From: a virus | Lineage: Duplodnaviria > Caudoviricetes | Length of the DNA stretch: 64,000 nucleotides | Reading direction: 5' to 3' (one strand) | IMG/VR virus record: IMGVR_UViG_3300021339_000007 | Location: 16 to 64,015 of that record | In this document: one piece after another, positions 1 through 64,000 of the stretch | Numbering within the stretch: the first letter of the stretch is position 1 | How the letters are laid out: each line of letters opens with the position of its first letter | Made by a program: the position numbers and the translations under genes | The notes under the pieces: generated by a model | What the model saw: only the letters and a program-made list of their open reading frames with translations | What the model was told of the DNA's origin: nothing | Database searches by the model: none

Positions 1-111
1 CGCACACCCCTAAATTATACCCGGAAATGCTCGTCATTCGTACACCTTTTGATCTCAAAATCACTCTACTGACAATCTAGCTATCTCACGGTCAATCAGT
101 TCGATGTCATG
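1..111. repeat. Direct terminal repeat, left copy (circular or terminally redundant genome)
   Basis: 1-111 is identical to 63878-63988. Confidence 0.95.
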
Positions 112-288
112 GACCTTCACTTCGCGCAAGCCTCGCATCTGGACTAGTAGGTCCTCACGATTTGCGGGCGGCGGCGGTAGAGTTGGCTCTACGACAACCT
201 CGCTCGCCGGGCGCAGGAAGGCGTCTGCGGTGGGATCGATCTTGCGCGTTGGCGGTGGGAGATCGTCTTCGGCGAAGAGGCTGCTCAT
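61..288 (-). CDS. Hypothetical phage protein
   Basis: 75-aa ORF coupled by ATGA overlap within the leftward operon. Confidence 0.6.
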   Translation of the reverse strand: MSSLFAEDDLPPPTRKIDPTADAFLRPASEVVVEPTLPPPPANREDLLVQMRGLREVKVHDIELIDREIARLSVE

Positions 289-442
289 GCCGCCACCTCG
301 TCGGAGGGCGCCGGTCGAACGTCTTCCAGATCGAACAGGCTTGGGGTAGCCAGCTCACACGGCATACCAGAGGATTGAGCAAGGCCAATCTTGGCGCGCA
401 AAAAGGCGTCGTACGACGGATCCAGGTTTGGGGAGTGATCGG

Positions 443-1927
443 TCATGCTACGGCTCCTGCGGTCTGCGGTGTGTCCAGGCTCTCGGCTATGCGCTGCATC
501 ACAGGCGGACAAACACCATTTCCGATAATCGTGACGGCGAGGCGCTTGTTTTCGGGCAGGATATAGCTGTCGGGCAGTCCCATGAACCGGGCGAGGCATC
601 GCGGCGTCATTGAGACGACCTTGCCGCCGTCTACCCACGCGCGAGTTTTGCCGTGAGCCGAGGCGCGGACACACGCCGAGTGCGTGTGTCCGCGCCTCGG
701 CTCCATCGAAGACGTTTCCTGGCAGAGAATCGCTCTTTGCGGCTGCGTTCCGTGGATCGTGAACACCGGTTCATCGCCGGTGCGAACAGGGAGATCGAAG
801 CGGTTCTCCTCGCCTGACGCCGAGCCTTCGACTATGAAAGCTAAAGGCGACGAGCTGCCACTGACGGTGTTCGCGTCCCGCGAACACCGTCTCGCGATTG
901 GGCCACGTTTGCCAGCGTTGTCGCCATCTACCAAGAGTGCCTTGGGCGCATTGACCTCGCGGCGAAAACACGAAGCCGTGATCGTATGCGCAGGCTCCTC
1001 GGGTTCGCGGTGCGTTAGCTCCGCATCTGTACTGTGAACGCAATTCACCAGCAATGCCTTCGGCATTGCTGCCTTCTGGTGGGATGTCGCGACTACTGTC
1101 GTGGCAGGCTCGGAATCACTGCGAATATCCATTGTGCCTTGATTGGAAAAGAGCAAAGAAAGCTGGCTCGGGTTATCATCGGCAAGGAATGCGCGGTGGC
1201 GACCGCATCCGTCGCCTGCCGTGACCGCGAAGGCAGGACTATCCTGCTCCTTCAGCGTTCCGCGCTCCGTATTGCCGGTGCGAGTGTTCCTACCATCTAT
1301 CAGCACGGTCTTGAGCGAGACTGGGAGGCGGCGAATCTGCCACTCAGCAAACTTTGTCTCAGGCAGTGCGGGTATCAGGTCCTTAATCGCTTCGTACCAG
1401 CCTATCCAGCGTGTAGGCGCAGGAAGCGGCTGCAGATGATCGGACTGTGTAGCTCGGACGAAAAGGCGCTTACGTGTCTGCGGAGTCCCGAAGTCAGCCG
1501 CGTTCAGGTGATGCTGTTCCCACCAATATCCGAGTTCATTCAGGCACTCGCAGATGATCTTGTAGGATTGGAACTTGCGATAGCCATAAACGTTCTCCAG
1601 CGTGAATGTGCGCGGCTTCAGCAAGCGAATGGCCCTGCAGATGGCTTGGGCACATTCGATGTCCCACTCAGTTTCTTTCCCGCCCGCCTTGGCGATTGAC
1701 GCGTTTTTGCACACAGGCGATGCGTGCAAATGGTTAGGGCGCTCTAGCCGCGCGAAATCCACGAAGCGAACGTCCTCCACGAGGATATTGTGAAATCCGT
1801 TCATTACGGCTACGGCTGCGATCTCAGCCACGAACTCCACGCCCCACAGGTGCTGCCAACCAGCCGCCTGCATTCCGATGCCTGCGAGTTCCCCTCCGCT
1901 GAAAAGTGTGCTGAATGTGCGGTTCAT
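443..1927 (-). CDS. DNA (cytosine-5) methyltransferase with a long repetitive variable region
   Basis: Motifs LFSGG, ASPVC, LENV, Q.RKRLF, C-terminal ARFMGLP..IGNGV; start at ATG 1927 (MNRTF) overlaps the upstream stop. Confidence 0.9.
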   Translation of the reverse strand: MNRTFSTLFSGGELAGIGMQAAGWQHLWGVEFVAEIAAVAVMNGFHNILVEDVRFVDFARLERPNHLHASPVCKNASIAKAGGKETEWDIECAQAICRAIRLLKPRTFTLENVYGYRKFQSYKIICECLNELGYWWEQHHLNAADFGTPQTRKRLFVRATQSDHLQPLPAPTRWIGWYEAIKDLIPALPETKFAEWQIRRLPVSLKTVLIDGRNTRTGNTERGTLKEQDSPAFAVTAGDGCGRHRAFLADDNPSQLSLLFSNQGTMDIRSDSEPATTVVATSHQKAAMPKALLVNCVHSTDAELTHREPEEPAHTITASCFRREVNAPKALLVDGDNAGKRGPIARRCSRDANTVSGSSSPLAFIVEGSASGEENRFDLPVRTGDEPVFTIHGTQPQRAILCQETSSMEPRRGHTHSACVRASAHGKTRAWVDGGKVVSMTPRCLARFMGLPDSYILPENKRLAVTIIGNGVCPPVMQRIAESLDTPQTAGAVA

Positions 1928-2355
1928 CGGGCGGCCTCGGCTTCGGCAGGGAGTTCGCGCTTCGGTTTGTAGATTTGGCCCAGTTTCCACGCCACCCAGC
2001 CCGCGCAGATCGGCGCGTTTGTGCAGACCTGCCTGCCATCTTTCTGCTCGATTGCGAATTGGAATGAATAGCCATGATCGTCCAGGATTGCAGGAACGCG
2101 CTTGTGGCAGTAGAACGATGCGCCGCGCTTGAATTCGGCCATGAGATAGGCCCAACGCTCGGGGTCGGATCGCTCCGGACTGCCGGGCCGCCATGCGCAG
2201 TTGTCGCAGGGTGTGACGGCTGGCACTTCGCGCAGCTCTGCTTCCCAGAAGGCGCCGCAGGTTCGGCAGGCTTCGAGGAGTGTGCCGTCTTTCAGGAACG
2301 GTATGATCTCCACGCTTGGCGATTCGCATTTTGGGCAGGTAACGGCGGTGTTCAT
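1924..2355 (-). CDS. Cys-rich zinc-binding hypothetical protein
   Basis: CPKC, CRTC, PCDNCAW, FYCH, ICAG motifs; coupled gene. Confidence 0.7.
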   Translation of the reverse strand: MNTAVTCPKCESPSVEIIPFLKDGTLLEACRTCGAFWEAELREVPAVTPCDNCAWRPGSPERSDPERWAYLMAEFKRGASFYCHKRVPAILDDHGYSFQFAIEQKDGRQVCTNAPICAGWVAWKLGQIYKPKRELPAEAEAAR

Positions 2356-2600
2356 CGGGCGGCCTCGGGTTCCAGCAGCGGTATGCCGAACCGCTCAGGA
2401 TCGTGAAGGAACTTGATATCGTTGTGCCAGCGCTTCGAGCGGGAGTGACTGTGGCGGTCGCGGTCGTAGACCGTGATGCACTCGCCCGATGACTTGTCGT
2501 ATCCGACTACGCGCATGAGCATCTCTGAGGACTTGGCGTCGCAGTCGTGGATAACGAGGTCGCCGGGTTTCCATCTGGTTGTGTTGGCGGCGTAGTTCAT
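2352..2600 (-). CDS. Hypothetical protein (small beta-barrel-like)
   Basis: WKPGDLV start; coupled overlaps on both sides. Confidence 0.65.
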   Translation of the reverse strand: MNYAANTTRWKPGDLVIHDCDAKSSEMLMRVVGYDKSSGECITVYDRDRHSHSRSKRWHNDIKFLHDPERFGIPLLEPEAAR

Positions 2601-3679
2601 CGGGCGGCCTCAGCAGGGACAGATGCTATGGCTGGGACGCAGGGAAATTGATCCCATAATTGACCATCCAGGAGGCGACCGGCGGCGTGCTTGCCGACGC
2701 GTGCGCTGGCGTGTGTCCAGTAACGGTCTGCCGCATCCCACAGGTGGACTTTCGGTTCTCCAGGGTTCGTCCAGAATATGCGGCCGACAGGTTGATCCTC
2801 TTGTGAGGACTGGCAGACCATCTTTCCCTTGGCGCGGTCGAATTTGCCACCGATCCACTCGCCCCACTGTTTCAGGTGAAACGGAGTTTCGGCTTGCAGG
2901 CATTCATCTCGAAGGAGGCGAAACCAATCCGGATGTGACGGACGGGCCTGGGGGCCGCTCTCGCCCCCGGTAATTGCCCACTGCAAGCCGGGGCCGACCT
3001 GCTGCATTCCACGGTTGAAACGGTGCGAGCCTGTCCAGTAATCCTCGCGTCCGCATGTCGGACAGACCTTCTGGTACCGGCCTGAAAAGTAGGATTGGCA
3101 GCCGGAACATTGCCACGCGATATGCAGGAAGTTGCGAATGCTTACGCACTCAAGCAACGGTTCCATGGAGACAAAGTTCGGGCATGGAATTTGCAGCAGA
3201 CGCGGAATATCGCGGTCTGCGTCTGGCTGCGTGCCGACGCTGATCCCGAGCCGAACATGTGAGGGCCAAGATTGCAGCCATCGGGCCGGAACCATTTTCT
3301 TGACATTGGAAATTCTCTTGGTCAGCACGAGGTAATCAATTCCCGTCGTCTCCTCCATCAACACCACAGCTCGCCTTCGCGCCTCACAGAGTTCGTAATA
3401 ATCCTTGTGCGTTTCGGGCAGGGCTTCGAAGAAATCGCCCATGCTCATCACGAAGACGCGGGGCCGAACGCCCGTCTGTTCGGATAGCTTCTGCCAGCGC
3501 GGGATGTCGTTCCAGACTTTCTTGACCATTGTGCGATCACGCTCGAAGTCGCCGCCGAAGCGGTTGGTAATCGACAGGGCGTAGCAGTTGGTACAAAGGC
3601 CGGGGTCGGACACTTTTACACAACCAGTCCAAAAATTTGCGGTATGCGTGGTCCAAGAAATCTCGGAGTTTTCGGCCAT
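2597..3679 (-). CDS. Phage Gp37/Gp68 (DUF5131) family protein
   Basis: ISWTTHTANFWTGC..C..CYA, FVMSMGDFF, LTKR, SMEPLL, WAITGGESG, LKQWG. Confidence 0.9.
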   Translation of the reverse strand: MAENSEISWTTHTANFWTGCVKVSDPGLCTNCYALSITNRFGGDFERDRTMVKKVWNDIPRWQKLSEQTGVRPRVFVMSMGDFFEALPETHKDYYELCEARRRAVVLMEETTGIDYLVLTKRISNVKKMVPARWLQSWPSHVRLGISVGTQPDADRDIPRLLQIPCPNFVSMEPLLECVSIRNFLHIAWQCSGCQSYFSGRYQKVCPTCGREDYWTGSHRFNRGMQQVGPGLQWAITGGESGPQARPSHPDWFRLLRDECLQAETPFHLKQWGEWIGGKFDRAKGKMVCQSSQEDQPVGRIFWTNPGEPKVHLWDAADRYWTHASARVGKHAAGRLLDGQLWDQFPCVPAIASVPAEAAR

Positions 3680-3766
3680 CGATCTGCTTTCGGAATGAGT
3701 GTGAGAGTAATCCGCAGCCGCCAGTCCTGCGAGGGGCGGCTGCGGGTCGGGATTTCGGGTCTCTGG

Positions 3767-4105
3767 TTACGGCTGGTCTGCCAGGCCGTCGAAGTTGATT
3801 GATCCGCCAACAATGCTTGCGGGGTCACCGGTGGTCACTGTGAATTGCTGACCAAAACTACCGAGCAGTGTTCCGTCCGGCGCTTTGACCTGGACATTCA
3901 CTGAGGCCACGCCTGGCGCGCCGATGTGGGCGTTGCCTTTGGTCTGGTCGGCGGGGTCCGGGGTGACGCTGAGCACAATGTCGTCCGTGCTGCTGACTTC
4001 GTAGATGAGCTGGGCGTCTGGGATCGCGTTCCCTTCCGCGTCTGCGGCTTCGACGCCTGAGATGGCGTAGCCGACATCCGAGTTGTCGTCCTTGAGGATG
4101 ATCAC
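3767..4105 (-). CDS. Acidic Ig-like beta-sandwich protein
   Basis: Beta-rich pattern (DAEGN, VSSTDD, GVASVNVQV); good RBS. Confidence 0.6.
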   Translation of the reverse strand: MIILKDDNSDVGYAISGVEAADAEGNAIPDAQLIYEVSSTDDIVLSVTPDPADQTKGNAHIGAPGVASVNVQVKAPDGTLLGSFGQQFTVTTGDPASIVGGSINFDGLADQP

Positions 4106-4267
4106 GAATTTGCCTCCTGTGAGGTGTGGTAGATGCGGGTGATGATGGTGATGATGCCCGACGAGTTGCCGGAGCAGATCGATGACTTCGGGCTGAATCC
4201 GAAGATTGAGGCCGATACTGAAAAGCTCTTTGCTCGTGGCGTTCCCTCCTTTCGTAGTCGGATGCGA

Positions 4268-4349
4268 TGGAACGAGAGGGAATTGAACCCTCTACCTCTC
4301 CCCCGCTTGTTTAAGGCGGTGGTCGCTCTCCCGGCGAGCTCTACGTCCC
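4268..4349 (-). ncRNA. tRNA-like or pseudo-tRNA element
   Basis: Acceptor GGGACG/CGTTCC-A, D arm GCTC..GAGC, T arm GAGGG-TTCAATT-CCCTC; anticodon arm is irregular and elongated. Confidence 0.55.
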
Positions 4350-4523
4350 CAGTCGCCGGGAGGGTGTCATTCCCGGCGCTGATATCGGCCATACAAGAGA
4401 TCGAACCGATCGGCGGTTACATCGCACACCTCGCTATCTCGTAGGCGGGGCCGATGGGCGCGAGCTCTCCAACACCCGCACTCGGCTGCCGCTGCGCCCG
4501 GTTCCGGTCGGGCGGCCTTACAC

Positions 4524-5273
4524 CTAAACTCCGTCGCTGGCCAGGATCTCCGCCCGGCGCGGATTGATCGGACAGCTCTCGGCCGTGATCGGCTTCGCAG
4601 GCTCGAACGTCACACCGTCCACCTCGAATGTATCACCGGCGACTACCGGCGGCAATTCCGCGTCCATGGCTTTAAGGTTCTCAAGAACCTCACGCGCCCG
4701 CTCGGTGGTGATCGTGACGTGGAAGCCCTCTTGAGGCTGCGGATCAGGCCCGGCGTTCCCGGAGCCGAAGAAGCCGTCCATCGGCAGAACGCCCTGCCCC
4801 TTCTCCATCGATGCGGCCATCAGCTTGATATCTCGCTGCCAGTAGCCATGCCGTTCGACAATGCAGCGGAACTCCTCAAGATCGTGACCGATCAGGTGCA
4901 GCACGACGTTGCCGTCATTGTCGTAGCGGGACCCGCAGTGCATCAGCTCATGATCCAGCAGCGCGCGGCGTTCGTGGGCTTCCATGTGACACCAGATCGG
5001 CTCTGAGATCACGATTGCGAAGAAGGGCTTAACCTTCTCTTCCTCCTCCTCGCGCCCGAAGAACGCCGCCAGGGAGGTCACCTTCTGTGCGGTGGCGGCC
5101 ACGGTCTTTCCGAGGCGTTTCTTCGTGTCGGAGCGGAACAGGAATTCAACGCGCACGTTGTGCTCATTGAGGTGTTTATGGAACTCGCCGATAATCGGCA
5201 GTGCCAACGCTTCCGCAGCCGGTGCCGGGGTAAACGTCGTAGGGGGTTTCTTCGGCTTCCTCACTCGTGGCAT
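4524..5273 (-). CDS. Putative phage metallopeptidase
   Basis: ALLDHELMH (HExxH) plus HDLEEF..IVERHG. Confidence 0.8.
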   Translation of the reverse strand: MPRVRKPKKPPTTFTPAPAAEALALPIIGEFHKHLNEHNVRVEFLFRSDTKKRLGKTVAATAQKVTSLAAFFGREEEEEKVKPFFAIVISEPIWCHMEAHERRALLDHELMHCGSRYDNDGNVVLHLIGHDLEEFRCIVERHGYWQRDIKLMAASMEKGQGVLPMDGFFGSGNAGPDPQPQEGFHVTITTERAREVLENLKAMDAELPPVVAGDTFEVDGVTFEPAKPITAESCPINPRRAEILASDGV

Positions 5274-5286
5274 TCGATCTCTCCTC

Positions 5287-5598
5287 TCAGTAGTAGTTCT
5301 TCTGAACAATCCCGAGCTTGTTGAGGGCCGAGTGGTCGAGCAGATACTTCTCCCGGAAATCGATATGCGCCCCGTAGAATTCCAACTCGTTCGCCTCGTT
5401 TATGTGCTCGCCGTGCTTTGTCTTGAGTGCGCGTATCGGATCGCCGTTCGTGTAATTGGCCCCTTGGATTTCGGCCGCTTCCATGCTCGCGATTTGTTCC
5501 GCATAAACCTGCGCGCGTTCACGGTGATGCTGGGCGCGCTGCATGCATAGTTGGCGTAGCTCGACACCTTCAATCGTGACTTTCAATCCTTCGATCAT
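5287..5598 (-). CDS. Hypothetical protein
   Basis: AAGGAG RBS; operon context. Confidence 0.65.
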   Translation of the reverse strand: MIEGLKVTIEGVELRQLCMQRAQHHRERAQVYAEQIASMEAAEIQGANYTNGDPIRALKTKHGEHINEANELEFYGAHIDFREKYLLDHSALNKLGIVQKNYY

Positions 5599-5803
5599 GG
5601 CTCTCCTTATAGATGTGCGGCCGGTAGATGTCTGAGAGAGGCATGCATGCTTCCCGGCGTTGTCTCATCTCGTCGTTTCGTTCCTTCGCGTTTGCCCGAA
5701 GCAGCTCGGCGTCGATGTCCGCGACTTCGGACTGGAGCCGCCTGATTGCCTGCAACTTGTTGAGGCGTTCGGCGCGCAGCTCCTCAGCGGTCAAGGTCTC
5801 CAT
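5570..5803 (-). CDS. Hypothetical coiled-coil protein
   Basis: RBS; helical charged sequence. Confidence 0.6.
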   Translation of the reverse strand: METLTAEELRAERLNKLQAIRRLQSEVADIDAELLRANAKERNDEMRQRREACMPLSDIYRPHIYKESHDRRIESHD

Positions 5804-6068
5804 AGCGCTCCTTGTTGGAAAAGCCAGAGGCAGAATGTCCCGCCGACGATGACGCCTGCCGAGAGGCCGATGACAAAGGCAGTCTGCGCGGTCGGGATCG
5901 GTCGGATGCGAGCCGGAACCGGCTTGCGCGCCGCGGCGTTGAGTGCTTTGATGCTCTCGCGCCAGTTGCTGCGAAGACGGAGCTGGTCGGCTTCGTGGAG
6001 ACGGGTGATCTCTTCGTCGCTTAAGCCGAATTCGAGCGGAGAGCCGTGGAGGTTGATCTTGACCTTTC

Positions 6069-6482
6069 TCATTTGGCCCACCAGTACGCCAGGACCGGCC
6101 ACTTTGCGACGACGCCGATGATCACGGCTACGATGCCGAGCCCGAGGATGCTGTACGCTGCGAGGAGCAGCGCGGCGCCGCGATCGCGCTGCTGACCCTG
6201 CCGAAAGGTCTTCGGTCGCGGCTCGGCGTCGTGGAGGGCGTCCCAGTCGCCGACGGGTTTCCAGGCGGGCTCGGGCTTTCCGGAATGGATACCGAGATCC
6301 GCGTTGGCCCGGCGAATGCCTTCGTCAACGGCGGCGTCGAACTGGGTATCCGACATGCGCTCAAACTCGGGCGCGTTCAGAATGTCGCGGCTCAGTTGGT
6401 CGAGGGAGGACTGCTTCCACTCGCTGAGCGGCGGAGCCTGGTAGTCGGCATCGATGTCAATCCTGCGGCGCGGTGCGTTCAT
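6069..6482 (-). CDS. Hypothetical protein with C-terminal transmembrane helix
   Basis: GGAGG RBS; hydrophobic C-terminus. Confidence 0.6.
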   Translation of the reverse strand: MNAPRRRIDIDADYQAPPLSEWKQSSLDQLSRDILNAPEFERMSDTQFDAAVDEGIRRANADLGIHSGKPEPAWKPVGDWDALHDAEPRPKTFRQGQQRDRGAALLLAAYSILGLGIVAVIIGVVAKWPVLAYWWAK

Positions 6483-6500
6483 CTTGTCCTCCGTGATCGT

Positions 6501-6866
6501 TTAGGCGGCCTGCGCGGCTCTGCGCAAGGCGTGATAGAGCTGCATGCTTTCGGACCGGCGGGCATTGCTCTGCTCGCTGTGGCGCATCCCTTTGCGCGAT
6601 TGTGAAATCTTGAACCGATGCGCGGCGGGCTGGCGGTATCCGACCAGACCGTGTTCCGGACGCGAAAGTATTGGCGCCGGCTCCGAGATCGTGCGCATCC
6701 TCGCTTGCAGCAACACCTCTGCAATGAAGCGACCGAGCGCGGGGTGCTTCAAGTCCGTCATCTCGCCGACCACGGCCGCTTCCACAATCAGGCCAAGGCG
6801 GCGCCTCTCGACAATGTAGCGAGCGGCTCGAACATGGACTTCCGGCGGGAGCGGCGAACGTTTCAT
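6501..6866 (-). CDS. Hypothetical DNA-binding protein with NUMOD3-like motif
   Basis: KISQSRKGMRHSEQSNARRS; RBS AGGAG before ATG 6866. Confidence 0.5.
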   Translation of the reverse strand: MKRSPLPPEVHVRAARYIVERRRLGLIVEAAVVGEMTDLKHPALGRFIAEVLLQARMRTISEPAPILSRPEHGLVGYRQPAAHRFKISQSRKGMRHSEQSNARRSESMQLYHALRRAAQAA

Positions 6867-7785
6867 GGTCACTCCTGGCTTATTGCGGAGCACTTCGGGC
6901 ACTCCGTCCATTCGCCCGCACCGACCTCGTTGGTCGGATTCGCCCAGACGAGCTTCCGGCCGCCGCAGACTTCGCACGATGTCCGCCGGCGCAGCTGCCG
7001 TTCGGCCTTGCGGATCATCGGCTCGGCATCGATCACGCGGCGCAGGTCTTTGCCGACGTAGATCTTGAGGTCTCGCGCCTCTTTGGCGGTGCACAGCAGG
7101 ATCATGGCGGCCACCTTTCGTCCGTCTCTCACCTTCGTTGGCGCTCTCTTTGCGACAGGAGCTTACTTTAGGTTCCGACCTGAGTTAGAGCCGGTCATTT
7201 CAGCGAAAAAAATAATAAGCCTGGCGGCTTACGGCCGTGTCTCGATGTGCCGCGCGATGCACTTCAGTTGCCGTTCGATGCGTTCTTCGGAAGCGCCGGT
7301 CTCTCGCAGGGTCACCAGGTAGCGCTCCATGCTCTCAAGGCTCTCCTGCCAGGTCGCCGACCAGACGGAGCCGTCTTTGCGCCCGTTGTAAAGCCTGCGG
7401 CGTACCAGAACGCGCGCTTCCGCCTGGTAGCAGGGATCTCCATTGCGTGCGCACACCAGGTTCTCCGACAGCGAGCGGTCTGCCGGGTCGGGTTGATCCT
7501 GGGTTCCGGTTGTCTGTGCGGTTACATTCATGGCTGATTTACCTTCGGCGGCTGCGGCGGCAGTGATCGAATGTGGATCTGCTGTCTGCATCATGCGGCC
7601 TGCTTCGTTTCCGGCTCGGACGCGGCAGCCTTGTCTGCTTCCATCTGTGCCAGAACCGCCTCCACAGCTTTCCAGCCCTCGTGCCATGCCGGCACTTCCG
7701 GATGCCAACGGTCGCAGGTCGTGCTGCCGCAGATCAAACAGGGCTCGGGCGCGGCTGATTGTAAGGTCTGGTTGGGCATCGTCGG

Positions 7786-8007
7786 TCACCGATTGATCTT
7801 CAGCGGCCCCTGGGCGGCGGTGTGCTGCCCGATGGCTACGCCGATGGCGAGTATCTCTTCGTGTTGAAAATTCTCAACGGAGTTGATCTTGCGTGAAAGC
7901 GTCGAAGGGTGGATGCCTGTTCTTTCGCAGATCACCTTTCGAGGCAGGTCTACTGCATCCAGGTACCCGGCTAGGTACTGGCCGAAGCCAGCGCTGCCTT
8001 GTCGCAT
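7786..8007 (-). CDS. HTH transcriptional regulator (CII-like position)
   Basis: ICERTGIHPSTLSRKIN helix-turn-helix. Confidence 0.65.
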   Translation of the reverse strand: MRQGSAGFGQYLAGYLDAVDLPRKVICERTGIHPSTLSRKINSVENFQHEEILAIGVAIGQHTAAQGPLKINR

Positions 8008-8204
8008 TCCGCTTCCTCTTTCTGGTTTTCCGATAGCTCTTGAATTACTGAGAGGATTCGCTCGTATTCCTCGTCAGCTAGAAGGATTTTGCCCCGCTCG
8101 ATCGCTCCGAGTGCGCCAGTAGGCAATTTGAGCCTTTCTTCGACTGGCTTCTGAGTTAGTTCAGCAGCCCTGCGAGCCGAAAGTATCTCCAGACCTCTGT
8201 GCAT
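7971..8204 (-). CDS. Cro-like XRE HTH protein
   Basis: RRAAELTQ..LGAIERGK; first gene after the leftward promoter, divergent from the repressor. Confidence 0.75.
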   Translation of the reverse strand: MHRGLEILSARRAAELTQKPVEERLKLPTGALGAIERGKILLADEEYERILSVIQELSENQKEEAECDKAALASAST

Positions 8205-8291
8205 CTCTTCTCCTATGCCTTTCGCGCTTCATTGAAGCGTGTAGAGCATCAAGCCGGGCAAAAAATGTGTACGAATGCTTCGTACGCTTCA

Positions 8292-8320
8292 ATGATAACA
8301 TATTGGCATTGCATTGTCAA
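8292..8320 (-). promoter_or_regulatory. Sigma70 promoter of the leftward early (cro) operon
   Basis: TTGACA-N17-TATCAT on the minus strand. Confidence 0.75.
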
Positions 8321-8397
8321 TACATTTTTATAAAATTTTATGGGAAAGTCGGATATGATCTAACTGTGAAGCATCAATCGAGCGAGGAAGAGTATTC

Positions 8398-8784
8398 GTG
8401 AGGCTAGATAGCCCTATTAATCGCACTGTGGGAATGCGCGTTAAGCATCTTCGAGAGGCTGGTAATTTCAGTCAGGACGATCTCGGCGAGGCATTGAATA
8501 TGACCGGGGAAAACGTCTCCAAGAAGGAGACGGGCAAGGTTCCCTTTACGGTCGCGGAGCTGTACGTTGTAGCCGACTTCTTCGATTGCAATATCACAGA
8601 CTTATTGCCTAAACGGGTGCCGTCAGAGGACGAGGTAAACGACGAGTGGCAGCTCGACGGCGTACCTGCGGCTTATTACAACGGGCTTCCGCCTCCGACC
8701 CAAGAGGTTGTTCGTGAAATGATCCGTGGCGCCTACGAGGCCCACCAGAGGGCACAGACGACGCACGGCCGGAAGGCAGAGTAG
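8398..8784 (+). CDS. CI-like XRE repressor
   Basis: VKHLREAGNFSQDDLGEALNMT..VSKKETG; divergent from the cro-like gene. Confidence 0.8.
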   Translation: MRLDSPINRTVGMRVKHLREAGNFSQDDLGEALNMTGENVSKKETGKVPFTVAELYVVADFFDCNITDLLPKRVPSEDEVNDEWQLDGVPAAYYNGLPPPTQEVVREMIRGAYEAHQRAQTTHGRKAE

Positions 8785-9447
8785 ATGAGATTTCGCACAA
8801 TTTTAGGGCTGCTAATCGTCGGCTTATCGGCGACAGGGTGTTTTCCTGACTACGAGGTAGTAGATCGCACTCACGAGCCGATCCGTGCCGACGAGGTGCA
8901 AGCGCCGACGCCCGTTAGGGCTGCGCCTGCGCCGCAGGCAAGCCAGGTAATTACTTCTCCTCCAATTCCCAGGGCACCCGAACTCGCGTCGGGAACGATC
9001 GAGCGGGTTCCTGCACCGCCGCAGCGAGTAATGAGCGTTGCGCCGCCTCCTTCGTCGCCGCCTTCGCCAGTGATTGATTTCCAGGAATATTCGAAGAGTC
9101 CCGACGTTGCTCCGCCTGCCCGTACCAGCGAAATCCAGAGTGCAACTGAGACGGTCTACATGCCGGACCGGCAGGGAAACCTCATCGGTGCTGACGGGCG
9201 GCGTTACAAGGAATTTACAGTCACCACAACGTATCCGGACGACCCCGACGCGTTTAACCCAGGCCGGTATAGCGTCACCAGGTCTTACAGCGGATCGTTC
9301 CGCGGTGCAGGGTCCGGCCCCTATTATGGCGGAGGACATCACGCGGGCAGCCACGGCGGAACCTACATCGGGGGGTCCGGGTCGTCGCACCGGGGCGGTC
9401 ACTACTCTAACGCGTCCACCGGTAACCATTATGGACATCATAAATGA
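8785..9447 (+). CDS. Lipoprotein with Pro-rich linker and Gly/His-rich tail
   Basis: Signal peptide with lipobox LSATG-C; co-transcribed with the repressor. Confidence 0.7.
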   Translation: MRFRTILGLLIVGLSATGCFPDYEVVDRTHEPIRADEVQAPTPVRAAPAPQASQVITSPPIPRAPELASGTIERVPAPPQRVMSVAPPPSSPPSPVIDFQEYSKSPDVAPPARTSEIQSATETVYMPDRQGNLIGADGRRYKEFTVTTTYPDDPDAFNPGRYSVTRSYSGSFRGAGSGPYYGGGHHAGSHGGTYIGGSGSSHRGGHYSNASTGNHYGHHK

Positions 9448-9851
9448 CACGGTTCCGCCTGCCGGACCTGTCGGACTGGATCAACCAGGCGCTCGGGGCG
9501 CAGCGCTATCGCTACTCGCATGAGTGCGGCTGCTGGCAAACGATCGTTCACGAGTGGCCCGGGACTATCGCGGAGCCGGGTGGGAAAGTCTGGCATGCCG
9601 TGGAGGGCGAGACGGAGCGGGAGTTGGATCGGCTGACACTGCTGCGGCCGATCGGGGGTAAGGGGGAGACAGGGCGCCGTGTTATGCGCAGATACCACTG
9701 CTGAGAGAGGAACTGTTGTATGTTGCAAAAGCGACGGTCGCAGTGCAAAAGCCGGCAGTGTCTCAAGAAACGCTGTGCTGCGAGGCAGCGCAAGGCGCTC
9801 AGACTTCGGTGTATCGTAACCTACGTACGAATTCGTATCGCGCTCTCGAAA

Positions 9852-10610
9852 ATGAAATCTCCTACTGAGTCCTCTACGGAATACACTCGACCACTATGCT
9901 GCATCGTGCATCTGGCTGAAACCGCCTTGCATGAATACCAGACCAATGAGAAGCCCTGGCTTGTATCGTGCTCGGGCGCGGACCCTTATGTGGTAAAGCG
10001 GCCGCCCCTAAAGCGGCTGATCATCAGTGATTTCGTTGTCGGTTCGCTTGGCAATGTGCTATGCGCTCCTGTCCCACAAATCGACCTAGTATATCTTACG
10101 GGTGAGTTTCTGGAAATGAATCCCCAGTGTAGCGATCTCGGCACAGGATATGCACACGGCAGCAGGGAGGTAAGAGACGTTCACGACTCCGATGCGATTG
10201 AGTATATCGATGGTGAGAATCGACCTCGGTTCGCGTTGTTGAGCCTGCTGTATGGATGGATGGATCCGAAGGACTACCAGTATCTTTACGGAAACGATCC
10301 GCCGCATCTAGTTTGGTCACATGATCATGGATGGTTTCTTCCTGGGGGCAATGACTGGAATTCCAGGACACTTGCCGATGCGTCCCCTGCAAGAGTCGAC
10401 TATACTGTTGTAAACCAAGTTGAACTCTCACAGAAGGAAATTAACATCGCCCGGGAATGTCTTGATGCCGTGACAACGGAGCAGGTACAGGACATCATCA
10501 ACAGCATCCCGAAAGAGTGGGGCATACTCGATTTCGAGCGAGACACCCTTTTCGGCTTCATTACCAAAAGACGTATTGAGTTGCTTGAATCGTCGAAAAA
10601 CGTGAGGTAG
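9852..10610 (+). CDS. HipA-like Ser/Thr kinase
   Basis: YVVK, DxKD catalytic loop, HDHGW (DHG) motif, IPKEW..RR C-terminus; upstream of DUF3037; start uncertain. Confidence 0.7.
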   Translation: MKSPTESSTEYTRPLCCIVHLAETALHEYQTNEKPWLVSCSGADPYVVKRPPLKRLIISDFVVGSLGNVLCAPVPQIDLVYLTGEFLEMNPQCSDLGTGYAHGSREVRDVHDSDAIEYIDGENRPRFALLSLLYGWMDPKDYQYLYGNDPPHLVWSHDHGWFLPGGNDWNSRTLADASPARVDYTVVNQVELSQKEINIARECLDAVTTEQVQDIINSIPKEWGILDFERDTLFGFITKRRIELLESSKNVR

Positions 10611-10615
10611 ATGAC

Positions 10616-11506
10616 ATGGGCGCAAAATATGCAGTCATACGGTATCTACCTGATCCGGTTGCCGGTGAATGTATCAACGTCGGAGTGATAGTAGTAGGAC
10701 AGGGCAAAACGCTGATCCGATTTCTTACGGACTGGACGCGCGTACAATGCTTCACTAACAAGGATCTCCAGTTCCTTAAAGATCTCGAAGCTCGACTGCA
10801 TAATGATGCGCAAATCAGCGAGCACCTCCCGGATTTGGCAAGCGGCTCCCGATTGGACGAAGAAAAATTGGCTCGCATGGCTCGGTGCTGGCATCACTCG
10901 ATTCAAGCGAGCCCCTTGGCAGGGTCTACTTTGGGACCGGAAGACCTGATGGAGCAGATCGCTCAGCGTTTCCTTAAGCAGGCGATCGTTAGGCGCGCTG
11001 TAGAGGAAAACCGAAACAGAACGTTCGCTACGAACCTGATTGAAGCACCCGTGATACTAGCGTTGACGGAGCTCCTAGGTCCCGAGGCTCCGAAGCAACT
11101 GTTGGACAAGTCACCGGTTATTCGCGGCAGGGATTTCAGCGATAATACATTAGGGTTTGCTGTTCAGCAGAAGGGAAATATCTATCTCGGCGGTGAGGGA
11201 ATATCGTTCTCCATCAAAACCCACAACCATGCACTTCAGAACCTGAAGGCTGTGAAATATGCCGTCAGCGATATTAAGAAGCTGCGTCCCATGTTACCGA
11301 TCGGAATAGTGATGCTCGGCCCTGAGATATCTCACTTTCCCAATCGGGAAGCTTTCATCAAACTCAACAGACAATATGAAGCCGGTATTGAGGAGCTGAA
11401 ACAAAGAGGCGCTGTAATCCTTTCGGAGTCTAACGCGAAGGATTGGGCGATGTCTTCCGTTACGAGGTACGTTCCGGCCTCGTTGGTCTTAGACGATTCT
11501 GAGTAG
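10616..11506 (+). CDS. DUF3037-domain protein
   Basis: YAVIRYLPDPVAGECINVGVIV N-terminus. Confidence 0.8.
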   Translation: MGAKYAVIRYLPDPVAGECINVGVIVVGQGKTLIRFLTDWTRVQCFTNKDLQFLKDLEARLHNDAQISEHLPDLASGSRLDEEKLARMARCWHHSIQASPLAGSTLGPEDLMEQIAQRFLKQAIVRRAVEENRNRTFATNLIEAPVILALTELLGPEAPKQLLDKSPVIRGRDFSDNTLGFAVQQKGNIYLGGEGISFSIKTHNHALQNLKAVKYAVSDIKKLRPMLPIGIVMLGPEISHFPNREAFIKLNRQYEAGIEELKQRGAVILSESNAKDWAMSSVTRYVPASLVLDDSE

Positions 11507-11606
11507 ACCTGCTCCACTGTGTATGCGGCAAACCCGGCAAATCACCGGTTGACGACTGTCTACCTTTAGTATTAAAATCCTATCATATCACCGATAGGAG
11601 CGAACG

Positions 11607-12086
11607 ATGCACATTCCGGAGACGGTCGATCACGAGATTCGCGGGGCAAACGGCGGCGTCTGGCCGCAGACTCCCTCGCAGTATCTGCGCGCGGCGAAGC
11701 GGTTCGGGTTCGATGTCTACTTCCACCCGCCGCCGTTTCCTCCGGAGCAGAGCATCCTGATCGGTGATACCATCCATGTGCCTGTGATCCAGCCCGGCCG
11801 TAGGCTGCTGCCGTGCCATAAGCACGAGCTGGCGGAAGCCGCGATGCAATGGGAGGGCCGACCGCCGGAAGCGGCGGCGGGCTGGGCTCGGCATGAAGTC
11901 GCGCGGGCGATCGACCTCTCGGAGCCGCGTCGCTATCTCACGGAGGGCCTGCAGCGGCGTATCCACCAGGCTGCAGGCAAGGTCGCGGAGCTTATCGACA
12001 TGGCGGGCTTTCAGCAGGTAGTCGTCACTTATCTTGGACCCGGCAAATGGTCGGCGGATTTGAAATACCTGGAGACGGAAGCGTGA
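11607..12086 (+). CDS. ImmA/IrrE-like protein with variant HELAE motif
   Basis: HELAE motif; sits just upstream of the integrase. Confidence 0.45.
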   Translation: MHIPETVDHEIRGANGGVWPQTPSQYLRAAKRFGFDVYFHPPPFPPEQSILIGDTIHVPVIQPGRRLLPCHKHELAEAAMQWEGRPPEAAAGWARHEVARAIDLSEPRRYLTEGLQRRIHQAAGKVAELIDMAGFQQVVVTYLGPGKWSADLKYLETEA

Positions 12087-12119
12087 TGGAGCAGATGTCG
12101 ACATGACCACGTTGATGAT

Positions 12120-13895
12120 ATGAGCGTCCGAGCTGCGATCATCGTCCGGCTTTCCCGTGAGGATCTCAACCAGCCCGGATCTGCCGAAGAGAAAGTCGCG
12201 CGCCACCTTGCGATCGCGCAGGACCTGGCGAAGCGCCACGACCTGCCCCCAATTCAGACCGAAGACATCTATACCGAGTCCGGAATCTCCGGACGTCGAC
12301 TCTCCAAACGCCCCGATACTCTCCGCATGCTCGATCGCTGCCGCACCGGCTACTATACGCATGTCGTCACAGCGTATCAATCCAGGATCCTCCGCGGCGA
12401 CAAGCGCGACGAAGCCGACGTCGAAGACGCGTTCCTGGATGGCTGCATCACCCTCATCACTTCGGAGAGCGTTATCTGTTTCGATGACACCTATGAGGCA
12501 AGCAACGCCCTGGTATTCGAGATCCGCGCGGCCGCCGATCGCAACTATCTCCGAGATATCTCAAAGAAGCTCAAGGAGAGCAACCGGCAGCGCACGCTGC
12601 TGGGCCGTCGCAGCGGCGGCATGGCGCCTTATGGATACTTTTGGAAAACTGCTGCCTATGATCAGCGCAAACAGATTGATGCCGCACACCATGAAGTCGT
12701 CGGTGAACTCGAAATAACCGACCTCAGCGCAGCAATCAGGTACGCACAGTCCGTACCTGAGCTGCAGCCCTTCGACGCTGCAAAATACCTTGAGGTCGCG
12801 CGACGCACAGCCGGTCCGGACGGAAACCTGCTGCCGGGCGTTGTCTGCTCAAGCGGAGAGTATGCCGTCCTCTGCGAGATCTTCGCCCGCATCCGTTGCG
12901 AAGGATATACACAGATTGTCCGAGCACTCAACCAGCGCGGGATACCTACCGCCGGCGCATCTCGATTTCGGGAAGGGTTTGCTGCGATGGTCTGGCACGA
13001 CTCCACGGTCCGGACCATCATTCGCAACTTCCACTATTCCGGCTTTCCTGCACATACGGTCACCACAGACCGCAAAGGCCGCAAGGTTAAACTTCCAACA
13101 GAGAAACACATCCTTCCGAACGAAGAGCAGATGTATCCTCACCCGATCCGGCTGCCGGACCACCGGGCGCTGCTTGAGCAGATCACGGCCCGCGCAACTC
13201 CCGGTTCCGTCCGACCGCAAGGTCCATCACTGTTGACCGGCCTGCTCAAATGCAGTCAGGGGCGCCCGTGCCGTGCGAATTCGACATCCTACCAGTGCCG
13301 CTGTGATCGCGAGACCGAGCGGCACCTCGGCAGCGGCATCCGCCGAGACCCCGCAAACCGGGTAGCGATCTCGGTCCTGCGTGAGGCATTGAGCGAGATG
13401 CCCACTTCTTCGGCGCCGGCGGCCAACCAGAGACCGCAGCAAACCTCCGAGTTGATTACAATCGACCGCGAGATAGCAGGCAAGAAGCGAGACCTGGCGG
13501 ACCTGCAGCGCCATGCCGCCACGTTCGCACGCTCCGGAGGCGCAGATGCCTTCGCAGCAACGATCAGCGCGCTCCGGCAGGAGATAGGGGAAGCGGAGCG
13601 GAAATACAAGGCGATCCTATCGAATGCTCAAACGCGTCAGGCAGCTGAAGCACTAAGCGCGCTAAACAAGCTGCGAGGGATCGACTTCGAGGAGTTCTGG
13701 AGCGCTGCAACCATCGTGCAGCAGCGATCAATCCTTCGCCTCGTTATCGCCGAGCTGCGCATCGTGCCACAGCCGGACAAAGGCCGACGCGTCCGAACCA
13801 TAACGATTACGGTGCAGCCCTGGATCACACCCTATTATAATCCGGGCGCCATCAAGCTGGTCGGTACGCGGCGTAAGATCGAGCGTCATATTTAG
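12120..13895 (+). CDS. Large serine recombinase (integrase)
   Basis: IVRLSRED catalytic Ser, SG..RP, SRILR, APYGY, recombinase domain, LLTGLLKC Zn ribbon, coiled coil. Confidence 0.93.
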   Translation: MSVRAAIIVRLSREDLNQPGSAEEKVARHLAIAQDLAKRHDLPPIQTEDIYTESGISGRRLSKRPDTLRMLDRCRTGYYTHVVTAYQSRILRGDKRDEADVEDAFLDGCITLITSESVICFDDTYEASNALVFEIRAAADRNYLRDISKKLKESNRQRTLLGRRSGGMAPYGYFWKTAAYDQRKQIDAAHHEVVGELEITDLSAAIRYAQSVPELQPFDAAKYLEVARRTAGPDGNLLPGVVCSSGEYAVLCEIFARIRCEGYTQIVRALNQRGIPTAGASRFREGFAAMVWHDSTVRTIIRNFHYSGFPAHTVTTDRKGRKVKLPTEKHILPNEEQMYPHPIRLPDHRALLEQITARATPGSVRPQGPSLLTGLLKCSQGRPCRANSTSYQCRCDRETERHLGSGIRRDPANRVAISVLREALSEMPTSSAPAANQRPQQTSELITIDREIAGKKRDLADLQRHAATFARSGGADAFAATISALRQEIGEAERKYKAILSNAQTRQAAEALSALNKLRGIDFEEFWSAATIVQQRSILRLVIAELRIVPQPDKGRRVRTITITVQPWITPYYNPGAIKLVGTRRKIERHI

Positions 13896-13963
13896 GACAC
13901 GCCTGTCTGCAGGCGTGCCGTAAATATGACATTAACAAACCGGGATATGTGTAGGGGTAACCG

Positions 13964-14482
13964 CTAAGCGGCTTGTGCGAGGCTGCAGCGGGAGGCGTGG
14001 ACCTTGCCCGCCGGCGCATGGCATTCCGGGCAGGTATCGCCCAGTTCGTTGACCACGGCGACGGCTGCGGCAGGCTGGCGAGCGGTGCCGGTGGATTTGG
14101 TGGACTGAGCGGATCGCGCCTGACCGGCCGGGCGCTCATCTTCTTCGCCCAGCTCCTCGAATGCGGCAACGCCGACATTCACGCCGTCTCTCAAAGCTCG
14201 GGCCTTCGCCCGCGTCTCCGCCATTCTCAATAGGCAGGTCTGCATCGCCGGCGCGACATTGTTTGGCGCAGCATCTCCGATTCCGGTGAATGTGCGCTCT
14301 ACGCCATCCCGCTCGAATACCACCGTCGCGTTACAGATCGCGACCCGGTTGTTGCCGTCCGTCGGCGCCTGGATCAGCTCGGTATGGATGGATTTCAGGC
14401 CCTGCTGTGTGGCGAGGTCCAGCAGCCCGGCATAGAGGCAGAAGGTGCGGCCCTGGCGCTCGACTAAGAATTCTTTTCTCAA
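13964..14482 (-). CDS. Rad52/22-like ssDNA annealing protein
   Basis: FTGIGDA..RMAETRAKARALR pattern; C-terminal Zn knuckle. Confidence 0.6.
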   Translation of the reverse strand: MRKEFLVERQGRTFCLYAGLLDLATQQGLKSIHTELIQAPTDGNNRVAICNATVVFERDGVERTFTGIGDAAPNNVAPAMQTCLLRMAETRAKARALRDGVNVGVAAFEELGEEDERPAGQARSAQSTKSTGTARQPAAAVAVVNELGDTCPECHAPAGKVHASRCSLAQAA

Positions 14483-14549
14483 TGAATTCTCCCTTCAATG
14501 TTCATAATCTCCCGGCTTTCCGATATTCCGGAAAGCCGGGATTGTGTGT

Positions 14550-14993
14550 CTAGCAGAAGTCGCCGCTCATCATCTGCTTGTATTCTGTGCTACCGTATTT
14601 CTTGGCCGAAACGACAGGTGCCGGCGCCGCCATTTTGGGGGCAAGCGCGCGGAACTGCGCCAGATGCTTCGCGCTGAACTGCGCCAGATGCTTCGCGCTG
14701 AACCGGCGGCGATTGCGAACCTTGACTACTCGGATCGCTTCCAGCGTTTTCCACCAGCGGCAACAGAGAGCGACGAAGAGCTGGTGTTTGCAGGGTGCCC
14801 CGTTGCGGCAGTAATCCATACAAGTGCAGGTTTCGCCGGCGACGTCCACGATGTACGGCTCAGCGGCGCCGCGCTTGCCGATCAAGAATACGCCGACTGT
14901 CTTGATGCTTTCGGAGAGCGTGTAGCCCTGGCGGCCCATCTGTCGGGCTTTCTGTTCGCGGGTCAATCTCGGTTGGGTCGCTGCTGCTGTCAT
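14550..14993 (-). CDS. SWIM zinc-finger protein
   Basis: CTCMDY..PCKH; contains a 24-bp tandem duplication (FSAKHLAQ x2). Confidence 0.75.
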   Translation of the reverse strand: MTAAATQPRLTREQKARQMGRQGYTLSESIKTVGVFLIGKRGAAEPYIVDVAGETCTCMDYCRNGAPCKHQLFVALCCRWWKTLEAIRVVKVRNRRRFSAKHLAQFSAKHLAQFRALAPKMAAPAPVVSAKKYGSTEYKQMMSGDFC

Positions 14994-15098
14994 TTCGATT
15001 GTCTCCTTAGCGGGTTCGGGTAAACTGCAAGTGTCCCTTAGCGGGGATGCCGGTCGGGAGGGTATGAGCTCCCGGCCGGCTTTTTGTTTAGTGTCTAT

Positions 15099-15127
15099 AG
15101 TATACGATACATCTGTAAATTTGTCAA
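15099..15127 (-). promoter_or_regulatory. Sigma70 promoter for the SWIM/SSAP operon
   Basis: TTGACA-N17-TATACT. Confidence 0.8.
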
Positions 15128-15175
15128 GATATAAACCGGAAATATATTGAATATTTTCAGGATGTATGTTATCAT

Positions 15176-15421
15176 GTGAGCATGAATCCTTCGGATCTAT
15201 TGAGTATCGCGGAAGTGGCGGAGATGCACGGCGTCAGCCGGTCCTCGGTCTATCTTGCCGTGCAAGAGAATCGCCTGCAGTCACTGGTAGTGGCGCGCAA
15301 GGTGGTAGTCAAACGGTCGGATGCTGAGAAGTATGAGCCGAGGGCGTATCGAGACCGGCCCGGTATTAAGGGCAAGGGTGGCCGGCCGAAGGGCTCGAAG
15401 AATAGGCTGAAGGACGTATGA
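15176..15421 (+). CDS. Excisionase-like HTH protein with AT-hook
   Basis: LLSIAEVAEMHGVSRSSVY; GRPKGSK. Confidence 0.75.
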   Translation: MSMNPSDLLSIAEVAEMHGVSRSSVYLAVQENRLQSLVVARKVVVKRSDAEKYEPRAYRDRPGIKGKGGRPKGSKNRLKDV

Positions 15422-15466
15422 TGGAACGCGATCAATCGCTGGCGGATCGAACAAGGAAACCGTGGT

Positions 15467-15901
15467 ATGGTCTGGGGAGAATTTGGTAAAGAGCAGAAGC
15501 GGCTGCGCGAACTGAAAGGCTGGTCGCTTGATAAATTGGCAGATGAGGCACGTGTAACTAAATCTTATCTCTGGAGGATCGAGCGGAATGAGCCTCATTC
15601 ACAGACCGGGAAGATGCCGAATCCGTCGCCGGATGCAATCAAGAAGATCGCAAAAGCACTGGATTGGAAACTGGAAGATGCCTTTGGACGAGCCGGGATC
15701 ATTGCTGAAAACGTCATTCGCCGAGTACCGTATTCAGAGCCTCTTGCAGCAGAATTGGAGCACGTCTATGCCTTGCAATGCCGCGCTTTCAACGCCCTGC
15801 CGCCAGGTCCCATTCGCGAACGGTATATTGCTTCATTGCGTGCCGATGCTGAATTTACACTCGATATCGCGGTGAGTTTGAAGAGCGATTTACATGAGTG
15901 A
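15467..15901 (+). CDS. XRE HTH transcriptional regulator
   Basis: RLRELKGWSLDKLADEARVTKSYLWRIER..PS..IKKIAKAL. Confidence 0.85.
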   Translation: MVWGEFGKEQKRLRELKGWSLDKLADEARVTKSYLWRIERNEPHSQTGKMPNPSPDAIKKIAKALDWKLEDAFGRAGIIAENVIRRVPYSEPLAAELEHVYALQCRAFNALPPGPIRERYIASLRADAEFTLDIAVSLKSDLHE

Positions 15902-16221
15902 GGCAAGCCGGCTCCGCCTTGAAGCGGTTGTGGGAATCTTCGGTCAACGGGGAAACTGCTGAAGATAGGATCGACGGCGTGATATGAGAGCAGATATTTT
16001 CAGGCGGGCACTGGTCTACACCTTCAGGCGGATGGCAATCGCAACTATTCTGGGGCTTGCCATGGGTCTTTTTGTCTACTTCGTTTTGCGGTACGGCGTC
16101 TTGCCGGGAATGATGAAGACGTTTCACGATACCACTTCCAAGCAGCATCAGAAGTGATCGTGCGGCGCTGGAGATGCAGAGGCGGACGGCTGGGCGATAA
16201 GAGATAACAAAGGTCGATTCG

Positions 16222-16533
16222 GTGAGGGAGACAAATAGGATGCGAGAAACAAAGCGAGTGTTGCTTAGCGACTTGAAGACGTTTCGGTTTGTCTGCAATA
16301 GTTGTGGCATCGCGGTTGAAATCAGCTTGGACAATGATGAACAGGTTACTCGTTTGCTGTCCAAGTCAAGCTGCCACTTTTGCAGTAATGGATCGATCGT
16401 CAACAATCAGGTTCCACCGAACTCAATGGAGCATCGACCTGTCGAGGTTCTCCGTCAAGCGTTGAAGGCTGTCGCCAAAACGCCCGGATTTCAGGTTGAG
16501 GTCGTTGTTCCTTTGGATGGGGAAGAAAGCTGA
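16222..16533 (+). CDS. Zinc-ribbon hypothetical protein
   Basis: CNSC..CHFC. Confidence 0.6.
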   Translation: MRETNRMRETKRVLLSDLKTFRFVCNSCGIAVEISLDNDEQVTRLLSKSSCHFCSNGSIVNNQVPPNSMEHRPVEVLRQALKAVAKTPGFQVEVVVPLDGEES

Positions 16534-16570
16534 CTGCGTTATACAGGCCGGGCTTTGCTTTGGGCGGCTG

Positions 16571-16864
16571 CTATCGGCGCCGCACGGACAACAGGGCATT
16601 GCGGCAAGCGATCGCTATTGACTCGCAACGCGCCATGAGTTTATCCGGCCGGCAGCTTTTACCTTGAATTATTTGCCGACCAGCACCGAGCTTAAGCATA
16701 CGCACCGTCGCACCATCAGAATCTCTTCCAATCTCTGCTGCGCTGAATCTGCCAGTGTCGGCGACGCGATCTAGCAACCATAGAGCTGCTGCCGGGTCGG
16801 AGTCGTATTCCGATCCAGCATCCGATTCCAACAACTCATCAATTTCGCGGTTCAATAGGGACAT
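16571..16864 (-). CDS. Hypothetical protein (possibly Gp38/ABA-sandwich-like)
   Basis: NREID..YDSDPAAALWLL..AIAC. Confidence 0.5.
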   Translation of the reverse strand: MSLLNREIDELLESDAGSEYDSDPAAALWLLDRVADTGRFSAAEIGRDSDGATVRMLKLGAGRQIIQGKSCRPDKLMARCESIAIACRNALLSVRRR

Positions 16865-16885
16865 GATCAGGTCTTTCGACAGGGG

Positions 16886-17974
16886 CTAAGTCCACGACTC
16901 GAGCAAACGCTCAGTATAGGACTTAACCGGCATCGGGTCTATTGCATATATGATCGAAGTCGTGCCTTCATTGTCAAGAATATGCAATGTGATAAACACC
17001 TTGCAGGTATCTTCGTACTTTCTTTTGACATGTCCAAGTACCTCGCCGAATTTCTTCACATGGTCGCCAGTGCATGAGTTGAACATCGCCATTGCGGACA
17101 ATAAAAACGTATAAGGCGGCCGATTATATACCATGTTAATGGTCCGCGGCCCCGTTTCACCGATCGGAACATCAAGAATTCTGCGTTGAGCGGCGCGTAG
17201 CATGTAAAGCATGCCGATCAACTCCGTCCAATTCAGATCATTCAGAACAGGTGTGAGAACCTTTAGCTGCTCGTCCTGGCCGCTTTTAAGCGAGCGATAA
17301 GATCGCACAATCTGCTTTAGTAATTGATCTGTCTCGTAGTCTGGGCAAATATCGGCGGCGCCAGCAGATGCAAACGCCATTTCATGTTGGTATCGCACCA
17401 TTTCCAGCGCGTCGGCAGCCATGATCGATTTGCCTTCTTTTCGTACCGACTCGACGAACTCCAAGAGATCTCTGGTACTTCCTCCGTTTTGCGCGAGATA
17501 ATGCAAAACCTTCTCAGGTACAGTGACACATGCAGTCACTTCTCGCCCGGCTTTTCGAAGCTCGGTCTTCATTTCATCGTGCCATTGAGCTACCGCGTGC
17601 GGACCTTCGACGACCGACACAAGAACCTTATGCTTATAATCATCAAATCCGATATCGTAGGTTGTGAACAGGGACTTACCGCGCAACCTATCGCCGCTCT
17701 TCCACCTCTTTAACCATCCCTTAAGATTCTTCATATTGTGCTCAAACATCATCTCGGCAGAACCCACAGTGTTGGTCATTCCCATCAGGATGATACAGTT
17801 GTTGCAAGCCCATACCATGTCTGCGGGTTCTCGTCGGCGGCCGCTCGATTTTACTATGTCTTCCGGAAAGAAAATGAAATCAGCACCCATGGAGTGGGCC
17901 ATTAATTCCGCCACAATGCGTTCTTGAACACTCGCAGCCTTACTAAGAAGTTCGTCTGCTTCTTCGGTACCCAT
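16886..17974 (-). CDS. Lower-GC accessory protein, possible nuclease-related (NERD-like) fold
   Basis: 362-aa ORF; E.AD motif followed by a hydrophobic strand; AT-richer than flanks. Confidence 0.6.
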   Translation of the reverse strand: MGTEEADELLSKAASVQERIVAELMAHSMGADFIFFPEDIVKSSGRRREPADMVWACNNCIILMGMTNTVGSAEMMFEHNMKNLKGWLKRWKSGDRLRGKSLFTTYDIGFDDYKHKVLVSVVEGPHAVAQWHDEMKTELRKAGREVTACVTVPEKVLHYLAQNGGSTRDLLEFVESVRKEGKSIMAADALEMVRYQHEMAFASAGAADICPDYETDQLLKQIVRSYRSLKSGQDEQLKVLTPVLNDLNWTELIGMLYMLRAAQRRILDVPIGETGPRTINMVYNRPPYTFLLSAMAMFNSCTGDHVKKFGEVLGHVKRKYEDTCKVFITLHILDNEGTTSIIYAIDPMPVKSYTERLLESWT

Positions 17975-18623
17975 CTACTTGAAGTCGTTCTTTCACACCA
18001 AATGGCCCGCTTCACACCCCTGGCCGGATGCAAGGCGAGCCATTTAGTAGAGCGAGGCGATACCTCGCATCCGGTATGAAATTGGGGCAGTCGCGGGCCA
18101 GCGCAACTTACCAATATGAACATGTTATCTCCACGGCAACTAGAATCCTTCCATGTTAGCCACTCGGCACGGTAAGAAGCCGTATGTACTCCTACTGCTG
18201 CTGCAGATCCGGCGCCCAGTGGTCCGGTCCGCTGATCCCCACGTAAGACGCCACGCAGCGCCAGGCGTTCACGAGGTACCGATCAGCTTACTTGGGTGCA
18301 GCCTTTGCCCGGTACCGCCGGCTGCGCTCTCTAATACTGACCGGGCAGTTCCCGAGGTGAGGGAGTTTACCGCAACTGCAGGGCTTGAGGTTTGTCCGCT
18401 CCTTCGGCGCCTTGCGCTCTAAGCTCGGCTTCGGAACGTGTTCCTTCCGCGGCGGGCCGCCGGGAAATCCGTGCTTTTCGCTGATGACGCGGCAGATGAT
18501 GCTCAGCACGAACTCGCAGCCCAAGCCGGTCTCACATGCGATCCTGGTTCGGTCCGGAGCGGCGCCATTGTCGACACACTCCAGGATGTAGGCTCGGGTC
18601 TGGGGCGGAATCTCCGGGATCAT

Positions 18624-19253
18624 CTACCGAATCGGCCGACGTCGAGCCGGTCCGCCGATTCGCGCGATGCTGGGGCCGCTTCGGAACCAGTTCGGCCAAA
18701 CGCCGACGGGCTTGTGATAGACCGTTACTTTGGAGCATTCCGATATGAGCCAAAAGGAATACGTCAGCTCCTCTTCCCGCGGCAGGCGCTTCCTCAGTTT
18801 CTCATAAGCCAGCTCGAGCCGGTTGCCTACGGTATTCCGGTGCACACGAAACCCCTGTGCGATTTCCTCCTGGTTGTACCCGTCCAACCATGCCTGCACC
18901 AGCGCTTTCTCGTGATCCGTAAGGCAATCCGGTAGCGGCCTTTGACCCATCACAATCGGCGGCGCCACTACGTTGCGCGCCTCCATCAGTTCAACCAGGA
19001 TCGGGCGATGCGCGGACTGCTTGCGTTCGGCGGAGCGGATCCGGCTCATCAGGTGCGTCAGCCACGACAGAACAGAGACCTGGGAAGTCGTTTCGCGGAA
19101 ATCCGCGAGGTGATTGAGGGCGCGCAGACATGTCTCCTGTACCAGATCTTCCGCGTCATCATCGGAGCGGGCACCGAATCGCTGGGCGGCCAGAGACAGC
19201 AACGAGGGGCGGACTTGTGGGATCAGGGCGGCGAACTCTTGAGCTGTAAGCAT
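18624..19253 (-). CDS. ECF-type sigma70 factor
   Basis: DAEDLVQETCLRAL (region 2); GYNQEEIAQGFRVHRNTV.NRL (region 4). Confidence 0.85.
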   Translation of the reverse strand: MLTAQEFAALIPQVRPSLLSLAAQRFGARSDDDAEDLVQETCLRALNHLADFRETTSQVSVLSWLTHLMSRIRSAERKQSAHRPILVELMEARNVVAPPIVMGQRPLPDCLTDHEKALVQAWLDGYNQEEIAQGFRVHRNTVGNRLELAYEKLRKRLPREEELTYSFWLISECSKVTVYHKPVGVWPNWFRSGPSIARIGGPARRRPIR

Positions 19254-19382
19254 AGGACTCCACTGTCGAAATGATGAGGCTGCCTTGCTTTGATCATACA
19301 CCGCGCATGCAAAGTAGTAAGTAGAATTGTGCAATAGCGCTCTAAAGGGGGCTAAATAGCATAGAGTTAGTGTGACAGTCGA

Positions 19383-19455
19383 TGCGGGGTGGGGCAGTTG
19401 GTAGCCCGCCTGGCTCATAACCAGGAGGTCGCCGGTTCGAGTCCGGCCTCCGCTA
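19383..19455 (+). tRNA. tRNA-Met(CAT), initiator (fMet)-type, CCA not encoded
   Basis: Full cloverleaf; CTCATAA loop; 1:72 mismatch; G11:C24; TTCGAGT T-loop. Confidence 0.9.
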
Positions 19456-19511
19456 TATCCCTTCATGTCTCTTTTGAGATTGGCTGCCTTAGTAAAACTT
19501 AGTATTTTTCG

Positions 19512-20069
19512 ATGACCGATAAACAGCAGTCCTTTGTATCCGCCTACCTTGGCCGCGCTCATCTTAATGCCACGGAAGCTGCTCGAATAGCCGGGTATCG
19601 TTACCCGAATGTCCAGGGCGCGCAGCTTAAGAAGGAGCCGGAAATCGCTGCAGCGATTTCCGCGAAGCTCAAGGAGCAGTCCCTTGGTGCAGACGAGGTT
19701 CTTCGCATTCTCAGCGACCAGGCGCGTGGAACTATTCAGCACTTCATCAAGGTCACCGGAGACGAAGTAACGATCGATCTTTCAACTGAGCAGGCCAAGG
19801 CGAACCTACATTTGCTGAAGAAGGCGAAGACAAAGCGCCGTTCGGGTGGTACGAAGGATGCGCCCTGGGAGGAGATCGACACAGAGCTGGAGCTACATGA
19901 TCCGCAGGCCGCAGCGGTCCAAGTCGGCAGACACTATGCAATGTTCACCGATAAGACAGATGGGAGCGTAACGGTAAACGGTGTCATCGGCTACGATATC
20001 ACCCCGCCAGACGGCAACGGACCTGGCGACGATCACTCCACAGAAGAAGATCGACTTCCGCCCGCATAG
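19512..20069 (+). CDS. terS: Terminase small subunit
   Basis: MTDKQQSFVSAY..NATEAARIAGY. Confidence 0.9.
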   Translation: MTDKQQSFVSAYLGRAHLNATEAARIAGYRYPNVQGAQLKKEPEIAAAISAKLKEQSLGADEVLRILSDQARGTIQHFIKVTGDEVTIDLSTEQAKANLHLLKKAKTKRRSGGTKDAPWEEIDTELELHDPQAAAVQVGRHYAMFTDKTDGSVTVNGVIGYDITPPDGNGPGDDHSTEEDRLPPA

Positions 20070-21336
20070 AGGGCAGTGGCGAGCGTGGAACAGTACCCGG
20101 CGGTTCATTGGCGTCATTGCTGGAACGCAGAGCGGAAAGACCGCGTTCGGTCCGCATTGGCTTTATCGCGAGATCCAGCGTTGCGGACCGGGCGACTATC
20201 TGGTTGTAACACCAACTTTCTCGCTGCTCGAAAAGAAGGCGCTGCCGGAGTTCCGTAAGCTGTTCGGCCGATGGCTGCAACTCGGCACTTACGTTGCAAG
20301 CCCGGTCCGAAAATTCACATTCAGCGAATACGGCAGTCGACGTACCTTCGGCAGTTACGACCCCGATAAGCCGACGGTCGTCTTCTTCGGATACGCGGAG
20401 GATCCGGAGAGCCTTGAGAGTGCCACCGCCAAGGCGGCCTGGCTGGATGAGGCCGGACAGAAGAAATTCAAGCTGGCGTCGTGGGAAGCGATCCTGCGGC
20501 GCCTTTCGCTTGCGCAGGGTAGGGCGCTGATCACCACAACGCCCTACGATCTCGGATGGCTCAAACAGCAGATATACGATCGGTGGAAGCACGCGAAGGC
20601 GACAGGGGCGCCGTGCGACTACGACATCATCAATTTCGACAGCACCGAAAACCCGATCTTTCCAAAAGCTGAGTTCGAACGCGCACGGCGGGAGTTGCCG
20701 CCGTGGAAGTTCGACCTCTTCTACCGCGGGATTTTCACGCGGCCTGCCGGACAAATCTACGACAGCTTCATCGACGAGTATCAGCCGGTTGGTCACAAGT
20801 GTGTGCGGTTTGCGCTACCCGACCATTGGCCTCGCTTCCTCGGTCTGGACTTCGGCGGTGTGAATACTGCGGGCATGTTCTACGCTCAGGAGCTCGGGGC
20901 AGACAAGCAACCTACCGGCAGACTGTTTGCCTATCGAGAATACAAAGCCGGGGGACGAACGGCGAAGCAGCACGCGGCCGCGCTTCTGGAAGGCGAGCCG
21001 ATGGTTCCGGTCTGTGTCGGCGGGTCGGCGTCCGAAGGGCAGTGGCGAGATGAGTTTCGCGCCGGTGGATTGCCGGTTATGGCGCCGCCGATCAAAGACG
21101 TAGAGATCGGTATCAACCGTGTCTACGGCTGCCATAAGCAGAACTTGATCATTGTGTTCGACGATCTCTCCGGATATCTGGATATGAAGGTGCGATATAG
21201 CCGCGAGCTGGATGATGCCGGCGAGCCTACGGAGAAGATCGAGGACAAAGAGACGTTTCACTTCCTGGACGCGGAACGCTATATCATTTCGCGACTGGTG
21301 CGCGGTCCGGTCGTTCATGAGATACAAATGGCATGA
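19981..21336 (+). CDS. terL: Terminase large subunit (start uncertain)
   Basis: Walker A GTQSGKT, Walker B WLDEAG, TTTP, RNase H-like GLDFGG, H.LDAERY. Confidence 0.92.
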   Translation: MSSATISPRQTATDLATITPQKKIDFRPHRGQWRAWNSTRRFIGVIAGTQSGKTAFGPHWLYREIQRCGPGDYLVVTPTFSLLEKKALPEFRKLFGRWLQLGTYVASPVRKFTFSEYGSRRTFGSYDPDKPTVVFFGYAEDPESLESATAKAAWLDEAGQKKFKLASWEAILRRLSLAQGRALITTTPYDLGWLKQQIYDRWKHAKATGAPCDYDIINFDSTENPIFPKAEFERARRELPPWKFDLFYRGIFTRPAGQIYDSFIDEYQPVGHKCVRFALPDHWPRFLGLDFGGVNTAGMFYAQELGADKQPTGRLFAYREYKAGGRTAKQHAAALLEGEPMVPVCVGGSASEGQWRDEFRAGGLPVMAPPIKDVEIGINRVYGCHKQNLIIVFDDLSGYLDMKVRYSRELDDAGEPTEKIEDKETFHFLDAERYIISRLVRGPVVHEIQMA

Positions 21337-21481
21337 GCCCTCTCAAACTCTTCTACTACCTCTGTGCAATCGGCGGCGGCGGCCTGGTGATCGGTCTGTG
21401 CGTTCTGTTCGTGTTGCTGCTATGGGTTCTGGTAATCGGCTGGTCGAAAAGGCCCGCCGTGAATGCGGATGATGCCTAACC

Positions 21482-22927
21482 ATGCCGAACAACTTCGCAA
21501 CCAGCGTCAAGAGCGCGTTAGCCGCGGGCATCAAATCGGTTTTCGGTCTTAGCGCGGGCGGCAACGGCATTATCGGCAATGCCGGTTACGGGTGGCAGGG
21601 CGGCTCTACGCCGTTCAGCCGCTACGCCGGATCCGCGGTCGATTGGGCCAAGGTCACTGGTGATCTGGCGAGCAACGCGATTGCGCTGACGTGCCTGAAC
21701 ATCATTTGCGACAACTACGTTGCGGCACGGATCAAGGTCGAAGAGAAAAGCGACACCGAGGATAAGTTCGAAGCGATCGAAGATCACCCGCTGCTGCCGA
21801 TCCTGAAGAAGCCCAACCCGTTCTACTCCTGGAACTATCTCACAAAGGGCATCCTGGCTTCCATGCACGGTCAGGGAGACGGGTACATCGGGATCGAGCG
21901 CGATGCCTACGGAGTCCCTGCTGAGTTATACTGGCTTCCGTATGGTATTCGTCCACGCTATGCCGAAGACGGCCGCAAGCTGATCGGATGGATCTACGCG
22001 CAGCAAGGCGGCCGGGAGCAGAAGGTCCCGCTTCGTGACGTGATCCATATCCCGATGGGCGCGAATCCGAAGCGGCCGGGATTCGGTATGCCGGTCTCGG
22101 AGGTGCTGAAACAGGATCAGTACAGCCTGCAGCAAGACGGCAACTACCGCGCCAACATCATGCGCAATAACGGCGCTATCGGTGTAATCATCAGCCCGAA
22201 GCAGATCAAAGATCAGTACGGTGAAATCACCCAAGCGAGGGCGGATGCGCAAGCGGTAGTCGATCTGTGGAAGTCGAAGACACAGAACGACAAAGCAGGT
22301 GATCCGATGTACCTGGATTATCCGCTGGATGTGGTGTTTCCGAAGAACAGCCCGCAGGATCTCGCGATTAACGAGATGATGGATCGACCGGAGCACAACA
22401 TCTGTGCCGTGATGCGAGTCTCGATCCTGCTGGTCGGCGCCTACGGCGGGCGCCATGCGAAGACCTTCGCCAACTACGCGGAGGCGCGCCAGTCCCTCTG
22501 GGAGGAGTGCCTGCTGCCGCTGCAGAGCATCATCTCCGCGGAGTTGACCACGCAGCTCCTGCCGCAGCTCGGAGGCGACGCGGAGAAGCAGCGGGTCGCT
22601 TACGATGTCGGAGGCATTCGCGCGCTGCAGCCGGACCTCGATAAGCTGCATGAGCGTATCCGCAAGGATTTCGAGGCGAACATCATCGACCTCTATACCG
22701 CGGAGATCGAAAGCAAGCGGGTTCCGGATGAGAAGCACAAGGGCCTCTACAGCTTCATGCTGCCCAAGGTGACGGATACCGGGCTGGTCGATGGCGGTGT
22801 ACTCGCATGGATTGGTGTCGAACAGAAGCCGCCGGAACCTGAGCCCGTGCCGATGATGAACGGCAACGGGACCGGTAAGCCCTTAAATGGTGCGAATCCG
22901 AAGATGATAGCCGGGAAACTGAGTTAG
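21482..22927 (+). CDS. HK97-like portal protein
   Basis: HPLLPILKKPNP, GDGY..IER, DVIHI; follows terL. Confidence 0.9.
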   Translation: MPNNFATSVKSALAAGIKSVFGLSAGGNGIIGNAGYGWQGGSTPFSRYAGSAVDWAKVTGDLASNAIALTCLNIICDNYVAARIKVEEKSDTEDKFEAIEDHPLLPILKKPNPFYSWNYLTKGILASMHGQGDGYIGIERDAYGVPAELYWLPYGIRPRYAEDGRKLIGWIYAQQGGREQKVPLRDVIHIPMGANPKRPGFGMPVSEVLKQDQYSLQQDGNYRANIMRNNGAIGVIISPKQIKDQYGEITQARADAQAVVDLWKSKTQNDKAGDPMYLDYPLDVVFPKNSPQDLAINEMMDRPEHNICAVMRVSILLVGAYGGRHAKTFANYAEARQSLWEECLLPLQSIISAELTTQLLPQLGGDAEKQRVAYDVGGIRALQPDLDKLHERIRKDFEANIIDLYTAEIESKRVPDEKHKGLYSFMLPKVTDTGLVDGGVLAWIGVEQKPPEPEPVPMMNGNGTGKPLNGANPKMIAGKLS

Positions 22928-23009
22928 CTACAGTTTCGATCGTGAATGTGGCGCCCGCGCTGAAAAGTGACGGGCTCTTATTTTGCCTGGTCTGTGGGAG
23001 TAACGCGCT

Positions 23010-24167
23010 ATGGACGAGATATTGGTCAATCAGGGCGGTTCAGTCAAAGCCGCCGGCGATGGGCGCGTACAGGGATACCTGATCCAGTTCAGCGATGCCG
23101 ACAATCCCGATCTGTCCGCGATGAAAGACTTCTTCCGGCCGACCACGGACTACGATTTCGAAGACGGGGACAAACGCAGCATCTACTTCCACCATGGGCT
23201 CGACAGCACGCTTAAAACCCGCAAGCTCGGCCGCGTGGAGATGAAGACCGATGAGGTCGGCGTGTGGGTGGACGGCATCCTGAACATGCGCGACGATTAC
23301 GAGCGCGCCGTCTATCAGCTCGCCGCGAAGGGCAAGCTCGGCTGGAGTTCCGGCGCGCCGGCGCATCTGGTGCAGCGGCAGAAGGTGGAAGGCAAGAACG
23401 CCCATGAGGTCCTGCACTGGGTCATCAGCGAAGCCAGTATGACGCCGAATCCGGCAGACCCGCGCAATGAAGTCGTCGCGATCAAGACCGCAGATATGAG
23501 CGTGTCGCTGTTCGCCAACCTCCTGCGCGAGATGGAAGGCAAGCCGCCGATTGAGACCAAGAGCGTGCTGGGCGACATGACGCCGGATATCGTGGCGGCG
23601 GCGTTCGACCGGCTTTCCTCCAAGCTCTCCCGTTTCGTGTATCAGCAGCTCTGGGGCGATAGCTGGGGTTGCTGCCGGCCCGCGATGTCCGACGATGCCG
23701 ATGCTAATGATCCAATCGACCGCGAGATGATCGTTCAGGCGCTGGATGAGTACAGCTCGACGCTGTTAGCGGTCTTGGATGCGCTTCTGGCATTGCCGAA
23801 GGCCGACGCGACCGCTACGAAGTCTTTCCTCGCTCAGTTTGATCGAACCGGCAGTAAGGACGTGGTTACGCTCCTTTCCGCCATGCCGATAAAGACCTAC
23901 CTGGAGACAATGGGAGCCGTTGTGTCCGATTCCGACCGCCGGTTGGCGTGGTACGCCGAGCAGCGGGAGATCAAGCAAGGCAGGGCCATCAGCTCTGAGA
24001 ACCTTGCTTCCATGCAGGACATTCACGACGGGATGAAGTCGCACCTTGAGCGCCTCCGAGCGATCATCGACAAGCATTCCCCGAAGTCGGCCAACCTCGG
24101 AGCCCGCGAATTCGCCCGGTATCTGGCGATCGGGGCCTCCGGCGCGGGCGCAACCATTAGTTTCTAG
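23010..24167 (+). CDS. Prohead maturation protease with C-terminal extension
   Basis: YFHHG, GWSSG, EASMTPNPADPR. Confidence 0.85.
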   Translation: MDEILVNQGGSVKAAGDGRVQGYLIQFSDADNPDLSAMKDFFRPTTDYDFEDGDKRSIYFHHGLDSTLKTRKLGRVEMKTDEVGVWVDGILNMRDDYERAVYQLAAKGKLGWSSGAPAHLVQRQKVEGKNAHEVLHWVISEASMTPNPADPRNEVVAIKTADMSVSLFANLLREMEGKPPIETKSVLGDMTPDIVAAAFDRLSSKLSRFVYQQLWGDSWGCCRPAMSDDADANDPIDREMIVQALDEYSSTLLAVLDALLALPKADATATKSFLAQFDRTGSKDVVTLLSAMPIKTYLETMGAVVSDSDRRLAWYAEQREIKQGRAISSENLASMQDIHDGMKSHLERLRAIIDKHSPKSANLGAREFARYLAIGASGAGATISF

Positions 24168-24176
24168 GAGAATTCA

Positions 24177-25523
24177 ATGGGATACGTTATTCCAGATGCT
24201 ATCAAAACCTCGGTCGAAGAGGCTGTTAAAGGCAAATCGCTTGCTCAAGTCGTGAAATTGCGCGACGCGAAGATGGCGGAACTCGGTTCGGTCTTCGAGA
24301 AGAGCGACACCGGTCAGATGGACGAGAACGGCAACAAGATCTTCGACTTTACCAAGGGCGGCTATGCGCCGACCGAGGTCAAAACGCGCAACGACGAACT
24401 CACGGTGTTCGGTGAGAAGGTCGATGAGCTGAAAGCGAACGACGAAGCCTATAAGGCGTACCAGGCGCAAGTTCGCGAGCAGGGACGCGTCAGCAACCAG
24501 TTTGCCGGCGGCAACAACGGAGCGCAGCAGGACGACAAGGACAAGAACTCCTACGAGCGCCGAGAGGGGATCAAGTCGCTTGCAGCGGAGTTCGGCGCGA
24601 ACGAAGCCTATAAGTCCTGGAAAGAGAACAAGCAGGGCTGCGTCATCGAAATCAAGGACGGAGTTCCGGCTCTCCTGGACGGCGTAAAGACCACGATGAC
24701 GACCACGGCCGGCTATACGCCGTATGTGCCGCCGGATATGCGGGTAGTCTTGTCCGCTCAGCGCCGCATCATGGTTACGGACCTCATGCCGAACGTGGAT
24801 GTGAACAGCCAGTTCGTCGCGTTCGTCCAGGAGACAACCTTCACCAATAACGCGGCGGCCGTCGCTGAAGGCGCAACCAAGCCTGAGAGCGCACTGGTCT
24901 ACACTCGTGTGACGGCGCAAATGGGCAAGGTCGCGACCACGCTTCCGGTCACTCGCGAGCAGTTGATGTTCGTGAACGCAATGGAGGCGCTGCTGAAAAA
25001 TCGGCTCGGCTTCCAGGTGAGGTTGGAACTGGAGCGAGAAGTCCTGCTGGGTTCCGGATCCTCGCCTGAAATGCGCGGTATTCAGAACACGGTCGGTATC
25101 CAGACGCAGGCGCAGTCCACCGACGACGTGTTCACCGCAATACTCAAGGCAATCACCAAGGTCAACTCTACGGTCGGAATGGCGGATGCTTCCGCAATCG
25201 TCATGAACCCCAACAACTGGCTGACGGCCCGAACGGTCAAGGATACGACCGGCCGGTTCATTCTGGGTAATCCCGACGAGATCGGGCCGCCCCGGGTTTG
25301 GGGTCTGCCGGTCGTGGCGACTATCGCCGAGACTGCCGGCACCGCGCTGGTAGGGGACTTCCAGACCTATTCCGAGCTTGACCGCGGCATGGACCTGACG
25401 GTGGAACTCGGCTACATCAACGATGACTTCACCAAGAACATCGTCCGGATGCTGGCCGAACTCTTCGCAGTCGTCCTGGTCTATCGCCCGACCGCCTTCT
25501 GCACCGTCACCGGCCTGGCCTAA
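24177..25523 (+). CDS. HK97-fold major capsid protein
   Basis: VAEGATKPES, LLGSGS, MNPNNW..KDTTGRFI, WGLPVV, VYRPTAF. Confidence 0.95.
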   Translation: MGYVIPDAIKTSVEEAVKGKSLAQVVKLRDAKMAELGSVFEKSDTGQMDENGNKIFDFTKGGYAPTEVKTRNDELTVFGEKVDELKANDEAYKAYQAQVREQGRVSNQFAGGNNGAQQDDKDKNSYERREGIKSLAAEFGANEAYKSWKENKQGCVIEIKDGVPALLDGVKTTMTTTAGYTPYVPPDMRVVLSAQRRIMVTDLMPNVDVNSQFVAFVQETTFTNNAAAVAEGATKPESALVYTRVTAQMGKVATTLPVTREQLMFVNAMEALLKNRLGFQVRLELEREVLLGSGSSPEMRGIQNTVGIQTQAQSTDDVFTAILKAITKVNSTVGMADASAIVMNPNNWLTARTVKDTTGRFILGNPDEIGPPRVWGLPVVATIAETAGTALVGDFQTYSELDRGMDLTVELGYINDDFTKNIVRMLAELFAVVLVYRPTAFCTVTGLA

Positions 25524-25592
25524 GCGTCAGCGTGCAAAGATCCTGCGCCTCTCGCATCCGTGCGAGAGGCGTTTTCATAGGAGGTTTTAACC

Positions 25593-26147
25593 ATGGCTGC
25601 AGCAGCCGGGACCGTCATCGAAGGCGGTAATACGATCCAAGGGACGCTCGGCCCTATTCGAAATCCAGGCGTACCCGTTGGCGGAACGAATGAAATGTGG
25701 ACTCTTACGATCGGCGGCTCTCCCACGGCCGGCCCTACCTCCGGTATCAAGTTCAATTACCAGGGCCTGGTATCGGACTTGTGTCTCTGGAGTGCGGTGA
25801 GCGCGACGTTCGTGACCAATCTTCAGGCATGCCTTGATGCGTTTTTCGGGTCAGGGGCGACCGTGGTTACGGACGGCACCTCGACCAATGGCGTCGGTAC
25901 GTTCGTTATCACGTTCTCGGGCGCGCTTCTCGCCAAGCGAAATTTGTCGGCCGTGGCGACGATCACCAATCTCCTGACGGGTTCAAGCCCAACCGCTACC
26001 GCTGCGCGAACAACTCCGGGGGTAGATGCGACGGCGCGCGGGTTGGGTGTCGGCGGGAAGCTGCTCGACATAACCAATGGTGTGGATTACACCAACACCG
26101 GTACCGCCGCCGCTCCAACTCACACCAAAACCGGAACACAGTCGTAA
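25593..26147 (+). CDS. Putative capsid decoration or virion protein
   Basis: Gly/Thr-rich; directly after the capsid gene; strong RBS. Confidence 0.6.
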   Translation: MAAAAGTVIEGGNTIQGTLGPIRNPGVPVGGTNEMWTLTIGGSPTAGPTSGIKFNYQGLVSDLCLWSAVSATFVTNLQACLDAFFGSGATVVTDGTSTNGVGTFVITFSGALLAKRNLSAVATITNLLTGSSPTATAARTTPGVDATARGLGVGGKLLDITNGVDYTNTGTAAAPTHTKTGTQS

Positions 26148-26162
26148 GGGAGGGCTTGAACC

Positions 26163-26711
26163 GTGGCGATTGACATTTACAACGATCCCGGCGCTGAGAG
26201 GCGGGGCGAAATCATCCGGCGCGTCAACCAGGCTCTGCCGGGCGGGGAGACGATACGGCCCGGTAAGGCGCTCTGTCTGACCGAGGATAACCGTGTCGTG
26301 GAGGCGGATGATCCGGAGGCTGCGTTCGTGCTGGTAGGCGAACACGGCACGCTCCCGGCCGACATTGCGAAAGAACTCGGGATCGAGGAGTACCAGCGCA
26401 CGAAAGAGGAACAGGCGGAAGCAGACGCGCGCATTGCGGCCGGCAAAGGCAATGTCGGGATACCCCCGAGCGCTGCCGCTGAAGCGGCGCAAGCGGAGCC
26501 GATCACACCGGCGGCTGAAGCGGTCATTAACGCGTCGGACCCGCGTGGACTCACGACAGTAGACGAGAAGGGCGCTGTGATTAACTCCTCCGCAACGGAA
26601 GATGAGCCCGCTGAACCGGAACCTGTGATGGCTGAAGAGAAGCCCGCTGAACCGGAGAAACCAGCGGCTGAAGAGAAGCCCGCCGGGAAATCTGCAAAAC
26701 CGGGCAGGTAG
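26163..26711 (+). CDS. Hypothetical head-module protein with EEKPAEP repeats
   Basis: RBS; position in the head module. Confidence 0.65.
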   Translation: MAIDIYNDPGAERRGEIIRRVNQALPGGETIRPGKALCLTEDNRVVEADDPEAAFVLVGEHGTLPADIAKELGIEEYQRTKEEQAEADARIAAGKGNVGIPPSAAAEAAQAEPITPAAEAVINASDPRGLTTVDEKGAVINSSATEDEPAEPEPVMAEEKPAEPEKPAAEEKPAGKSAKPGR

Positions 26712-26780
26712 CAGAATGTGCCGACCGATGTTCTTCCATCTCGGTCGGCGCTTCCTTATTAAAGAGACTGACGAATAGCC

Positions 26781-27479
26781 ATGCCTAACCCCGGCTCAGC
26801 AGACTTGCAGCGGTTCCTGATCGCCTCCGGCTTGTTCAGCAACCCGCCGACCGCCGCGCAGAAGTATATGGATTTGCGGGGCGCGATGGATGCGGCGAAA
26901 GAGGAATTCGAGCGATTGACCGGCTACCTGCCGTTCCTCAGCAGTGGCGAGCAGGAGACGCGCACATTCGACGGGCCGGAAAGCTCGATCCTGCAGCTGC
27001 GTGCGGGTCTGCTGTCTCTCACCAGCCTGGTCATCAACACCGTGACGTATACCGAGAATTCCCAGTTCGTGCTGCAGCCGACCGACGCGCCCGGGCGGAG
27101 GCTGCCGTACACCTATGTCGACTTCGGCAGCGGCTGGCAGTCCGGCGGATACGGGCTGGGCTCCGATTTCGCGTCGGGCTTCGGTGCGGGATCGGCGGTC
27201 GGTCTGGGCTATGTCGGCGGCGGTCGGCGCGCGATCAGCATCACCGGCGTCTGGGGATACTGCGCGACGCTGCCGGCGGACGTGAAGCAGGCATTGATTT
27301 CGTTCGGAGCGGCCCGGGTGGCGCCGCGGCTGATGCATAGTGTGACAGGCGGCTTGAAACAACAAAAGGTCGGCAATGACAGCTGGACGTGGGGCGAAAA
27401 CTTCTTCGGCGGGCAGATGAGCGCCTGGGACGCTGAGTTCCAGGAGGCCGTGAGAAAGTACAGGTTATTCCGGCTATGA
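26781..27479 (+). CDS. Head-tail adaptor
   Basis: FERLTG..ETRTFDG, ITGVWGY..LPADVKQA. Confidence 0.75.
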   Translation: MPNPGSADLQRFLIASGLFSNPPTAAQKYMDLRGAMDAAKEEFERLTGYLPFLSSGEQETRTFDGPESSILQLRAGLLSLTSLVINTVTYTENSQFVLQPTDAPGRRLPYTYVDFGSGWQSGGYGLGSDFASGFGAGSAVGLGYVGGGRRAISITGVWGYCATLPADVKQALISFGAARVAPRLMHSVTGGLKQQKVGNDSWTWGENFFGGQMSAWDAEFQEAVRKYRLFRL

Positions 27480-27826
27480 GCAACGGCGCCGCCCTCCTGG
27501 CATCCGCAAAGGCCCGCGTGGCCGCCGATGGGCAGATCCTGACTGTGAGGCGTGCTGCAGTGCCACATGGCACAGCACCGACGGATAGGCAGGTTGGGTT
27601 CCTACCGCAGCCGATGAAGATGGCGACGGGTGCGCTATCCGCTGAAGGGTCTGCTGCAGCCAATGATCCGAACCGGCATGACTTCGTCACACCCGGTGAC
27701 AGCGATGTGCGGCAGAAGGATCTGATCCTTGCTTATGACGGCACCAATTGGCGAATCCAGAACATCACCGGCAACCCTATCGGCGGGATTCGACCGTGGC
27801 TTCATTGCGAGTCGACTCGCGAGTAA
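27476..27826 (+). CDS. Head closure (stopper) protein
   Basis: Size and position; DVRQKD..YDG..WRI. Confidence 0.6.
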   Translation: MSNGAALLASAKARVAADGQILTVRRAAVPHGTAPTDRQVGFLPQPMKMATGALSAEGSAAANDPNRHDFVTPGDSDVRQKDLILAYDGTNWRIQNITGNPIGGIRPWLHCESTRE

Positions 27827-28030
27827 ACGATGCGATCTGTAAAGCGAGCTGCCTTCCGGTCGGCTCAGCGTATGCGGCCCGGGCATTCGTATCTGCGGCG
27901 CAGCGAGACGCGCAAGGCATCCGAAAGCCCGGCGGAGCAGGATCAGCCTGCCGATTCCGAACAGGATCTGCGATGGGAACAGCAGGTCGATGCACTGCTG
28001 GAAGCCGCCTTTAACGACTGAGAGAAACAG

Positions 28031-28612
28031 ATGCCAGTTACACCCGGTCTCTCAGAAGCCGCGCCTGACGCGATTGTCACCTATCTGAAAAGCAAGATCA
28101 CCGACCTGGACGCTCGGCTCGATCGGGACGATCAGACGCCGGGTTTGACGCCGACTGCAGCAGGGCAGATTTACCGAGGCGACCCGAAGATCATGGCGCC
28201 GTCGGCCTGGTGGGTTACGGTGGTCGGCGCCAACGCCAACGGCCGGGAGATCCAGAGCACCTTCGAGCTGATGGGTGAGAGCGGCGGCCGCGGCTTTTAT
28301 AATAAATGGTGGGGGACGATCTCTGCCTATGTGAGTATCGACACCACCTTTGACGATGATTCGTTCGTCAGCGTCGCGACACGGGATCGGCTGCTTTCGC
28401 GCCTGGCGGACTGGCTGAGGATTGACTGCTTTAATCAGCAGGCCACGCTGTTGCTCACGCTTACCAGTCAGGAGTTCAGTTCGGGCTTACAGTTCGACCA
28501 GCTCAAAGGGAACGTGCTGGAATACATCGACCGCGGCGAGGCGCCGAAGGGGTACGGCGAGACTGATTGGGTACCGTGCATTCGCGCTCACTTCGTCGGA
28601 GACTTAGCATAA
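28031..28612 (+). CDS. Putative tail terminator
   Basis: Synteny upstream of the tail tube. Confidence 0.5.
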   Translation: MPVTPGLSEAAPDAIVTYLKSKITDLDARLDRDDQTPGLTPTAAGQIYRGDPKIMAPSAWWVTVVGANANGREIQSTFELMGESGGRGFYNKWWGTISAYVSIDTTFDDDSFVSVATRDRLLSRLADWLRIDCFNQQATLLLTLTSQEFSSGLQFDQLKGNVLEYIDRGEAPKGYGETDWVPCIRAHFVGDLA

Positions 28613-28622
28613 GAGGGATGAA

Positions 28623-28865
28623 ATGTCAGATACAAAAGAGCCATCGACCGCGCCCGCCGAAACGAAGACTGCGGCATCTGAAGAGCACGCTCCCACTCTG
28701 AAGCAAGTTGCAGCAGAGGCCCGCGCTAAGGCCGTCCGCAGCCTGGAGCGGATCATCAAGGATCTCCCGGAACCCGGAGACAGCGGCGACCTGCATCTCT
28801 CCGGCACGCGTGCGCAACTCCAGCACTGCATCGACCTCATCAATCTGCACCCGTCGCACGCTTAA
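28623..28865 (+). CDS. Hypothetical protein
   Basis: RBS; operon context. Confidence 0.55.
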   Translation: MSDTKEPSTAPAETKTAASEEHAPTLKQVAAEARAKAVRSLERIIKDLPEPGDSGDLHLSGTRAQLQHCIDLINLHPSHA

Positions 28866-28877
28866 GGATATACGACC

Positions 28878-29753
28878 GTGACAAACTATTCCGATTGGGG
28901 CGGTCCCGGCTCCGTCATCCTGAAGAAGACGCTCGGAAGCGGGCCCTTCACCTTGAACTCGCAGGTGACGATCCCCTCCGCGATCGTGCAGCCCTTCAAG
29001 CCGCTGAACACGACTTATCTGCAGGCGATCAATGCGGCGCAGGGAACCTCGCTGTCCGTGGCTGGCAACCAGACCCCGGCGATCGCGCTCCGAACCTATT
29101 ACAAGCCCACGTGGGGGACCGCGGCGCTGCTGAAATCGCTCATCCAGTTCCGTGACACGACCACTTTCTATACAGACCAGTTTGCGATGCAGGTCAAATC
29201 GCAGTATCGAACGCGGAAGTTCTCGAAGGGGCGATGTACGGGCCTTACGATCACGCATACCAAGCAGGGCAACCAGCCGGGGCCGATCATCGTCGATATG
29301 GGCTTCGTGTTCATCTATGGCGATCTAGGCGGCGCGCCCGACGATCCTTCGCCTCCGACGTTTTCGGCTGCAGCGACCGATGCGGGTCAGGCGACGAATG
29401 CGGGGCAGGTCGCGTGGGCCACGGCTACGCAGGTAAAGAGCTTCCAGCTGCAGATGAACTGCGTCCAGGAATATCAGTTCTCGGATAACAACACGCTCTT
29501 TGCTGACGATATCGCAACCGGACCTCCGGACGGCGGGCTCGCGCTCGTGCAGTCAGACAGCTACACCGCAGCGCCGACCACAACGGACACGCTGAGCCTC
29601 GGCGGGGTAGGCGCGGGAATAGCTATCGCTCTCAACTTGGACCTGCACACGCCGTTCACGCCGCAAGACGGCGGTTTTATCAAATACAACAGCGCGTTCA
29701 AACTTGCCAACTTGACCACCGGCGGAATTCCGTGGGACATCACGGCACTCTAA
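28878..29753 (+). CDS. Major tail tube protein
   Basis: 291 aa, beta-rich; directly before the frameshifted chaperone. Confidence 0.7.
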   Translation: MTNYSDWGGPGSVILKKTLGSGPFTLNSQVTIPSAIVQPFKPLNTTYLQAINAAQGTSLSVAGNQTPAIALRTYYKPTWGTAALLKSLIQFRDTTTFYTDQFAMQVKSQYRTRKFSKGRCTGLTITHTKQGNQPGPIIVDMGFVFIYGDLGGAPDDPSPPTFSAAATDAGQATNAGQVAWATATQVKSFQLQMNCVQEYQFSDNNTLFADDIATGPPDGGLALVQSDSYTAAPTTTDTLSLGGVGAGIAIALNLDLHTPFTPQDGGFIKYNSAFKLANLTTGGIPWDITAL

Positions 29754-29762
29754 GGAGAAGAC

Positions 29763-30299
29763 TTGAAGCAGGCGAAGATTTTTATTATCAATAATGGCGA
29801 AGACCCATACGCGCTCCTAGATTCCGACGCCAACTTCTATGCCGTTGCTGACTGGGAGCTAAAGACGATCAAGAAACCCCCGGAGGAATTGGAGAAGGAC
29901 ACGAACGGAAAGGGTCGATGGCTGACCCTGGAACTCAAACCGGCAAAGTCGGGGCTTGACCGCGAAGCGAAACAGCGGTGCCTGGTTGGGGATGCACTGA
30001 CAGGGTTCAGGAATGACACTCTGCTGTTGCCCGGCAACCAGTTCGAATTGTTCGTTTCGAGTTGGCGGTGGGCAGACCGCGACGGCGACGACCCTCCGAA
30101 GCTGAAGGCCCCAACCGTTGATGTATTCGAATCCTTACATCCGAACGTAGCGGATAGGATCAGAATGACGCTGGATTGGCACATCCGGCCTAACATCTCG
30201 GTAGACGCTGATTTTTTTTCCGGATTGAGCGATCTGTCCACGCAGTCCTTGGAATCGAACCCTGCCAAATCCGAGCCGACGACCTCCACCCCGGAGTAA
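29763..30299 (+). CDS. Tail assembly chaperone (gpG-like)
   Basis: Position; T8 slippery run at 30212-30219. Confidence 0.7.
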   Translation: MKQAKIFIINNGEDPYALLDSDANFYAVADWELKTIKKPPEELEKDTNGKGRWLTLELKPAKSGLDREAKQRCLVGDALTGFRNDTLLLPGNQFELFVSSWRWADRDGDDPPKLKAPTVDVFESLHPNVADRIRMTLDWHIRPNISVDADFFSGLSDLSTQSLESNPAKSEPTTSTPE

Positions 30300-30511
30300 G
30301 GCTGTTCCTGGAAGAGCGGGCCGGAATGCCGCCGTTCTACCGTTCTAGGGAAAACATGGACGTGGAGACGCACGAGGTTTACCTGCATTGCCGGGGCATG
30401 GAGTTAGAGGCGCAGCAGGCAGACTCACCTCAGGAACCGGCACAGGGCGAAGTCCCAGCGCCGGACTTGTTCGACCTGGAGGCATATGGGCCGATGAACG
30501 TCGGGCTTTAA
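30212..30511 (+). CDS. -1 frameshift extension (gpGT-like)
   Basis: The -1 frame is open from the T run (FRIERSVHAV...) into MPPFYRS... and ends at TAA 30511. Confidence 0.7.
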   Translation, partial: FFFRIERSVHAVLGIEPCQIRADDLHPGVRLFLEERAGMPPFYRSRENMDVETHEVYLHCRGMELEAQQADSPQEPAQGEVPAPDLFDLEAYGPMNVGL

Positions 30512-30555
30512 ACGCCTTTGCCCGTGGGAGGAAAGCGTTACCGGGGTAACAGTTT

Positions 30556-30846
30556 TTAGCCTTCCCAGACAAGCGGACGCCAATCGGGAGGAATGATACC
30601 ATCTCGAATAGCGTTCGAGATCATGCCTCTATGCCGAAAATCAGCGCGGAGAACATGACAGCGGCGGCATAAAGTTCGCAAGTTTGATAGTTTGTTCGTC
30701 GCATTCTTGCCTGATTGGATGTGGTCAATGTGGCAAGTGTCGATTTCTAAGGGCGTCTGACAGCGGACGCACTTTCGCCCGTCGCGCTGCCAGACTTTAA
30801 CTCGAATAGCGTCCCATATTTCTTTCGGAGGTCGTTTTTTAGGCAC
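30556..30846 (-). CDS. HNH endonuclease directly downstream of pentamer array 1
   Basis: RDGRKCVRC..HIDHI..N..SNLRTLCRRCH; probable GTG start at 30846. Confidence 0.88.
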   Translation of the reverse strand: MPKKRPPKEIWDAIRVKVWQRDGRKCVRCQTPLEIDTCHIDHIQSGKNATNKLSNLRTLCRRCHVLRADFRHRGMISNAIRDGIIPPDWRPLVWEG

Positions 30847-30847
30847 T

Positions 30848-30950
30848 CTTTCAAACCCTTGTCTCGCCTTGCCTAACCCGTACACGCCAAGGCCCGCCGT
30901 AACTCGCCACGCCGGACCGTGTCAAGCCGGACCCGGTAGTACCCTAGCCC
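30848..30950 (-). ncRNA. Pentamer array 1 (GGY/GNY + NN), putative guide RNA
   Basis: gg|gct ag|ggt ac|tac cg|ggt cc|ggc tt|gac ac|ggt cc|ggc gt|ggc ga|gtt ac|ggc gg|gcc tt|ggc gt|gta cg|ggt ta|ggc aa|ggc ga|gac aa|ggg tt|tgaaag. Confidence 0.8.
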
Positions 30951-30957
30951 AATTGAG

Positions 30958-31563
30958 CTAGGATTCTGGAAGGATGTCAAACGATTCGACCGTGAAGCGG
31001 CCAAACCCTACCGACCGACCATCGGCCAAGCCGACAAGTCTGCCGGCATCGATCAATACAGTTTCCATCTGAGTTCTATTGACGACCGTCTTATCAAACA
31101 GCATATGGAATGTAGTTTCCCAACCGGGAGCGGCCGCGATCCGATAGCGAACGTTTCGGCCTTTCGTTGCGGGGTTCTTTACACTACAAATGTGCATGTA
31201 AACCGACTGGCTTGCCTCGGTCGGGATTGGTTCAGGCGGTACGACCAAGGGTTTGCCGTCGCGAGTAAACAGGATACGCTCATCATCGATCTGGAGCGTA
31301 GCAGCGACAGCGGTCTGAATGGAACCGCGTCCCGACTTGGTGTATTTCGCTGCATCACGACACATGCCGAAAATGTAAGTCGGATGCACAAACAACTGCC
31401 TTTCTGCGGTCATAAGGACCGTCTTTTTCCATTCTTCGGGGTCGTTACCCGCAACGCCGGTTCGCTCTTGCTTTTCGAGCGGAATCGCGTCGGGGCCGAA
31501 CTGGTGCCAGAGAATAGACCGAGTACCTTTGATTCTGACGCTTGCCTTGATGACGTTTGCCAT
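30958..31563 (-). CDS. Stand-alone Cas7/RAMP-like protein
   Basis: N-terminal strand VRIKGTRSIL; P..IFGM helix; C-terminal Gly-rich loop GLADGRSVGFGRFTV typical of RAMPs. Confidence 0.7.
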   Translation of the reverse strand: MANVIKASVRIKGTRSILWHQFGPDAIPLEKQERTGVAGNDPEEWKKTVLMTAERQLFVHPTYIFGMCRDAAKYTKSGRGSIQTAVAATLQIDDERILFTRDGKPLVVPPEPIPTEASQSVYMHICSVKNPATKGRNVRYRIAAAPGWETTFHMLFDKTVVNRTQMETVLIDAGRLVGLADGRSVGFGRFTVESFDILPES

Positions 31564-31610
31564 GAGAATCTTTCTGCCTGCCTACAATGCCGACAGGCGG
31601 GCGGTTTCGA

Positions 31611-31916
31611 CTAGATCAGTAATCCTGCGGCGCGGCAAGCATTGATAGCCTGCACCCTGTTGCAAACAGCGAGCTTCTTGTAAGCGTTCGATATGTGATA
31701 ATCGACCGTCCTTTTGCAAACGTATAGCTGATCGGCAATTTCCTTGTTGCTCAATCCAGTAGCGACAGCAGTAAGAACGACGACCTCTTGACGGGTAAGA
31801 GGCAAACCAGTCTCATCTTTTACTGATGGAACGTGAGGCTTACGGGCATTGGTCGGGCGGGCCTGAAGCCCCGCGAGTGACGTACAGTTCTCGAAGCGTG
31901 TAGCGATATTATTCAT
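31611..31916 (-). CDS. LuxR/GerE-type HTH regulator
   Basis: LTRQE..GLSNKEIADQLYVCKRTVDYHISNAYKKL.V.NR. Confidence 0.9.
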   Translation of the reverse strand: MNNIATRFENCTSLAGLQARPTNARKPHVPSVKDETGLPLTRQEVVVLTAVATGLSNKEIADQLYVCKRTVDYHISNAYKKLAVCNRVQAINACRAAGLLI

Positions 31917-32187
31917 TGGTGTCTCTTTCCGGCCGACCATCGACCAACCGTATACTGTGGATTAGGTCCGCCATTTTTTCAGCGCAATAGGCATCGATTA
32001 CCGCAACAAGGGCGGCATAACTAGCGTCTACGGCAGCATCCGCCAACCGGACGCGCAACGCCTGCTCATCTTGATAGTTGCGAGTCCTCATCCTTGCGCG
32101 CCGTACCTCGCAGTTGATATGCTCTCCTGCGGCGGTCTGAAATGTCGGGGACTCGCTGATCGATGTGCAGTACTTGTTATCCGGCAT
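31909..32187 (-). CDS. Hypothetical protein
   Basis: AAGGA RBS; overlaps the LuxR gene start. Confidence 0.55.
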   Translation of the reverse strand: MPDNKYCTSISESPTFQTAAGEHINCEVRRARMRTRNYQDEQALRVRLADAAVDASYAALVAVIDAYCAEKMADLIHSIRLVDGRPERDTNE

Positions 32188-32204
32188 TGTCCTTACCCTT
32201 CCTA

Positions 32205-32558
32205 TCAGGCAGCAAGGGTAAGGACAAAGGACCGACCTCGATAGGTCGGCTCTATCGTGCACGAGCAGCGGCAATCGCTGGACTCGCAGAAATCGCAGAA
32301 GTCTTCGGGCGAGGTTTCCGGCCTGCGGGCCATGTGTTCTGCGATTGCCCGTTCCTGGCGCTCGATCTGGTTCGTACGCGCTTCGCGGAGTTCGGCATTC
32401 GCAGGATCACATTCGCTGAAGCGATCCTTGAGGATTTGAAGGTAGCTCTGCATCGATTGCAGGTTCTCTGCCCAGGTGGCGGGCTGGACGGTGCCGCGAT
32501 GGTGGCCGCGATAATCGCGGGATCGAACACGGGCAGAAAGTGTGGTTGCGGTTGGCAT
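32205..32558 (-). CDS. Hypothetical protein with C-terminal Cys cluster
   Basis: AAGGAG RBS; CDFC..C.C.C. Confidence 0.6.
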   Translation of the reverse strand: MPTATTLSARVRSRDYRGHHRGTVQPATWAENLQSMQSYLQILKDRFSECDPANAELREARTNQIERQERAIAEHMARRPETSPEDFCDFCESSDCRCSCTIEPTYRGRSFVLTLAA

Positions 32559-32661
32559 TTCGTTGGTCTCCTTTGCGGTAAAGGGTAAACTGAAAGCGTC
32601 CCTTTGCGGGATGCCGGGAGGTGGTCTCAACACCGACCGGCTTATTTAGTTTACTGTGTAT

Positions 32662-32690
32662 ATTATACACCTATATTGTGTATACGTCAA
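32662..32690 (-). promoter_or_regulatory. Sigma70 promoter driving the Cas7-like/HNH operon
   Basis: TTGACG-N17-TATAAT. Confidence 0.8.
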
Positions 32691-32748
32691 GCCCGAATCC
32701 GGTGTTTTCAACATTTATTTTTGTGTATTTGTGCTGTATACTATCAGC

Positions 32749-32937
32749 ATGGAGAACACTGAACAGTCTGCACGCAAACGAGGCCCGGTGCCGGGGCCAA
32801 AAACAGAACGTTATCAGGTTCTTTTAGACCCAGACGCAGCCGATTGGGGAAAGCGGCAACCGGGCGGCCTTTCAGAACTGCTTCGTAAGCTTTTGAGCGA
32901 TGCGTACGAAAAAGCGAATTCTAGTCCATCGGGCTAG
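32749..32937 (+). CDS. Small ribbon-helix-helix-like regulator
   Basis: RGPVPGPKTERYQVLLD..GLSELLRKLL; TATACT just upstream suggests a leaderless transcript. Confidence 0.65.
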   Translation: MENTEQSARKRGPVPGPKTERYQVLLDPDAADWGKRQPGGLSELLRKLLSDAYEKANSSPSG

Positions 32938-33027
32938 AATGAACGGGCCATGGTGAGCCAAGGTTAGGTCTGGTCCGGCGGGGTCTGGCTTGGCGCGGCG
33001 GGGCAAGACAAGACAAGGGTTTGAAAG
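32931..33027 (+). ncRNA. Pentamer array 2 (GGY/GNY + NN), putative guide RNA
   Basis: g|ggc ta|gaa tg|aac gg|gcc at|ggt ga|gcc aa|ggt ta|ggt ct|ggt cc|ggc gg|ggt ct|ggc tt|ggc gc|ggc gg|ggc aa|gac aa|gac aa|ggg tt|tgaaag; same ends as array 1. Confidence 0.8.
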
Positions 33028-33089
33028 CAGGAATTGAATAGGTGCAGAGTCGAATAGCGCGTCAACTCGGTTGCATTAGAGAAGACGCG

Positions 33090-33278
33090 ATGAACACACT
33101 ACTTTGGGTTGTCGTAGGATTGTTGATATCCGCAGGTGGTATAGGCCTACTCTTCGCCGTACTGCTCGCTATGAACACTAACGAATCGGGCGCGGTAGTT
33201 GCATTCATTATCGGTGCGGCCGGCGTGGTGTCGTTGTTCACAGGTTTAATCGGAGCATTTATACTGCACCGGAAGTGA
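33090..33278 (+). CDS. Small two-TM membrane protein
   Basis: Two hydrophobic segments. Confidence 0.6.
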   Translation: MNTLLWVVVGLLISAGGIGLLFAVLLAMNTNESGAVVAFIIGAAGVVSLFTGLIGAFILHRK

Positions 33279-33305
33279 AGCGGTTTATCAGGTTCACAAG
33301 GAACA

Positions 33306-33336
33306 GGAGCGATCTCAATTAGAGATCGCTCCTTCT
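33306..33336 (+). terminator. Hairpin, probable terminator
   Basis: GGAGCGATCTC-AATTA-GAGATCGCTCC. Confidence 0.55.
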
Positions 33337-33522
33337 AGTTTGGCGGTGAAGCTTGCGCAAACGAGTTGAAGTTGAATTAGACATAAGCGAAGCTGCCCAT
33401 CGGCTTCAGACACTTATCTGCTCTTCCTGATCCTGCTTAGAAAATAACAGTGCGCGATAATTTGCAGGCTGCCACCCCGTCCGAGATTAGGGCGGGTTTT
33501 TTGTTGCCTGCTCGGAACAATC

Positions 33523-36500
33523 ATGGCTCGTAAAGTCGTTCAGGTAGATTTAGACATATCGGCTGCAGTTGCGAAGGTGCAAGAACTTGCAGCGCAACTC
33601 GACAAGCTGCGAACGGAGTCTAACATCTCGATCGGGGCACAGGGCTTGCCTGGAAACGGCTTAATGGGCACGTTTTCAAGCTCATCCGGTCCCGGCATCA
33701 ATCCGGCCACGACCGGCGGCGTCACCATGTCCGGTGGCAGCGCGTCGGTCTCCGTACCTGGAAACGTCGCAGCAGGGCCGCCATCTCTGGGGGTCTTCGG
33801 ATCGGGATTCGGAACCGGGCAAATGAACATGGTTTCCGGCACGGTTGCGGGCACACCTGCTAACGGCCGGGTTCCGTCGGATAGCGAATACGATTTCAGT
33901 GTGTCGTCTGGGTCCGCGCCGGATCAGCCTGGTTGGGCGGACGGCGAACAGTTCGCATATGTGAGAGGGCACTTTCGGCGTCACCCGCGCACGGGCAGAG
34001 CAGGTGGAGCAGGAGCACCTCCACCTCCATCGGCTACCGTATTTACCGAAGCCAGTGCGCCTTCTGATGATGACATGGGCGCACCCCCCATGCCGGTCCC
34101 TCCAACCGGCGGGGCAGGTGGGGGTGCTGCTCGTCGGCGTCGGCGCGCACGCGGTAACAATAACCGAGACGATGATGATTTCAACTTCGAGGACTACATC
34201 GGCTTTCGTACGGCCCGAGAGTTGGCACGTGGTGCGTCAGACGTTGCGAACGAATATACACGGTACACGATTTCGGGAGAACCCAATCCGCTAGCCCTGG
34301 GACAGAGCGCAGGTCTTCTAGGGGGAGGACTCTTTGCAACCGGACTGATTGCAGGCGGGATGGGGCTAGGGCCAGCGGGCATGATCGGTGCGATAGCGGC
34401 CCCGCTTATTGGCGCGGGCGTTAACGCATTTCAGGCCCCCGCCATTCAGCGACAGAACATTGCGGCATCCTTTTCTGTTTATGGTGCAGCTTCAGGGCAA
34501 GATCCCAATGGCTTAGCGTCCGGCGCGGCTCAGATCGCCTCGCAGCAGAATTCAATGTTCTATGCGCAAGGCTATGCGCAGAACGTTGCGACCGGTAACC
34601 CGGTGCGCGACTTTATCGGCGGCGCCTGGGCGACAGCGGATAACTACCTGCGTCGATGGGGAATGCACGTTGGTACCGACCAGATCAGCGCGCAGGACGT
34701 TGCTGCAATAGAACAGGCGGTTGGTTCGGCTGCATCCTCTGTTGGAGAGACGTTGACGCCTGAACAGTTGAGAAGTGCTTCTCAGCGATACGTGAGCATG
34801 GGCGGCCCAACTGGCAAGCCACTGTCTCAGGCTTCTTCTGCGGCAGTGTCGCGGTTGGGAGAGAGCGGCGGTAACCTGTTTTCGCTCTCATTGCGGGTTG
34901 GGGCGGATGCTACAAAGCTCGCAGCGAATATGCTTGGAATGCCCTTCGACGTCGAACAGGGTCGAAAAGATGCATGGGATTATCAAATAGGACAATCCCA
35001 TATCGCAGGCGCGGAAGCGATCGCATCCGGTCTTGGATCAGAATACGAACGCTCCGCCTTCAGCGGTAAGACCACGTTTGCACGCCGGCCAGAATTCGAT
35101 CGGATGCAGGCGGCACTGAGGGCTGATTATGACCTGACGGCCAGCGAGTATAACCGAATGCAGTCCGGCCCGCAGCGTGACAGTGTAGAAGCGAAGGGGC
35201 TATTCGCGCGTGGGCAGCAAGACCTTCTCCAGATAGATCGAAACCAAGCGCAACGATCCGAAGGGATTGTTGGAGACATCAGCGCAGCAGGGCGGGCAAA
35301 CCTTGCGGCGGCGAACTATCAGACGAGTATGGCAAACCTCTTCGGGGGTGAGGCGGACTTGAGGCGGGCCGGGGCTTCCACATTCGCAACGCTCATGGAT
35401 ACGGCGAATCGCTTAGAGGCCACAATCGGACTGCCGGGACAAACCGCGCAGCAGATGTACGATCAGCGCGCACTGGTCTCCGCAACCAGAGGCCAAGCTT
35501 TGCAACAGCGCACGCAACTGGTAGATGCGGGGCAACAACGGCGCTTCTTGTCTCAGGACGTGAATGTCAGCGTCTTCGCGGCGGACCTTACCGCTTCTGA
35601 GATGTTCGGAACCGATTCGCAGTTGGGTGCTACATTTGCGGCGGCGGTTGGAAGTCAAGATTTTATCGCAAACGATGCGTTCACTGCAAGCCAAAACCAG
35701 AGTGCCTCAGTTGAGCAAAAGGCACGGGACCAAGTTCGGAGTGCGAATGCCAGACAGCAAAGCCTGAATCTTCGGGCGCGGAGTCTGGACGTATTGCTCT
35801 CTCGGATTGGTGGCCGTGCTTCCATAGCCGAAAGTGACGCGTCCAACGTGCTGCTCGGGGCGGCCTACGGCGACGCCGGGGATGTAGAGCGAGCGGGCGC
35901 AGGCTTCATTGGAGCATTAGGTTCGGAAAGAGCGTCCCTTCAGGATCAGCTTCGCCAAGGCGGATTGACGGTTGAGCAGGACATTCGGCTGCGAAGCCGG
36001 GTTTCCTCGATTGAAGGGCAACAGATACGCGCGCAAATCGACGTAAGGGACACTGTGCTTGGCAGAGTAGAGACCACTGCCAACCTTGCGAACCAAGCAG
36101 CCTCCAACGAACTTAATCGCTCACTACGCCTTGGCACGGGAAGTGACGTTCGGAGCGCATCGGGCGGAATGCTTTCCTCCCTTGGCAATGAGTATTCCAG
36201 GCTGCAGGAGCAAATCGACCGAGGCGGATTGACCTTCGATCAAAGAAGCCGCGTACAGGAGCGGCAGCAGAGCATCGGTCGTTCGGTCTTCGACATTGGT
36301 CAAAACGCCATTGATGAATCAATCAGGCGCGATGATATGTCAGGCTTCGGCTTGGCGTCGATAGAGAACAGCGCCGCACGAAGGATAGCCTCTTTGATGC
36401 CCTACGGCTCAGGCGGCAGATTGAGTGCAGATGTTCGAACCATCCGTACTAATCAACAGCAACTCGGCGTCCTTCAACAACGGGAAGAGCAGTTGCGCCG

Positions 36501-36999
36501 AAGTGGAAACTTGTCTCCTGAGCGGCTGTCTTCCATCCGGGAGCAAGAGGCAAACCTTGGCGTGGAAATCGCGTCCGGCATTGCCGGCTTGACGGAAAAT
36601 GTGGCCGACTACCTTCCGGGTCTTTCTGCAGGCCGTGGCGCGAACTACTCTATGTACGACAGTCTCCAGCTTGCGGCGCTACGTGTCAATCGAACCGGCT
36701 CCAATATCCGGTCCTTCGGAGCGATCAACGGCGCCCAGGCGGCCCGGCAAGCGCATGCGTGGGACCAATTGTCCGGAGGCATGATCTCCGGCGGCCCTCA
36801 TTCGCTGACTCAGGGAATCAACCAGGGCCGCGGGACAGGCGCCATGGAGATCCTTCTGACGCAGATCCGCGATACGCTGCAACGCATCGGCAGCGGCAAT
36901 ACCGGCTCTACGCAAAGAATCGGCGAATCTGCCGGACAGGCGGCGGGGCAGATCAGTCAGCGCGATGTTGGATACGGATACGGCGGGCGCAAGCTCTAA
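33523..36999 (+). CDS. Tape measure protein
   Basis: 1158 aa, Ala/Gly/Gln-rich with helical repeats (GGLT.EQ); longest gene, at the tape-measure position. Confidence 0.75.
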   Translation: MARKVVQVDLDISAAVAKVQELAAQLDKLRTESNISIGAQGLPGNGLMGTFSSSSGPGINPATTGGVTMSGGSASVSVPGNVAAGPPSLGVFGSGFGTGQMNMVSGTVAGTPANGRVPSDSEYDFSVSSGSAPDQPGWADGEQFAYVRGHFRRHPRTGRAGGAGAPPPPSATVFTEASAPSDDDMGAPPMPVPPTGGAGGGAARRRRRARGNNNRDDDDFNFEDYIGFRTARELARGASDVANEYTRYTISGEPNPLALGQSAGLLGGGLFATGLIAGGMGLGPAGMIGAIAAPLIGAGVNAFQAPAIQRQNIAASFSVYGAASGQDPNGLASGAAQIASQQNSMFYAQGYAQNVATGNPVRDFIGGAWATADNYLRRWGMHVGTDQISAQDVAAIEQAVGSAASSVGETLTPEQLRSASQRYVSMGGPTGKPLSQASSAAVSRLGESGGNLFSLSLRVGADATKLAANMLGMPFDVEQGRKDAWDYQIGQSHIAGAEAIASGLGSEYERSAFSGKTTFARRPEFDRMQAALRADYDLTASEYNRMQSGPQRDSVEAKGLFARGQQDLLQIDRNQAQRSEGIVGDISAAGRANLAAANYQTSMANLFGGEADLRRAGASTFATLMDTANRLEATIGLPGQTAQQMYDQRALVSATRGQALQQRTQLVDAGQQRRFLSQDVNVSVFAADLTASEMFGTDSQLGATFAAAVGSQDFIANDAFTASQNQSASVEQKARDQVRSANARQQSLNLRARSLDVLLSRIGGRASIAESDASNVLLGAAYGDAGDVERAGAGFIGALGSERASLQDQLRQGGLTVEQDIRLRSRVSSIEGQQIRAQIDVRDTVLGRVETTANLANQAASNELNRSLRLGTGSDVRSASGGMLSSLGNEYSRLQEQIDRGGLTFDQRSRVQERQQSIGRSVFDIGQNAIDESIRRDDMSGFGLASIENSAARRIASLMPYGSGGRLSADVRTIRTNQQQLGVLQQREEQLRRSGNLSPERLSSIREQEANLGVEIASGIAGLTENVADYLPGLSAGRGANYSMYDSLQLAALRVNRTGSNIRSFGAINGAQAARQAHAWDQLSGGMISGGPHSLTQGINQGRGTGAMEILLTQIRDTLQRIGSGNTGSTQRIGESAGQAAGQISQRDVGYGYGGRKL

Positions 37000-37008
37000 G
37001 GCGGGGAA

Positions 37009-39240
37009 ATGCCGAACAGTTTCTTCAGCCAGACTTCGGCGCTCGTGACGGACATTCCAAGCGCTTACGGAACGGTCACATCTCCTGCCATCGCGATGAC
37101 GGTCGTCGTAGAACAGGCACATGACGAGAGCCGGTCCTATATCGACGGCCGTTTCCACAAGAAGCGAGGTTACGCGCAGGGGCAAGACAAGCCGTTCCTG
37201 CAAGACACTTACATTGTCGGAACGGGCGGCAGAACGGGCCGGGCCTTCAATATCATCGCGGGCTCCGCCTACGATAGCTGGCGCAGTCCCTACTCGGATA
37301 AGTACGGAATCTATTGGGCGGACGGCACTGCCGGTGAGACCTTCGAGGCGGTCAGCGATACGACGACGGACGGGATAGAAGCCGCTGAGATCATCGTCAG
37401 CCGGGGCGTCCCGCCGATCGGATACACTCGGACCCGCGCCAACACAAACGCCTACCTGCATCTGGCGTACCAGTCCTACCCGTACGACTACCGTGTCGCG
37501 TTTGAGGACGGGCAGGCTATCCGCCTAGACGGCACAATCGACGGCGGAAGCTCGTGGCAGCCTCTCATGGTGGCCAATGGGCTGATCACGGAGCGTTACT
37601 TCGCCGCGCAGCAGGATCATGCGTGCAGGCTGCGCTGTTGGTTTGATGCCGAAACGCAGGAGCTCTGGGTCGAGATTGGAGACAGCGGGCAAGACGGCGC
37701 CCTTCACCATTGGGCAGGTGCCGGCGCGACAGGGAAAATACGGCTGGTCGGCATGAACGGCTGGGCCGCGCTGGAGTATTACCCGCTCCAACACGCTGCC
37801 TTGACCGTAAATGTCGCGTCGCGGCCTCTGGTGTCGGTCCCGCACACGAATGCGGCTTCGGCGCGCGTTGTCGGGAACAGCCTGACGCCCACTCCCGCGG
37901 ATCAGGTCACTGAGACCGCATGGGCGACAGATGGGATCAACTTCGAATTCAGCGCGCAAGCGAGTAATCCCAACACCGCGGTCGCCCCAAAAATCAGTGA
38001 TATGACGCTGCTGGTGGATGAAACGTGGAGCGATCGGATCGACGGCGATATCTTCTCATTCACGCAGATCAATCAGCTTCGTACTACCCTGACTCGCGAA
38101 AGCCAGACATGGGACGATAACAACCGCTGCATTCTGACGTCCGGTCAGCTCTACATCAACAATCATGATGGGCGCTATAGCGGCGCCTTCGGCAACTTCG
38201 CCTGTTCGATCTCCGCGCAGCTTAACCAGGCACGGCAGGGCCGGATCACGCATCGGGGCGTCTGGTTTCCGCGCTGCATCGGAATCGCGGGCGCAGGCGA
38301 GCAGGGTATCGGGTTCGAGCGGGCGGACCCGCACCGCATGATCTCTCTGCCGTTTGCGGACAAGCGCGTCCTGATGATGGTGGATCTTGAGAATGAGGTG
38401 ATTTACGACGGGTGGCCGCTGTTCGCAGCGGTGCGGCATATCGCGCGCAAAGGCAACATCCATCCACTGTTTCTGCAGACCATTCCGTATGAGCCCGACG
38501 GGCCGGCCTCGCCGAGCTGCACGACGCCTGTTCTGCCGAGGGGGACGGGGAACAATCCGAAGTACCGATTCCAGCCCGGAATGAGCTGCTGGAGCGTGCT
38601 GTTGCTGCTCGCAGCCGACAGCGGGCTGCCGGTTGCAGGCGGCGCCTATTCCATTCCGTACTTTACCGGCTTCGACAACCAGGGGCAGCTTCGGTTTGAG
38701 CCCTATGATCCGGCCGCAACGCTGCCGCTGGTGATGTACACCTCGAATAACAACCTGGTCGATGGAAACACGGTTTTTCCAATCATTGGGCGGCTCCAAC
38801 GGTGGGCATCGACCGCGCAGATGCGATCCGATATCACGGTGCAGGGCCTGGACCCGATCTCTTATCAGCTCGCTCAGGTGCACGCTCAGACGGCGCTCGC
38901 GGTGCGCAAGGCGATTGGTTATCGGCATACCACCCTGGAGCGGAGTGCGCGATATGGATCCGGGACCTCGCTGATCGATACTGCGCGGACGGTGGTGTCG
39001 GTGTCGTCGCTTGCTTCAGAGGTCGTAAGGTTCGAGACACTCTTCTCGCCGTGGCTGAACGCGGGCGCGACCATGCTGGTGAGTGATCGACAGCTGGGTG
39101 TCGGAACCTATGTTGTAACGAACATTGAAAGCGCTTATGGGTCCGATATCCACGGCAGGAGCGGGCAGCGGCAGTGCTACAGCACCATCACAGGCCGCAA
39201 TGTGACGGCATATCCTACTTCGCTCGGGGGCCTTTTCTAA
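37009..39240 (+). CDS. Tail tip / hub protein
   Basis: Follows the tape measure gene; FDNQGQLRF and C-terminal hub-like pattern. Confidence 0.65.
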   Translation: MPNSFFSQTSALVTDIPSAYGTVTSPAIAMTVVVEQAHDESRSYIDGRFHKKRGYAQGQDKPFLQDTYIVGTGGRTGRAFNIIAGSAYDSWRSPYSDKYGIYWADGTAGETFEAVSDTTTDGIEAAEIIVSRGVPPIGYTRTRANTNAYLHLAYQSYPYDYRVAFEDGQAIRLDGTIDGGSSWQPLMVANGLITERYFAAQQDHACRLRCWFDAETQELWVEIGDSGQDGALHHWAGAGATGKIRLVGMNGWAALEYYPLQHAALTVNVASRPLVSVPHTNAASARVVGNSLTPTPADQVTETAWATDGINFEFSAQASNPNTAVAPKISDMTLLVDETWSDRIDGDIFSFTQINQLRTTLTRESQTWDDNNRCILTSGQLYINNHDGRYSGAFGNFACSISAQLNQARQGRITHRGVWFPRCIGIAGAGEQGIGFERADPHRMISLPFADKRVLMMVDLENEVIYDGWPLFAAVRHIARKGNIHPLFLQTIPYEPDGPASPSCTTPVLPRGTGNNPKYRFQPGMSCWSVLLLLAADSGLPVAGGAYSIPYFTGFDNQGQLRFEPYDPAATLPLVMYTSNNNLVDGNTVFPIIGRLQRWASTAQMRSDITVQGLDPISYQLAQVHAQTALAVRKAIGYRHTTLERSARYGSGTSLIDTARTVVSVSSLASEVVRFETLFSPWLNAGATMLVSDRQLGVGTYVVTNIESAYGSDIHGRSGQRQCYSTITGRNVTAYPTSLGGLF

Positions 39241-40608
39241 ATGGCGAATTACAACGGGGCACCGAGCGCAGCGCAGCTCATCACGGAATTCGACCAGATC
39301 GGCGCGGTTCTGGAGAACTGCTACGGAACGCTTGGCCTTGGAATCGCAGGAGAGACCGGCACGACGGCGGCGCAGGTCGCTATTGCTCGAGCTGCGATTG
39401 TCGGAGACGGAACGACCAGCAATCCGGGGCTCGGCAATATCCTTGGGCCGAACTTAGCGCCGTCTCTGGACGCCATGGCCGGATATGTGCGTTGGGATGC
39501 GCTTTTCAGCAAGCTCGGTAATCAGCCCGTGCGCCAAGCTGACACACAGATCCAGAACAATGTGCCGTCCGGCTGGCTGCTGACGGATCTAACCAATGTC
39601 CATTACCTGAACAATCATCTGCTGAGGATGAACTCGGCGCATACCGGCGTGCCGACGACGCCGAGCATCACACCGACGCTTGCAGCCACGACAGGCGGCG
39701 CGCTGCCTAACTTCTCTTCCGGCAACTGCCCTCGGGTCGTTTACACGTTCTGCGGCGCTAGTGAACTTGATGAGAGCCTGCCAAGCACTCCAGCGACGGG
39801 CGTCGCGTGTTCTGGCGGCAATAATGCGCTGACGATGACTATTCCGGGCGGCGGTAATGTTCCGGCTGGGGTGACACTGATCAAGGTGTATCGCGGCTAT
39901 GTCGCCGGTGGCGTGGGCATCTGGTACTACGACCAGAAGGTCGCTGTCACAGCAGGGCAGCCGTACGCGAGTTTCCCGATCACGATCACGCAGCCGGACA
40001 GCGCGCTCAAGACAGATTGGGTACCGCCTTCGTGGCTTATCTGCTTGCTGAAGCCCCCGGCAGCGTGCCTTGTGGCGCTCGCCTATTCCGTCACAGGCGG
40101 AGGGAACGCGTTTCTCTCCGTGGCGCCGGGAGCGCCGCTGCCGGGCGTTCCGCTGCCTTTGCTCGCCGCGAACATGCTGTCACCGCAGAATGTGGCGTTC
40201 GGACCGTCCAATGGCTTCCTCGGGCTGGGGAACAACTATTCCACGCAGGGCGCGATCTTCGGCACAACGGTCATCGGAACCGGCTTCACGGCCGGCACAC
40301 TCCAGACGGCCAACAACGCGGCGGCAGGGCTCCAGGGCTTCGGCGGAACGACCGCACTTCGCTGCCGGATCACGGTGGCGTGCAATGCGGCGCCGACCGT
40401 CAGCCTGACCTATTCCTATTACGACGCGACGCAGGGCTACGGAAGCGCTCAGAGCGCATCGATTGGAGGAACCTTCTCCTCAACCGCAGTCGGAACGATC
40501 CTGAACCTCTCAGTTCCGGCAGGCAGGCTTGTCTACGCTGTGACGGCGGATAGCCCGACGGGCGCAGCGAGCGGCACTTATATCACCGAGAGCCAGGCGA
40601 TTCGATAG
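39241..40608 (+). CDS. Tail / virion protein
   Basis: Thr/Gly-rich; ESLPS..IKVYR fibronectin-like motif. Confidence 0.65.
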   Translation: MANYNGAPSAAQLITEFDQIGAVLENCYGTLGLGIAGETGTTAAQVAIARAAIVGDGTTSNPGLGNILGPNLAPSLDAMAGYVRWDALFSKLGNQPVRQADTQIQNNVPSGWLLTDLTNVHYLNNHLLRMNSAHTGVPTTPSITPTLAATTGGALPNFSSGNCPRVVYTFCGASELDESLPSTPATGVACSGGNNALTMTIPGGGNVPAGVTLIKVYRGYVAGGVGIWYYDQKVAVTAGQPYASFPITITQPDSALKTDWVPPSWLICLLKPPAACLVALAYSVTGGGNAFLSVAPGAPLPGVPLPLLAANMLSPQNVAFGPSNGFLGLGNNYSTQGAIFGTTVIGTGFTAGTLQTANNAAAGLQGFGGTTALRCRITVACNAAPTVSLTYSYYDATQGYGSAQSASIGGTFSSTAVGTILNLSVPAGRLVYAVTADSPTGAASGTYITESQAIR

Positions 40609-43401
40609 ATGGCGCTCACTGGCTATTCCGGTCTAGGATATCAGACGCCCTGGGGATCGTTGTCCCTTGATCCGAATGTCTGCGATGGCAATACCGCAAC
40701 CGAATTCGCGTCCGCCCACTCGCCGCCTAACATCTGTACAGCGGCGATTGATACAGGCGCTTCCGGCTCGATCTCGCAGATCAGCTTTAATATCAAGTAT
40801 GCGGACAACTCGCCTACTGTCAGCCTGGAATGGTCCAATGATCACGCCACCTGGTCTTCGGCTGGCATTCCCGCTCTGTCGCCTCCGCCGCATGGTGGAA
40901 CCTATTCGGCGTGGTCACAGACCCTTACCGGACTGTCTCTTACGGCGCAATACGTGCGGATCTCCATCAGCGATCCATCGGGCGGTTGCGCGGTCGTGGA
41001 GCTCACGGTCCCGGTCATCTCAGCTTATGACTGCGAGACGACTACCACGACTTTGCCGGCGGAGTGGAACTCCTCGGCCTCGTTTAAGAAGCTGACGTTC
41101 GCGCTGGGCTCGCCGTCGACCGGGAAATGGTGGGGCGGAACCCTCCGGCTCGAATTCAATATCGACGTCGGGTTCACCACGATCGATACGGCGCACCGCT
41201 ATTACCTGGAAGCGTGTGTGCTGCGTGCGGACAATGCGACCAACGACGGCGCCTTCTTCCTGAGCAGCGGAAGCGGTCTGAGGTTCCAACTGGTCAACTC
41301 GACGCTCACCTATGATCTTGAGGTGACCCTGACCGATCAGTTCCTGGATGCGTGCTCCGCCTCGGCGGGCGGCAACCTGGTGATCACCGTCTATTCAAAC
41401 TGGCCTGTATCTCCGGCGCGGCATATCGCGATCACGGACGCAGAGCTGTGCCTTCGGAACAACGCGGGCAGCACGATCTCCGGAAGCAACGCGGGCGCGG
41501 TACCGGTCGACCAGCCGTGCGATCCGCTCTGCGGCTCCAATGCGATGACGGATGCGTCCGGCACGTTTTCTAGCCCGAATCTGGAAGGCGTGAAATACAA
41601 GGTCATCAGCGGCTCGCCGATCGATATGCTCACGCTGATGAGCGGCTACGTGAACAGCGCGGCCTCGGCTGCTACCTACGAGAGTGATGGGTTGCTGCGC
41701 CATATCGACGTCACGATCCCGGTACCGTCGACCGCCCAGCCGTTCGGGTGGCTGAGCGTCAAGCTGAACCTGAAGGGCACCTATACGCCGGATCATGATT
41801 ACGGGCAGCTGGAAACGACCAACGATTACCCGCTCTACCGGTTCCTGATCGGCTGCGACGTTCACGACCACGGCAGCTCGTTCACCATCGATCAGATTGC
41901 CCAGAGCGATACCTTCGACGGTCGATACGCCGCCGACTTCTCGGTGGACGGCATCGAACTTGACCTGTGTCCGGGATCCGGTTCGGTGACCTCTGCGCCG
42001 TTCGGCACTTCGATGAACAGTAATCTGGGGCATACTTACCGGCTCTACATTGCGGCGCTGCATATCGCGAACGACGGCGCCGGCCATAGCGGAGACAGCC
42101 TCATCGATTGGGGCAACTTCACCTTCACGGATGCAACGTTCACCTTCACGGAGTGCGAGCCCGGTACCGCCGGATCCTACGATTCGACCAAGACGGCGGA
42201 CCCGGGTCCGGTGTTCTCGGATCCATCGCCCTTGCCGCTCGACAGCATCGGCGGGTTCATTGCTCATCTGAATGCGACGGCGGTCTACAAGAAGGCTGCG
42301 AATCCGGACATCGTGCTGACTTACGATCGGTGGATGGGGCCCGCGGCGCCGTCGCCTACTTACGGCGCCGGGTGGCACTACTATCATACGAACACCGGCA
42401 TCAGTGACGCAGACGGGCATGTCAACCAGTATGTCGGCGATCTTTACCATCCGCCTCCGGCCGGCTATACGCTCGACAGCTTTACTATCAACTCCTTGAC
42501 GGAGGAGTATTGCAAGTGCCTTGACCTGGACATGAACTCGGTTCTGCTGCAGGCCGACACGTTCAAGGGCATTCTGAACGCGTTATGGGTGAGCGGCGGC
42601 CCGCCGGGGAAACTGAAGCACGCCGCGCACCTGGCGCCCGCGAAGCACATCGGCAGCTCGACGGTGGGCTGGGAAGCAACGCAGGAGATCGAGACGACCG
42701 ACGATGTCAGCAACTGCGGCATGGTGTATCTGCCGAATGGTCGGCTCTACATCAATTACCAGTATGCGGGCGATTTCAAGCAGCGGCACAACGATCGGTT
42801 CGGGACCGGCTCAGCCTCGGACTGGAGCGCGAGTGCGGCGGCAGACAGCGACCATATCAGCGCGGCCGGGACCGGGCAGCAGCAGGTATGGCGCTTCGAA
42901 GTCGGCGGCGCCGGGATACCCGGGATCATCTATTTCGCGCAATGCCGGGATAACCGCGGCGAGGAGTGGACGACGGCCGTAGAAGCGACCGGCAACATTG
43001 CGCGAGGCCCACTCTGCGCGGGGGCCTTTACCGGAAATCAGTATCTGCTTCTCTACACCAGAGGGGCGGACGGCAATATCTTCTTCCTATCTACGGCAGA
43101 CCCGGCCACCTGGAGCGGAGACGGCACGGATACGGGATATGCGGGCAATGTATGCGGATTCGCGCGGCATCCTTCGGGGCGGCTGGTGGGGCTGGTACAA
43201 GCGACCAAGGGCGGGCCGTGTAAGTGCCTGATTTCCAACGATCAAGGCAGCTCCTGGACGCAAACCGCAGAGCTTGGGATCAGCCCGGAGATTGCGCCGG
43301 TGATCGTTTCGGACATCGCCGGGATTATCTATGTGGTCTATATCGAAAGTGACTCCCCCCGATTCGTCTGCAGCGTCGACGGGGGAGTCACTTTCGTTTA
43401 A
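40609..43401 (+). CDS. Large tail or receptor-binding protein with C-terminal BNR beta-propeller
   Basis: Asp-box motifs SNDQGSSW and SVDGGVTF; N-terminal discoidin-like region. Confidence 0.65.
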   Translation: MALTGYSGLGYQTPWGSLSLDPNVCDGNTATEFASAHSPPNICTAAIDTGASGSISQISFNIKYADNSPTVSLEWSNDHATWSSAGIPALSPPPHGGTYSAWSQTLTGLSLTAQYVRISISDPSGGCAVVELTVPVISAYDCETTTTTLPAEWNSSASFKKLTFALGSPSTGKWWGGTLRLEFNIDVGFTTIDTAHRYYLEACVLRADNATNDGAFFLSSGSGLRFQLVNSTLTYDLEVTLTDQFLDACSASAGGNLVITVYSNWPVSPARHIAITDAELCLRNNAGSTISGSNAGAVPVDQPCDPLCGSNAMTDASGTFSSPNLEGVKYKVISGSPIDMLTLMSGYVNSAASAATYESDGLLRHIDVTIPVPSTAQPFGWLSVKLNLKGTYTPDHDYGQLETTNDYPLYRFLIGCDVHDHGSSFTIDQIAQSDTFDGRYAADFSVDGIELDLCPGSGSVTSAPFGTSMNSNLGHTYRLYIAALHIANDGAGHSGDSLIDWGNFTFTDATFTFTECEPGTAGSYDSTKTADPGPVFSDPSPLPLDSIGGFIAHLNATAVYKKAANPDIVLTYDRWMGPAAPSPTYGAGWHYYHTNTGISDADGHVNQYVGDLYHPPPAGYTLDSFTINSLTEEYCKCLDLDMNSVLLQADTFKGILNALWVSGGPPGKLKHAAHLAPAKHIGSSTVGWEATQEIETTDDVSNCGMVYLPNGRLYINYQYAGDFKQRHNDRFGTGSASDWSASAAADSDHISAAGTGQQQVWRFEVGGAGIPGIIYFAQCRDNRGEEWTTAVEATGNIARGPLCAGAFTGNQYLLLYTRGADGNIFFLSTADPATWSGDGTDTGYAGNVCGFARHPSGRLVGLVQATKGGPCKCLISNDQGSSWTQTAELGISPEIAPVIVSDIAGIIYVVYIESDSPRFVCSVDGGVTFV

Positions 43402-43462
43402 CGGGCGAATCAGGGCTCCACAGTGGTAAGCATCGGGAAGACTATCTTCTTGGAGAAATGGG

Positions 43463-44074
43463 ATGAGAATGCGCAACGTGTTTGCAGGGTTGGGAATGGC
43501 GCTGCTTGCGGCAGCGATGATGCTGGGAGGCGTGAAGCCCGCTGCAGCTCAGTCCGACGCATTAGTATGGGCTTCGCAGTATGGCAGCGTGTCCCAAGGG
43601 TCCACTCAGGATGACGTGTACTGCACCGTAGGGATCGGGAACTACCCGACCGCGCATGCAGCGGCTCTCGCGGCCAGTCATTCTTGTGATTGGGGGATCG
43701 TCTTCCACCGGATCGTTACCAAGATCGAGAAGTCGACCAACAACGGTACGACCTGGACACAGGACGGAACGGCGGAGAGCTACATACTTGGGCACCTGAA
43801 CAAAGAGGATACCGTCTGGAACACTTCCGGCACCGTACCCACCCTGGACCCGCAGACGTTCAATGTCGACTACATCTGCTATAACCCGACAGATAACTAT
43901 GTGACGTGGGCGTACCTATGGAACCCTTACTCGGGCTACGCAGGGCTGGATTACAAGATCACCTACCACTACCGTATTAAGTTCGTGTATAGCGATAAGT
44001 ACGGCTACGATCAAGACGGTGGCGATTACGAGACCGCTAACCTGACCGCGTATCGAGGCGAGCATCACAACTAG
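43463..44074 (+). CDS. Secreted protein (moron-like)
   Basis: Sec signal peptide ending ..PAAAQ. Confidence 0.65.
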   Translation: MRMRNVFAGLGMALLAAAMMLGGVKPAAAQSDALVWASQYGSVSQGSTQDDVYCTVGIGNYPTAHAAALAASHSCDWGIVFHRIVTKIEKSTNNGTTWTQDGTAESYILGHLNKEDTVWNTSGTVPTLDPQTFNVDYICYNPTDNYVTWAYLWNPYSGYAGLDYKITYHYRIKFVYSDKYGYDQDGGDYETANLTAYRGEHHN

Positions 44075-44305
44075 GGGTTTCCAGGTGTAATAATCGCGTG
44101 TGCTCCACTTGGTCGAAAGCGCGTTTGCATCGCAGGCTCTTTCTTCGGAGGCACGACTACGGTATACATTGGGACCATTCGCACAAGGATGGTCCCGACC
44201 ACGACAAGCAGTGCGACGATGGCGGTAGCTAAGATGAGCGCTGGGATGGTTTTCTTTTTGGTGGGCATGATGCGGGGATTGTACCCGATTGGTTGAGGAG
44301 AGAGC

Positions 44306-45868
44306 ATGACAATTGCCTTTGATGCAGTCAGCGGCGGCTCGGTATCAGGCACCGCACTCACCGTGGCTCATACGTGCGCGGGCAGCAACCGGCTGCTTCT
44401 GTCGAGCATCTTCGGCGACTCTGCAGATGTGATCACGGGGGCCACCTATAACGGCCTCGCGATGACGCTGGTCGACAAGCTGTTCGATGGCGCCAGCAGC
44501 AGGTTCCATTACTGTTTCGCTCTCCTAGCTCCCGCGACCGGCACGCACAATATTGTCGTCTCGGCGAGCACATCGATCATTATGGGCGCTTCTTCTGCGT
44601 CCTACACAGGTGTTCTGCAGTCCGGCCAACCAGAAGCCTTCGCTCATAACTCCAACCCGTCTACGGCGTCGCTGGCAACCATAGTAACGACACTTACGGA
44701 CAATGCCTGGACCGTCTATTGCGCTCATGCCGAGGGGGGGCATCCGGCAGCAGGCGCCAACTCAACTTTCAGGGGCGACGACGGCTTTGGCGGGGTCGGT
44801 ATTTCCGCCATTATGGACAGCAACGGCCCGATATCGCCCGCTGCTGCGCATTCCATGACGTTTACGGCTACCAGTGGCCCTTGCATCGGGATCATCGTTT
44901 CGATCGCGCCTTTAGGTGCTGCGCTTTCACCCGGCACGGCTTCGCTCACTTCGGCGACCAATACTACGCTCACGCTGAACGGAGGCACCGCGCTTGGCGG
45001 CACGGCTCCCTATACTTACCAGTGGTACCGATCGACCACAGCCAACTTTACTCCAGGCGCCGGGAACCTGCTGAGCGGAGCGACCAGCGCAACGCTTGCC
45101 GATAGCGCATCTCTTGCGGCGGACACTCCCTATTACTACATCAGGCGCGTTACGGACAACGTAGGGGCGACCGCCGACACGAACCAGGTTGCAGGTGTGC
45201 TCAAAGCTGCGCCGATCATTGTGTTCTTTCTTGGAGACAGCATCACCCTTGGAACCGGAGGCCCGAACCCTCCTGCAGACAGCTTCCCGGCCCTGTTTGC
45301 AATCGAGCTGGCGCATCTTTACAAGCAGCGCGCGGTCACGGCGGTCAACGGTGGGATCGGATCGACAAGTTCAACCGATTGGGCCACGGACGCAGGCGGA
45401 ATACTCACCGCTGCCAGAGCAGCTGCGACCGGGGCGGGCGCCACTCACGTGATGATCATGCTGGGCGCAAACGATGCGGCGGCTCACATTTCGGCGGCGA
45501 CGTACAAGAGCAACCTTCAAACTATTGCGAACGCCTTCATCAGCGATGGCAAGAAGGTGATGATCAACTATCCCAGCTACATCCCGGCCGGAGCCAATGG
45601 CGGCGCGACGGATGTAGCCGCGACGGAGAGCATGCGCAGCTACCTCGCTCAGATCGACTCGCTTGTAGATAACGTGAACTATCTGCAGAGCGACAAGATC
45701 GCTTATAACTGGTTTGTCGATCACCAGAGCGAGGTCCAGACCGACCAGACGCACATGCTGGAAGCGGGTCATCAATCTCTGGCAATCATACAGGCGAGGG
45801 CTTTCGATCGGTCGGTGCTTCAGGTCGTTGCAGCGGCAGGCACAGCTTCGGGATTTGTGGAGGGTTAA
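44306..45868 (+). CDS. Virion protein with SGNH/GDSL esterase domain
   Basis: FLGDSIT, G.G, LGAND, DQTH blocks. Confidence 0.8.
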   Translation: MTIAFDAVSGGSVSGTALTVAHTCAGSNRLLLSSIFGDSADVITGATYNGLAMTLVDKLFDGASSRFHYCFALLAPATGTHNIVVSASTSIIMGASSASYTGVLQSGQPEAFAHNSNPSTASLATIVTTLTDNAWTVYCAHAEGGHPAAGANSTFRGDDGFGGVGISAIMDSNGPISPAAAHSMTFTATSGPCIGIIVSIAPLGAALSPGTASLTSATNTTLTLNGGTALGGTAPYTYQWYRSTTANFTPGAGNLLSGATSATLADSASLAADTPYYYIRRVTDNVGATADTNQVAGVLKAAPIIVFFLGDSITLGTGGPNPPADSFPALFAIELAHLYKQRAVTAVNGGIGSTSSTDWATDAGGILTAARAAATGAGATHVMIMLGANDAAAHISAATYKSNLQTIANAFISDGKKVMINYPSYIPAGANGGATDVAATESMRSYLAQIDSLVDNVNYLQSDKIAYNWFVDHQSEVQTDQTHMLEAGHQSLAIIQARAFDRSVLQVVAAAGTASGFVEG

Positions 45869-45871
45869 TCA

Positions 45872-46690
45872 GTGAGTAACAACACGGTGCTTAATACCGG
45901 GGCCGGGGGCGATACGGTTCGCACGATCGAGAAGGGAGCGTTCAAGGTCGCTTCTTCCGTGATCGATAAGGGAGGCTCCGGAGCGGAAAGCCTGGTCAGT
46001 GACGCCAATCCGCTTCCGGTGCAGCTTACCGATGGGACCAATACGCAGGGAACCTCGGCGCATCCGGTTCGCACGGATCCGACCGGAACGACGATCCAGC
46101 CGGTAAGCGGAACCATCGAAGTTACAAACGATGTCGGAAACCCGCTGCCTGTCTCGGCTTCGGCCCTCCCCCTTCCTACCGGTGCGGCTTCCTCGGCAGC
46201 GCAGGCCACCATCATTACGGCCCTGGCGGCGATCCTCTCCGCGCTTGGGACGGTGGAGATCACCAACGACGCAGGCAATCCGCTTCCCGTCTCCGGAACG
46301 GTGGGCGCCAACCTCGCCGCAGGGACCAACCTGATCGGAGCGGTGGCGGCGGCGCTGCGCTCGGATGCCCTGATGAACGGGACCACGCTGCTGACGCCCA
46401 AGTTTAAGACCGTCACGCTTTCGGCAACCGGGGAGCTGGTCGCCCTGGTGAACGCGAAGAAGATCAGGGTGGTGCGCTATTCGCTCATGGCCGACGCGGC
46501 CTGTACGGTCTACTTCAAGAGCCATACGGGAGGCCAGATCAGCGGCACGAAGTACCTCGGGGCGCTCGGAGGCGCGGGCGGCACCTTCTGCGCGGCGGGA
46601 CACTTTGAGACGGCATCCGGCGAAGCGCTCGATCTGGTGATTACCGGGACGGCAAACGTCTCCGTCGATGTCACTTACGTGGAGGTCTGA
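45872..46690 (+). CDS. Tail fibre-like protein with NPLPV repeats
   Basis: ANPLPV / GNPLPVS occur three times. Confidence 0.65.
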   Translation: MSNNTVLNTGAGGDTVRTIEKGAFKVASSVIDKGGSGAESLVSDANPLPVQLTDGTNTQGTSAHPVRTDPTGTTIQPVSGTIEVTNDVGNPLPVSASALPLPTGAASSAAQATIITALAAILSALGTVEITNDAGNPLPVSGTVGANLAAGTNLIGAVAAALRSDALMNGTTLLTPKFKTVTLSATGELVALVNAKKIRVVRYSLMADAACTVYFKSHTGGQISGTKYLGALGGAGGTFCAAGHFETASGEALDLVITGTANVSVDVTYVEV

Positions 46691-46822
46691 TATGGGAGCG
46701 TTCATCCTCTGGGCATGGCTGAATCTGCCGGAGATCGGTGAACAGCCCGAAGTCCCTGCGCCGGTTCGGGTCGTACTCTCCGGGCGCGTTGACGGAGTAG
46801 CACTGTCGGGAGGAGTCGCGTA

Positions 46823-47161
46823 GTGGCAGACGGATTCGGGGATATGAAGCTGCGCGAGGAGCGCAATGTCTACGGCACTCTCACTCCGGATCCTGACGGC
46901 GATCCGAACACTCTCACCATCGTTTCGGCGACTGTGACGCTGAAGGATGAGGATGATAACGTGGTCGGCACGCCGCCGGTCTCGAATGTGCCTGCTACGA
47001 GTTTCACGGATGGAGAAAGCACGGCGCCGGAAGCCTGGTACCTGCTGAAGCCGACCGCGCTTGCGCTGTCGCCCGGGAGCTACGTCGCTGAGTTTCTAAT
47101 CGTGTGCGATAACGGCTGCAAGTATGAGCCGGTTGTGTCGGTGATCGTCTGCGACGATTAG
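46823..47161 (+). CDS. Small virion protein (BppU-N-like)
   Basis: Acidic, beta-rich; PGSYVAEF. Confidence 0.55.
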   Translation: MADGFGDMKLREERNVYGTLTPDPDGDPNTLTIVSATVTLKDEDDNVVGTPPVSNVPATSFTDGESTAPEAWYLLKPTALALSPGSYVAEFLIVCDNGCKYEPVVSVIVCDD

Positions 47162-47180
47162 CTCGGTGCGGCAATTCAGG

Positions 47181-47216
47181 AAAGCAATGGGAGCTGCCTT
47201 CGGGCGGCTCTTTTTG
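47181..47216 (+). terminator. Rho-independent terminator
   Basis: GAGCTGCC-TTCG-GGCGGCTC-TTTTT. Confidence 0.8.
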
Positions 47217-47300
47217 TTGGTCAGGTAGTATCGGCCCAATCTTCAAGAAGAGATTTTCGCGGCCCTGTACGTCGCTAATCCAGAATGGAAAGGCACGCTT

Positions 47301-47765
47301 ATGGAACATGTGAGGTGCGACTGGAATTCCGTGAAGATACCAGTGACCAGACCGACTTACGAACACATCCGCACTCGCAAAATTCGGATCATGTCGTTTC
47401 TAGACAAGAGTGAAGCGGCGATTATCGGGGTCAAGATCGTGGTCGGCACGCAGCTTGCTATCGATCCGCCACCGCTTTATCTGAACCCGGTTTCTCACAT
47501 CCTGCGCACGCTGTTTCCAGGTGTGCCCCTGTGGGTGCATGGGATGATCCTGGTCGTACTGGCGATGCTGCATGTGTGGGCGGTAGTTCGCAGCAGCTTT
47601 CGATGGCGTCGCCTTTGTATCGCGGCTGGAGTGGCGCTCTTTTTATACATTGGGTGGGCGGCGATTATGTCCGGCGGGATCGTGCCGGGTCTTTTGCTGG
47701 TCGTGCTTTACACGTTATTCGGAGTGGTCAACTACATGACACTCATGCGGCCCCCCGCCGAATAG
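47301..47765 (+). CDS. Multi-TM membrane protein (holin-like)
   Basis: 3-4 hydrophobic helices; lysis region. Confidence 0.55.
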   Translation: MEHVRCDWNSVKIPVTRPTYEHIRTRKIRIMSFLDKSEAAIIGVKIVVGTQLAIDPPPLYLNPVSHILRTLFPGVPLWVHGMILVVLAMLHVWAVVRSSFRWRRLCIAAGVALFLYIGWAAIMSGGIVPGLLLVVLYTLFGVVNYMTLMRPPAE

Positions 47766-47773
47766 GAGGGCAA

Positions 47774-48127
47774 ATGCCAACCTGGTTATCTGCGCTAGTA
47801 GGCACCATTTGCAGCGGGGTAGCCATTGGATGCGTGACGTGGCTGATGAACCGCCAGGGATGGCTGATCAGTCGGCGCGGCACGGTCGAAACGCTGTATG
47901 CGGCGGAAGTCAAACAACTGCGCGAGGAAAACAAGATCGCCCATGATCTGATCTACGCGCTGCGGCAGGAGATCTTGAAGGAGATGATCGGCAAGATCGG
48001 CACAGACGGGCTGACGCCGCGCCAGGTCAAGCTGATGACTTACACGATCGAGGAGTTGCACAAAGAGTATCTGCACACGACCACCGACGATGCTCTACGG
48101 GGCAGCGAAGTGGATCGTCACAGGTAG
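47774..48127 (+). CDS. N-terminal TM plus coiled-coil protein
   Basis: AGGAGG RBS. Confidence 0.6.
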   Translation: MPTWLSALVGTICSGVAIGCVTWLMNRQGWLISRRGTVETLYAAEVKQLREENKIAHDLIYALRQEILKEMIGKIGTDGLTPRQVKLMTYTIEELHKEYLHTTTDDALRGSEVDRHR

Positions 48128-48433
48128 GAGAGGCAAGGAGATTGATATGGCTGGTATCGACATAGGCAAATTCTTCCACAACGCGATCCATGTCAAGCCC
48201 GCGACTTTGAAGGGCACTTCCTTTATAAAGCGGGGTAAGGAAACCGAGGCGGCAGACGCAATCAATGCCATTACCGCCCCACTCGCAGAAGCCGCACTCG
48301 TGGCGTTCCCTGCCGTGGCTGCTGGAGCTTTGCACGTTCGTCCTGAACAGCTGCATGGGGTACCTCACATTACCGACCATATTGCGGCGGCAGCGGCGAT
48401 AAACGATCATATCGAGGAAGTGTTGAAGCCGAA

Positions 48434-48817
48434 ATGAGCGTTCAATGCTTCCTGGTTGAACAGTCTGAAGACCGCCATTCATGGTTCCGCCCGGATATAG
48501 GCGAAACATACCCGAATTACGCGGCCCTGCCTGTCGGCGCCATGTGGTTTGCGGTAGACCCTGACATCTGGAAGGGCATGGGAATAGGGCCGGACGGACG
48601 ATCGCTTATCGTAAAGACACCGGGCGGAATGTGGAATATCGACAGCCGGGCATCCAACTGCACGTTGCCGGACGATAACGAACATCGCTGCTGGATACGG
48701 CACGGCGAGCCGCCGAATGTCACAGTCGATAAGAACGGAAATACCTGTCAGGCAGGAGCGGGCAGTATTCAATGTGGCGACTACCATGGATTCCTGCAGA
48801 ACGGAGTGTTGACATAA
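48434..48817 (+). CDS. DUF6527-like Cys/His metal-binding protein
   Basis: C-terminal SIQCGDYHGFLQNGVLT. Confidence 0.55.
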   Translation: MSVQCFLVEQSEDRHSWFRPDIGETYPNYAALPVGAMWFAVDPDIWKGMGIGPDGRSLIVKTPGGMWNIDSRASNCTLPDDNEHRCWIRHGEPPNVTVDKNGNTCQAGAGSIQCGDYHGFLQNGVLT

Positions 48818-48819
48818 CT

Positions 48820-49155
48820 ATGGACCTCAACCTTGTCGAGCATGGCCCGTCCGTGCCGGTCATTCCCGCAACGCCAAGCCGCTTGCAATGGCGCGCGGTT
48901 GCTTCGTGGATGCAAGCAGCGGGCGCTTCCCTGGGCGGCATCATCATTGCGCTGGCGCAGAACAAAGAAACCGTCGCTCCGCTGATCCCGGTGAAGTACG
49001 CCTGGATCGGAGCTGTCATCTTTGCCGCCGGAAAGATCGTCGAAGCGGTGCAGCACCAAAAAGATCTGACCCGCCCTACAGAAAAGGTCAACATGAGCGC
49101 GCCCGCGTCGTCGCCGGTGAGTGAGTTTCCGGAGGATGGACCGCCGACACCATGA
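48820..49155 (+). CDS. Holin-like two-TM protein
   Basis: Two TM segments; upstream of the endolysin. Confidence 0.55.
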   Translation: MDLNLVEHGPSVPVIPATPSRLQWRAVASWMQAAGASLGGIIIALAQNKETVAPLIPVKYAWIGAVIFAAGKIVEAVQHQKDLTRPTEKVNMSAPASSPVSEFPEDGPPTP

Positions 49156-49390
49156 AGATCGAACCGACCGGATTTAGGGTCACGCCCGAGGAGGGCGGGC
49201 CGACGCACGTTTATACCGTGGAGCAGGCAATGGCGCTGCATGCCGCGCTCACGATCTGGCTTCCGTCTCCGGAGGAACATGACGAGCCGCTCTTGACCGA
49301 CGAAACACCGCCCGAGCCTCAGTACATCAAGCAGGCTCTGGTGTCTCCTCCTCCGGTAGACATGGGTGACACTCAGAGGATGCCCGAACT

Positions 49391-49939
49391 GTGAACTTAA
49401 ACGCGCTGGTGCCTCTGCCTGCCAGGAGCGATATCAATACCGGGCTCTCTCCTGCCACCCAATACACGATGATCCATACCCTCGGCGTACCGGGGAAGCC
49501 GACGCGTGACTGCGGGCCGATCACTAATCAGCGTCTGCGCTCGCAGATCTTTCATCACCAATTCAACAACTTCGGCATCGAAGGCTGGCGCCCCGGCGTT
49601 GAGCTGTTCAAGCGCGCGATGGATGATGTCTATCACGAGGATCGCGAGCTTCATGCCTCGATCGGAACGGCCGGGATGCTGTGCTGCCGGCTCGTGCGCG
49701 GCGGTTCCAACATGAGCAATCATTCGTGGGGAACCGCGATCGATATCACGATCAACGGCAAGCTGATCCCGCTGGGTTCGACGGTCTGCTATGTGGGTCT
49801 GCTGAAGCTCTACCGCTACATGCACCGGTACGGATTCTACTGGTCGGCAGGACTGCCGGGCCGCAAAGATGCCATGCACTTTGAGCTTGCAGAACAGATG
49901 ATCGTTCGGCTTTACCGCCAATACTACGGAGCGCCATGA
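49391..49939 (+). CDS. Endolysin, M15 family Zn peptidase
   Basis: R..RGG..SNHSWGTAID, DAMHFE. Confidence 0.88.
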   Translation: MNLNALVPLPARSDINTGLSPATQYTMIHTLGVPGKPTRDCGPITNQRLRSQIFHHQFNNFGIEGWRPGVELFKRAMDDVYHEDRELHASIGTAGMLCCRLVRGGSNMSNHSWGTAIDITINGKLIPLGSTVCYVGLLKLYRYMHRYGFYWSAGLPGRKDAMHFELAEQMIVRLYRQYYGAP

Positions 49940-51591
49940 TGAGATCGGTAGTGATGGCGATACCGCCGGCGCGCCGCAAGGAGCTGTCTGCTGAGATCGA
50001 TCAGTGGCGGGCGGACCGCGAGCGCGTGATTGACACGGAAGGCTGGAGCACGTCGGTCCTGGAGACATCCGCAACCAGCGGCTATGATCTGCGCGAGCAG
50101 CTGCTGGCACTGCCGCCGTTCGATCAGCTCTGGCTCGTGGGAGATCTGCCGACCCTCTGGGTAACCGACGCGCCGGACCACCATGGCGACAATCGACGCC
50201 CGGTGCCGGCGGACTGGTACCTGGTCAACCGCGACGCCGGGATCAAGAACGCCCGGGTGACCGGGACGGACAGCTGCGCGCTTGCGACGGTGCTGGGCAG
50301 GCCGTTTGCCGGAGTCGGGCGGCTGAAGTTCGACGACCTGGAGGGGCTGACGCCGGCGCAGGTAACGGCGCTCTACCGGAAGCGGTTTGCAAGGCGGCAC
50401 CAGCTGGCGAGAGAGGGCATGGGTGCCTATCCCCTGCCCTGTCGGCTGAACGATCATCTGAACTACAGAGATCCGAATACGGGCGGCGAGTATTTCCGCT
50501 ACGGCGATTCAGTCGTAGCGGAGTTTGCGAGGTACCCGGACGCTCTAAAGCGCTTCTCTCCCATAACGGTCAACGATAACGACGGCGAGCTCGGCGCGGC
50601 AGTCCCTACCCTGATCAATCAGATCAATTCCGGCGGTTTTTCGTGGCAGCTCTTAAACTACTGGGGAGATTGGCAGGCGGTTCGAGATCATTCGCTGGTT
50701 TCGCCGATCGCGGCCGTGTGGGGCTCGTGCATGTGCGAGAGCATGGGGCCGACCTCGCTGGTGCGCTGGCTGCTGACGGGCGACCACGTTGAAGCCGCCA
50801 TTTACAATCAGGACTGCCTGTTCCTGTTCTCCAAGCTGCTCGACGGCGCGTGCCTCGGGGCTGCTGCACTGGCCAGTGCGATCAGGATTGGCTATCCGTG
50901 GTCGCTCTTGTTCGGAGATCCAACGCTGCAGTTCGACGCGGGTACGCTTGCAAGGCTCGCCGGAAAGGTCACGGAGGTCGTAGAGATGGATCCACGCGTG
51001 GATGAGGTTCTGAAGCGGCTGAACACGCTGGAGATAGCATTCGCGGCCATGAATGCGAACGCACAGACCGGGACCGGTGGGAGCGGAAGCACAGACACCG
51101 GCACGGGCAGCGGCGGCAATGATACCTCCGGAGTGTCGGTCCTGCGCCGAAACTGCTGCGGGCCTGCCGTGGGCGATTGGCTTGCCGATGACCATTTCAG
51201 CGGCGGGCAGCCCTGGAGCCCCAACATAGCGATCGCGCTCGGCGGCTTGTCGAACGCAGCTCCCGCAGCGATCTACGGCTCCTGCCGAGCCGGAACATCC
51301 TTCGGCTATGTAGACAGTTTGGAGCCGGGCAGTTATATGCTGCGGCTCCATTTCGAGGAGAGCGCGAATGCGTCGGCGGGCAGGCGCCTGATGGACATAC
51401 GGGCGCAGGGCGTTCTTGCGCTTTCAAGGTTCGATATCTTCGCCGCGGCGGGCGGCAAGGACCGCGCTTGCGTGAGGGAGTTGCCGGTCACAGTGGGCGC
51501 AGATCGGAAGTTTGCCCTGGCAGTTACGGCGAGCGCAGGCTCTCCGGACCCATGGGCGTTATTGTGCGGTTATGAGTTGATCAAGAGTTAA
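49936..51591 (+). CDS. C25 peptidase-like domain fused to a malectin domain
   Basis: LVGDLP, PADWY, LFGDPTL; C-terminal LRLHFEE..GRRLMDI..FDIFAAAGG. Confidence 0.65.
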   Translation: MMRSVVMAIPPARRKELSAEIDQWRADRERVIDTEGWSTSVLETSATSGYDLREQLLALPPFDQLWLVGDLPTLWVTDAPDHHGDNRRPVPADWYLVNRDAGIKNARVTGTDSCALATVLGRPFAGVGRLKFDDLEGLTPAQVTALYRKRFARRHQLAREGMGAYPLPCRLNDHLNYRDPNTGGEYFRYGDSVVAEFARYPDALKRFSPITVNDNDGELGAAVPTLINQINSGGFSWQLLNYWGDWQAVRDHSLVSPIAAVWGSCMCESMGPTSLVRWLLTGDHVEAAIYNQDCLFLFSKLLDGACLGAAALASAIRIGYPWSLLFGDPTLQFDAGTLARLAGKVTEVVEMDPRVDEVLKRLNTLEIAFAAMNANAQTGTGGSGSTDTGTGSGGNDTSGVSVLRRNCCGPAVGDWLADDHFSGGQPWSPNIAIALGGLSNAAPAAIYGSCRAGTSFGYVDSLEPGSYMLRLHFEESANASAGRRLMDIRAQGVLALSRFDIFAAAGGKDRACVRELPVTVGADRKFALAVTASAGSPDPWALLCGYELIKS

Positions 51592-51602
51592 GGAGAAACC
51601 AG

Positions 51603-52046
51603 ATGTACGCAATATTGGGCGCAGACAGCGCGGTTCCGTTCTTCTACCAGCAGGCCAACCTGAAGACCCCGGCCGACAAGCCGGATCTATTCACCTGGAT
51701 CAATGTGAGCAACACCGGCCCGAACGGCTCTCCGCAAGGCCCGGTTCAACTCGGCGAGGCCTGGCCCGGCATCTCTTTCGGCGGCGCTCCGGTATCGCTG
51801 GACTTCCCTTCCGAGGGTGAGTTCGTCATCCAGGCGGCAGGCGGATACGGCGCCCAAGGCTTCGGACAGGCGGCCACTGCTTTGATTAAGGTGCATGCCG
51901 ACCGGACGATCGAGTTTGTCATTCGGGACGGCGTCGGAGCGACCCTGCTGGCCGGCACGCACTCCTACGACAGCATGGCGGAGTATTGGGACAGGGGCCT
52001 GGGCGGAATGATGGCCGATGAGGTCTCGGTCGCTTCGCCGGTCTAA
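51603..52046 (+). CDS. Hypothetical protein
   Basis: AAGGAG RBS; last gene of the late operon. Confidence 0.6.
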   Translation: MYAILGADSAVPFFYQQANLKTPADKPDLFTWINVSNTGPNGSPQGPVQLGEAWPGISFGGAPVSLDFPSEGEFVIQAAGGYGAQGFGQAATALIKVHADRTIEFVIRDGVGATLLAGTHSYDSMAEYWDRGLGGMMADEVSVASPV

Positions 52047-52185
52047 TAAAGGGAACGATCGTTCCCAGGCTTAGTACGTGACTTTGGCCGGCGCGGCTGA
52101 ATTCTCACCCGGCGGAGCCGTCTTTCTGGTACAATAGTCTACCTACTATCCGTTGGTAATTCGACTTTGGCGCGCGAGCGCTTCA

Positions 52186-52222
52186 GCCCGGTGGGGATCA
52201 CTCCCTGCCGGGCTCTTTTTTT
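52186..52222 (+). terminator. Terminator at the convergence of late and early transcription
   Basis: GCCCGGTGGGGA-TCAC-TCCCTGCCGGGC-TCTTTTTT. Confidence 0.7.
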
Positions 52223-52657
52223 GTTTGGCCCTCACTCCTCATCATCCGCACCTTGCGCCGTTGCCAGTCCTGATCGGCCAACTCGCGCGCCTGCTGTTCC
52301 ATGAGCGGTATGCGCTGCTTGTGTGGCCAGGTGGAGACACTACAGACGTGTTCGCGTCCGTCACCAGGATAGACGCGGAAGCCGTGCTCTGTGTCGATAG
52401 TGGCTTCGCCTGCGGGAGTATGGATGGTGTACTGAGCCATGCCTAGTCTGCCGGAATTGGCATGGCTTCGCCGTTAGAGAGTTCGACGCCGCCGAAAACG
52501 TGCTCCACATAATCACCGTCGGAACATCGGACCACGGCGTAAACATGCGTGCCCGTACCCTGGTCAATTCCGCAGAAAACCGATAGGAACTCTTGGCCGT
52601 TCGACTCGCCTCGATAGATTTCTTCTGCGCCTTCTTGCCGCCACCACTCTTGACCCT

Positions 52658-53200
52658 TCATCGTTTTAGCCTTCCTACACTCCGGCCCAGTTGACTAACC
52701 GCGATTCCGCCCATCGCCTCCGGCCTCATCCACCGCACTGCCCGCGCCGGCACCAGAAACCACAACAGACAGTACACCACGACCCGCAGCAGCCACACCA
52801 TCCGCACCGCGAACGAGCTGCGGGCGGCGGCGATCAGCACCCGGCCGAGGGATATACGCCACACGACGATTTGAACCGCGAAAAGCGGGCGGCGCGGGTC
52901 CCCTACCGGCAACGCGGGCCCGCTCTCGAACTCCACGGGAACCTCACGAGAACCACACGGCGAGATTGGGGGGGGCTCAATCGGGGGGGCTTCCGTGGGA
53001 CGCAGGATTTGCGCAAGGCGGTCGTAAGTCGTCAGGCTGATGCACGTCATGTGCCGCACCTTGCCGTCATCGGCCTTCTGTGGCGCTCGGAATGTCGATA
53101 GCCCGTTTTCCCGCAAGCGGTCACGCAGAGTACTCTCGGGGCTTCGCAGGCGGCGTGCTGCCGTTTTTAACGGCATGGCGTCGCGGGGTATGATATCCAT
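52658..53200 (-). CDS. HTH-containing protein with C-terminal hydrophobic segment
   Basis: LKTAARRLRSPESTLRDRL. Confidence 0.5.
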   Translation of the reverse strand: MDIIPRDAMPLKTAARRLRSPESTLRDRLRENGLSTFRAPQKADDGKVRHMTCISLTTYDRLAQILRPTEAPPIEPPPISPCGSREVPVEFESGPALPVGDPRRPLFAVQIVVWRISLGRVLIAAARSSFAVRMVWLLRVVVYCLLWFLVPARAVRWMRPEAMGGIAVSQLGRSVGRLKR

Positions 53201-53670
53201 GATCGAACTCCTCTCTAGTTCGGTCGAATGCTTCCCGATTTCGTTGCGCGTTATCGGGAAGCGCTTTTTTTCTATCTCTGCCTCTCAGACATCGGCAAGT
53301 AGATCACCTTGCCGTCTTCTGGAATTGCTTCTCTCAAGTCTGCGTCCGACCAGCGAACCGTCTTGTCCAGTTCTTGCTTTGCTTCCTTGTAGAGCGCAAG
53401 GCATTTCTCGCGCAGCACCTTGTTCGTAAACGGGTTACTATAACGGCGTACCGAGAGACAAAGAAGCGATACCACATCGGCGAGCTCATCATATTCTGCG
53501 TTAGACACGATGCGCATTCCGCGAGCCCGCATCTCGGCAGCCCATTCTTCACGTCGCTTCTTAACGTCTGCCTCGTCGCGACGCTCTTGTGCGGATTTAC
53601 GTAGGCTCATTTCCTCGTGTCCTAATTCTCGGCCGTGGGAACTCCCGGTCTCCTCGGACTGTCATTTCTT

Positions 53671-54186
53671 TCAGCGATCGTCGGCGGGCGCGGCGGTTGG
53701 ATCGTGATCGGCTGCGGCGCCCGCTCCCCGTTTTTCCGCGAATCTCGCTTGCTGCGCGGCCCTCATCTTCTGCTTGGTCTCCTCGCTCATCGGCTTGCGG
53801 GCTCCGGGCTTCCGCGGCTTGGGCTCGAAAAAGGTCTGGATGAACCGGCTCACAGCGCCCGCGCTCATTCCGGTCATAGCAGCGACAGTGGCGCGATTGA
53901 CGGACTTCCCGGTTCTGACGCAGTCTTCCACGTAGGCGCGGGCCTCTGCGAGTGGATCGCCGGTATCCTTCCGATTGGTCGGCGGCGGCGGAGCGATGGC
54001 TGCGGCCGGTGCGACTGCGACGGGCGGTTTACTACCCGTGCCGGACTTCGCCGCTGCAGACGGCCCCAGGCGCTGAGCGACAATGGCCCGGGCGTACTGG
54101 CTTGCTGGATCGTCCGGTAGAACGTCCTGGAGATGCTTGTCCATCAGAAAGCGAAAGGCGTCTCCGGCCACAGTGATTTCATCCAT
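53671..54186 (-). CDS. DNA-binding protein (HTH plus NUMOD3-like motif)
   Basis: VAAMTGMSAGAVSR; MSEETKQKMR. Confidence 0.55.
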   Translation of the reverse strand: MDEITVAGDAFRFLMDKHLQDVLPDDPASQYARAIVAQRLGPSAAAKSGTGSKPPVAVAPAAAIAPPPPTNRKDTGDPLAEARAYVEDCVRTGKSVNRATVAAMTGMSAGAVSRFIQTFFEPKPRKPGARKPMSEETKQKMRAAQQARFAEKRGAGAAADHDPTAAPADDR

Positions 54187-54916
54187 TGGGTGATCTCCTC
54201 AGATCTGCATCGGTACAGTCAGCGGGCACCGCTCGGCGGCGGGCTCGGGCGCTCCGAAGTCCTGCGCCGTGATGATGGCGCCCTTCTCGAACTTCCAGAA
54301 TAGGTCGCTCCATCCGGTTGTGCAGCTCCATTCCCCGGTTTTGCGAAGGAAGTTGACGAGCTTGCAGGCTTGCTCTACCTCGATCTCCCCGCCGTTGAAG
54401 ACGCAGGAACCGGTCCACTTCCCGTAGGTTCGCATCTGGATCCGGACTTGCGACTCCGGAGGGTCGATGACGACTTCCCGGGGCGAAGTGTGGAAGTTGA
54501 CGATCATCGGCGTAGTGGCTTCGAATTCGCGCGAACCATCGTCATAGATCTCCAATCGTGACGGGCCTTCGATCTCCATGCAGATGTCCTTGCCATCGAG
54601 GTCTTCGAGGTCGATCTTGGCGACCATTCTCACGAAATGGCCACGGTCGTCGTTGCAGGCGAAATTGACGAATAGGTTCATGCCCATACACTCACGATCG
54701 TTCTATCAGGTTCGCCGAGATTCGGAATTGGAACGAGGCCACAGTGTTGAAGATGCAACTCCACGTTGGAAAGGCTCCTGTCTCGATAGAAGAGCTCCGA
54801 ATGCGGCGTGACCTGGCCAGGTGTAACGAGATGTGCGCGGCAAACATACTCCTCCGAATAGTCGGAAGGGTGATCGTAGACGGCAAAAATCCAGAGACCG
54901 CCAATCGCAGTGTCGC

Positions 54917-55435
54917 TCACGCCGTCACCTCGATTGAGTGGGTGATGTGCCAGGCGCCGGTTGCGCGCTTGATGTTCTCGGTGAGATACGGCATGATCTC
55001 GTCCGACCAATCTTCCTTCGAGACCCATCCGGATCCATTGTTGAGGCAATTGACGTCGAAGATCCCGATGCCGTGCGGGGCGGCTTCTGCGCCGACCCAA
55101 TGGGTGTAGCGGTATCGCGCCGCCATGGGGACGCCGGGATTGCACCAGGGACCTTCGAACTGTATTCGGGCCAGGCCGTATTCGGGCCATCTCTCCCTGC
55201 CCGGATTCTTTTCGATCCCGGTGTAAATCGTCCGGAAGTCCTTGCCGAGGGCACGCAGCGCGGCGTACATCATGCTGGGGCTGGTGTAGCGCTTTACCTC
55301 GAAGTCGGGGATAGCGAGACGGACTTGCTCCGGTCGCAGGCCGTAAATCGCGGCTAGGGCAGCGGGGCCGCAATTCATGCCCCATTCCTCATAGGCGGCT
55401 TCGGCCTCTTCATAGGTGAACTTGGTGGGGATCAT
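54917..55435 (-). CDS. Peptidase C39-like protein
   Basis: NCGPAALA, HWV, FD: Cys-His-Asp pattern. Confidence 0.55.
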   Translation of the reverse strand: MIPTKFTYEEAEAAYEEWGMNCGPAALAAIYGLRPEQVRLAIPDFEVKRYTSPSMMYAALRALGKDFRTIYTGIEKNPGRERWPEYGLARIQFEGPWCNPGVPMAARYRYTHWVGAEAAPHGIGIFDVNCLNNGSGWVSKEDWSDEIMPYLTENIKRATGAWHITHSIEVTA

Positions 55436-55767
55436 TCCGGCTGCTCCTGGGAAGAATGGGAGTCATGGGAACGGCCGGCATCTATTGCGTCGGTGGCGTT
55501 GGCCGGGTCTTCGTGCCATTTCATGAACAGATCACGTTTGACTTCTGCTCGCTGAAAGAACGCTTCTTTATCTAAATCATAGATTTCTGCTACGACGCCT
55601 ATTGCCGCCATGACATCCGCCATTTCGTCGCGCAACCGATCGTCAAGCGGAGGACCGCCGTCCGGATGCTCTTGTGTGGCGTAATAGGCTAACTTTTTGC
55701 CTATTACCTGAACAAGCTCGCCGCATTCTTCAGCAAGCTTCGCGAGACCATTAGCAGGCAACGCCAT
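55432..55767 (-). CDS. MazG-like NTP pyrophosphohydrolase
   Basis: LAEECGEL..EMADV. Confidence 0.8.
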   Translation of the reverse strand: MALPANGLAKLAEECGELVQVIGKKLAYYATQEHPDGGPPLDDRLRDEMADVMAAIGVVAEIYDLDKEAFFQRAEVKRDLFMKWHEDPANATDAIDAGRSHDSHSSQEQPE

Positions 55768-55845
55768 ATCACTCTCTCCCTGGCACCCACGTACCAAAAA
55801 TGCACAATGTGCCCCTCTTCATCCACCAGCGTCAACGCTCGTTCC

Positions 55846-56352
55846 TTACAACCGCTCAATCGTCACGACGACCCCGGCCCGGTTCGGCTCCTGCTCGCGC
55901 GGTACGATCGAGGCGTGAAAGCTGGTGACGAACTCCTTCCGATCGTCCTGGATAACGCCCATCTCCACCAGGGCGTCCACGACAGCCTTGCCGGCGCCGG
56001 AGGCGTTCTGCTCGTCACGAGGCCGGTAGAGCTTGTCCGAGGTGCGCCCGCCGACGTAGAAGACCAGAGAGATCGTCACCGGCGCCGTGAAGGTCGGAAT
56101 GCCCTCTTCCTTGATCTTCCAGCCGATATCGGCTTTGTAGTCGGCGCGCGCCTTGCTGCGGTAGCTCCAATGGCGGTGGCTCTCTTCGTTGGGCGAGCAG
56201 GCGCGCGGCGGTAAGTCAATCTCGAACGTGACGCGCTCGGGCTGATCCCCGGTGGCGACACGAGAGGGCGGCGCAGGCCTGCGGGGCGGCCTGGTGGGCG
56301 GCTTGCTGCCGGTCAGGCGCTGGTATTCGGCGTTGGTTAGGTGGATGGGCAT
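55846..56352 (-). CDS. RusA-like Holliday junction resolvase
   Basis: PRD.QN..K.VVDAL..GVIQDD. Confidence 0.75.
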   Translation of the reverse strand: MPIHLTNAEYQRLTGSKPPTRPPRRPAPPSRVATGDQPERVTFEIDLPPRACSPNEESHRHWSYRSKARADYKADIGWKIKEEGIPTFTAPVTISLVFYVGGRTSDKLYRPRDEQNASGAGKAVVDALVEMGVIQDDRKEFVTSFHASIVPREQEPNRAGVVVTIERL

Positions 56353-57044
56353 GGCACCTCGATGTACTTTTGCGCGATGCTCAGGATTTGCTCGCACTTG
56401 TCGATGTCGAACCAGTCGTCTGTGCGGGCGCCGGTCTCGATATCGATCCAAAAGTCGTTCGGAGCATCCATGGATAGGATTGCCTCGATCTTATCTTCGA
56501 GGTTTTCAAGCCAGATGCCGCCGGCGTATCCGACGAACCGGCGATTTGGAGGAGTCTGAAAAGCACCGCTAATACCCCGGCCTCCGGATGCATCATGCAG
56601 GAAAACTACGCTGTCACTGCCGGACACGGCTGGTTCTATGGCCGCTATGTCGAAACTGTAGGCTTGAATGATGATATCGAGCCGTTGACGCCAATCGAAC
56701 CTGATATAGTTGTAAATGTCCGGATATCGGTCGATGCTGCGCCCAAGGTTGATCTGGACACGCTTTGCGCCTTCAACCAACTGGAGTGCCGTCTCGATTG
56801 GGAACCCTCTTCCTTCCGCAGCACACCGTGCCAAATTCCCACACAGGTGAACCGATTTGCGCGTCTGCGTCATAGCCATTCGGCGCAGTTCGCGCAGAGC
56901 CGGGTACCTCGGTTCTGCGCCGGTGCGCTGGTCGGAGAGAAGCAGGCCCCATTCGACGAACGGGTAGATGCGGCTCAGTCGTTCGAGATCATGCTCGCTT
57001 GTGCGATCGTCCGCACCGGTGATGGTAACGGTCCTAAGCTTCAT
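56337..57044 (-). CDS. Phosphoribosylanthranilate-isomerase-like TIM-barrel phage protein
   Basis: TITGAD, VEWGLL, HLCG, DASGGRG, GYAGGI, WIDIETG. Confidence 0.7.
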   Translation of the reverse strand: MKLRTVTITGADDRTSEHDLERLSRIYPFVEWGLLLSDQRTGAEPRYPALRELRRMAMTQTRKSVHLCGNLARCAAEGRGFPIETALQLVEGAKRVQINLGRSIDRYPDIYNYIRFDWRQRLDIIIQAYSFDIAAIEPAVSGSDSVVFLHDASGGRGISGAFQTPPNRRFVGYAGGIWLENLEDKIEAILSMDAPNDFWIDIETGARTDDWFDIDKCEQILSIAQKYIEVPCPST

Positions 57045-57444
57045 TTCTCTCCTTCTCCGGTCACTAATCCTCGGATCTGCAACGCCCATTCACGATCGGC
57101 AGGCGCGCCGACGTGAAGGTTGAGGAAGTAGCAGAGGCGCTCCCACTGCTCGTAAAGCAGCTCGGGCGACTTGTAGACTAGTCCGTCCTTCAGGTGAGTA
57201 AGGGCGCCTACCAACTCCTCGTGTTTCTCGAACTTGGCCGGGATCAGACCAATGATGATCTCGATCACGTAGTACAAGTCAGTCATGTTGAAGTTCTGCG
57301 GTTGACCAGCCTCGTTGCGGAGTCGCGCGTTCTCGGTCTTGAGGACGTGGAAGTCGTACCAGAGCCAACTCAGAAAGATCGTGTCGATCGTCTCGCCGCG
57401 CCTTAGGACCGCAGAGATGATCTCTTGCGGACGGCCTTTGGTTT

Positions 57445-57861
57445 TCATTCGAAGGACCTTTCGACCTGGTGCGCGAGCTTCTCCAGGAGATTGGCCGCGT
57501 ATACCAGTGTCTTCGCGGTGTCGGGCTTGGCTTTACGCGAGGCGCTGAGCTGCCGGCGGCTCTCCTGCCGGATATGCGCGGCGACCTGTGCCGCAAGGCC
57601 GTCGGCCGGGTACAGCGCCTTGCGGCCCTGCAGCGTGATGACAGCGGCGGAATTGACGCGGTACGGGATATCGAGCAGTTTCCGCCTCTTCAGGATGAGC
57701 AACTGCCGGTTCAGCTCGCCGGGATCGGTCAGGCCGGTCCTCTGCGCGATCTGCTCAATGTTCAGCTTGCAATCGGACTGCTCCGACAGAACTTCCAGCA
57801 GCCGGCGCTGCTTGGCCGTCAGCTCTTCGACCTGGTATCTTTCGGGGGCTTCAGTCGGCAT
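57445..57861 (-). CDS. Winged-HTH protein
   Basis: LTAKQRRLLEVL..IEQIAQRTGL. Confidence 0.55.
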   Translation of the reverse strand: MPTEAPERYQVEELTAKQRRLLEVLSEQSDCKLNIEQIAQRTGLTDPGELNRQLLILKRRKLLDIPYRVNSAAVITLQGRKALYPADGLAAQVAAHIRQESRRQLSASRKAKPDTAKTLVYAANLLEKLAHQVERSFE

Positions 57862-59215
57862 ACGGTATCCTCGGATCTTCGTAGCGGGTCGTGATCTCCT
57901 CGAAGCGGGTGCAGGCGCCGCGCCAGGCGAGCTTGGCGGTCCCGGTCGGGCCGTTGCGCTGCTTCGCGATGATCCACTCGGCGGGTTCGGTCTCGGCGTA
58001 CGGATCCCGATCATCCTCGCGTTTGTAGTAGTCCGGGCGGAACACGAACGTCACAACGTCTGCGTCGGCTTCGATCGATCCGGATTCGCGCAGGTCCGAC
58101 ATGATGGGCCGCTTGTCCGGACGTTGTTCCACGGCGCGGGAGAGCTGAGCGAGCGCGATGACCGGCACATTCAAATCACGCGCCAGCGCTTTCAGGCCGC
58201 GCGAGACCTCGCCGACTTCCGTGGTGCGGTTCATGCGGCCACCGGAGCCCGAGATAAGCTGCAAGTAGTCCACACAGACCAGCGAGAGAGCACGGCGATC
58301 GTGGAGACGCCGGGCCTTGGCGCGCATCTCCTGGATGGTCAGCGCGGGTGTGTCGTCGATCGTAAGCGGCGCCTCACGCATTTCGAGGATCGTGTCGCCG
58401 ATGCGCTGCCATTCGCCGGTACCGAGGTAACCGGTGCGGATGCGGCCGAAGTCGACGCGCGATTCCGAAGCGATGAGCCGGTCCGCGAGCTGACCGGCCG
58501 ACATCTCGAGCGAGAAGATCAGCGCCGGGCCATGCCGGCCGGCATGATGGAGCGCGATCTGCAACATACCGCTGGTCTTGCCTTGCCCAGGTCGGCCGGC
58601 CAGAACAGTGAGCTCGCCTGAGTGCAGGCCCTGGGTGTAGTAGTCGTAGTCGCTGAAAGGAGTGCCGCGACCAGCCGGGCCCTTGCGTTCGTAGCGGCTC
58701 TCCAGCGCCTCAAGCTGTTCTTCCAGGATTTCGCGCAGGGTGCGAGATCGGTCGTCGGTGCGGACGGCTCCGATCTCGCGCAGAAGCGTCTCGGCCTGAT
58801 CGATAATCTCGGAGGCGGTGCGCTCGCCAGGCGAATACGCGACGTCCGAGAGCTCTGCGGAGAAGCGGACCATCTCGCGCAGCAGATGCCGTTCGCGGAC
58901 GATCCCGGCGTAGTACGCAATATTGGCGGAGCTGCTGGGCTCGCTGGTGAGATTGAACAGATAGACCGGCCCGCCGACCAGGCTGAGTTGGTCTCGCCGG
59001 CTCAGGACCTCTTCGACGGTTAGCAAATCGACCGGCTCATTGCGTCCGTGCAGATCCAGGATCGCTTCGTAGATGCGGCGGTGCGCTTCGCGATAGAAGG
59101 CCTCCGGGCCGACGATCTCCGAGGCGATATCGATCGTGTGCGGATCCAGCAGCAGGCTGCCGAGTGTCGCGGTTTCGGCTTCGATGGAGTTGGGCGGGAT
59201 GCGGTCCTGTATCAT
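57851..59215 (-). CDS. dnaB: Replicative DNA helicase
   Basis: PPNSIEAE, AGRPGQGKT, SLEM, VDYLQL, LAQLSR, DLRESGSIEADAD, KQRNG. Confidence 0.97.
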   Translation of the reverse strand: MIQDRIPPNSIEAETATLGSLLLDPHTIDIASEIVGPEAFYREAHRRIYEAILDLHGRNEPVDLLTVEEVLSRRDQLSLVGGPVYLFNLTSEPSSSANIAYYAGIVRERHLLREMVRFSAELSDVAYSPGERTASEIIDQAETLLREIGAVRTDDRSRTLREILEEQLEALESRYERKGPAGRGTPFSDYDYYTQGLHSGELTVLAGRPGQGKTSGMLQIALHHAGRHGPALIFSLEMSAGQLADRLIASESRVDFGRIRTGYLGTGEWQRIGDTILEMREAPLTIDDTPALTIQEMRAKARRLHDRRALSLVCVDYLQLISGSGGRMNRTTEVGEVSRGLKALARDLNVPVIALAQLSRAVEQRPDKRPIMSDLRESGSIEADADVVTFVFRPDYYKREDDRDPYAETEPAEWIIAKQRNGPTGTAKLAWRGACTRFEEITTRYEDPRIPYAD

Positions 59216-59784
59216 CTCGGTTCACCTGGCGCCTCGTTTCGCCCGATGGCCGCTGGAGCGCGGCCGGACAGGGCCGGTAGGGTCCGACGAGCCGCTTCGA
59301 TCTTCAGCGCTTCGACGACGGCTTCGGCTTCCTGCTCGGCATGGCGCCAGAAGATATCCGGCGTATTGCCGGGCTCGGAGCAGCAGAAGGCGGCCCATCC
59401 GCCGCGCTGATCCACGAAGCGGCGTGCGGCTTCCGAAAGGTCCGGAGGCGGGCCGGCATCGAAGCATCCGGGTCGGCCCGCGACCGGCACGGCATTCGGG
59501 CCGTACTTCACGGCCGCGGCTCGCAGTTCGCGGAGGACGGAGGCGCCGTTGGGCGAAACTATGCCCAGCAGCAACTGGATCTGGGCGTGAAGGGCGCCGA
59601 TGGTTGGTCGGAATTCGCCCGACTCAGACGCGACGACCCATTCAAACAATCGTGAAGTGAGCTCGCCCGGCACGTCCATAAGCAACTGCGTCAGCAGCTC
59701 CACAAATTGCCGGTCGTTCAGATTGTCCTGTGTCGGCTTGGTCTTCAGGCCGACCTCGATGTACGCGATTTGCTTGCCGTTCAC
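59212..59784 (-). CDS. Putative helicase loader/inhibitor
   Basis: Between initiator and dnaB; FRPTIG..GGW motifs. Confidence 0.5.
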   Translation of the reverse strand: MNGKQIAYIEVGLKTKPTQDNLNDRQFVELLTQLLMDVPGELTSRLFEWVVASESGEFRPTIGALHAQIQLLLGIVSPNGASVLRELRAAAVKYGPNAVPVAGRPGCFDAGPPPDLSEAARRFVDQRGGWAAFCCSEPGNTPDIFWRHAEQEAEAVVEALKIEAARRTLPALSGRAPAAIGRNEAPGEPR

Positions 59785-60644
59785 GTTGCCTCTCCGTGGG
59801 CGCCGTTGCGCTGCGCCTTGATCTTCTCGATGATGGCGTCGGCATCTGCGGCCGTCGCCTCAATGCGGTCATCGAGAGTTTCGGGACTGCCGCGAACCGT
59901 GCAGCCCGCGATCCATCGCCGCGCAGCGGCTTGCCAGTCCCGCATCGGGTTTTTGCCGACGCGCCAGCCGTTCGACTGGTAGTAGTCCCAGCTGACCTTC
60001 GCCTCTTTGCCGGTGGAACCGTTGGCTTTGAAGAACTCTGCGAACTCACGCTCAGTCGGCCGGACGAAGCGTTTCGAGATGGGAGGATCCATTTCGGGAT
60101 CGGGCGTCGGCGCGTCAGCGCTGCACTCACTCTCTTCCGGAGTCTCCACTGAAGGTGTAGGTGAAACAGAGGGAGTAACAGAAGGTGAAGGTGAAAGAGA
60201 AGGAGAAGCGCTGTTTTCTGCTGTTCCTTGCTGTTCCTTGCTGTTTTCTGGCAAAAGCGTCTCAGAATAGGCGCGATATTGCTGATTGGCAGGAAATCTT
60301 GACCCTGTATCAGCAAATCTTTTGCTGATATTGATGTAGCTTTGCCGCTTGAACCATGTCTGAGGCGGGAACGCGATGTACTGTCGGCCGTCGACTTCGT
60401 ACCGATCCCAAAGTCCCAGTTCCGCAATGCGTGATAGGACCGCATCGACGTCCGCAATGGTTTCGTCGAACCCCGGGCAGACCAGCATTCGGAACTCGCG
60501 CGGGTTGCCCGGCAGCCGTCCCCAGTCATCCGCTTGTGGGATTGCCATGAGGTAGATCGCGACGGCGTTATGGCCGAAAGCCGAAAGGTCGGCGATTCGT
60601 GCGTCCTGGCTGATATCGGTTGAGATTTCGCGTTTACGGCTCAA
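59781..60644 (-). CDS. Phage replication initiator
   Basis: ADDWGRL N-domain; PSPS linker; YY.SNGW..G..M.DWQAAARRW C-domain. Confidence 0.8.
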   Translation of the reverse strand: MSRKREISTDISQDARIADLSAFGHNAVAIYLMAIPQADDWGRLPGNPREFRMLVCPGFDETIADVDAVLSRIAELGLWDRYEVDGRQYIAFPPQTWFKRQSYINISKRFADTGSRFPANQQYRAYSETLLPENSKEQQGTAENSASPSLSPSPSVTPSVSPTPSVETPEESECSADAPTPDPEMDPPISKRFVRPTEREFAEFFKANGSTGKEAKVSWDYYQSNGWRVGKNPMRDWQAAARRWIAGCTVRGSPETLDDRIEATAADADAIIEKIKAQRNGAHGEAT

Positions 60645-60704
60645 GGAATGCGATCTCCAGAATCTGAATGGTTGTGACTGAGCACACAGGTACCTGCGGC
60701 ACCC

Positions 60705-60944
60705 TTACTGCAGGTCGAAGTCGAACGATCCAACGCCCGCGTGCATGCGCCGGTGCAGCTCATCGCGAATGACCTTGCCGAACTCCTCCGGCGCGTCTGT
60801 GATCTCACGGAGCGCCCAGCGCAGATAGTCGTCCGGCACGTCCTCAAGCGCTTCGCCTTTGTGCTTGCCGAAGATCACAAATGTCTTGCCACAGGTGATT
60901 TCGAGGTACATGCCGATCTGTTGGCGCAGGACGCTACTGCTCAT
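60705..60944 (-). CDS. DUF3820 / ExoX C-terminal-like protein
   Basis: FGKHKGEALEDVPDDYLRW. Confidence 0.75.
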   Translation of the reverse strand: MSSSVLRQQIGMYLEITCGKTFVIFGKHKGEALEDVPDDYLRWALREITDAPEEFGKVIRDELHRRMHAGVGSFDFDLQ

Positions 60945-61558
60945 AACTGGTCGATCTTTCGGAACTCGATGATCCAGACCCACGGATTGAGCGCCCACGA
61001 GCCGGGACCGTGGATGGTTTCCCACAATTTTTCGTATGCTTCTCGCGCCCCGATACAGCCTCGCGCATTGCAGCCATTGGGGCCGTCAAGACAACCGGGG
61101 CCGTAACAATGAAGGTCGCTTATGCCCTCAGCACGGGCGTCGGCTCCGATAATCTCGTTCAGCCGTTCCACACGGACCAAGCAGACATCAAGCGTAATGC
61201 GGGACGCCCAACGCGGCATGAAGAGAGAGGGACGCCACTTCTCAACCGCCACATCGGGTTCGTCAGCGCGTGTGTAAATTGCGTAACCTTTCGGAACTTC
61301 AGAAGGCTTAACGTGATCCCACGACGGGCGGGTGGCCCAAGTCTCGCGCACCCACAAGCGATCTCCGGGGACGCCGTACGGACATCTGCGACGGGACGCC
61401 ATTGTCGCCCATTGCCACGTCCCATCAACAATCACAGGATTGATTTCGCTGTCCGGGTCAGGCTTCACGATCCTGCGTGTCTGCGTCTTCTTGCCCGCAA
61501 GCAGAGCCTTCACCATCGGGGCCGAAAACAAGATTGGTCGCTCTTTGACTTCGCTCAT
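60941..61558 (-). CDS. ASCH/PUA-like phage protein
   Basis: PILFSAPMVKALLAGKKTQTRR, GDRLWVRET, WRPSLFMPR, NPWVW. Confidence 0.8.
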   Translation of the reverse strand: MSEVKERPILFSAPMVKALLAGKKTQTRRIVKPDPDSEINPVIVDGTWQWATMASRRRCPYGVPGDRLWVRETWATRPSWDHVKPSEVPKGYAIYTRADEPDVAVEKWRPSLFMPRWASRITLDVCLVRVERLNEIIGADARAEGISDLHCYGPGCLDGPNGCNARGCIGAREAYEKLWETIHGPGSWALNPWVWIIEFRKIDQL

Positions 61559-62330
61559 TGGTGGCTCTCTCCGGGTTGGGATGGGTCGGACGGATCTGAT
61601 GGGTTGGCGGCGGGTGGCGCCGGCAGGCGAATGTAGCGGGCCTGGACCCATGCGGCGCGCTCGGTGCTGTCCAGCGGGCTGAGCTTGCCGCTGACATAGC
61701 ATTCGCGGGCGGCGTTGGACTTGCCCTCGAAGACGATTTTGCGAACCTTCATCGGATGCCAGCGATCGTGCTTCGAGGGCGTGTGGCCGCGTGCGAAGAT
61801 GCGGACCTCTACGGTGTCGCCGATGTTGACTACCAGTGCGCTCATTCTGCCAACCTCCGTGTTCCATCGGGCTCGGTGGTGTATGCGAATATCACGACAC
61901 TGGAGCGGACGGACCAGCCTTCGGCTTCCCATTCCACCATCTCGGCTTCCTGGGATTCCAGGGAGAAGTGCGAGGACAACCGCGTTTCTTCTCGTCCGTC
62001 CGCGGCGAGGCGGAAGGCGATCGTTCCGTAGACCGAGCGGAACACGACGTGTGGGCGCTGATCGTTATTGGGCACTATCAAACTCCTGTCAATTCAAGGG
62101 ATCGTCTCGCGCTGTTGGTTTACTTCTCTCCCAGCACTTTGCCGCGGTCGGCGGCGCGTTCGTCTATCATGCGGAGATTGTAGGATGCCTGCTTTGCGCC
62201 ATCTGACGAGTGATCGAGCGCCCAGCAGAGGGTATCCCGCATCATGGTAAGCAGGCGTTTTTCATTCTTAGGCACTGGCCCCAGCTCTCCACGGAGAGTG
62301 CAGTTGATCTTGTCGTGTGCGACGACGATC

Positions 62331-62735
62331 TCAGCTTTTGTTTTCAAGTGGTTTCTCTCTTGTCTGTGCTGACTGACGAATGTGCTCCACTACCCCGTCT
62401 GAATCCGGTGTGCCCCATTTCCTGTGTTTGATCTCCCCTGCCTTTACATTGGCGAGGTCGAGCATGGAGATGCCACGTTTGTGGCAGAGATGCAGAAGCA
62501 GCAACACGCAGTCTGCGATCTCCATGTTTGTGCGGTGAAGGTCGCCGGATAGCGAGGCATCGGCGAACATAAGAGGCTTTGTCTTCTCGTGCGCCAGTGC
62601 TTTCTCCATTTCGGCAATGCCAACAAGCTCTATGGCCTCCCGTGCGAAATGCTGGCGGATGGATTGCTCGGTGCTTGCTGGGAACGTGTCATCGGCCCAT
62701 CGGCCGAACTCGTTCTGGAACTGATCGATGCTCAT
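62331..62735 (-). CDS. DUF550-like dNTP pyrophosphohydrolase
   Basis: WADDTFP..H..EA.E..EIAD..RKW..GVVEHIR. Confidence 0.75.
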   Translation of the reverse strand: MSIDQFQNEFGRWADDTFPASTEQSIRQHFAREAIELVGIAEMEKALAHEKTKPLMFADASLSGDLHRTNMEIADCVLLLLHLCHKRGISMLDLANVKAGEIKHRKWGTPDSDGVVEHIRQSAQTREKPLENKS

Positions 62736-63206
62736 TCGGGCTCCTTCTCCACCGTTCCCAGTTTCTCACCCATGCCGGCTTTGAACGCGTCGAACTCTGC
62801 GCGGGTCATGGTGGGCCATTGCTGCCAGTCAGCGGTGAGGGCGCGGAGTTGTGTCGCCTTAACCGGGCCGGGAACCTCTTTGCGAATCGCGCGCTGAAAG
62901 CCGCCGTCATCGAATTTCCAGAGCAGTACTAACGTGTGAGTGGAGTTGTCCGGGTTGATCTTGACGAGGAGGTTCGGGTTCGGGTTCAACATTGCTGATT
63001 GTCCTTGAACCCATAAACTCTGGCGACGATCGGCCTGCGGACTTCATCGATGCGGTTGAAGCCGGGGCAAGGTTCTTCCAGTGGAGCCGTGCATTTGTCG
63101 GCCATCTCTGGGAACGTACAACGGCAGCGGCCGCAGATGATTGAGTTGCCCAGGACGGCTTCGACCTCGTTGCAAATCTGGCTTTGCCGAAGGTCTCGTT
63201 TACGGC

Positions 63207-63818
63207 TCATGGCTGCTTTTTCCCCCAATGGGCACGCGCCCAAATCCTTTTGCATTCTCTGCACTCCCTAATAATTCCGGATTTGAATCTCCGAACTTGA
63301 GTGTTGAGAGCGTTGAACTCGTGCCCGCGCTTGCAGTGCGTTTTGTTACGGTTGATGTATGCAGGACTCGAAGGAGTGACCGCTGAGTGCTCTAGAGCCG
63401 TGAGGTTTTGAAGATGGTTCGGATTCACACATCTCTTGTTTTCGCAAGTGTGATGCAGGTCACTCTTTGTCTTTTTGTGCCCCGCGACCACCTCGTAGGC
63501 GTAAACATGAGCTTTGATGCATTTGCCGTTGACCCACATCTCACCATAAGGTTTATCAGGCGAGTTCAAAGGCCAAATCCAGCACCCGTTTTCCTGCTTG
63601 ATGACTACGGACAGAAACAGTTCCGGCGTCCATTTAAGCAGCTTCCTGAGGCCCAAGATGCCGCATCTGGATTTAATAGCACCGGGAGTGCGGGCGATTA
63701 ATTCGCTGAGCTGTTGGATTGTGTGATTGGGATGAAGGAGACGAAGAAGGGCATCTTCTTCAGGAGTCCACGGAGTACGACCGGCAGTAACGCCGGTAAA
63801 TGGGGGTACACTAGCCAT
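63207..63818 (-). CDS. HNH homing endonuclease with N-terminal Myb-like repeat
   Basis: WTPEED; GCWIW, AHV.AYE, HHTCENKRCVNPNHL, THCKRGH. Confidence 0.88.
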   Translation of the reverse strand: MASVPPFTGVTAGRTPWTPEEDALLRLLHPNHTIQQLSELIARTPGAIKSRCGILGLRKLLKWTPELFLSVVIKQENGCWIWPLNSPDKPYGEMWVNGKCIKAHVYAYEVVAGHKKTKSDLHHTCENKRCVNPNHLQNLTALEHSAVTPSSPAYINRNKTHCKRGHEFNALNTQVRRFKSGIIRECRECKRIWARAHWGKKQP

Positions 63819-63877
63819 GATGATCACCTTTCGGAAGAAGGTTGATTGTCCACGCGGAGGGGTCGCCAAACCGCCTC

Positions 63878-63988
63878 CGCACACCCCTAAATTATACCCG
63901 GAAATGCTCGTCATTCGTACACCTTTTGATCTCAAAATCACTCTACTGACAATCTAGCTATCTCACGGTCAATCAGTTCGATGTCATG
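63878..63988. repeat. Direct terminal repeat, right copy
   Basis: Identical to 1-111, then 12 non-matching bases. Confidence 0.95.
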
Positions 63989-64000
63989 TGCTACTTCCTC

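What the first reader, a model, noticed from the sequence alone, without database searches (positions are those of the whole stretch)
29652..36633. Both inferred targets flank the cassette: possible RNA-guided homing or allele exclusion
Seen: the cassette interrupts the normally contiguous chaperone-TMP junction, and the two decoded targets lie in genes on its left (tail tube) and right (TMP). Known: free-standing phage homing endonucleases cut diverged alleles of neighbouring genes in co-infecting relatives and spread by repair. Inference: guided HNH cuts on both sides could drive transfer of the cassette, or simply block tail expression in competing relatives.
Basis: inference. Interest (0 to 1): 0.8.

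Follow-up and report, generated by a model that had tools for sequence, protein, structure and literature searches.

The report
Phage VIPR-HNH cassette aimed at neighbours
A soil phage carries a recently described CRISPR-like system (VIPR) with an HNH nuclease, and its two guide RNAs spell the versions of the two neighbouring tail genes that sister phages carry, which fits a selfish element that attacks or converts close relatives.

Summary
The cassette is an HNH-armed VIPR system, a kind published in 2026 preprints (bioRxiv 10.64898/2026.04.26.720920). It has a Cas7-like Vipr gene (30958-31563, minus), two GGY-NN guide RNAs and an HNH gene.

Read by the published 1-nt-skip rule, guide 1 matches the phage's own tail-tube site at 19 of 26 bases. 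It matches the same site in three relatives at 22-24 of 26, inferred from their protein sequences. Guide 2 matches the phage's own tape-measure site at 18 of 22 and relatives' sites at up to 20 of 22. No unit-shuffled guide reached these values (0 of 5000 each).

DNA of these relatives could not be fetched, so I could not see whether they lack the cassette.

Sisters without the cassette match the guides at 25-27 of 30 and 26-27 of 28 (two further sisters score lower). Carriers match at 15 of 30 and 21-23 of 28. The sites lie beside the empty insertion site, and the carriers' flank is recoded.

So flank-directed targeting of sister alleles is real. Cutting and homing remain inferred.

This scan has noted VIPR-HNH cassettes on other DNA before, in at least 14 genomes, and three of those notes carry the same sister-targeting idea.

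The parts
28878..29753 (+). Tail tube (major tail) gene, 291 aa. It is the target gene of guide 1.
   Evidence: No Pfam or PHROG hit. ESM Atlas gives feature score 0.97 and TM 0.77 to Phage_tube_2 clusters, which is lead-level evidence. My own AF2 model was poor, pLDDT 43.5. The gene lies after a head-tail adaptor at 26781-27479.
29652..29690 (+). Own, mismatched copy of the guide-1 target site (PFTPQDGGFIKYN).
   Evidence: 19 of 26 bases, 9 of 13 units, in the codon 1-2 register. Relatives carry PFTPQDTGFVRYN, which gives 23-24 of 26.
29763..30511 (+). Tail assembly chaperone pair (G/GT-like): ORF 29763-30299, plus a -1 frame extension from the T8 run 30212-30219 to 30511.
   Evidence: The -1 frame is closed by a stop just before the T run and is then open for about 100 aa. 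No family hit. The role is inferred from position and the slippery run.
30556..30846 (-). HNH nuclease, the VIPR accessory (vap) gene, 96 aa from the inner GTG. The longest ORF reaches 30885.
   Evidence: PF01844 at 1.4e-8. A homolog lies directly downstream of vipr in 63 of 67 loci. D41, H42, N51, H64, C26 and C60 are kept in 62 of 62 sequences. The inner start matches the homologs' MPKKR start.
30848..30933 (-). vrRNA 1: 13 informative GGY-NN units (30933 down to 30869), then GGCGA, GACAA and the tail GGGTTTGAAAG, which abuts the HNH start.
   Evidence: Arrays of this kind occur in 40 of 67 homologous loci, with unit logo G95 G94 Y98 N N.
30958..31563 (-). vipr: a lone Cas7-like RAMP protein, 201 aa.
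   Evidence: 1834 homologs, none of the 120 listed named beyond 'hypothetical protein'. AF2 gives pLDDT 87.5. Foldseek top hits are Csm3/Cas7 of type III-A at E 3.4e-9, and also type VII Cas7 and Cmr4. It has a C-terminal glycine-rich loop.
31611..32633 (-). LuxR/GerE-type HTH gene (31611-31940) and two unassigned ORFs (31909-32274, 32205-32633). These are upstream genes of the leftward operon and are not conserved VIPR partners.
   Evidence: GerE at 4.1e-18. None of the 67 homologous loci holds a relative of any of the three.
32650..32690 (.). Divergent sigma-70-like promoters.
   Evidence: Minus strand TTGACG-17-TATAAT, 11 of 12; plus strand 9 of 12. These are consensus matches only.
32656..32937 (+). 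Small ORF (93 aa) transcribed ahead of vrRNA 2.
   Evidence: No family assigned. 0 of 67 loci hold a relative.
32947..33027 (+). vrRNA 2: 11 informative units (GCCAT to GGCGG), then GGCAA GACAA GACAA and the same tail GGGTTTGAAAG.
   Evidence: (inverted repeat I1).
33042..33278 (+). 78-aa membrane-like ORF, followed by terminator-like hairpins at 33305-33333 and 33476-33496.
   Evidence: Function not assigned.
33523..36999 (+). Tape measure gene, 1158 aa. It is the target gene of guide 2.
   Evidence: No family hit. The assignment rests on size, position and composition. Relatives are P0128-P0133.
36601..36633 (+). Own copy of the guide-2 target site (VADYLPGLSAG).
   Evidence: 18 of 22 bases. 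It is the best local hit in the window. Relatives carry MENYLPALSAG or MENRLPGLSAG, which give up to 20 and 19 of 22.

Best explanation
The cassette is an HNH-armed VIPR system.

How VIPR works, as published for other types: Vipr protomers coat each GGY-NN RNA. The GGY triplets are held by the protein, and the NN pairs read double-stranded DNA two bases out of every three, so wobble positions are ignored.

What is shown here: the two guides spell a site near the 3' end of the tail-tube gene and a site in the tape-measure gene as sister phages carry them. The carrier's own copies differ at 4 of 13 and 4 of 11 units.

What is inferred.
- In a cell that also holds a sister phage, the Vipr-guide filament binds the sister's alleles on both sides of the cassette position.
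- The filament recruits the HNH nuclease through the conserved C-terminal tail of HNH.
- The sister genome is cut.
- The rival is destroyed, or is repaired from the carrier's genome, which copies the cassette together with its resistant flanks. That is marker exclusion or homing.
- Tight linkage of guide and resistant allele also keeps recombinants from targeting themselves.
For: Membership of the known kind.
- RAMP fold: Foldseek to Csm3/Cas7 at E 3.4e-9.
- GGY conserved and NN hypervariable across 72 arrays in 41 of 68 sources.
- In 16 whole phage records (922 kb), all 34 arrays called lie within about 4 kb of vipr.
- The 1-nt-skip signal is reproduced. For own-locus hits scoring 14 or more, the counts under skip 0/1/2/3 are 0/5/0/0. 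For cross-locus hits scoring 16 or more they are 2/5/0/0, against 1 for shuffled guides.
- The published description was read.

Sister-allele targeting in this window.
- Guide 1: own site 19 of 26; P0122 and P0124 23-24 of 26; P0123 22-23 of 26.
- Guide 2: own site 18 of 22; P0129 17-20 of 22; P0131 16-19 of 22.
- 0 of 5000 shuffles reached the observed maxima for either guide.
- The carrier's tail-tube C-terminus next to the cassette is 0.57-0.73 identical to relatives, against 0.77-0.97 in aa 31-240. The relatives are 0.81-0.93 identical to each other there.

Nuclease link.
- HNH lies next to vipr in 63 of 67 loci.
- Catalytic D-H, N and H residues are kept in 62 of 62 sequences.
- The complex model scored 0.74, with the best of 3 controls at 0.00. 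That mark was reached by 58 of 80 solved complexes and 2 of 110 mismatched pairs. The runs agree in at least 100% of their contacts, and the partner's pLDDT is at least 88. My own alignments were used, so those counts hold only roughly.

DNA-level replicate in another lineage.
- Carriers L117 and L119 have a 2.0-2.4 kb TerL-portal gap that holds vipr and HNH. Six sisters with portals 86-89% identical have a gap of 375-421 bp and no cassette.
- Guide L054:3990: carriers 15 of 30. Cassette-less L122, L123 and L167 27 of 30. L118 and L163 25 of 30.
- Guide L053:6616: carriers 23 and 21 of 28. L118 27 of 28. L122, L123, L163 and L167 26 of 28.
- The sites lie at portal +50 to +182, beside the insertion point.
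- Carrier versus cassette-less identity at codon positions 1-2 is 0.60-0.70 in portal nt 1-180 and 0.88-0.98 in nt 181-360.

Other lineages.
- In G001 (the record of L028) the cassette sits about 1 kb upstream of a true tape measure gene (phrog_1533, 1.8e-74). One guide matches that gene at 21 of 26, in frame.
- An L067 guide matches the adjacent tail-tube gene at 20 of 26.
Against: - No cleavage, RNA or inheritance data exist for this locus.
- DNA of this phage's relatives was not obtainable, so their matches are deduced from amino acids. Leu, Arg and Ser leave the ranges I give.
- It is unknown whether those relatives lack the cassette.
- Guide 2 fits the phage's own gene at 82-85%. That would pass the preprint's 80% target threshold, so self-discrimination is unexplained.
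- No perfect target for either guide was found in IMG/VR or JGI metagenomes.
- The guide-2 site is 3.6 kb from the cassette. That is far for a classical homing site.
- Most guides of the clade have no identified target. In the whole-record self test 28 of 34 arrays were not significant. Four of the six significant hits lie 12-34 kb from vipr; three of them are out of frame and the fourth covers only seven units, so all four are probably chance.
- Cassette-less L120 and L121 carry poorly matching alleles, 23 of 28 and 19 of 30.
- One guide of the other lineage also hits other carriers. Attack on rivals, and not only entry into empty sites, is therefore part of the picture.
- The preprint reports that the VIPR types it tested act by transcriptional silencing.
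Confidence: 0.55

Rival explanations
1. This is superinfection exclusion or inter-phage defence only. The guides direct silencing or cutting of related incoming or resident phages, which benefits the carrier or its lysogen. The closeness of the targets to the cassette is incidental, or reflects only selection for linkage between a guide and its resistant allele. No copying of the cassette takes place.
For: - The published VIPR role is conflict between phages, by repression.
- Targets are essential structural or packaging genes: tail tube, tape measure, portal and TerL.
- Guide L049:2511 matches TerL of other carriers as well as of cassette-less phages, at 18-19 of 20.
- The guide-2 site is 3.6 kb from the cassette.
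Against: - In the portal lineage both portal guides hit within 182 bp of the empty site. The carriers' flank is recoded exactly there. A pure weapon has no need of this.
- In this window both cognate sites lie within 0.9 and 3.6 kb of a cassette in a 64-kb record. By my own rough estimate, two uniformly placed sites would do this about 1.4% of the time.
Confidence: 0.25
2. The system only silences. The Vipr-guide filaments bind the sister alleles, or the phage's own, and block transcription. The HNH gene is a separately acting or structural partner that is not guided to the target.
For: The only VIPR activity shown by experiment is transcriptional repression. The authors state that the accessory nucleases are uncharacterised.
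Against: - HNH is syntenic in 63 of 67 loci, with catalytic residues intact in 62 of 62 sequences.
- The complex model supports binding through the conserved HNH C-terminal tail, with score 0.74 against 0.00 for the best control.
- In several loci, this one included, the guide lies between vipr and HNH in one operon.
Confidence: 0.1
3. The guides regulate the phage's own genes. They bind its own tail-tube and tape-measure genes, for example to keep tail genes silent in the lysogen.
For: Guide 2 matches the phage's own tape-measure gene at 82-85% of NN positions, which is the best hit in the window. The cassette has its own regulators and promoters.
Against: - Relatives' alleles fit both guides better than the phage's own alleles.
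- Guide 1 fits its own site at only 73%.
- In the portal lineage the carriers' own sites match at 50-82% and sisters' at 83-96%.
- A nuclease partner would make self-binding dangerous.
Confidence: 0.05
4. The matches are chance, found by a reader who was free to choose units, register and strand.
For: Guide 1 against the phage's own tail tube is not above the window background.
Against: - 0 of 5000 unit-shuffles reach the relatives' scores for either guide.
- The better match falls at the homologous residue positions of the relatives.
- The same pattern is seen at DNA level in another lineage.
Confidence: 0.01

Closest known systems
VIPR systems (Vipr protein, vrRNA and vap gene). Sources: bioRxiv 10.64898/2026.04.26.720920; the cryo-EM preprint 10.64898/2026.04.26.720927; the phage-satellite preprint 10.64898/2026.10.15.759431.
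   Same: - A lone small RAMP protein.
- Guide RNAs of GGY-NN pentamers followed by a 3' tail.
- A 1-nt-skip code aligned to wobble positions.
- Carried by a phage.
- Targets in competing phages.
- An accessory gene next to vipr. The first preprint's text names predicted nucleases or helicases for types III-V, and its Fig. S21 legend names HNH domains.
   Different: - The characterised systems (type II of phage SUSP1 and of a Pseudomonas fulva prophage) act by repression and aim at satellites, prophage regulators or other VIPR loci.
- The preprint describes the nuclease-bearing types III and V as enriched in defence islands and as host immunity.
- The preprint found no hit of 80% or more on a guide's own contig.
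- Here the HNH type sits inside a phage tail module. Its guides spell sister alleles of the neighbouring structural genes, and one guide reaches 82-85% on its own contig.
- Which numbered type this locus belongs to could not be checked, because the figures and supplements were not available to me.
Free-standing phage homing endonucleases and marker exclusion (the seg and mob genes of T-even phages). Recalled from general knowledge, not from a call.
   Same: - A small nuclease cassette sits between conserved essential genes.
- It is absent from close sisters.
- Recognition sites in the sisters lie near the empty site.
- The carrier's flanks are diverged and resistant. This is shown for the portal lineage.
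   Different: - Recognition would be by guide RNAs and not by the protein.
- There are two or more programmable sites, on both sides of the cassette.
- Neither cleavage nor biased inheritance has been shown.
RNA-guided nucleases that serve their own mobile element: TnpB and IscB of IS200/IS605 elements. Recalled. IscB appeared only as a weak HNH-domain match.
   Same: A guide encoded by the element directs a nuclease to the element-free allele, so that repair restores or spreads the element.
   Different: - The protein family is different: a RAMP filament with a separate HNH, not a RuvC/HNH single effector.
- The code is gapped.
- No transposase is present.
- The guides read neighbouring genes, not the element's own junction.

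Membership tests
VIPR system | A small stand-alone RAMP (Cas7-like) protein with a glycine-rich loop. | tested here: met
   AF2 gives pLDDT 87.5 and pTM 0.83. Foldseek against the PDB puts Csm3/Cas7 on top at E 3.4e-9 and TM about 0.52. An invariant G-rich C-terminal loop is present. No other cas gene was seen among the ORFs scanned between 25.6 and 43.4 kb.
VIPR system | Sequence or structure homology to the published Vipr proteins (SUSP1, P. fulva, UniProt X1U2U4). | not tested
Membership rests on the other rows.
VIPR system | Tandem GGY-NN (YNNGG) repeats next to vipr, 9 or more units long, with GGY conserved and NN hypervariable among homologs. | tested here: met
   The window has 13+2 and 11+3 units. 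There are 72 arrays in 41 of 68 sources, with logo G95 G94 Y98 N N. In 16 whole records arrays were called only within about 4 kb of vipr.
VIPR system | Targets obey the 1-nt-skip rule, with the skipped base at the wobble position. | tested here: met
   Skip 1 exceeds skips 0, 2 and 3 and exceeds shuffled guides. The robust targets lie in genes with the skipped base at the wobble position; four of the five guides read the coding strand and L054:3990 reads the template strand. Relatives' alleles were tested.
VIPR system | A conserved accessory (vap) gene. | tested here: met
   An HNH homolog lies directly downstream of vipr in 63 of 67 loci. L008 and L067 end close to vipr and L026 holds only a partial vipr match; L062 has room downstream.
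VIPR system | The vrRNA is expressed as an RNA of about 100 nt that co-purifies with Vipr. | not testable with these tools
   Only DNA runs hold this phage. Rfam has no family for it; the only match in the window was a tRNA.
VIPR system | A conserved, structured 3' tail. | tested here: inconclusive
   Both arrays in the window share GACAA-GGGTTTGAAAG. Across the clade the 16 nt after the arrays are poorly conserved. I did no folding.
Homing endonuclease cassette (behaviour, not protein family) | The cassette is present in some close relatives and absent from others at the same junction. | tested here: inconclusive
   For this window, the relatives' DNA was not obtainable. For the portal lineage of the same clade the feature is met: the gap is 2005 or 2449 bp with the cassette and 375-421 bp without.
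Homing endonuclease cassette (behaviour, not protein family) | The recognition site is present in the cassette-less allele near the insertion point and is altered in the carrier. | tested here: met
   In the window, at amino-acid level: own 19 of 26 against 23-24 of 26, and own 18 of 22 against up to 20 of 22. The cassette status of those relatives is unknown. In the portal lineage, at DNA level: carriers 15 of 30 and 21-23 of 28, against cassette-less 25-27 of 30 and 26-27 of 28, at portal +50 to +182.
Homing endonuclease cassette (behaviour, not protein family) | Cleavage of the empty allele and super-Mendelian inheritance of the cassette. | not testable with these tools
   This needs biochemistry or co-infection experiments.

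The most novel reading that the evidence does not exclude
VIPR-HNH cassettes may be programmable, RNA-guided homing or marker-exclusion elements of phages. Their guides read, blind to wobble positions, the essential genes on both sides of the empty site in sister phages. The HNH cuts there, and repair copies the cassette together with its recoded, resistant flanks. That would be a natural gene drive built from a CRISPR-like RAMP filament. It would also mean that nuclease-armed VIPR arose as a selfish phage element and not as host immunity.
Probability: 0.35. Interest if true: 0.85.

Novelty: new variant of a known kind. Interest (0 to 1): 0.62.

Why it matters
VIPR was described only in 2026, and its nuclease-bearing types are uncharacterised. 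The preprints present them as host defence.

The evidence here points elsewhere. Across several phage lineages, HNH-type cassettes sit among structural genes, and their guides spell sister phages' versions of the neighbouring genes. In one lineage the empty-site sisters carry the targets and the carriers carry recoded flanks.

If the HNH cuts, this is an RNA-guided homing system. That would be a new way for phage genes to drive through populations. It would also give a functional rationale for wobble-blind recognition, since wobble-only synonymous changes would not spare a rival, though the codon-family switches seen in carriers here would. And it would offer a compact programmable nuclease: a 20-kDa RAMP, an 11-kDa HNH and an RNA of about 85 nt.

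The locus also gives concrete target and non-target allele pairs for a direct test of how many mismatches protect self.

Tried and rejected
DNA of this phage's relatives.
- The four other soil runs that I laid hold the identical phage with no differing letter, so they add no alleles.
- Gapped guide patterns found nothing in IMG/VR or in JGI metagenomes.
- Protein-seeded scans for tail-tube relatives found nothing in IMG/VR or in metagenomes. A scan for the tape-measure relative P0131 in IMG/VR also found nothing.
- The listing of cluster members gave no accessions. I therefore could not confirm that tail tube P0124 and tape measure P0129 share the 9336-bp contig, nor count the genes between them.
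- No Vipr among the 120 best homologs has a longest contig of 9336 bp. This is only a weak hint that the contig lacks the cassette.

Other dead ends.
- tblastn of Vipr against GenBank phages gave no match.
- My AF2 model of the tail tube was too poor for a fold search, pLDDT 43.5.
- A PDB profile search with the tail-tube alignment gave nothing.
- Full-length (global) scoring of the guides against the window does not single out the claimed sites. Local scoring does so for guide 2 only.
- A test of whether self-sites cluster near vipr in whole records was not decisive. Two strong in-frame hits lie 3.0 and 5.0 kb from vipr. Four weaker hits lie 12-34 kb away; three of them are out of frame and the fourth covers only seven units.
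- Cross-record hits scoring 14-16 are at the noise floor of a 0.92-Mb search, where shuffled guides gave 10 hits of 14 or more. One of them, L056 to G009, is a low-complexity TC run.
- The cassette's LuxR-type gene, its three small ORFs and the membrane ORF are not VIPR partners (0 of 67 loci).

Literature.
- No paper in the searched library holds both 'vrRNA' and 'homing'.
- 'homing' occurs 0 times in the first and third VIPR preprints. I did not search the cryo-EM preprint for that word by itself.
- Supplements and figures were not available. The first preprint's data S3 and S4 and figs S21 and S22 may already list HNH-type loci, their type number and their targets.

Full report
WHAT IS THERE.

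The window is nearly all of a 64,015-bp IMG/VR virus record, which is linear and 71% complete by CheckV. In the tail module, genes run rightward in this order:
- a head-tail adaptor at 26781-27479;
- a 291-aa gene at 28878-29753, which ESM Atlas places with Phage_tube_2 tail tubes (feature score 0.97, TM 0.77; lead-level evidence);
- a 178-aa ORF at 29763-30299.

The -1 frame of that ORF opens exactly at a T8 run (30212-30219) and runs about 100 aa to 30511. This is the usual G/GT chaperone arrangement.

The 1158-aa tape measure gene starts only at 33523. Two divergent operons lie between, driven from promoter-like sites at 32650-32690.
- Leftward: two unassigned ORFs, a LuxR/GerE HTH gene, a 201-aa gene (30958-31563), a pentamer array (30933-30848) and an HNH gene (30846-30556).
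- Rightward: a 93-aa ORF, a second pentamer array (32947-33027), a small membrane ORF and terminator-like hairpins.

WHAT KIND OF SYSTEM.

I had missed the arrays on first pass.

Both arrays are phased GGY-NN units that end in the same GACAA-GGGTTTGAAAG.

The 201-aa protein has 1834 relatives at E 0.001 or better. The best 120 are 59-74% identical across distant phyla, and none carries a functional name. Its AF2 model (pLDDT 87.5) matches Csm3/Cas7 of type III, type VII Cas7 and Cmr4, with a best E of 3.4e-9.

I fetched 67 homologous loci, 26 from genomes and 41 from IMG/VR.
- 40 hold at least one array by my caller, mostly on the vipr strand just downstream. The unit logo is G95 G94 Y98 N N.
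- 63 hold an HNH homolog directly downstream, with D-H, N and H kept in 62 of 62 sequences.
- None holds a relative of the cassette's other genes.
- In 16 whole phage records (922 kb), all 34 arrays called lie within about 4 kb of vipr.

A literature search found the system already described. This is VIPR, bioRxiv 10.64898/2026.04.26.720920. I read its Results, Discussion and two Methods sections. Its main points are these:
- a Vipr RAMP protein and vrRNAs of GGY/NN repeats;
- a 1-nt-skip rule that falls on wobble positions;
- dsDNA targets on either strand, with no PAM;
- seven types, of which III-V carry predicted nucleases or helicases;
- HNH named in the Fig. S21 legend.

Two further preprints exist.
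- A cryo-EM preprint describes a filament and an R-loop triplex and leaves the accessory nucleases uncharacterised. I read passages only.
- A phage-satellite competition preprint. I read the outline and passages.

THE TWO TARGETS.

Guide 2 (11 units) matches the phage's own tape-measure gene at 36601-36633 at 18 of 22 bases. This is the best local hit in the window. One of 200 unit-shuffles reached it, and p was 0.01.

Guide 1 (13 units) matches the phage's own tail tube at 29652-29690 at 19 of 26 bases. By itself this is not above the window background.

The decisive evidence is comparative. The tail tube has five relatives in 5.8 billion proteins, and the tape measure has six.
- Where the phage's own tail tube reads PFTPQDGGFIKYN, the three close relatives read PFTPQDTGFVRYN or PFSPQDTGFVRYN. 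Each of the three own-versus-relative differences (G/T, I/V, K/R) moves to the residue that the guide spells. The match becomes 23-24 of 26 for P0122 and P0124, and 22-23 of 26 for P0123.
- A more distant relative, P0125, supplies the guide's Val at the one remaining unit.
- Where the phage's own tape measure reads VADYLPGLSAG, relatives read MENYLPALSAG or MENRLPGLSAG. The first three units then match, giving up to 20 and 19 of 22.
- None of 5000 unit-shuffled guides reached 24 or 20 on the relatives' 8021 residues. The null maxima were 20 and 18.

These counts come from amino acids. Leu, Arg and Ser leave the ranges I give.

The carrier's tail-tube C-terminus, next to the cassette, is also unusually diverged. 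It is 0.57-0.73 identical to relatives, against 0.77-0.97 in aa 31-240.

DNA of this phage's relatives could not be had.

In a cross-search of all guides against all loci, the top hit was a guide of L053 on the portal gene of L049. It scored 22, where the skip controls for that guide reached only 13. The same guide scored 15 on its own portal.

In that lineage the cassette lies between TerL and portal. A scan with the portal protein returned 80 loci.
- Two are carriers: L117 and L119, with TerL-portal gaps of 2005 and 2449 bp that hold vipr and HNH.
- Six sisters with portals 86-89% identical have gaps of 375-421 bp and no cassette.
- A further two sisters are cut before TerL.

Scores over the informative units:

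| Guide | Carriers | Cassette-less sisters | Site |
|---|---|---|---|
| L054:3990 | 15/30 and 15/30 | L122, L123, L167: 27/30; L118, L163: 25/30; L120, L121: 19/30 | portal +50 to +100 |
| L053:6616 | 23/28 and 21/28 | L118: 27/28; L122, L123, L163, L167: 26/28; L120, L121: 23/28 | portal +132 to +182 |

Further observations in that lineage:
- blastn homology between a carrier and a cassette-less sister breaks from 43 bp upstream of the portal start to +126. The 1.8 kb that replaces this stretch in the carrier holds the cassette.
- At codon positions 1-2, carrier and non-carrier are 0.60-0.70 identical in portal nt 1-180 and 0.88-0.98 in nt 181-360.
- A guide of L049 reads the last ten codons of TerL. 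It matches other phages at 16-19 of 20, whether they carry the cassette or not.
- L049's own allele matches at 15 of 20. It has Leu, Arg and stop-codon family switches. These are the kind of change that escapes a wobble-blind guide.

This is the geometry of a homing element: targets on both sides of the empty site, and a resistant, recoded flank in the carrier.

HOW GENERAL.

Within about 6 kb of vipr, own-locus hits scoring 14 or more number 0/5/0/0 for skips 0/1/2/3. Ten of 72 arrays beat 95% of their shuffles.

In whole records, 6 of 34 arrays do so. The two strong in-frame cases are this window and G001. In G001 the cassette again sits about 1 kb upstream of a bona fide tape measure gene, on the opposite strand, and a guide matches that gene at 21 of 26. 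An L067 guide matches the adjacent tail tube at 20 of 26.

The other four significant hits lie 12-34 kb from vipr; three of them are out of frame and the fourth covers only seven units, so they look like chance. Most guides have no identified target. Flank-directed targeting therefore recurs, but I have not shown it to be the rule.

MECHANISM AND ITS STATUS.

Shown here:
- membership of VIPR by fold, arrays, code and accessory gene;
- guides that fit sister alleles better than the carrier's own;
- HNH synteny and intact catalytic residues.

Supported by a model only: Vipr-HNH binding. The score was 0.74, with the best of 3 controls at 0.00. That mark was reached by 58 of 80 solved complexes and 2 of 110 mismatched pairs. 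The runs agree in at least 100% of their contacts, and the partner's pLDDT is at least 88. My own alignments were used, so the counts hold only roughly. The interface is the invariant C-terminal tail of HNH (residues 73-90) against Vipr residues 75-82 and 162-175.

Taken from the preprints: filament assembly, NN pairing and the R-loop triplex.

Inferred: guided cutting of the sister genome, exclusion of the rival, and copying of the cassette with its flanks.

Unexplained: how guide 2 spares its own gene at 82-85% identity. One possibility is that the three 5'-end mismatches block completion of the R-loop, which the cryo-EM preprint describes as advancing towards the 5' edge. That is speculation.

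NOVELTY.

The system is known. This scan has noted VIPR-HNH cassettes in at least 14 other genomes. Three of those notes carry the same sister-targeting idea, and one places an island between chaperone and tape measure. These are unchecked AI notes and I do not count them as evidence.

What I did not find in print is the reading as an RNA-guided homing or marker-exclusion element. No paper in the library holds both 'vrRNA' and 'homing', and the word is absent from two of the VIPR preprints.

The first preprint reports no hit of 80% or more on a guide's own contig, and it presents the nuclease types as host immunity. This locus and its clade differ on both points.

I rate it a new variant of a known kind, with interest 0.62. 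The comparative evidence is strong. The function is untested.

Noticed in passing
window 30212-30511: A T8 slippery run at which the -1 frame opens for about 100 aa beyond the 178-aa ORF. This is a classic G/GT tail-chaperone frameshift signal. The extension ends 45 bp before the HNH stop codon.
   Followed up: partly
window 32640-32740: A divergent promoter region between the two cassette operons, with repeated TGTGTATA/TATACAC-like palindromes that look like operator sites. I did no further analysis.
   Followed up: no
window 30934-30950 and 32929-32946: Both arrays are preceded by the same heptamer, GGGCTAG, 10-16 nt before the first GGY unit. It may be a shared 5' processing or start signal, or it may be chance.
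   Followed up: no
window 28000-38000: The identical phage sequence, with no differing letter, lies at low depth in four other soil runs from two other studies. The phage is therefore widespread and very uniform.
   Followed up: partly
L120 and L121, portal +50 to +182: Two sisters without the cassette carry poorly matching, resistant-like portal alleles (23 of 28 and 19 of 30). Resistance therefore circulates without the cassette.
   Followed up: partly
L049 3377-3410 and L053 about 5729-5779: The carriers' own target alleles use codon-family switches (Arg CGN to AGR, Leu TTR to CTN, stop TGA to TAG). These keep the protein but break pairing at codon positions 1-2.
   Followed up: partly
G011:C1:40029-40595: A second, distant Vipr paralog (29% identity, E 1.5e-12) lies 2.3 kb downstream of the first in one IMG/VR record.
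   Followed up: no
G012:C1:9282-9956: The vipr match is split into two pieces (query residues 1-101 and 114-197), with extra DNA between them. This may be an insertion or a decayed copy.
   Followed up: no
window about 24833-24904 (minus strand): A 24-unit guide of L049 has a local score of 16 here, and 1 of 72 shuffled guides reached 16. This is borderline and may be chance.
   Followed up: no
HNH residues 71-94 (window 30565-30636, minus strand): An invariant C-terminal tail of the HNH proteins (R71, H72, G74, M75, I85, W89, R90, W94), outside the nuclease core, is the predicted docking surface on Vipr.
   Followed up: partly

Follow-up and report, generated by a model that had tools for sequence, protein, structure and literature searches.

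A probable VIPR system with two guide arrays and an HNH nuclease gene in a soil phage

A 2.5 kb segment of a soil virus genome very probably constitutes a phage-encoded VIPR (Viral Interference Programmable Repeat) system, a degree of confidence that applies to our best explanation as a whole. Its components are one small Cas7-like protein, two GGY/NN pentamer guide arrays (vrRNA-A and vrRNA-B) and a small HNH nuclease gene. The VIPR family was published in 2026 (bioRxiv 10.64898/2026.04.26.720920), so that the locus adds a new member to a known class and not a new class. The window, i.e. the whole stretch of 64,000 nucleotides that was analysed, comes from a 64-kb soil virus record (64,015 bp) with terminase, portal, major head, adaptor, tail and integrase genes. 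The Atlas clusters nearest to the window are 85–100% viral. Across both arrays, contigs from three soil studies agree with the window letter for letter; among the runs listed as carrying the stretch there is no RNA run. VIPR is a newly described way for RNA to read DNA, and the systems studied in depth, according to the text of the VIPR papers, are only those of SUSP1 and P. fulva. The locus offers a clean, compact HNH-bearing example, with a promoter-like site and two guides, in a near-complete soil phage genome. It is convenient for asking whether a VIPR filament directs DNA cutting, which the text of those papers only predicts, and it bears on whether VIPR types with a nuclease are at home in viruses too, and not in host defence islands alone.

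What is the small Cas7-like protein? The gene vipr (30958–31563, minus strand) encodes a protein of 201 aa that ends in ...LVGLADGRSVGFGRFTVESFDILPES, with its stop codon TAG at 30960–30958. The single window sequence matches PDB 36pp_D at E 1.7e-4. This chain is the Vipr protein of SUSP1, an Escherichia phage whose type II system is described as Vipr, vap1 and four vrRNAs (bioRxiv 10.64898/2026.04.26.720920 and.720927). A profile of 30 family sequences (A1) brings the match to E 6.7e-9 over residues 5–190 of 202, and 36pp_D is the only PDB sequence that the profile matches at E ≤ 1. The two proteins are of nearly equal size (201 versus 202 aa) and homologous over their full length, at about 25–30% identity as estimated by eye from the alignments. 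Mapped on the A1 alignment, four of the five published GGY-contact residues are conserved (H17, R138, D177 and R179 of SUSP1 correspond to H20, R141, D181 and R183 of the window) and are invariant or nearly so within the family. The fifth differs, which counts against the VIPR reading: W178, described as stacking on the second G of GGY (bioRxiv 10.64898/2026.04.26.720920 /.720927), is replaced by G182. Vipr also matches phrog_4652, of unknown function, at E 4.9e-9. A tblastn search of a collection of 50,697 GenBank phages with Vipr returned no match, and a Pfam search of the 201-aa protein returned none either, the RAMPs family included.

The AlphaFold model (pLDDT 87.5, pTM 0.84) contains the minimal RAMP fold, with RRM core, thumb and the G-loop GLADGRSVGFGRF. 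Its elements follow in the order strand 4–13, helix 61–74, hairpin 121–144, helix 163–177, G-loop 178–189 and strand 190–198. Foldseek gave 189 PDB matches at E ≤ 0.001, the best at E 1.6e-9 and to Csm3/Cas7 chains; the top group consists of Csm complex chains, including S. epidermidis Csm3 5yjd_B (E 8.9e-8) and 6ifn_F. With chains of CRISPR type III (9g9a_D, 6ifn_F, 5yjd_B) the model shares the RRM core, glycine-rich loop and thumb hairpin at TM 0.5–0.6, whereas sequence identity is 10–17%. A first-pass annotation of this DNA, made from the letters alone, had called the protein Cas7/RAMP-like and had proposed just such a fold comparison. The fold was as it supposed; the protein is a Vipr by homology and not a CRISPR Cas7. 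The rest of a type III system, that is, a second RAMP, Cas10, Cas6, Cas1/2 and a CRISPR array, does not accompany it. Pfam searches of the entire 64,015-bp record found no Cas1 (PF01867) and no RAMPs (PF03787) match, and Tandem Repeats Finder detected nothing like a CRISPR repeat or array in it, in agreement with the earlier report of no CRISPR parts. The hallmarks of Class 1 CRISPR-Cas (an array, cas1/cas2 and several RAMPs) are thus lacking from the 64-kb record. PADLOC returned generic HNH and HTH matches only. We conclude that the 201-aa protein is Vipr, a homologue in sequence of the SUSP1 protein with, in the model, a Csm3/Cas7-like fold.

Seven bases (CTCAATT) past the vipr stop, at 30950, begins the GGGCTAG of vrRNA-A (30848–30950, minus strand, 103 nt), just where the first-pass annotation had placed an array between the 201-aa gene and the HNH gene. 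Starting with the GGT at 30943, its 18 pentamers run in a single unbroken phase to the 3′ end GACAAGGGTTTGAAAG, the final GAAAG lying at 30848. The array had been described as strictly 5-periodic, which is true of its phase and less so of its triplets: 11 of the 18 are canonical GGY, and the remainder are TAC, GAC (twice), GTT, GCC, GTA and GGG. The NN dinucleotides read AC CG CC TT AC CC GT GA AC GG TT GT CG TA AA GA AA TT. On the plus strand lies vrRNA-B (32931–33027, 97 nt), which shares with vrRNA-A the initial GGGCTAG and the 16-mer end, as had been noticed at the outset. Re-phased by eye, it has about 15 in-phase pentamers, with canonical GGY in 10 of 15 and variable NN of AT GA AA TA CT CC GG CT TT GC GG, followed by AA AA AA TT. 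Its GGGCTAG is one base out of pentamer register relative to that of vrRNA-A, and the two lengths differ by 6. The non-GGY triplets (7/18 in vrRNA-A, 5/15 in vrRNA-B) speak against the VIPR reading. Perturbed GGY motifs are described as having abolished silencing in SUSP1 (bioRxiv 10.64898/2026.04.26.720920).

Could such arrays arise by chance? As a criterion we took 6 or more GGY among 8 successive pentamer slots. In the window 11 positions qualify, in three clusters (both arrays and 51733–51777), as against 0 in every one of 10 shuffled versions; both arrays exceed chance. The third stretch lies inside a coding frame and was rejected as an array. Tandem Repeats Finder at score 30 reported neither array, as is expected since only 3 of the 5 bases repeat, and Rfam gave no match at E ≤ 1 between 29500 and 34000.

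Each array is preceded by a stable hairpin of 10 bp, the 3′ arm of which is formed by the initial GGGCTAG. Hairpin A (30941–30964, minus strand; dG −15.1 kcal/mol, z −4.7) encloses the vipr stop codon; hairpin B (32918–32940, plus strand; dG −12.0 kcal/mol, z −4.9) differs from it by paired changes. In both cases 0 of 200 shuffles were as stable. The hairpins distinguish the window from SUSP1 and are not general in the clade, in which the upstream folding energy is −6.6 as against −6.8 in controls. A 5′ hairpin handle is absent from the text of the VIPR paper. The arrays of the window resemble the vrRNAs of SUSP1 in length (about 100 nt), in their GGY/NN pentamers and in having a constant 3′ end. 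That end is a short 16-mer here, and no pseudoknot was seen in it in either array, whereas a pseudoknot tail is described for SUSP1. There are 15–18 pentamer units here versus the 9–16 given for VIPR in the text of the paper, and the period of 5 nt contrasts with the 6 nt of Class 1 complexes.

How widespread is this arrangement? We collected 79 related loci, 40 from the viral contigs of IMG/VR and 39 from GTDB genomes, so that at least 79 exist; they span about nine bacterial phyla. GGY/NN arrays occur in 63 of them (64 by a cruder window scan), the co-occurrence that the first-pass annotation had suggested looking for. The comparison it drew with VIPR-type systems was likewise sound, given the match to SUSP1 Vipr and the same arrays and HNH gene in relatives. 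In the 103 arrays of the relatives and the window, positions 1–3 are G (95%), G (93%) and C/T (93%), figures biased by the array calling, and positions 4–5 are near-random (0.08 and 0.04 bits). The arrays of relatives end in GGCaa GRCaa GG, and their position with respect to the genes varies (before, after or upstream). Many relatives have a single vrRNA, as do some systems in the paper's text. In 77 of the 79 loci the HNH gene adjoins vipr and has the same orientation. By comparison, of 11 ORFs taken from the surrounding island and flanks in the window, not one is conserved among the 79 loci, and three head genes tested against them gave one weak match each.

The HNH gene itself (30556–30846, minus strand; PF01844, E 1.4e-8) encodes a vap-like accessory protein of 96 aa with the motif CxxC...DH...N...CxxCH; across 665 homologues C27, C30, D42, H43, N52, C61, C64 and H65 are invariant. 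It starts at GTG 30846, one base past vrRNA-A. Its profile matches, weakly and over the core only, the stand-alone HNH 5h0m (E 1.3e-4), Actinomyces naeslundii Cas9 (4ogc, 1.1e-3) and IscB (9k2z, 1.3e-3), with which it shares the beta-beta-alpha-metal core. Unlike the HNH domains of Cas9 and IscB, it is free-standing and no part of the guide-binding protein. The window and SUSP1 have in common a phage-borne two-gene core, of which the accessory is an HNH nuclease in the one and the DNA-binding vap1 in the other. Figure S21 of the VIPR paper shows an HNH domain in representatives of types II, III and VII, and the text presents the nuclease action of the enzyme-bearing types (III–V) as a prediction only (bioRxiv 10.64898/2026.04.26.720920). 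The locus probably corresponds to the published HNH-bearing type. We infer type III, from the fit of the HNH accessory gene only and with tree placement aside, because the text calls types II and VII DNA-binding. Like types III–V, the window has its enzyme gene adjoining vipr; it differs from them in lying inside a phage structural-gene region, as well as in having 40 relatives on IMG/VR viral contigs.

A sigma-70-like promoter, TTGACG-17-TATAAT (32662–32690, minus strand; a consensus match only, 11/12), surrounded by TTGTGTAT repeats, stands at the head of a run of minus-strand genes that closes with vipr, vrRNA-A and HNH. Between this site and vipr lie three overlapping co-oriented ORFs of 142, 121 and 109 aa (31611–32633, minus strand), the last a LuxR/GerE HTH protein (PF00196, E 4.1e-18). 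They may be co-transcribed with vipr; homologues occur in 0 of the 79 loci. A 62-aa ORF (32749–32937, plus strand) runs divergently from the same AT-rich region, its stop codon inside the GGGCTAG of vrRNA-B. The product is putatively ribbon-helix-helix-like, as read by eye, and matches DUF2239 only weakly, at E 1.2e-3, below the cut-off. A terminator-like hairpin with a T run (33476–33496, plus strand) closes the unit of this ORF, vrRNA-B and a 78-aa membrane ORF. Past it lies a 1158-aa tape-measure-like gene, so named from its size and position and with no family match.

How might the system work? In the VIPR papers the RAMP protein of SUSP1 is described as polymerizing on GGY/NN RNA, gripping GGY and presenting NN (bioRxiv 10.64898/2026.04.26.720920). 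The first-pass annotation had proposed this same mechanism for the window, with HNH as a possible effector. By homology, Vipr protomers would bind each vrRNA, one per pentamer, holding each GGY in a flipped-out state and displaying the NN dinucleotides. The filament would then read double-stranded DNA by a ‘1-nt skip’ code (target NNxNNx...), so that a guide follows codon positions 1 and 2 of its target gene. vrRNA-A would derive from the vipr–HNH transcript and vrRNA-B from a divergent unit at a distance of 2 kb. The HNH protein may nick or cut the bound target rather than only silence it, and the system would probably serve to compete with other mobile elements that share its soil host.

Are the arrays guides at all? 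They might instead code for a glycine-rich product or form a repeat at the level of DNA, array A belonging to a longer HNH frame from GTG 30885. The ORF finder does give such a frame (109 aa, 30556–30885) through array A, in some loci the tblastn matches begin at query residues 1–7, inside the array, and the GGY-rich stretch at 51733–51777 is indeed coding. A reading frame, however, cannot survive a 5-nt period; the HNH homologues listed are 94–130 aa, mostly 95–98, with the N-terminus MPKKRPP at the position of GTG 30846; array B is placed after a stop codon; and among relatives the position of the array varies and the NN are near-random. We regard this explanation as scarcely credible. Less extreme, yet improbable, is the proposal that vrRNA-B is a ‘solo’ or decoy guide, serving or competing for other Vipr proteins, and vrRNA-A a decaying copy. 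The third VIPR paper describes in its text phages that keep solo vrRNAs only; vrRNA-B, on the opposite strand and at a distance of 2 kb from vipr, has its own divergent promoter-like site, and the triplets of vrRNA-A are the more degenerate. Against this, the common 5′ hairpin arm and 16-nt 3′ end argue for one cognate protein, 6 of the 79 vipr-holding loci have opposite-strand arrays within 4 kb, and both arrays are kept identical in the contigs of the three soil studies.

If both arrays are guides for Vipr, what does the HNH protein contribute? Perhaps nothing: the system may only repress transcription, as in SUSP1, with an ordinary homing or packaging-associated HNH gene travelling with vipr. 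Throughout the text of the VIPR papers the activity shown by experiment is repression. Phages commonly carry small HNH genes, the window protein matches 14 PHROG HNH families and one terminase-small-subunit family, and three related loci have a portal, terminase or capsid homologue within 4 kb. However, HNH is the same-strand neighbour of vipr in nearly all loci, which share no other gene with the window and span about nine phyla; in 31 loci a vrRNA stands between vipr and HNH within one transcription unit; and in the window 9 kb separate HNH from the terminase gene, the two being on opposite strands. We consider a silencing-only system doubtful. Tentatively, we entertain the possibility that nuclease-armed VIPRs are primarily viral weapons and not host-domesticated defence. 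Vipr–vrRNA filaments would lead the HNH to rival phage DNA, with guides written against codon positions 1 and 2 of conserved motifs in structural proteins, from which synonymous mutation would offer no escape, and the 5′ hairpin would mark the guides. As part of this viral-weapon reading, vrRNA-A would read [FL]TPV[DE]TG[FL], a signature of HK97-gp10-like tail-completion genes.

What might the guides recognize? Our searches yielded no convincing natural target for either one, a point against the VIPR reading. The best leads are this motif of HK97-gp10-like tail genes for vrRNA-A and a minor head gene for vrRNA-B. Five IMG/VR seed scans and a metagenome scan found no match of the window guides at ≥ 80% in another genome, except for vrRNA-B in two related loci (L050/L051), where 21/22 is indistinguishable from chance. 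Gapped 8-NN seeds of vrRNA-A gave 2, 5 and 21 matches in IMG/VR (best full match 21/28), and those of vrRNA-B gave 4 and 9; the complete L051 record held nothing for vrRNA-A at ≤ 3 mismatches in two 10-NN windows. A 10-NN seed of vrRNA-B had four matches in metagenome contigs, representing two independent sequences: one low-GC DNA with stops throughout the examined frame, the other a gene acyl-CoA-dehydrogenase-like by eye. Both look like chance. Self-targets in the record or in 40 loci did not rise above background; the match of vrRNA-B to its own tape-measure-like gene at 36604 (15/18 or 18/22) equals the local-database background, and the C-terminus of that gene product has no relatives in IMG/VR.

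The code itself is better illustrated in a relative. One vrRNA (L010) reads GA GG AG TC AT GG TT GG, which corresponds to the G-loop codons for DGRSIGFG. In 7 of the 79 loci the vipr gene fits this guide at 16/16, but that of its own locus at only 13/16. Under skip 1 the best match reaches ≥ 0.86 for six guides; no guide reaches this value under skip 0 or skip 2. Judged from these sequence matches, the 1-nt-skip code appears to work in this clade, and the L010 guide fits the rule. Guides directed against vipr are rare (1 of 103).

What does the lone RAMP gene of this locus encode? The 201-aa protein of vipr (30958..31563, −) gave no match in Pfam. A single-sequence search of solved-structure sequences returned the 'SUSP1 Vipr protein' (36pp_D, 202 aa, E 1.7e-4), from the Escherichia phage with a characterised VIPR system. 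A 30-member family profile met the same chain at E 6.7e-9 over nearly its full length, the sole PDB sequence to reach E ≤ 1. At the level of sequence, the window protein is homologous to Vipr. The first-pass annotation had likened the locus to VIPR, and rightly: the locus is real, was correctly read, and encodes a homologue of SUSP1 Vipr. The structural work on VIPR (10.64898/2026.04.26.720927) reports from cryo-EM that H17, D177, R138, W178 and R179 of SUSP1 Vipr contact the GGY bases. In the profile alignment these correspond to window H20, D181, R141, G182 and R183, all five invariant or nearly so across the family; by this alignment four of the five published contacts are retained, the tryptophan being replaced by glycine.

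The AlphaFold model of the protein (pLDDT 87.5, pTM 0.84) passes from an RRM core through a β-hairpin (121–144), which bears R139-Y140-R141, to a long helix (163–177), the glycine loop and a last strand. Foldseek against the PDB gave 189 matches at E ≤ 0.001, led by chains of Csm complexes (top 9g9a_D, E 1.6e-9) and including S. epidermidis Csm3 (5yjd_B) as well as 6ifn_F. Chain E of 6IFN is the reported Cas7 query of the study that discovered VIPR (10.64898/2026.04.26.720920). The predicted fold is that of a RAMP protein, as first supposed. Only residues 21–40 (31446–31503, −) are poorly modelled (pLDDT about 50–60); they may be the counterpart of the helical bundle of SUSP1 Vipr that meets target DNA. 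Invariant residues abound in the poorly modelled segment (P28, L29, E33, T35, G36, V37, G39, P42, E44, W45). The ESM Atlas contains an identical protein, whose nearest clusters are unnamed and 85–100% viral. We infer that the protein assembles as a filament on the window's two guides and that the skip code applies to them.

The 201-aa gene, both arrays and the HNH gene were recovered as annotated. The GGY pentamers described at first pass stand, and array A (vrRNA-A, 103 nt, 30950–30848, −) keeps a single 5-nt phase through its 18 units; but the triplet is GGC or GGT in only 11 of these, and in only 10 of the 15 units of array B (vrRNA-B, 32931–33027, +), re-phased by eye. The common ends are as described: both arrays start with GGGCTAG, in registers that differ by one base, and both finish with GACAAGGGTTTGAAAG. 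At least six GGY among eight consecutive pentamer slots occurred at 11 positions of the window versus none in 10 shuffles. We conclude that the arrays exist and exceed chance. A third GGY cluster (51733–51777) lay inside a coding frame and was discarded. Both vrRNAs are presumably transcribed and processed. Stable 10-bp hairpins precede the arrays, at 30941–30964 (−; ΔG −15.1, z −4.7) and 32918–32940 (+; ΔG −12.0, z −4.9). In each case the ORF upstream has its stop codon within the hairpin, the shared GGGCTAG forms the 3′ arm of both, and the differences between the copies are paired changes; such hairpins are not general among the related loci of the clade.

How far is this arrangement conserved? 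The Vipr family comprises 1,834 proteins at E ≤ 0.001 (90% clusters), with 252 representatives at 50% identity. We examined 79 related loci, 40 from IMG/VR and 39 from GTDB genomes, the latter belonging to Armatimonadota, Abditibacteriaceae, Chloroflexales, cyanobacteria, Acidobacteriota, Bacillota, Actinomycetota, Chlamydiota and Verrucomicrobiota. An HNH homologue adjoins vipr on the same strand in 77; the exceptions are L068, whose sequence stops 298 nt past vipr, and L037, which is without HNH. GGY/NN arrays, on whose recurrence beside homologous genes the first-pass reading depended, co-occur in 63 of the 79 by the array caller and in 64 by a window scan. In 37 loci an array follows HNH and in 31 one separates vipr from HNH; seven loci have a same-strand array upstream, six have one on the other strand no more than 4 kb away, and 16 have none. 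The window combines the 'between' and 'opposite' placements. The 123 called arrays have a median of 14 units (range 6–26), and frequent endings are GGCaa GGCaa GG or GGCaa GACaa GG, as in the window. In the 103 arrays with eight or more GGY, the information content of the two NN positions is 0.08 and 0.04 bits. Eleven ORFs neighbouring the cassette in the window, from the island and its flanks, are without a homologue in the 79 loci, and terminase, portal and major head protein gave one weak match apiece. Since the neighbours are not conserved, vipr–vrRNA–HNH moves as a cassette. We conclude that it is a conserved module.

The setting is viral. The window spans almost the whole of a virus record of 64,015 bp, and PHROG matches identify an integrase (12120–13895), large terminase (19981–21336), portal (21482–22927), major head protein (24177–25523), head–tail adaptor (26781–27479), minor tail protein (44306–45868), a DnaB-like helicase and a DNA methyltransferase. 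An island at ~30520–33500, read mostly opposite to the structural genes, separates the head–tail genes from a 1158-aa tape-measure-like gene (33523–36999), named by size and position and without a family match. At the head of the minus-strand string is a promoter-like site close to consensus, TTGACG-17-TATAAT (32690 to 32662, −); it is followed by three overlapping ORFs of 142, 121 and 109 aa, the last encoding a LuxR/GerE helix-turn-helix protein, and then by vipr, array A and the HNH gene (96 aa, 30846–30556). Diverging from the same AT-rich region on the plus strand are a 62-aa ORF (32749–32937), array B, a 78-aa membrane ORF, and finally hairpins and a terminator-like site. This divergent control region (32640–32750) holds, besides the promoter-like site, direct repeats of TTGTGTAT(A) resembling operator sites. 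The stretch 30500–33100, with both arrays, is identical in soil metagenome contigs from three studies, one run of which may be the source.

From the 236 flanking ORFs in genome loci, 143 were chosen by hand for an incomplete PHROG survey, whose matches include tail sheath, tape-measure and tail-completion proteins (L061, L062, L069, L070), integrases (L065, L066, L077, L097), primases (L087–L089, L093, L096), FtsK-like proteins and transposases. In L069 the cassette is flanked by tail sheath and tape measure, an arrangement close to the window's. In several relatives from bacterial genomes (L069:2193-8646; L070:5001-9089; L061:8306-8812; L062:2759-3217) the cassette lies in the tail module beside genes for tail sheath, tail completion or tape measure, a placement like that in the window.

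VIPR was first reported in 10.64898/2026.04.26.720920, and an independent survey reports 99 VIPR-like array clusters (10.64898/2026.10.21.760802). The locus fits the published definition at every sequence-level point: a ~20-kDa Vipr, GGY/NN pentamer vrRNAs that end in a constant tail, a single accessory gene, carriage chiefly by viruses and, for this locus putatively, a target code with a 1-nt skip (the target bases passed over between dinucleotides). It is a new member of the published family. The first report describes types III–V as carrying enzymes and depicts an HNH domain among the examples it gives for types II, III and VII; because it terms II and VII DNA-binding, we infer that the HNH-bearing form is type III. 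Most of the HNH-bearing clade examined here resides on viral contigs and prophage-like elements, a carriage that merits a proper count should the clade be type III.

Is the published code in use in this clade? Related locus L010 has a vrRNA (4628-4700, +) whose NN spell the codons for DGRSIGFG, the Vipr glycine loop. The match is 16/16 in seven of the 79 vipr genes (L076, L077, L088, L089, L093, L094, L099), 15/16 in ten and 13/16 in its own; against L076 it runs on to 20/20 once a single bulged guide base is allowed for. This vrRNA would seem to be an anti-VIPR guide to which its own locus is not subject, and it has a parallel in the guides against vipr reported in the phage–satellite conflict study (10.64898/2026.10.15.759431). 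Only one of 103 guides is clearly anti-vipr. In the local database six guides scored ≥0.86 under a 1-nt skip versus none under skip 0 or skip 2. Together these sequence matches support the view that the HNH clade uses the published code.

What might the window's own guides recognize? Neither matches the window phage itself above background. In the homologous IMG/VR contigs L050 and L051, vrRNA-B matches ten consecutive NN exactly (21/22 variable positions), in frame at codons 11–20 (IEKYLPGLFA) of a 493-aa gene that directly follows an SPP1-type portal gene; the bases passed over are wobble positions. Against this target stand a GC content of 51%, versus 58.8% in the window phage, and equally exact 20-base matches in unrelated metagenome DNA; vrRNA-A has no match in the complete 64,675-bp L051 record. 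We regard this gene as a lead only. The middle eight NN of vrRNA-A have 21 IMG/VR matches, all in frame at [FL]TPV[DE]TG[FL], a motif absent from every frame of the window phage; none exceeds 21/28 variable positions. Nine fall in small proteins; of seven of these searched against Pfam, four match HK97-gp10_like (one above the cut-off, three just below) and three gave no match. With no convincing match, the true targets therefore probably lie outside the collections scanned with exact seeds, and any target assigned here is putative. The phage's own tape-measure-like gene matches vrRNA-B at ADYLPGLSAG (36604–36636, +) in 15/18 core and 18/22 shown positions, background level for the local database yet close to the published 80% threshold.

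The HNH protein would be recruited to the target and cut it. Its start codon is GTG 30846 rather than the GTG further upstream with which the ORF-finder frame opens; the listed homologues have 94–130 aa, mostly 95–98, and the N-terminus MPKKRPP. The conserved array 3′ end (…CAAGG…) lies 8–10 nt upstream of the HNH start codon (30848–30860 in the window; among related loci, for example, L011:2800-2830 and L028:4200-4225). It reads like an HNH ribosome-binding site, so that guide tail and translation signal would overlap.

What the first reader, a model, noticed from the sequence alone, without database searches (positions are those of the whole stretch)
30848..30950. Array 1 dinucleotides decode to a diverged tail-tube segment (every third base skipped)
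The NN string CC TT AC CC GT GA AC GG TT GT CG TA AA, read as codon positions 1-2, gives P-F/L-T-P-V-D/E-T-G-F/L-V-R-Y-N/K. The phage's own tail tube gene at 29652-29690 reads CCG TTC ACG CCG CAA GAC GGC GGT TTT ATC AAA TAC AAC (PFTPQDGGFIKYN). Nine of 13 dinucleotides are identical and in frame, and two mismatches are conservative (I/V, K/R). A rough hand estimate of a chance hit in 128 kb is about 1e-3 before window-choice correction. Inference: the guide targets a related phage's tail-tube allele, is insensitive to wobble substitutions, and mismatches protect self. The RNA would carry sense-strand bases, implying pairing with the DNA template strand rather than mRNA.
Basis: partly seen in the sequence, partly recalled or inferred. 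Interest (0 to 1): 0.95.

Follow-up and report, generated by a model that had tools for sequence, protein, structure and literature searches.

The report
VIPR guide RNA aimed at sibling phages
The five-base repeat tract is a guide RNA of a VIPR system (a CRISPR-like phage weapon first described in 2026), and its variable letters spell the tail-tube gene version carried by related phages rather than the phage's own.

Summary
Read with one base skipped, their best match in the window is 29652-29690, in frame in the 291-aa gene: 9 of 13 units.

The tract is not a new kind of thing. The upstream 201-aa gene is a Vipr homologue (solved SUSP1 Vipr, profile E 1.7e-9). Three 2026 preprints describe VIPR: a Cas7-like protein plus GGY/NN guide RNAs that read DNA by this "1 nt skip" rule at codon positions 1-2.

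Two of the five related tail-tube proteins fit the guide at 12 of 13 codons, against 9 for self. No shuffled guide of 2000 exceeded 7. Array 2 behaves likewise with tape-measure relatives: 9 of 11 against 7 for self.

Relatives' DNA could not be fetched, and expression and activity are untested.

An HNH nuclease gene lies next to vipr in 4 of 4 related loci. Both guides point at genes flanking the cassette, so RNA-guided homing is possible but untested.

The scan has noted VIPR on other DNA before (477 notes). Verdict: a new member of a known kind.

The parts
30866..30930 (-). vrRNA 1 guide region. It holds 13 NN-GGY pentamers whose NN string is CC TT AC CC GT GA AC GG TT GT CG TA AA.
   Evidence: All 13 of 13 dinucleotides were found at period 5 on the minus strand. 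The units are printed.
30856..30935 (-). Full pentamer tract of array 1. It has 16 units: one 5' unit (CGGGT) before the guide, and two 3' units (GAGAC AAGGG) that belong to the sequence shared with array 2.
   Evidence: A run of 16 G at period 5 begins at 30933.
30848..30864 (-). A 17-nt 3' element (AGACAAGGGTTTGAAAG) shared by both arrays. It is the candidate short vrRNA tail and ends 1 nt before the GTG start of the HNH gene.
   Evidence: The 15-mer core occurs exactly twice in the window, at the ends of the two arrays; 0 of 100 shuffles gave 2 matches. No stable fold is predicted downstream (z 0.21).
30941..30964 (-). A 10-bp hairpin just 5' of array 1. It overlaps the vipr stop codon, and its stem contains CTAG on both arms.
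   Evidence: The fold is. Array 2 has an equivalent 10-bp hairpin, also.
30958..31563 (-). vipr: a 201-aa Cas7-like RAMP protein with a C-terminal G-loop, GLADGRSVGFGRF.
   Evidence: - The profile of 35 homologues hits PDB 36pp_D 'SUSP1 Vipr protein' at E 1.7e-9 over residues 8-190.
- The single sequence hits the same chain at E 1.7e-4.
- The AlphaFold2 model has pLDDT 88.2.
- The top Foldseek matches are roughly 200-aa chains of type III-A Csm complexes, E 2.5e-9, TM 0.55.
- 1834 homologues have E <= 0.001.
30556..30846 (-). HNH nuclease gene, the likely vipr-accessory (vap) gene.
   Evidence: Pfam HNH scores E 1.1e-8. The gene lies next to vipr in 4 of 4 related loci at 54-62% identity. Those alignments start at residue 14 of the listed ORF, which places the start at the GTG at 30846.
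31611..31940 (-). LuxR/GerE-type HTH gene upstream of vipr in the same leftward operon.
   Evidence: Pfam GerE scores E 4.1e-18. No homologue was found in the four related loci.
32662..32690 (-). Sigma-70-like promoter for the leftward operon (LuxR, vipr, array 1, HNH).
   Evidence: TTGACG-17-TATAAT matches 11 of 12 positions. This is a consensus match only.
32950..33004 (+). vrRNA 2 guide region. It holds 11 NN-GGY pentamers whose NN string is AT GA AA TA CT CC GG CT TT GC GG.
   Evidence: The sequence is, the units, and the run of 15 G at period 5 from 32947.
33011..33027 (+). The same 17-nt 3' element at the end of array 2.
29652..29690 (+). The phage's own near-target of vrRNA 1, in the tail-tube-like gene 28878..29753. 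It matches 9 of 13 units (PFTPQDGGFIKYN).
36601..36633 (+). The phage's own near-target of vrRNA 2, in the 1158-aa tape-measure-like gene 33523..36999. It matches 7 of 11 units and 18 of 22 bases (VADYLPGLSAG).
33476..33496 (+). Intrinsic-terminator-like hairpin with a T run that closes the cassette before the tape-measure gene.
   Evidence: which also lists a 12-bp hairpin at 33305-33333.

Best explanation
The tract at 30856-30935 (minus strand) is a VIPR guide RNA gene (vrRNA). It belongs to a cassette (about 30556-33500) made of vipr, an HNH accessory gene and a second, divergently oriented vrRNA.

By the published mechanism, Vipr protomers polymerise along the RNA. Each one holds a GGY triplet and presents the adjacent NN dinucleotide. 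The filament then pairs with one strand of double-stranded DNA, skipping every third base. In a gene this means it reads codon positions 1-2 and ignores wobble changes.

Here the 13 NN of vrRNA 1 spell P-F/L-T-P-V-D/E-T-G-F/L-V-R-Y-N/K. That is the C-terminal tail-tube segment as carried by sibling phages (PFTPQDTGFVRYN). The 9-of-13 match to the phage's own gene (PFTPQDGGFIKYN) is the homology that remains between the two alleles. The four mismatched units probably keep the phage from targeting itself.

vrRNA 2 does the same with the tape-measure gene.

Shown here: the array, the Vipr homology, the HNH linkage and the better fit of sibling alleles at protein level. Taken from the preprints: filament assembly, DNA pairing and silencing. 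Inferred: that these RNAs are made, that sibling phages are bound (and, given the HNH, possibly cut), and that self is spared.
For: Array.
- 13 of 13 dinucleotides lie at period 5 on the minus strand.
- There are 16 and 15 units with invariant G in the two arrays, against a next-best run of 9.
- Both arrays end in the same 17-mer.

Protein.
- Profile hit to the solved SUSP1 Vipr at E 1.7e-9 over nearly full length. The single sequence gives E 1.7e-4, with the G-loop aligned.
- Confident model (pLDDT 88.2) whose best solved matches are Csm-complex chains.
- All 4 related loci found with this protein carry NNGGY arrays beside it and an HNH gene.

Code.
- The published 1-nt-skip rule places the skip base at the wobble position.
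- In this window a skip of 1 gives 9 units, against at most 7 for skips of 0, 2 and 3.

Target.
- Codon-compatible units out of 13: self 9, P0122 12, P0124 12, P0123 11, P0125 10, P0126 5.
- 0 of 2000 shuffled guides reached 12 in the relatives (largest 7).
- Codon positions 1-2 are fixed by the amino acid for every residue at the site except Arg. P0122 and P0124 must therefore match at least 23 of 26 bases, and 24 if Arg is CGN. That is above the preprint's 80% criterion.

Second array.
- Codon-compatible units out of 11: self 7, P0129, P0130 and P0131 9 each, P0128 8.
- All four relatives read MEN where self reads VAD and the guide spells I/M-D/E-N/K.
- 0 of 2000 shuffles reached 9 (largest 8).
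Against: - Arg could be AGR.
- Exact gapped patterns found nothing. The 13-unit pattern gave 0 hits in viral contigs. The pattern with unit 5 left free gave 0 hits in metagenome contigs, viral contigs and genome contigs.
- Unit 5 (GT = Val) is unmatched in the three closest relatives, which have Gln. Only P0125 has Val there, and it fails at other units.
- The relatives are homologues of self, so a chance match to self would carry over to them. What counts is only the gain of 3 units.
- The self-match alone is not robustly significant: 717, 10 and 421 of 1000 shuffles reached it, depending on scoring.
- No expression data exist. The runs found are DNA contigs only.
- No structured 3' tail like that of SUSP1 is predicted (z 0.21 and 1.40).
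- Array 2 matches the phage's own gene at 18 of 22 bases (82%). That would pass the preprint's threshold for a target, whereas the preprint found no self hits in its own sets.
- A rough test of 12 arrays from the four related loci, run against the window and those loci, found no match above shuffles. The unit phase was not checked for all of them.
Confidence: 0.8

Rival explanations
1. RNA-guided homing or marker exclusion. The vipr-HNH-vrRNA cassette is a mobile element. Its two guides direct the HNH nuclease to sibling-phage alleles of the genes on either side of its own insertion site. A co-infecting sibling would then be cut and repaired from the cassette-bearing genome, which spreads the cassette. 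This extends the best explanation rather than contradicting it.
For: - The cassette sits between the genes after the tail tube and the tape-measure gene, on the opposite strand, with its own promoters and terminators.
- The two decoded sites lie about 0.9 kb to the left and 3.1 kb to the right of the cassette (about 30556-33500), in genes whose sibling alleles fit better than self.
- An HNH gene lies beside vipr in 4 of 4 related loci.
- P0124 (tail tube) and P0129 (tape measure) both list a longest contig of 9336 bases, so one sibling may carry both target alleles.
- Earlier notes of this scan describe the same pattern on other DNA (e1-6100478, e1-6059674). Those notes are unchecked.
Against: - It was not shown that any sibling lacks the cassette. 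Their DNA could not be fetched.
- No nuclease activity or contact between Vipr and the HNH protein was shown.
- The sites are kilobases, not tens of bases, from the insertion point.
- The preprint places nuclease-bearing types mainly in host defence islands.
Confidence: 0.2
2. Self-regulation. The imperfect matches to the phage's own tail-tube and tape-measure genes are the real targets. The cassette would damp or time late-gene transcription, for instance in the lysogen.
For: - Both best matches in the window fall in the phage's own late genes, in the codon register.
- Array 2 matches self at 18 of 22 bases, above the preprint's 80% cut-off.
- The cassette has sigma-70-like promoters and runs partly against the late operon.
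Against: - Sibling alleles fit better than self for both guides: 12 against 9 of 13, and 9 against 7 of 11.
- The preprint reports that perturbing NN pairing abolished silencing, and that no guide hit its own contig at 80% or more.
- A linked nuclease would make self-targeting costly.
Confidence: 0.08
3. Coincidence. The arrays are VIPR guides, but the resemblance to the tail-tube gene is a chance match and the true target lies elsewhere and is unsampled.
For: - With all 16 units and local scoring, 717 and 421 of 1000 shuffles reached the self-match under two of three schemes.
- No exact gapped hit was found in three large collections.
- The array 2 pattern with one free unit hit two unrelated cellular genes, about the number expected by chance.
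Against: - 0 of 1500 permutations reached 9 of 13.
- Relatives improve the fit at exactly 3 of the 4 mismatched units, and 0 of 2000 shuffles came near.
- An independent second guide shows the same behaviour in another gene.
- By simple arithmetic, three changed residues all landing on the guide's dinucleotide has a probability of about (1/15)^3 per guide. This is my inference, not a tool result.
Confidence: 0.03

Closest known systems
VIPR systems (Vipr protein plus vrRNA). The reference system is type II of Escherichia phage SUSP1, together with the Pseudomonas fulva prophage (bioRxiv 10.64898/2026.04.26.720920, .720927 and 10.64898/2026.10.15.759431).
   Same: - A lone Cas7-like protein of about 200 aa with a G-loop.
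- Guide RNAs built of 9-16 YNNGG repeats with variable NN and a shared 3' element.
- Targets read with one skipped base in the codon register.
- Targets in competing mobile elements that share structural-gene homology.
- Carried by a phage.
   Different: - Only distant sequence similarity to SUSP1 Vipr (single sequence E 1.7e-4).
- The accessory gene is an HNH nuclease, not a DNA-binding Vap1.
- There are two single vrRNAs in divergent orientation, each behind a 10-bp hairpin.
- The shared 3' element is only 17 nt, with no predicted pseudoknot.
- The targets are sibling-phage alleles of the phage's own tail genes rather than a satellite or a prophage regulator.
Nuclease-associated VIPR types III and V of the same preprint.
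   Same: The accessory gene is a predicted nuclease. The legend of the preprint's fig. S21 lists an HNH domain among type II, III and VII Vap proteins, and the text says that types III-V encode enzymes. The guides target viral sequences.
   Different: The preprint describes these types as enriched in host defence islands and acting for the host. Here the system sits inside the tail module of a phage record and is aimed at sibling phages. The type of this locus could not be assigned, because figures and supplementary tables were not available.
Class 1 CRISPR effector backbones (Cas7/Csm3 filaments on crRNA).
   Same: RAMP fold; the best solved structural matches are Csm-complex chains (E 2.5e-9, TM 0.55). 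One protomer binds per fixed number of guide bases, and the thumb excludes bases from pairing (the preprints' statement).
   Different: - The period is 5 nt, with 2 paired and 3 sequestered bases, instead of 6 nt with 5 paired.
- The target skips 1 base per 3.
- No cas genes were seen among the cassette ORFs scanned.
- The guide is encoded as such, not as a spacer between repeats.
Free-standing HNH homing endonucleases of phages (marker exclusion in T-even phages; from general knowledge, not from a call).
   Same: A small HNH gene in a cassette inserted between conserved structural genes, with recognition aimed at the sibling allele of a neighbouring gene.
   Different: Here recognition would be supplied by an RNA-protein filament rather than by the nuclease's own DNA-binding domain. 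Cleavage and spread are untested.

Membership tests
VIPR system | A Vipr protein: a stand-alone RAMP (Cas7-like) homologue with a G-loop. | tested here: met
   - Profile hit to PDB 36pp_D 'SUSP1 Vipr protein', E 1.7e-9, residues 8-190 against 5-190.
- Single sequence E 1.7e-4, with GLADGRSVGFGRF aligned to GVGDWRP-RFGRF.
- AlphaFold2 pLDDT 88.2; Foldseek top hits are Csm complexes.
VIPR system | Candidate vrRNA: at least 4 (typically 9-16) tandem YNNGG repeats in the intergenic DNA beside vipr. | tested here: met
   16 units begin 22 nt after the vipr stop. A second array of 15 units lies 1.4 kb away on the other strand.
VIPR system | GGY is conserved while NN is hypervariable between vrRNAs. 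| tested here: met
   The two arrays share the G/GG/Y positions but have different NN strings. Arrays in the 4 related loci show the same pattern.
VIPR system | An invariable, structured 3' tail after the repeats (a pseudoknot in the SUSP1 clade). | tested here: inconclusive
   A 17-nt element is shared by both arrays. The 63 nt from that element onward show no stable fold (z 0.21 and 1.40), and the sequences diverge after the 17-mer.
VIPR system | Natural targets follow the 1-nt-skip rule with the skip base at the codon wobble position, in competing mobile elements, at 80% NN match or more. | tested here: met
   At protein level only. P0122 and P0124 are compatible at 12 of 13 codons, which means at least 23 of 26 bases. 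Self is 19 of 26 (73%). 0 of 2000 shuffles reached this. Skip 1 beats skips 0, 2 and 3 in the window. Sibling DNA was not seen.
VIPR system | A vipr-accessory (vap) gene with a DNA-directed function in the same locus. | tested here: met
   Pfam HNH E 1.1e-8. An HNH homologue lies next to vipr in 4 of 4 related loci.
VIPR system | The vrRNA is expressed as an RNA of about 100 nt and is bound by Vipr. | not testable with these tools
   Only DNA contig runs hold this sequence. No RNA data are available.
VIPR type III (nuclease-associated) | Placement in the Vipr phylogeny and a type-specific vap cluster. | not tested
   The type definitions are in the preprint's Fig. 5A and its supplementary data, which were not available. 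Only the HNH association is shared.
TRAP-like ring-protein binding site (considered early) | (G/U)AG triplets spaced by 2-3 nt, and a TRAP-family protein gene. | tested here: not met
   The triplets are GGY. No TRAP-family domain appears among the 15 ORFs scanned against Pfam. The neighbouring gene is a RAMP instead.
Free-standing homing endonuclease cassette | The cassette is absent from sibling genomes, whose allele is cleaved near the insertion site. | not testable with these tools
   Sibling contigs could not be fetched (closed; searches found nothing).

The most novel reading that the evidence does not exclude
This is a phage-borne, HNH-armed VIPR cassette that behaves as an RNA-guided homing element. 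Its two guides spell the sibling-phage alleles of the tail-tube and tape-measure genes that bracket its own insertion site. A co-infecting sibling would be cut on both sides and repaired from the cassette-bearing genome, which would drag the cassette and its linked resistant alleles into the sibling. No paper in the held library contains both 'vrRNA' and 'homing'. Two earlier notes of this scan report the same pattern on other DNA.
Probability: 0.2. Interest if true: 0.75.

Novelty: new member of a known kind. Interest (0 to 1): 0.45.

Why it matters
That code was published in 2026 as the VIPR mechanism, so the mechanism itself is not new.

This locus adds a natural example in which the target can be named. 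Both guides of a soil phage fit the sibling-phage versions of its own tail-tube and tape-measure genes better than its own copies.

This bears on three points:
- How such systems tell self from near-self. Self differs at 4 of 13 units for guide 1 and 4 of 11 for guide 2, and guide 2 still matches self at 82% of bases.
- Nuclease-linked VIPR systems also occur inside phages, not only in host defence islands.
- The placement raises a testable idea that VIPR-HNH cassettes spread by RNA-guided homing.

Tried and rejected
1. Rfam (gathering thresholds), Tandem Repeats Finder and ARAGORN found nothing at the array. The repeat is too degenerate for TRF.

2. Early ideas were a TRAP-like ring-protein binding site, lambda nut/put-like antitermination elements flanking a regulatory module, RHH iterons, two-tier G-quadruplexes and a rut site on the opposite strand. 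All were dropped once the neighbouring protein proved to be a Vipr homologue.

3. A third 'GGC at period 5' stretch at 51738-51787 lies inside a 147-aa ORF. A 9-unit G run at 25016 lies inside a 448-aa ORF. Both are taken as chance.

4. The 15-mer tail motif gave 115 stretches in viral contigs. None had a period-5 G tract upstream, so all were chance hits.

5. Attempts to obtain sibling DNA all failed:
- The search for related loci with the tail-tube protein and with P0130 in viral contigs and metagenome contigs found no relatives.
- Megablast and tblastn against GenBank phages found no match.
- Sequencing runs held only pieces identical to the window, with no sibling variants. Parts of the stretch without cover in those runs are not evidence.

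6. Exact gapped patterns gave 0 hits. The array 2 pattern gave two genome hits, both in unrelated cellular genes: IEKYLPGLVAG in a Lentzea contig and IEKYLPGLCAG in a Leptospiraceae MAG. About one hit was expected by chance on my own estimate.

7. Twelve arrays from L118-L121 were decoded and searched against the window and those four loci. None exceeded shuffles. The unit phase was taken from the first G of each run and is wrong for some arrays, so this is no evidence either way.

8. There is no sign that the self sites carry more amino-acid differences than the rest of the proteins: 3 of 13 at 86% overall identity, and 5 of 11 at 65%. This is my arithmetic, so targeted escape is not shown.

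9. Supplementary tables and figures of the preprints were closed. They may list this clade, its type and its targets.
Full report
**What is in the sequence.** At period 5 all 13 dinucleotides are found starting at + coordinate 30930 and running down to 30866. The tract is a run of NN-G-G-Y pentamers with 16 consecutive units carrying G at the third position. A second tract of the same kind, with 15 units, lies on the + strand from 32945. No other G run at period 5 in the window exceeds 9 units. Both tracts follow a 10-bp hairpin and end in the same 17 bases, whose 15-base core occurs only at these two places in the record. Two weaker 'arrays', at 51738 and 25016, lie inside ORFs and are taken as chance.

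Positions 29652-29690 read as quoted and are in frame in ORF 28878..29753. With one base skipped after each dinucleotide, 9 of 13 units and 19 of 26 bases agree. This is the best match on either strand of the window; the next best is 7.
- None of 1500 permutations of the string reached 9.
- 3 of 1500 random strings with the window's composition did.
- When all 16 units are used with local scoring, so that the 13 are not pre-chosen, the result depends on the scheme: 717, 10 and 421 of 1000 shuffles reached the observed score.
- With 0, 2 or 3 skipped bases the best matches outside the array are 7, 6 and 6 units.

The self-match alone is therefore suggestive, not proof.

**What the element is.** The 201-aa ORF whose stop lies just before array 1 (30958..31563, minus) has no Pfam family and one PHROG of unknown function.
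- It has 1834 homologues at E <= 0.001, mostly about 195 aa and 60-74% identical.
- A profile of 35 of them hits one solved structure, 36pp chain D, 'SUSP1 Vipr protein', at E 1.7e-9 over nearly the full length. The single sequence gives E 1.7e-4, with the C-terminal glycine-rich loop aligned.
- The AlphaFold2 model is confident (pLDDT 88.2).
- Its best solved structural matches are chains of about 200 aa from type III-A Csm complexes (E 2.5e-9, TM 0.55). I take these to be Csm3/Cas7; I did not check chain identities.

**What is in print.** A literature search for the PDB name led to three 2026 preprints. Of 10.64898/2026.04.26.720920 I read the outline and abstract, the Results, the Discussion and three Methods sections, plus passages found by word search. 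[quoted passage not shown]
- a stand-alone RAMP protein, Vipr;
- vrRNAs of 9-16 YNNGG repeats with conserved GGY, hypervariable NN and an invariable 3' tail;
- recognition of double-stranded DNA by a '1 nt skip rule', in which the skipped base usually falls on the codon wobble position;
- natural targets in competing phages and satellites, with 80% NN match as the working cut-off and no self hits;
- seven types, of which III-V carry nucleases or helicases.

Of 10.64898/2026.04.26.720927 I saw the abstract and passages. Vipr protomers form a helical filament on the vrRNA, sequester each GGY and present NN. Target pairing skips every third nucleotide. Of 10.64898/2026.10.15.759431 I saw passages only. 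[quoted passage not shown]

**The locus.** The cassette spans about 30556-33500. It interrupts a + strand run of structural genes between the ORFs that follow the 291-aa gene and the 1158-aa gene.
- A near-consensus promoter at 32690..32662 (11 of 12) points leftward. It leads through a LuxR/GerE HTH gene (E 4.1e-18), vipr and array 1 to an HNH gene (E 1.1e-8).
- A weaker promoter points rightward. It leads through a 62-aa ORF, array 2 and a 78-aa membrane-like ORF to two terminator-like hairpins.
- Four loci from viral contigs encode Vipr relatives at 53-60% identity. All four have NNGGY arrays beside the gene, between one and six each.
- All four also have an HNH homologue at 54-62% identity. 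Those alignments begin at residue 14 of the listed ORF, which puts the HNH start at the GTG at 30846, one base after the shared 17-mer.
- The LuxR gene and the other cassette ORFs have no counterpart in those loci.

**Is the tail-tube reading right?** The 291-aa protein has no Pfam or PHROG hit. In the ESM Atlas, however, its nearest clusters are Phage_tube_2 tail-tube families (score 0.97; structure TM 0.77). This is a lead that fits its position. A search of 5.8 billion proteins found five relatives at 53-86% identity.

At the aligned site the sequences read:

| Protein | Site | Units compatible with guide 1 |
|---|---|---|
| self | PFTPQDGGFIKYN | 9 of 13 |
| P0122 | PFTPQDTGFVRYN | 12 of 13 |
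| P0124 | PFTPQDTGFVRYN | 12 of 13 |
| P0123 | PFSPQDTGFVRYN | 11 of 13 |
| P0125 | AFTPVDPGFVLYN | 10 of 13 |
| P0126 | LYIPQDAGFVMSM | 5 of 13 |

The guide spells P-F/L-T-P-V-D/E-T-G-F/L-V-R-Y-N/K. None of 2000 shuffled guides exceeded 7 in the relatives. Three of the four units that mismatch self (Gly, Ile, Lys) are replaced in the close relatives by exactly the residues the guide spells (Thr, Val, Arg). Codon positions 1-2 are fixed by the amino acid for every residue at this site except Arg. The DNA of P0122 and P0124 must therefore match at least 23 of 26 bases, which is above the preprint's 80% line. Self is at 73%.

**The second guide behaves the same way.** I confirmed 7 of 11 units and 18 of 22 bases there, with 7 of the last 8 units matching. 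In shuffle tests, 66, 25 and 28 of 1000 reached the observed score. Four relatives of the C-terminal part were found. All read M-E-N where self reads V-A-D and the guide spells I/M-D/E-N/K. The compatible units are 9 of 11 in three relatives and 8 of 11 in one. No shuffled guide of 2000 reached 9.

Two independent guides thus each fit sibling alleles better than the phage's own genes.

**What speaks against, and what is missing.**
- I never saw sibling DNA.
- Exact gapped patterns found nothing in the viral, metagenome or genome collections. The only two hits of the array 2 pattern are in unrelated cellular genes, about the chance expectation.
- Unit 5 of guide 1 (Val) is unmatched in the three closest relatives.
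- No RNA data exist. The runs holding this DNA are soil metagenome contigs that are identical to the window wherever they cover it.
- The predicted folds give no structured tail.
- Guide 2's 82% base match to self would count as a target by the preprint's criterion. Either the three mismatched 5' units suffice for protection or there is some self-interaction.
- The self sites do not differ from the siblings more than the rest of the proteins do, so directed escape is not shown.

**Comparison with what is known, and novelty.** The mechanism, the code and the idea that wobble skipping defeats synonymous escape are all in print. This scan has noted VIPR loci many times on other DNA (477 notes in at least 367 genomes). 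This is a new member of a known kind.

The features that differ from the characterised SUSP1 and P. fulva systems are:
- the HNH partner;
- two divergent single guides, each behind a hairpin;
- a very short shared 3' element;
- targets in sibling-phage alleles of the phage's own tail genes on both sides of the cassette.

The preprint assigns nuclease-bearing types mainly to host defence islands, whereas this one is inside a phage's structural module. The placement suggests RNA-guided homing or marker exclusion. No paper in the held library contains both 'vrRNA' and 'homing'. Two earlier unchecked notes of this scan (e1-6100478, e1-6059674) describe the same pattern elsewhere. I give that reading about 0.2, because neither cleavage nor absence of the cassette from siblings could be tested.

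**Verdict.** The kind of system is already known. Interest is moderate.

Noticed in passing
window 36601-36633 (+) versus array 2 at 32950-33004: Guide 2 matches the phage's own tape-measure-like gene at 18 of 22 bases (82%), with 7 of the 8 tail-proximal units perfect. This would pass the preprint's 80% cut-off for a natural target, although the preprint reports no self hits in its own data sets.
   Followed up: partly
window 30604-30613, 30802-30811 and 33050-33059 (+): The 10-mer TCGAATAGCG occurs three times on the + strand: inside the HNH gene, just after array 1's tail, and just after array 2's tail. It therefore has opposite orientation relative to the two arrays. It could be a regulator site. 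It was seen by eye and not tested against chance.
   Followed up: no
window 30844-30864 (-) and 33011-33044 (+): The shared 17-mer ends 1 nt before the GTG start of the HNH gene, and its AAGGG lies 9 nt upstream of that start. After array 2, a GTG-initiated 78-aa membrane-like ORF starts 14 nt downstream of the 17-mer. The 'tail' may double as a translation-initiation region, or the vrRNA 3' ends may lie inside these ORFs.
   Followed up: no
L121:3532-4177, L119:4894-5137 and L120:2664-2729 plus 4996-5096: Related loci carry one to six arrays. In L121 six arrays stand in tandem, each preceded by a TGATACAAT-like extended -10 element and followed by a T run. In L119 two arrays each follow TGATATAAA. 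In L120 one array ends in a GC hairpin plus T run. Gene order varies: vipr-HNH-arrays in L118, L119 and L120, and vipr-arrays-HNH in L121 and in this window.
   Followed up: partly
window 28800-37100: Contig pieces identical to the window (0 other letters), including one across array 1 (30684-30949), occur in soil metagenome runs of three studies. One of the runs may be the source of this DNA. The phage and its guide are therefore stable across samples.
   Followed up: partly
window 30941-30964 (-) and 32918-32940 (+): Each array is preceded by a 10-bp hairpin whose arms contain CTAG and which overlaps the stop codon of the upstream ORF. This could be a processing or 5'-handle signal. No equivalent was obvious in L119.
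   Followed up: no
window 32640-32748: An AT-rich divergent promoter region carries repeated TGTGTATA-like words between the leftward and rightward operons of the cassette. It looks like an operator region for the cassette's own regulators, the LuxR HTH and the 62-aa ORF (weak DUF2239 hit, E 0.0012).
   Followed up: no
window 19383-19455 (+): A tRNA-Met gene (anticodon CAT) is the only Rfam or ARAGORN hit in the window.
   Followed up: no
L122:4088-4119 and L123:4603-4634: The array 2 pattern with one free unit matches, in frame, IEKYLPGLVAG in a Lentzea contig and IEKYLPGLCAG in a Leptospiraceae MAG. Both are in cellular enzymes unrelated to tape-measure proteins. The number is about what chance predicts.
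   Followed up: yes
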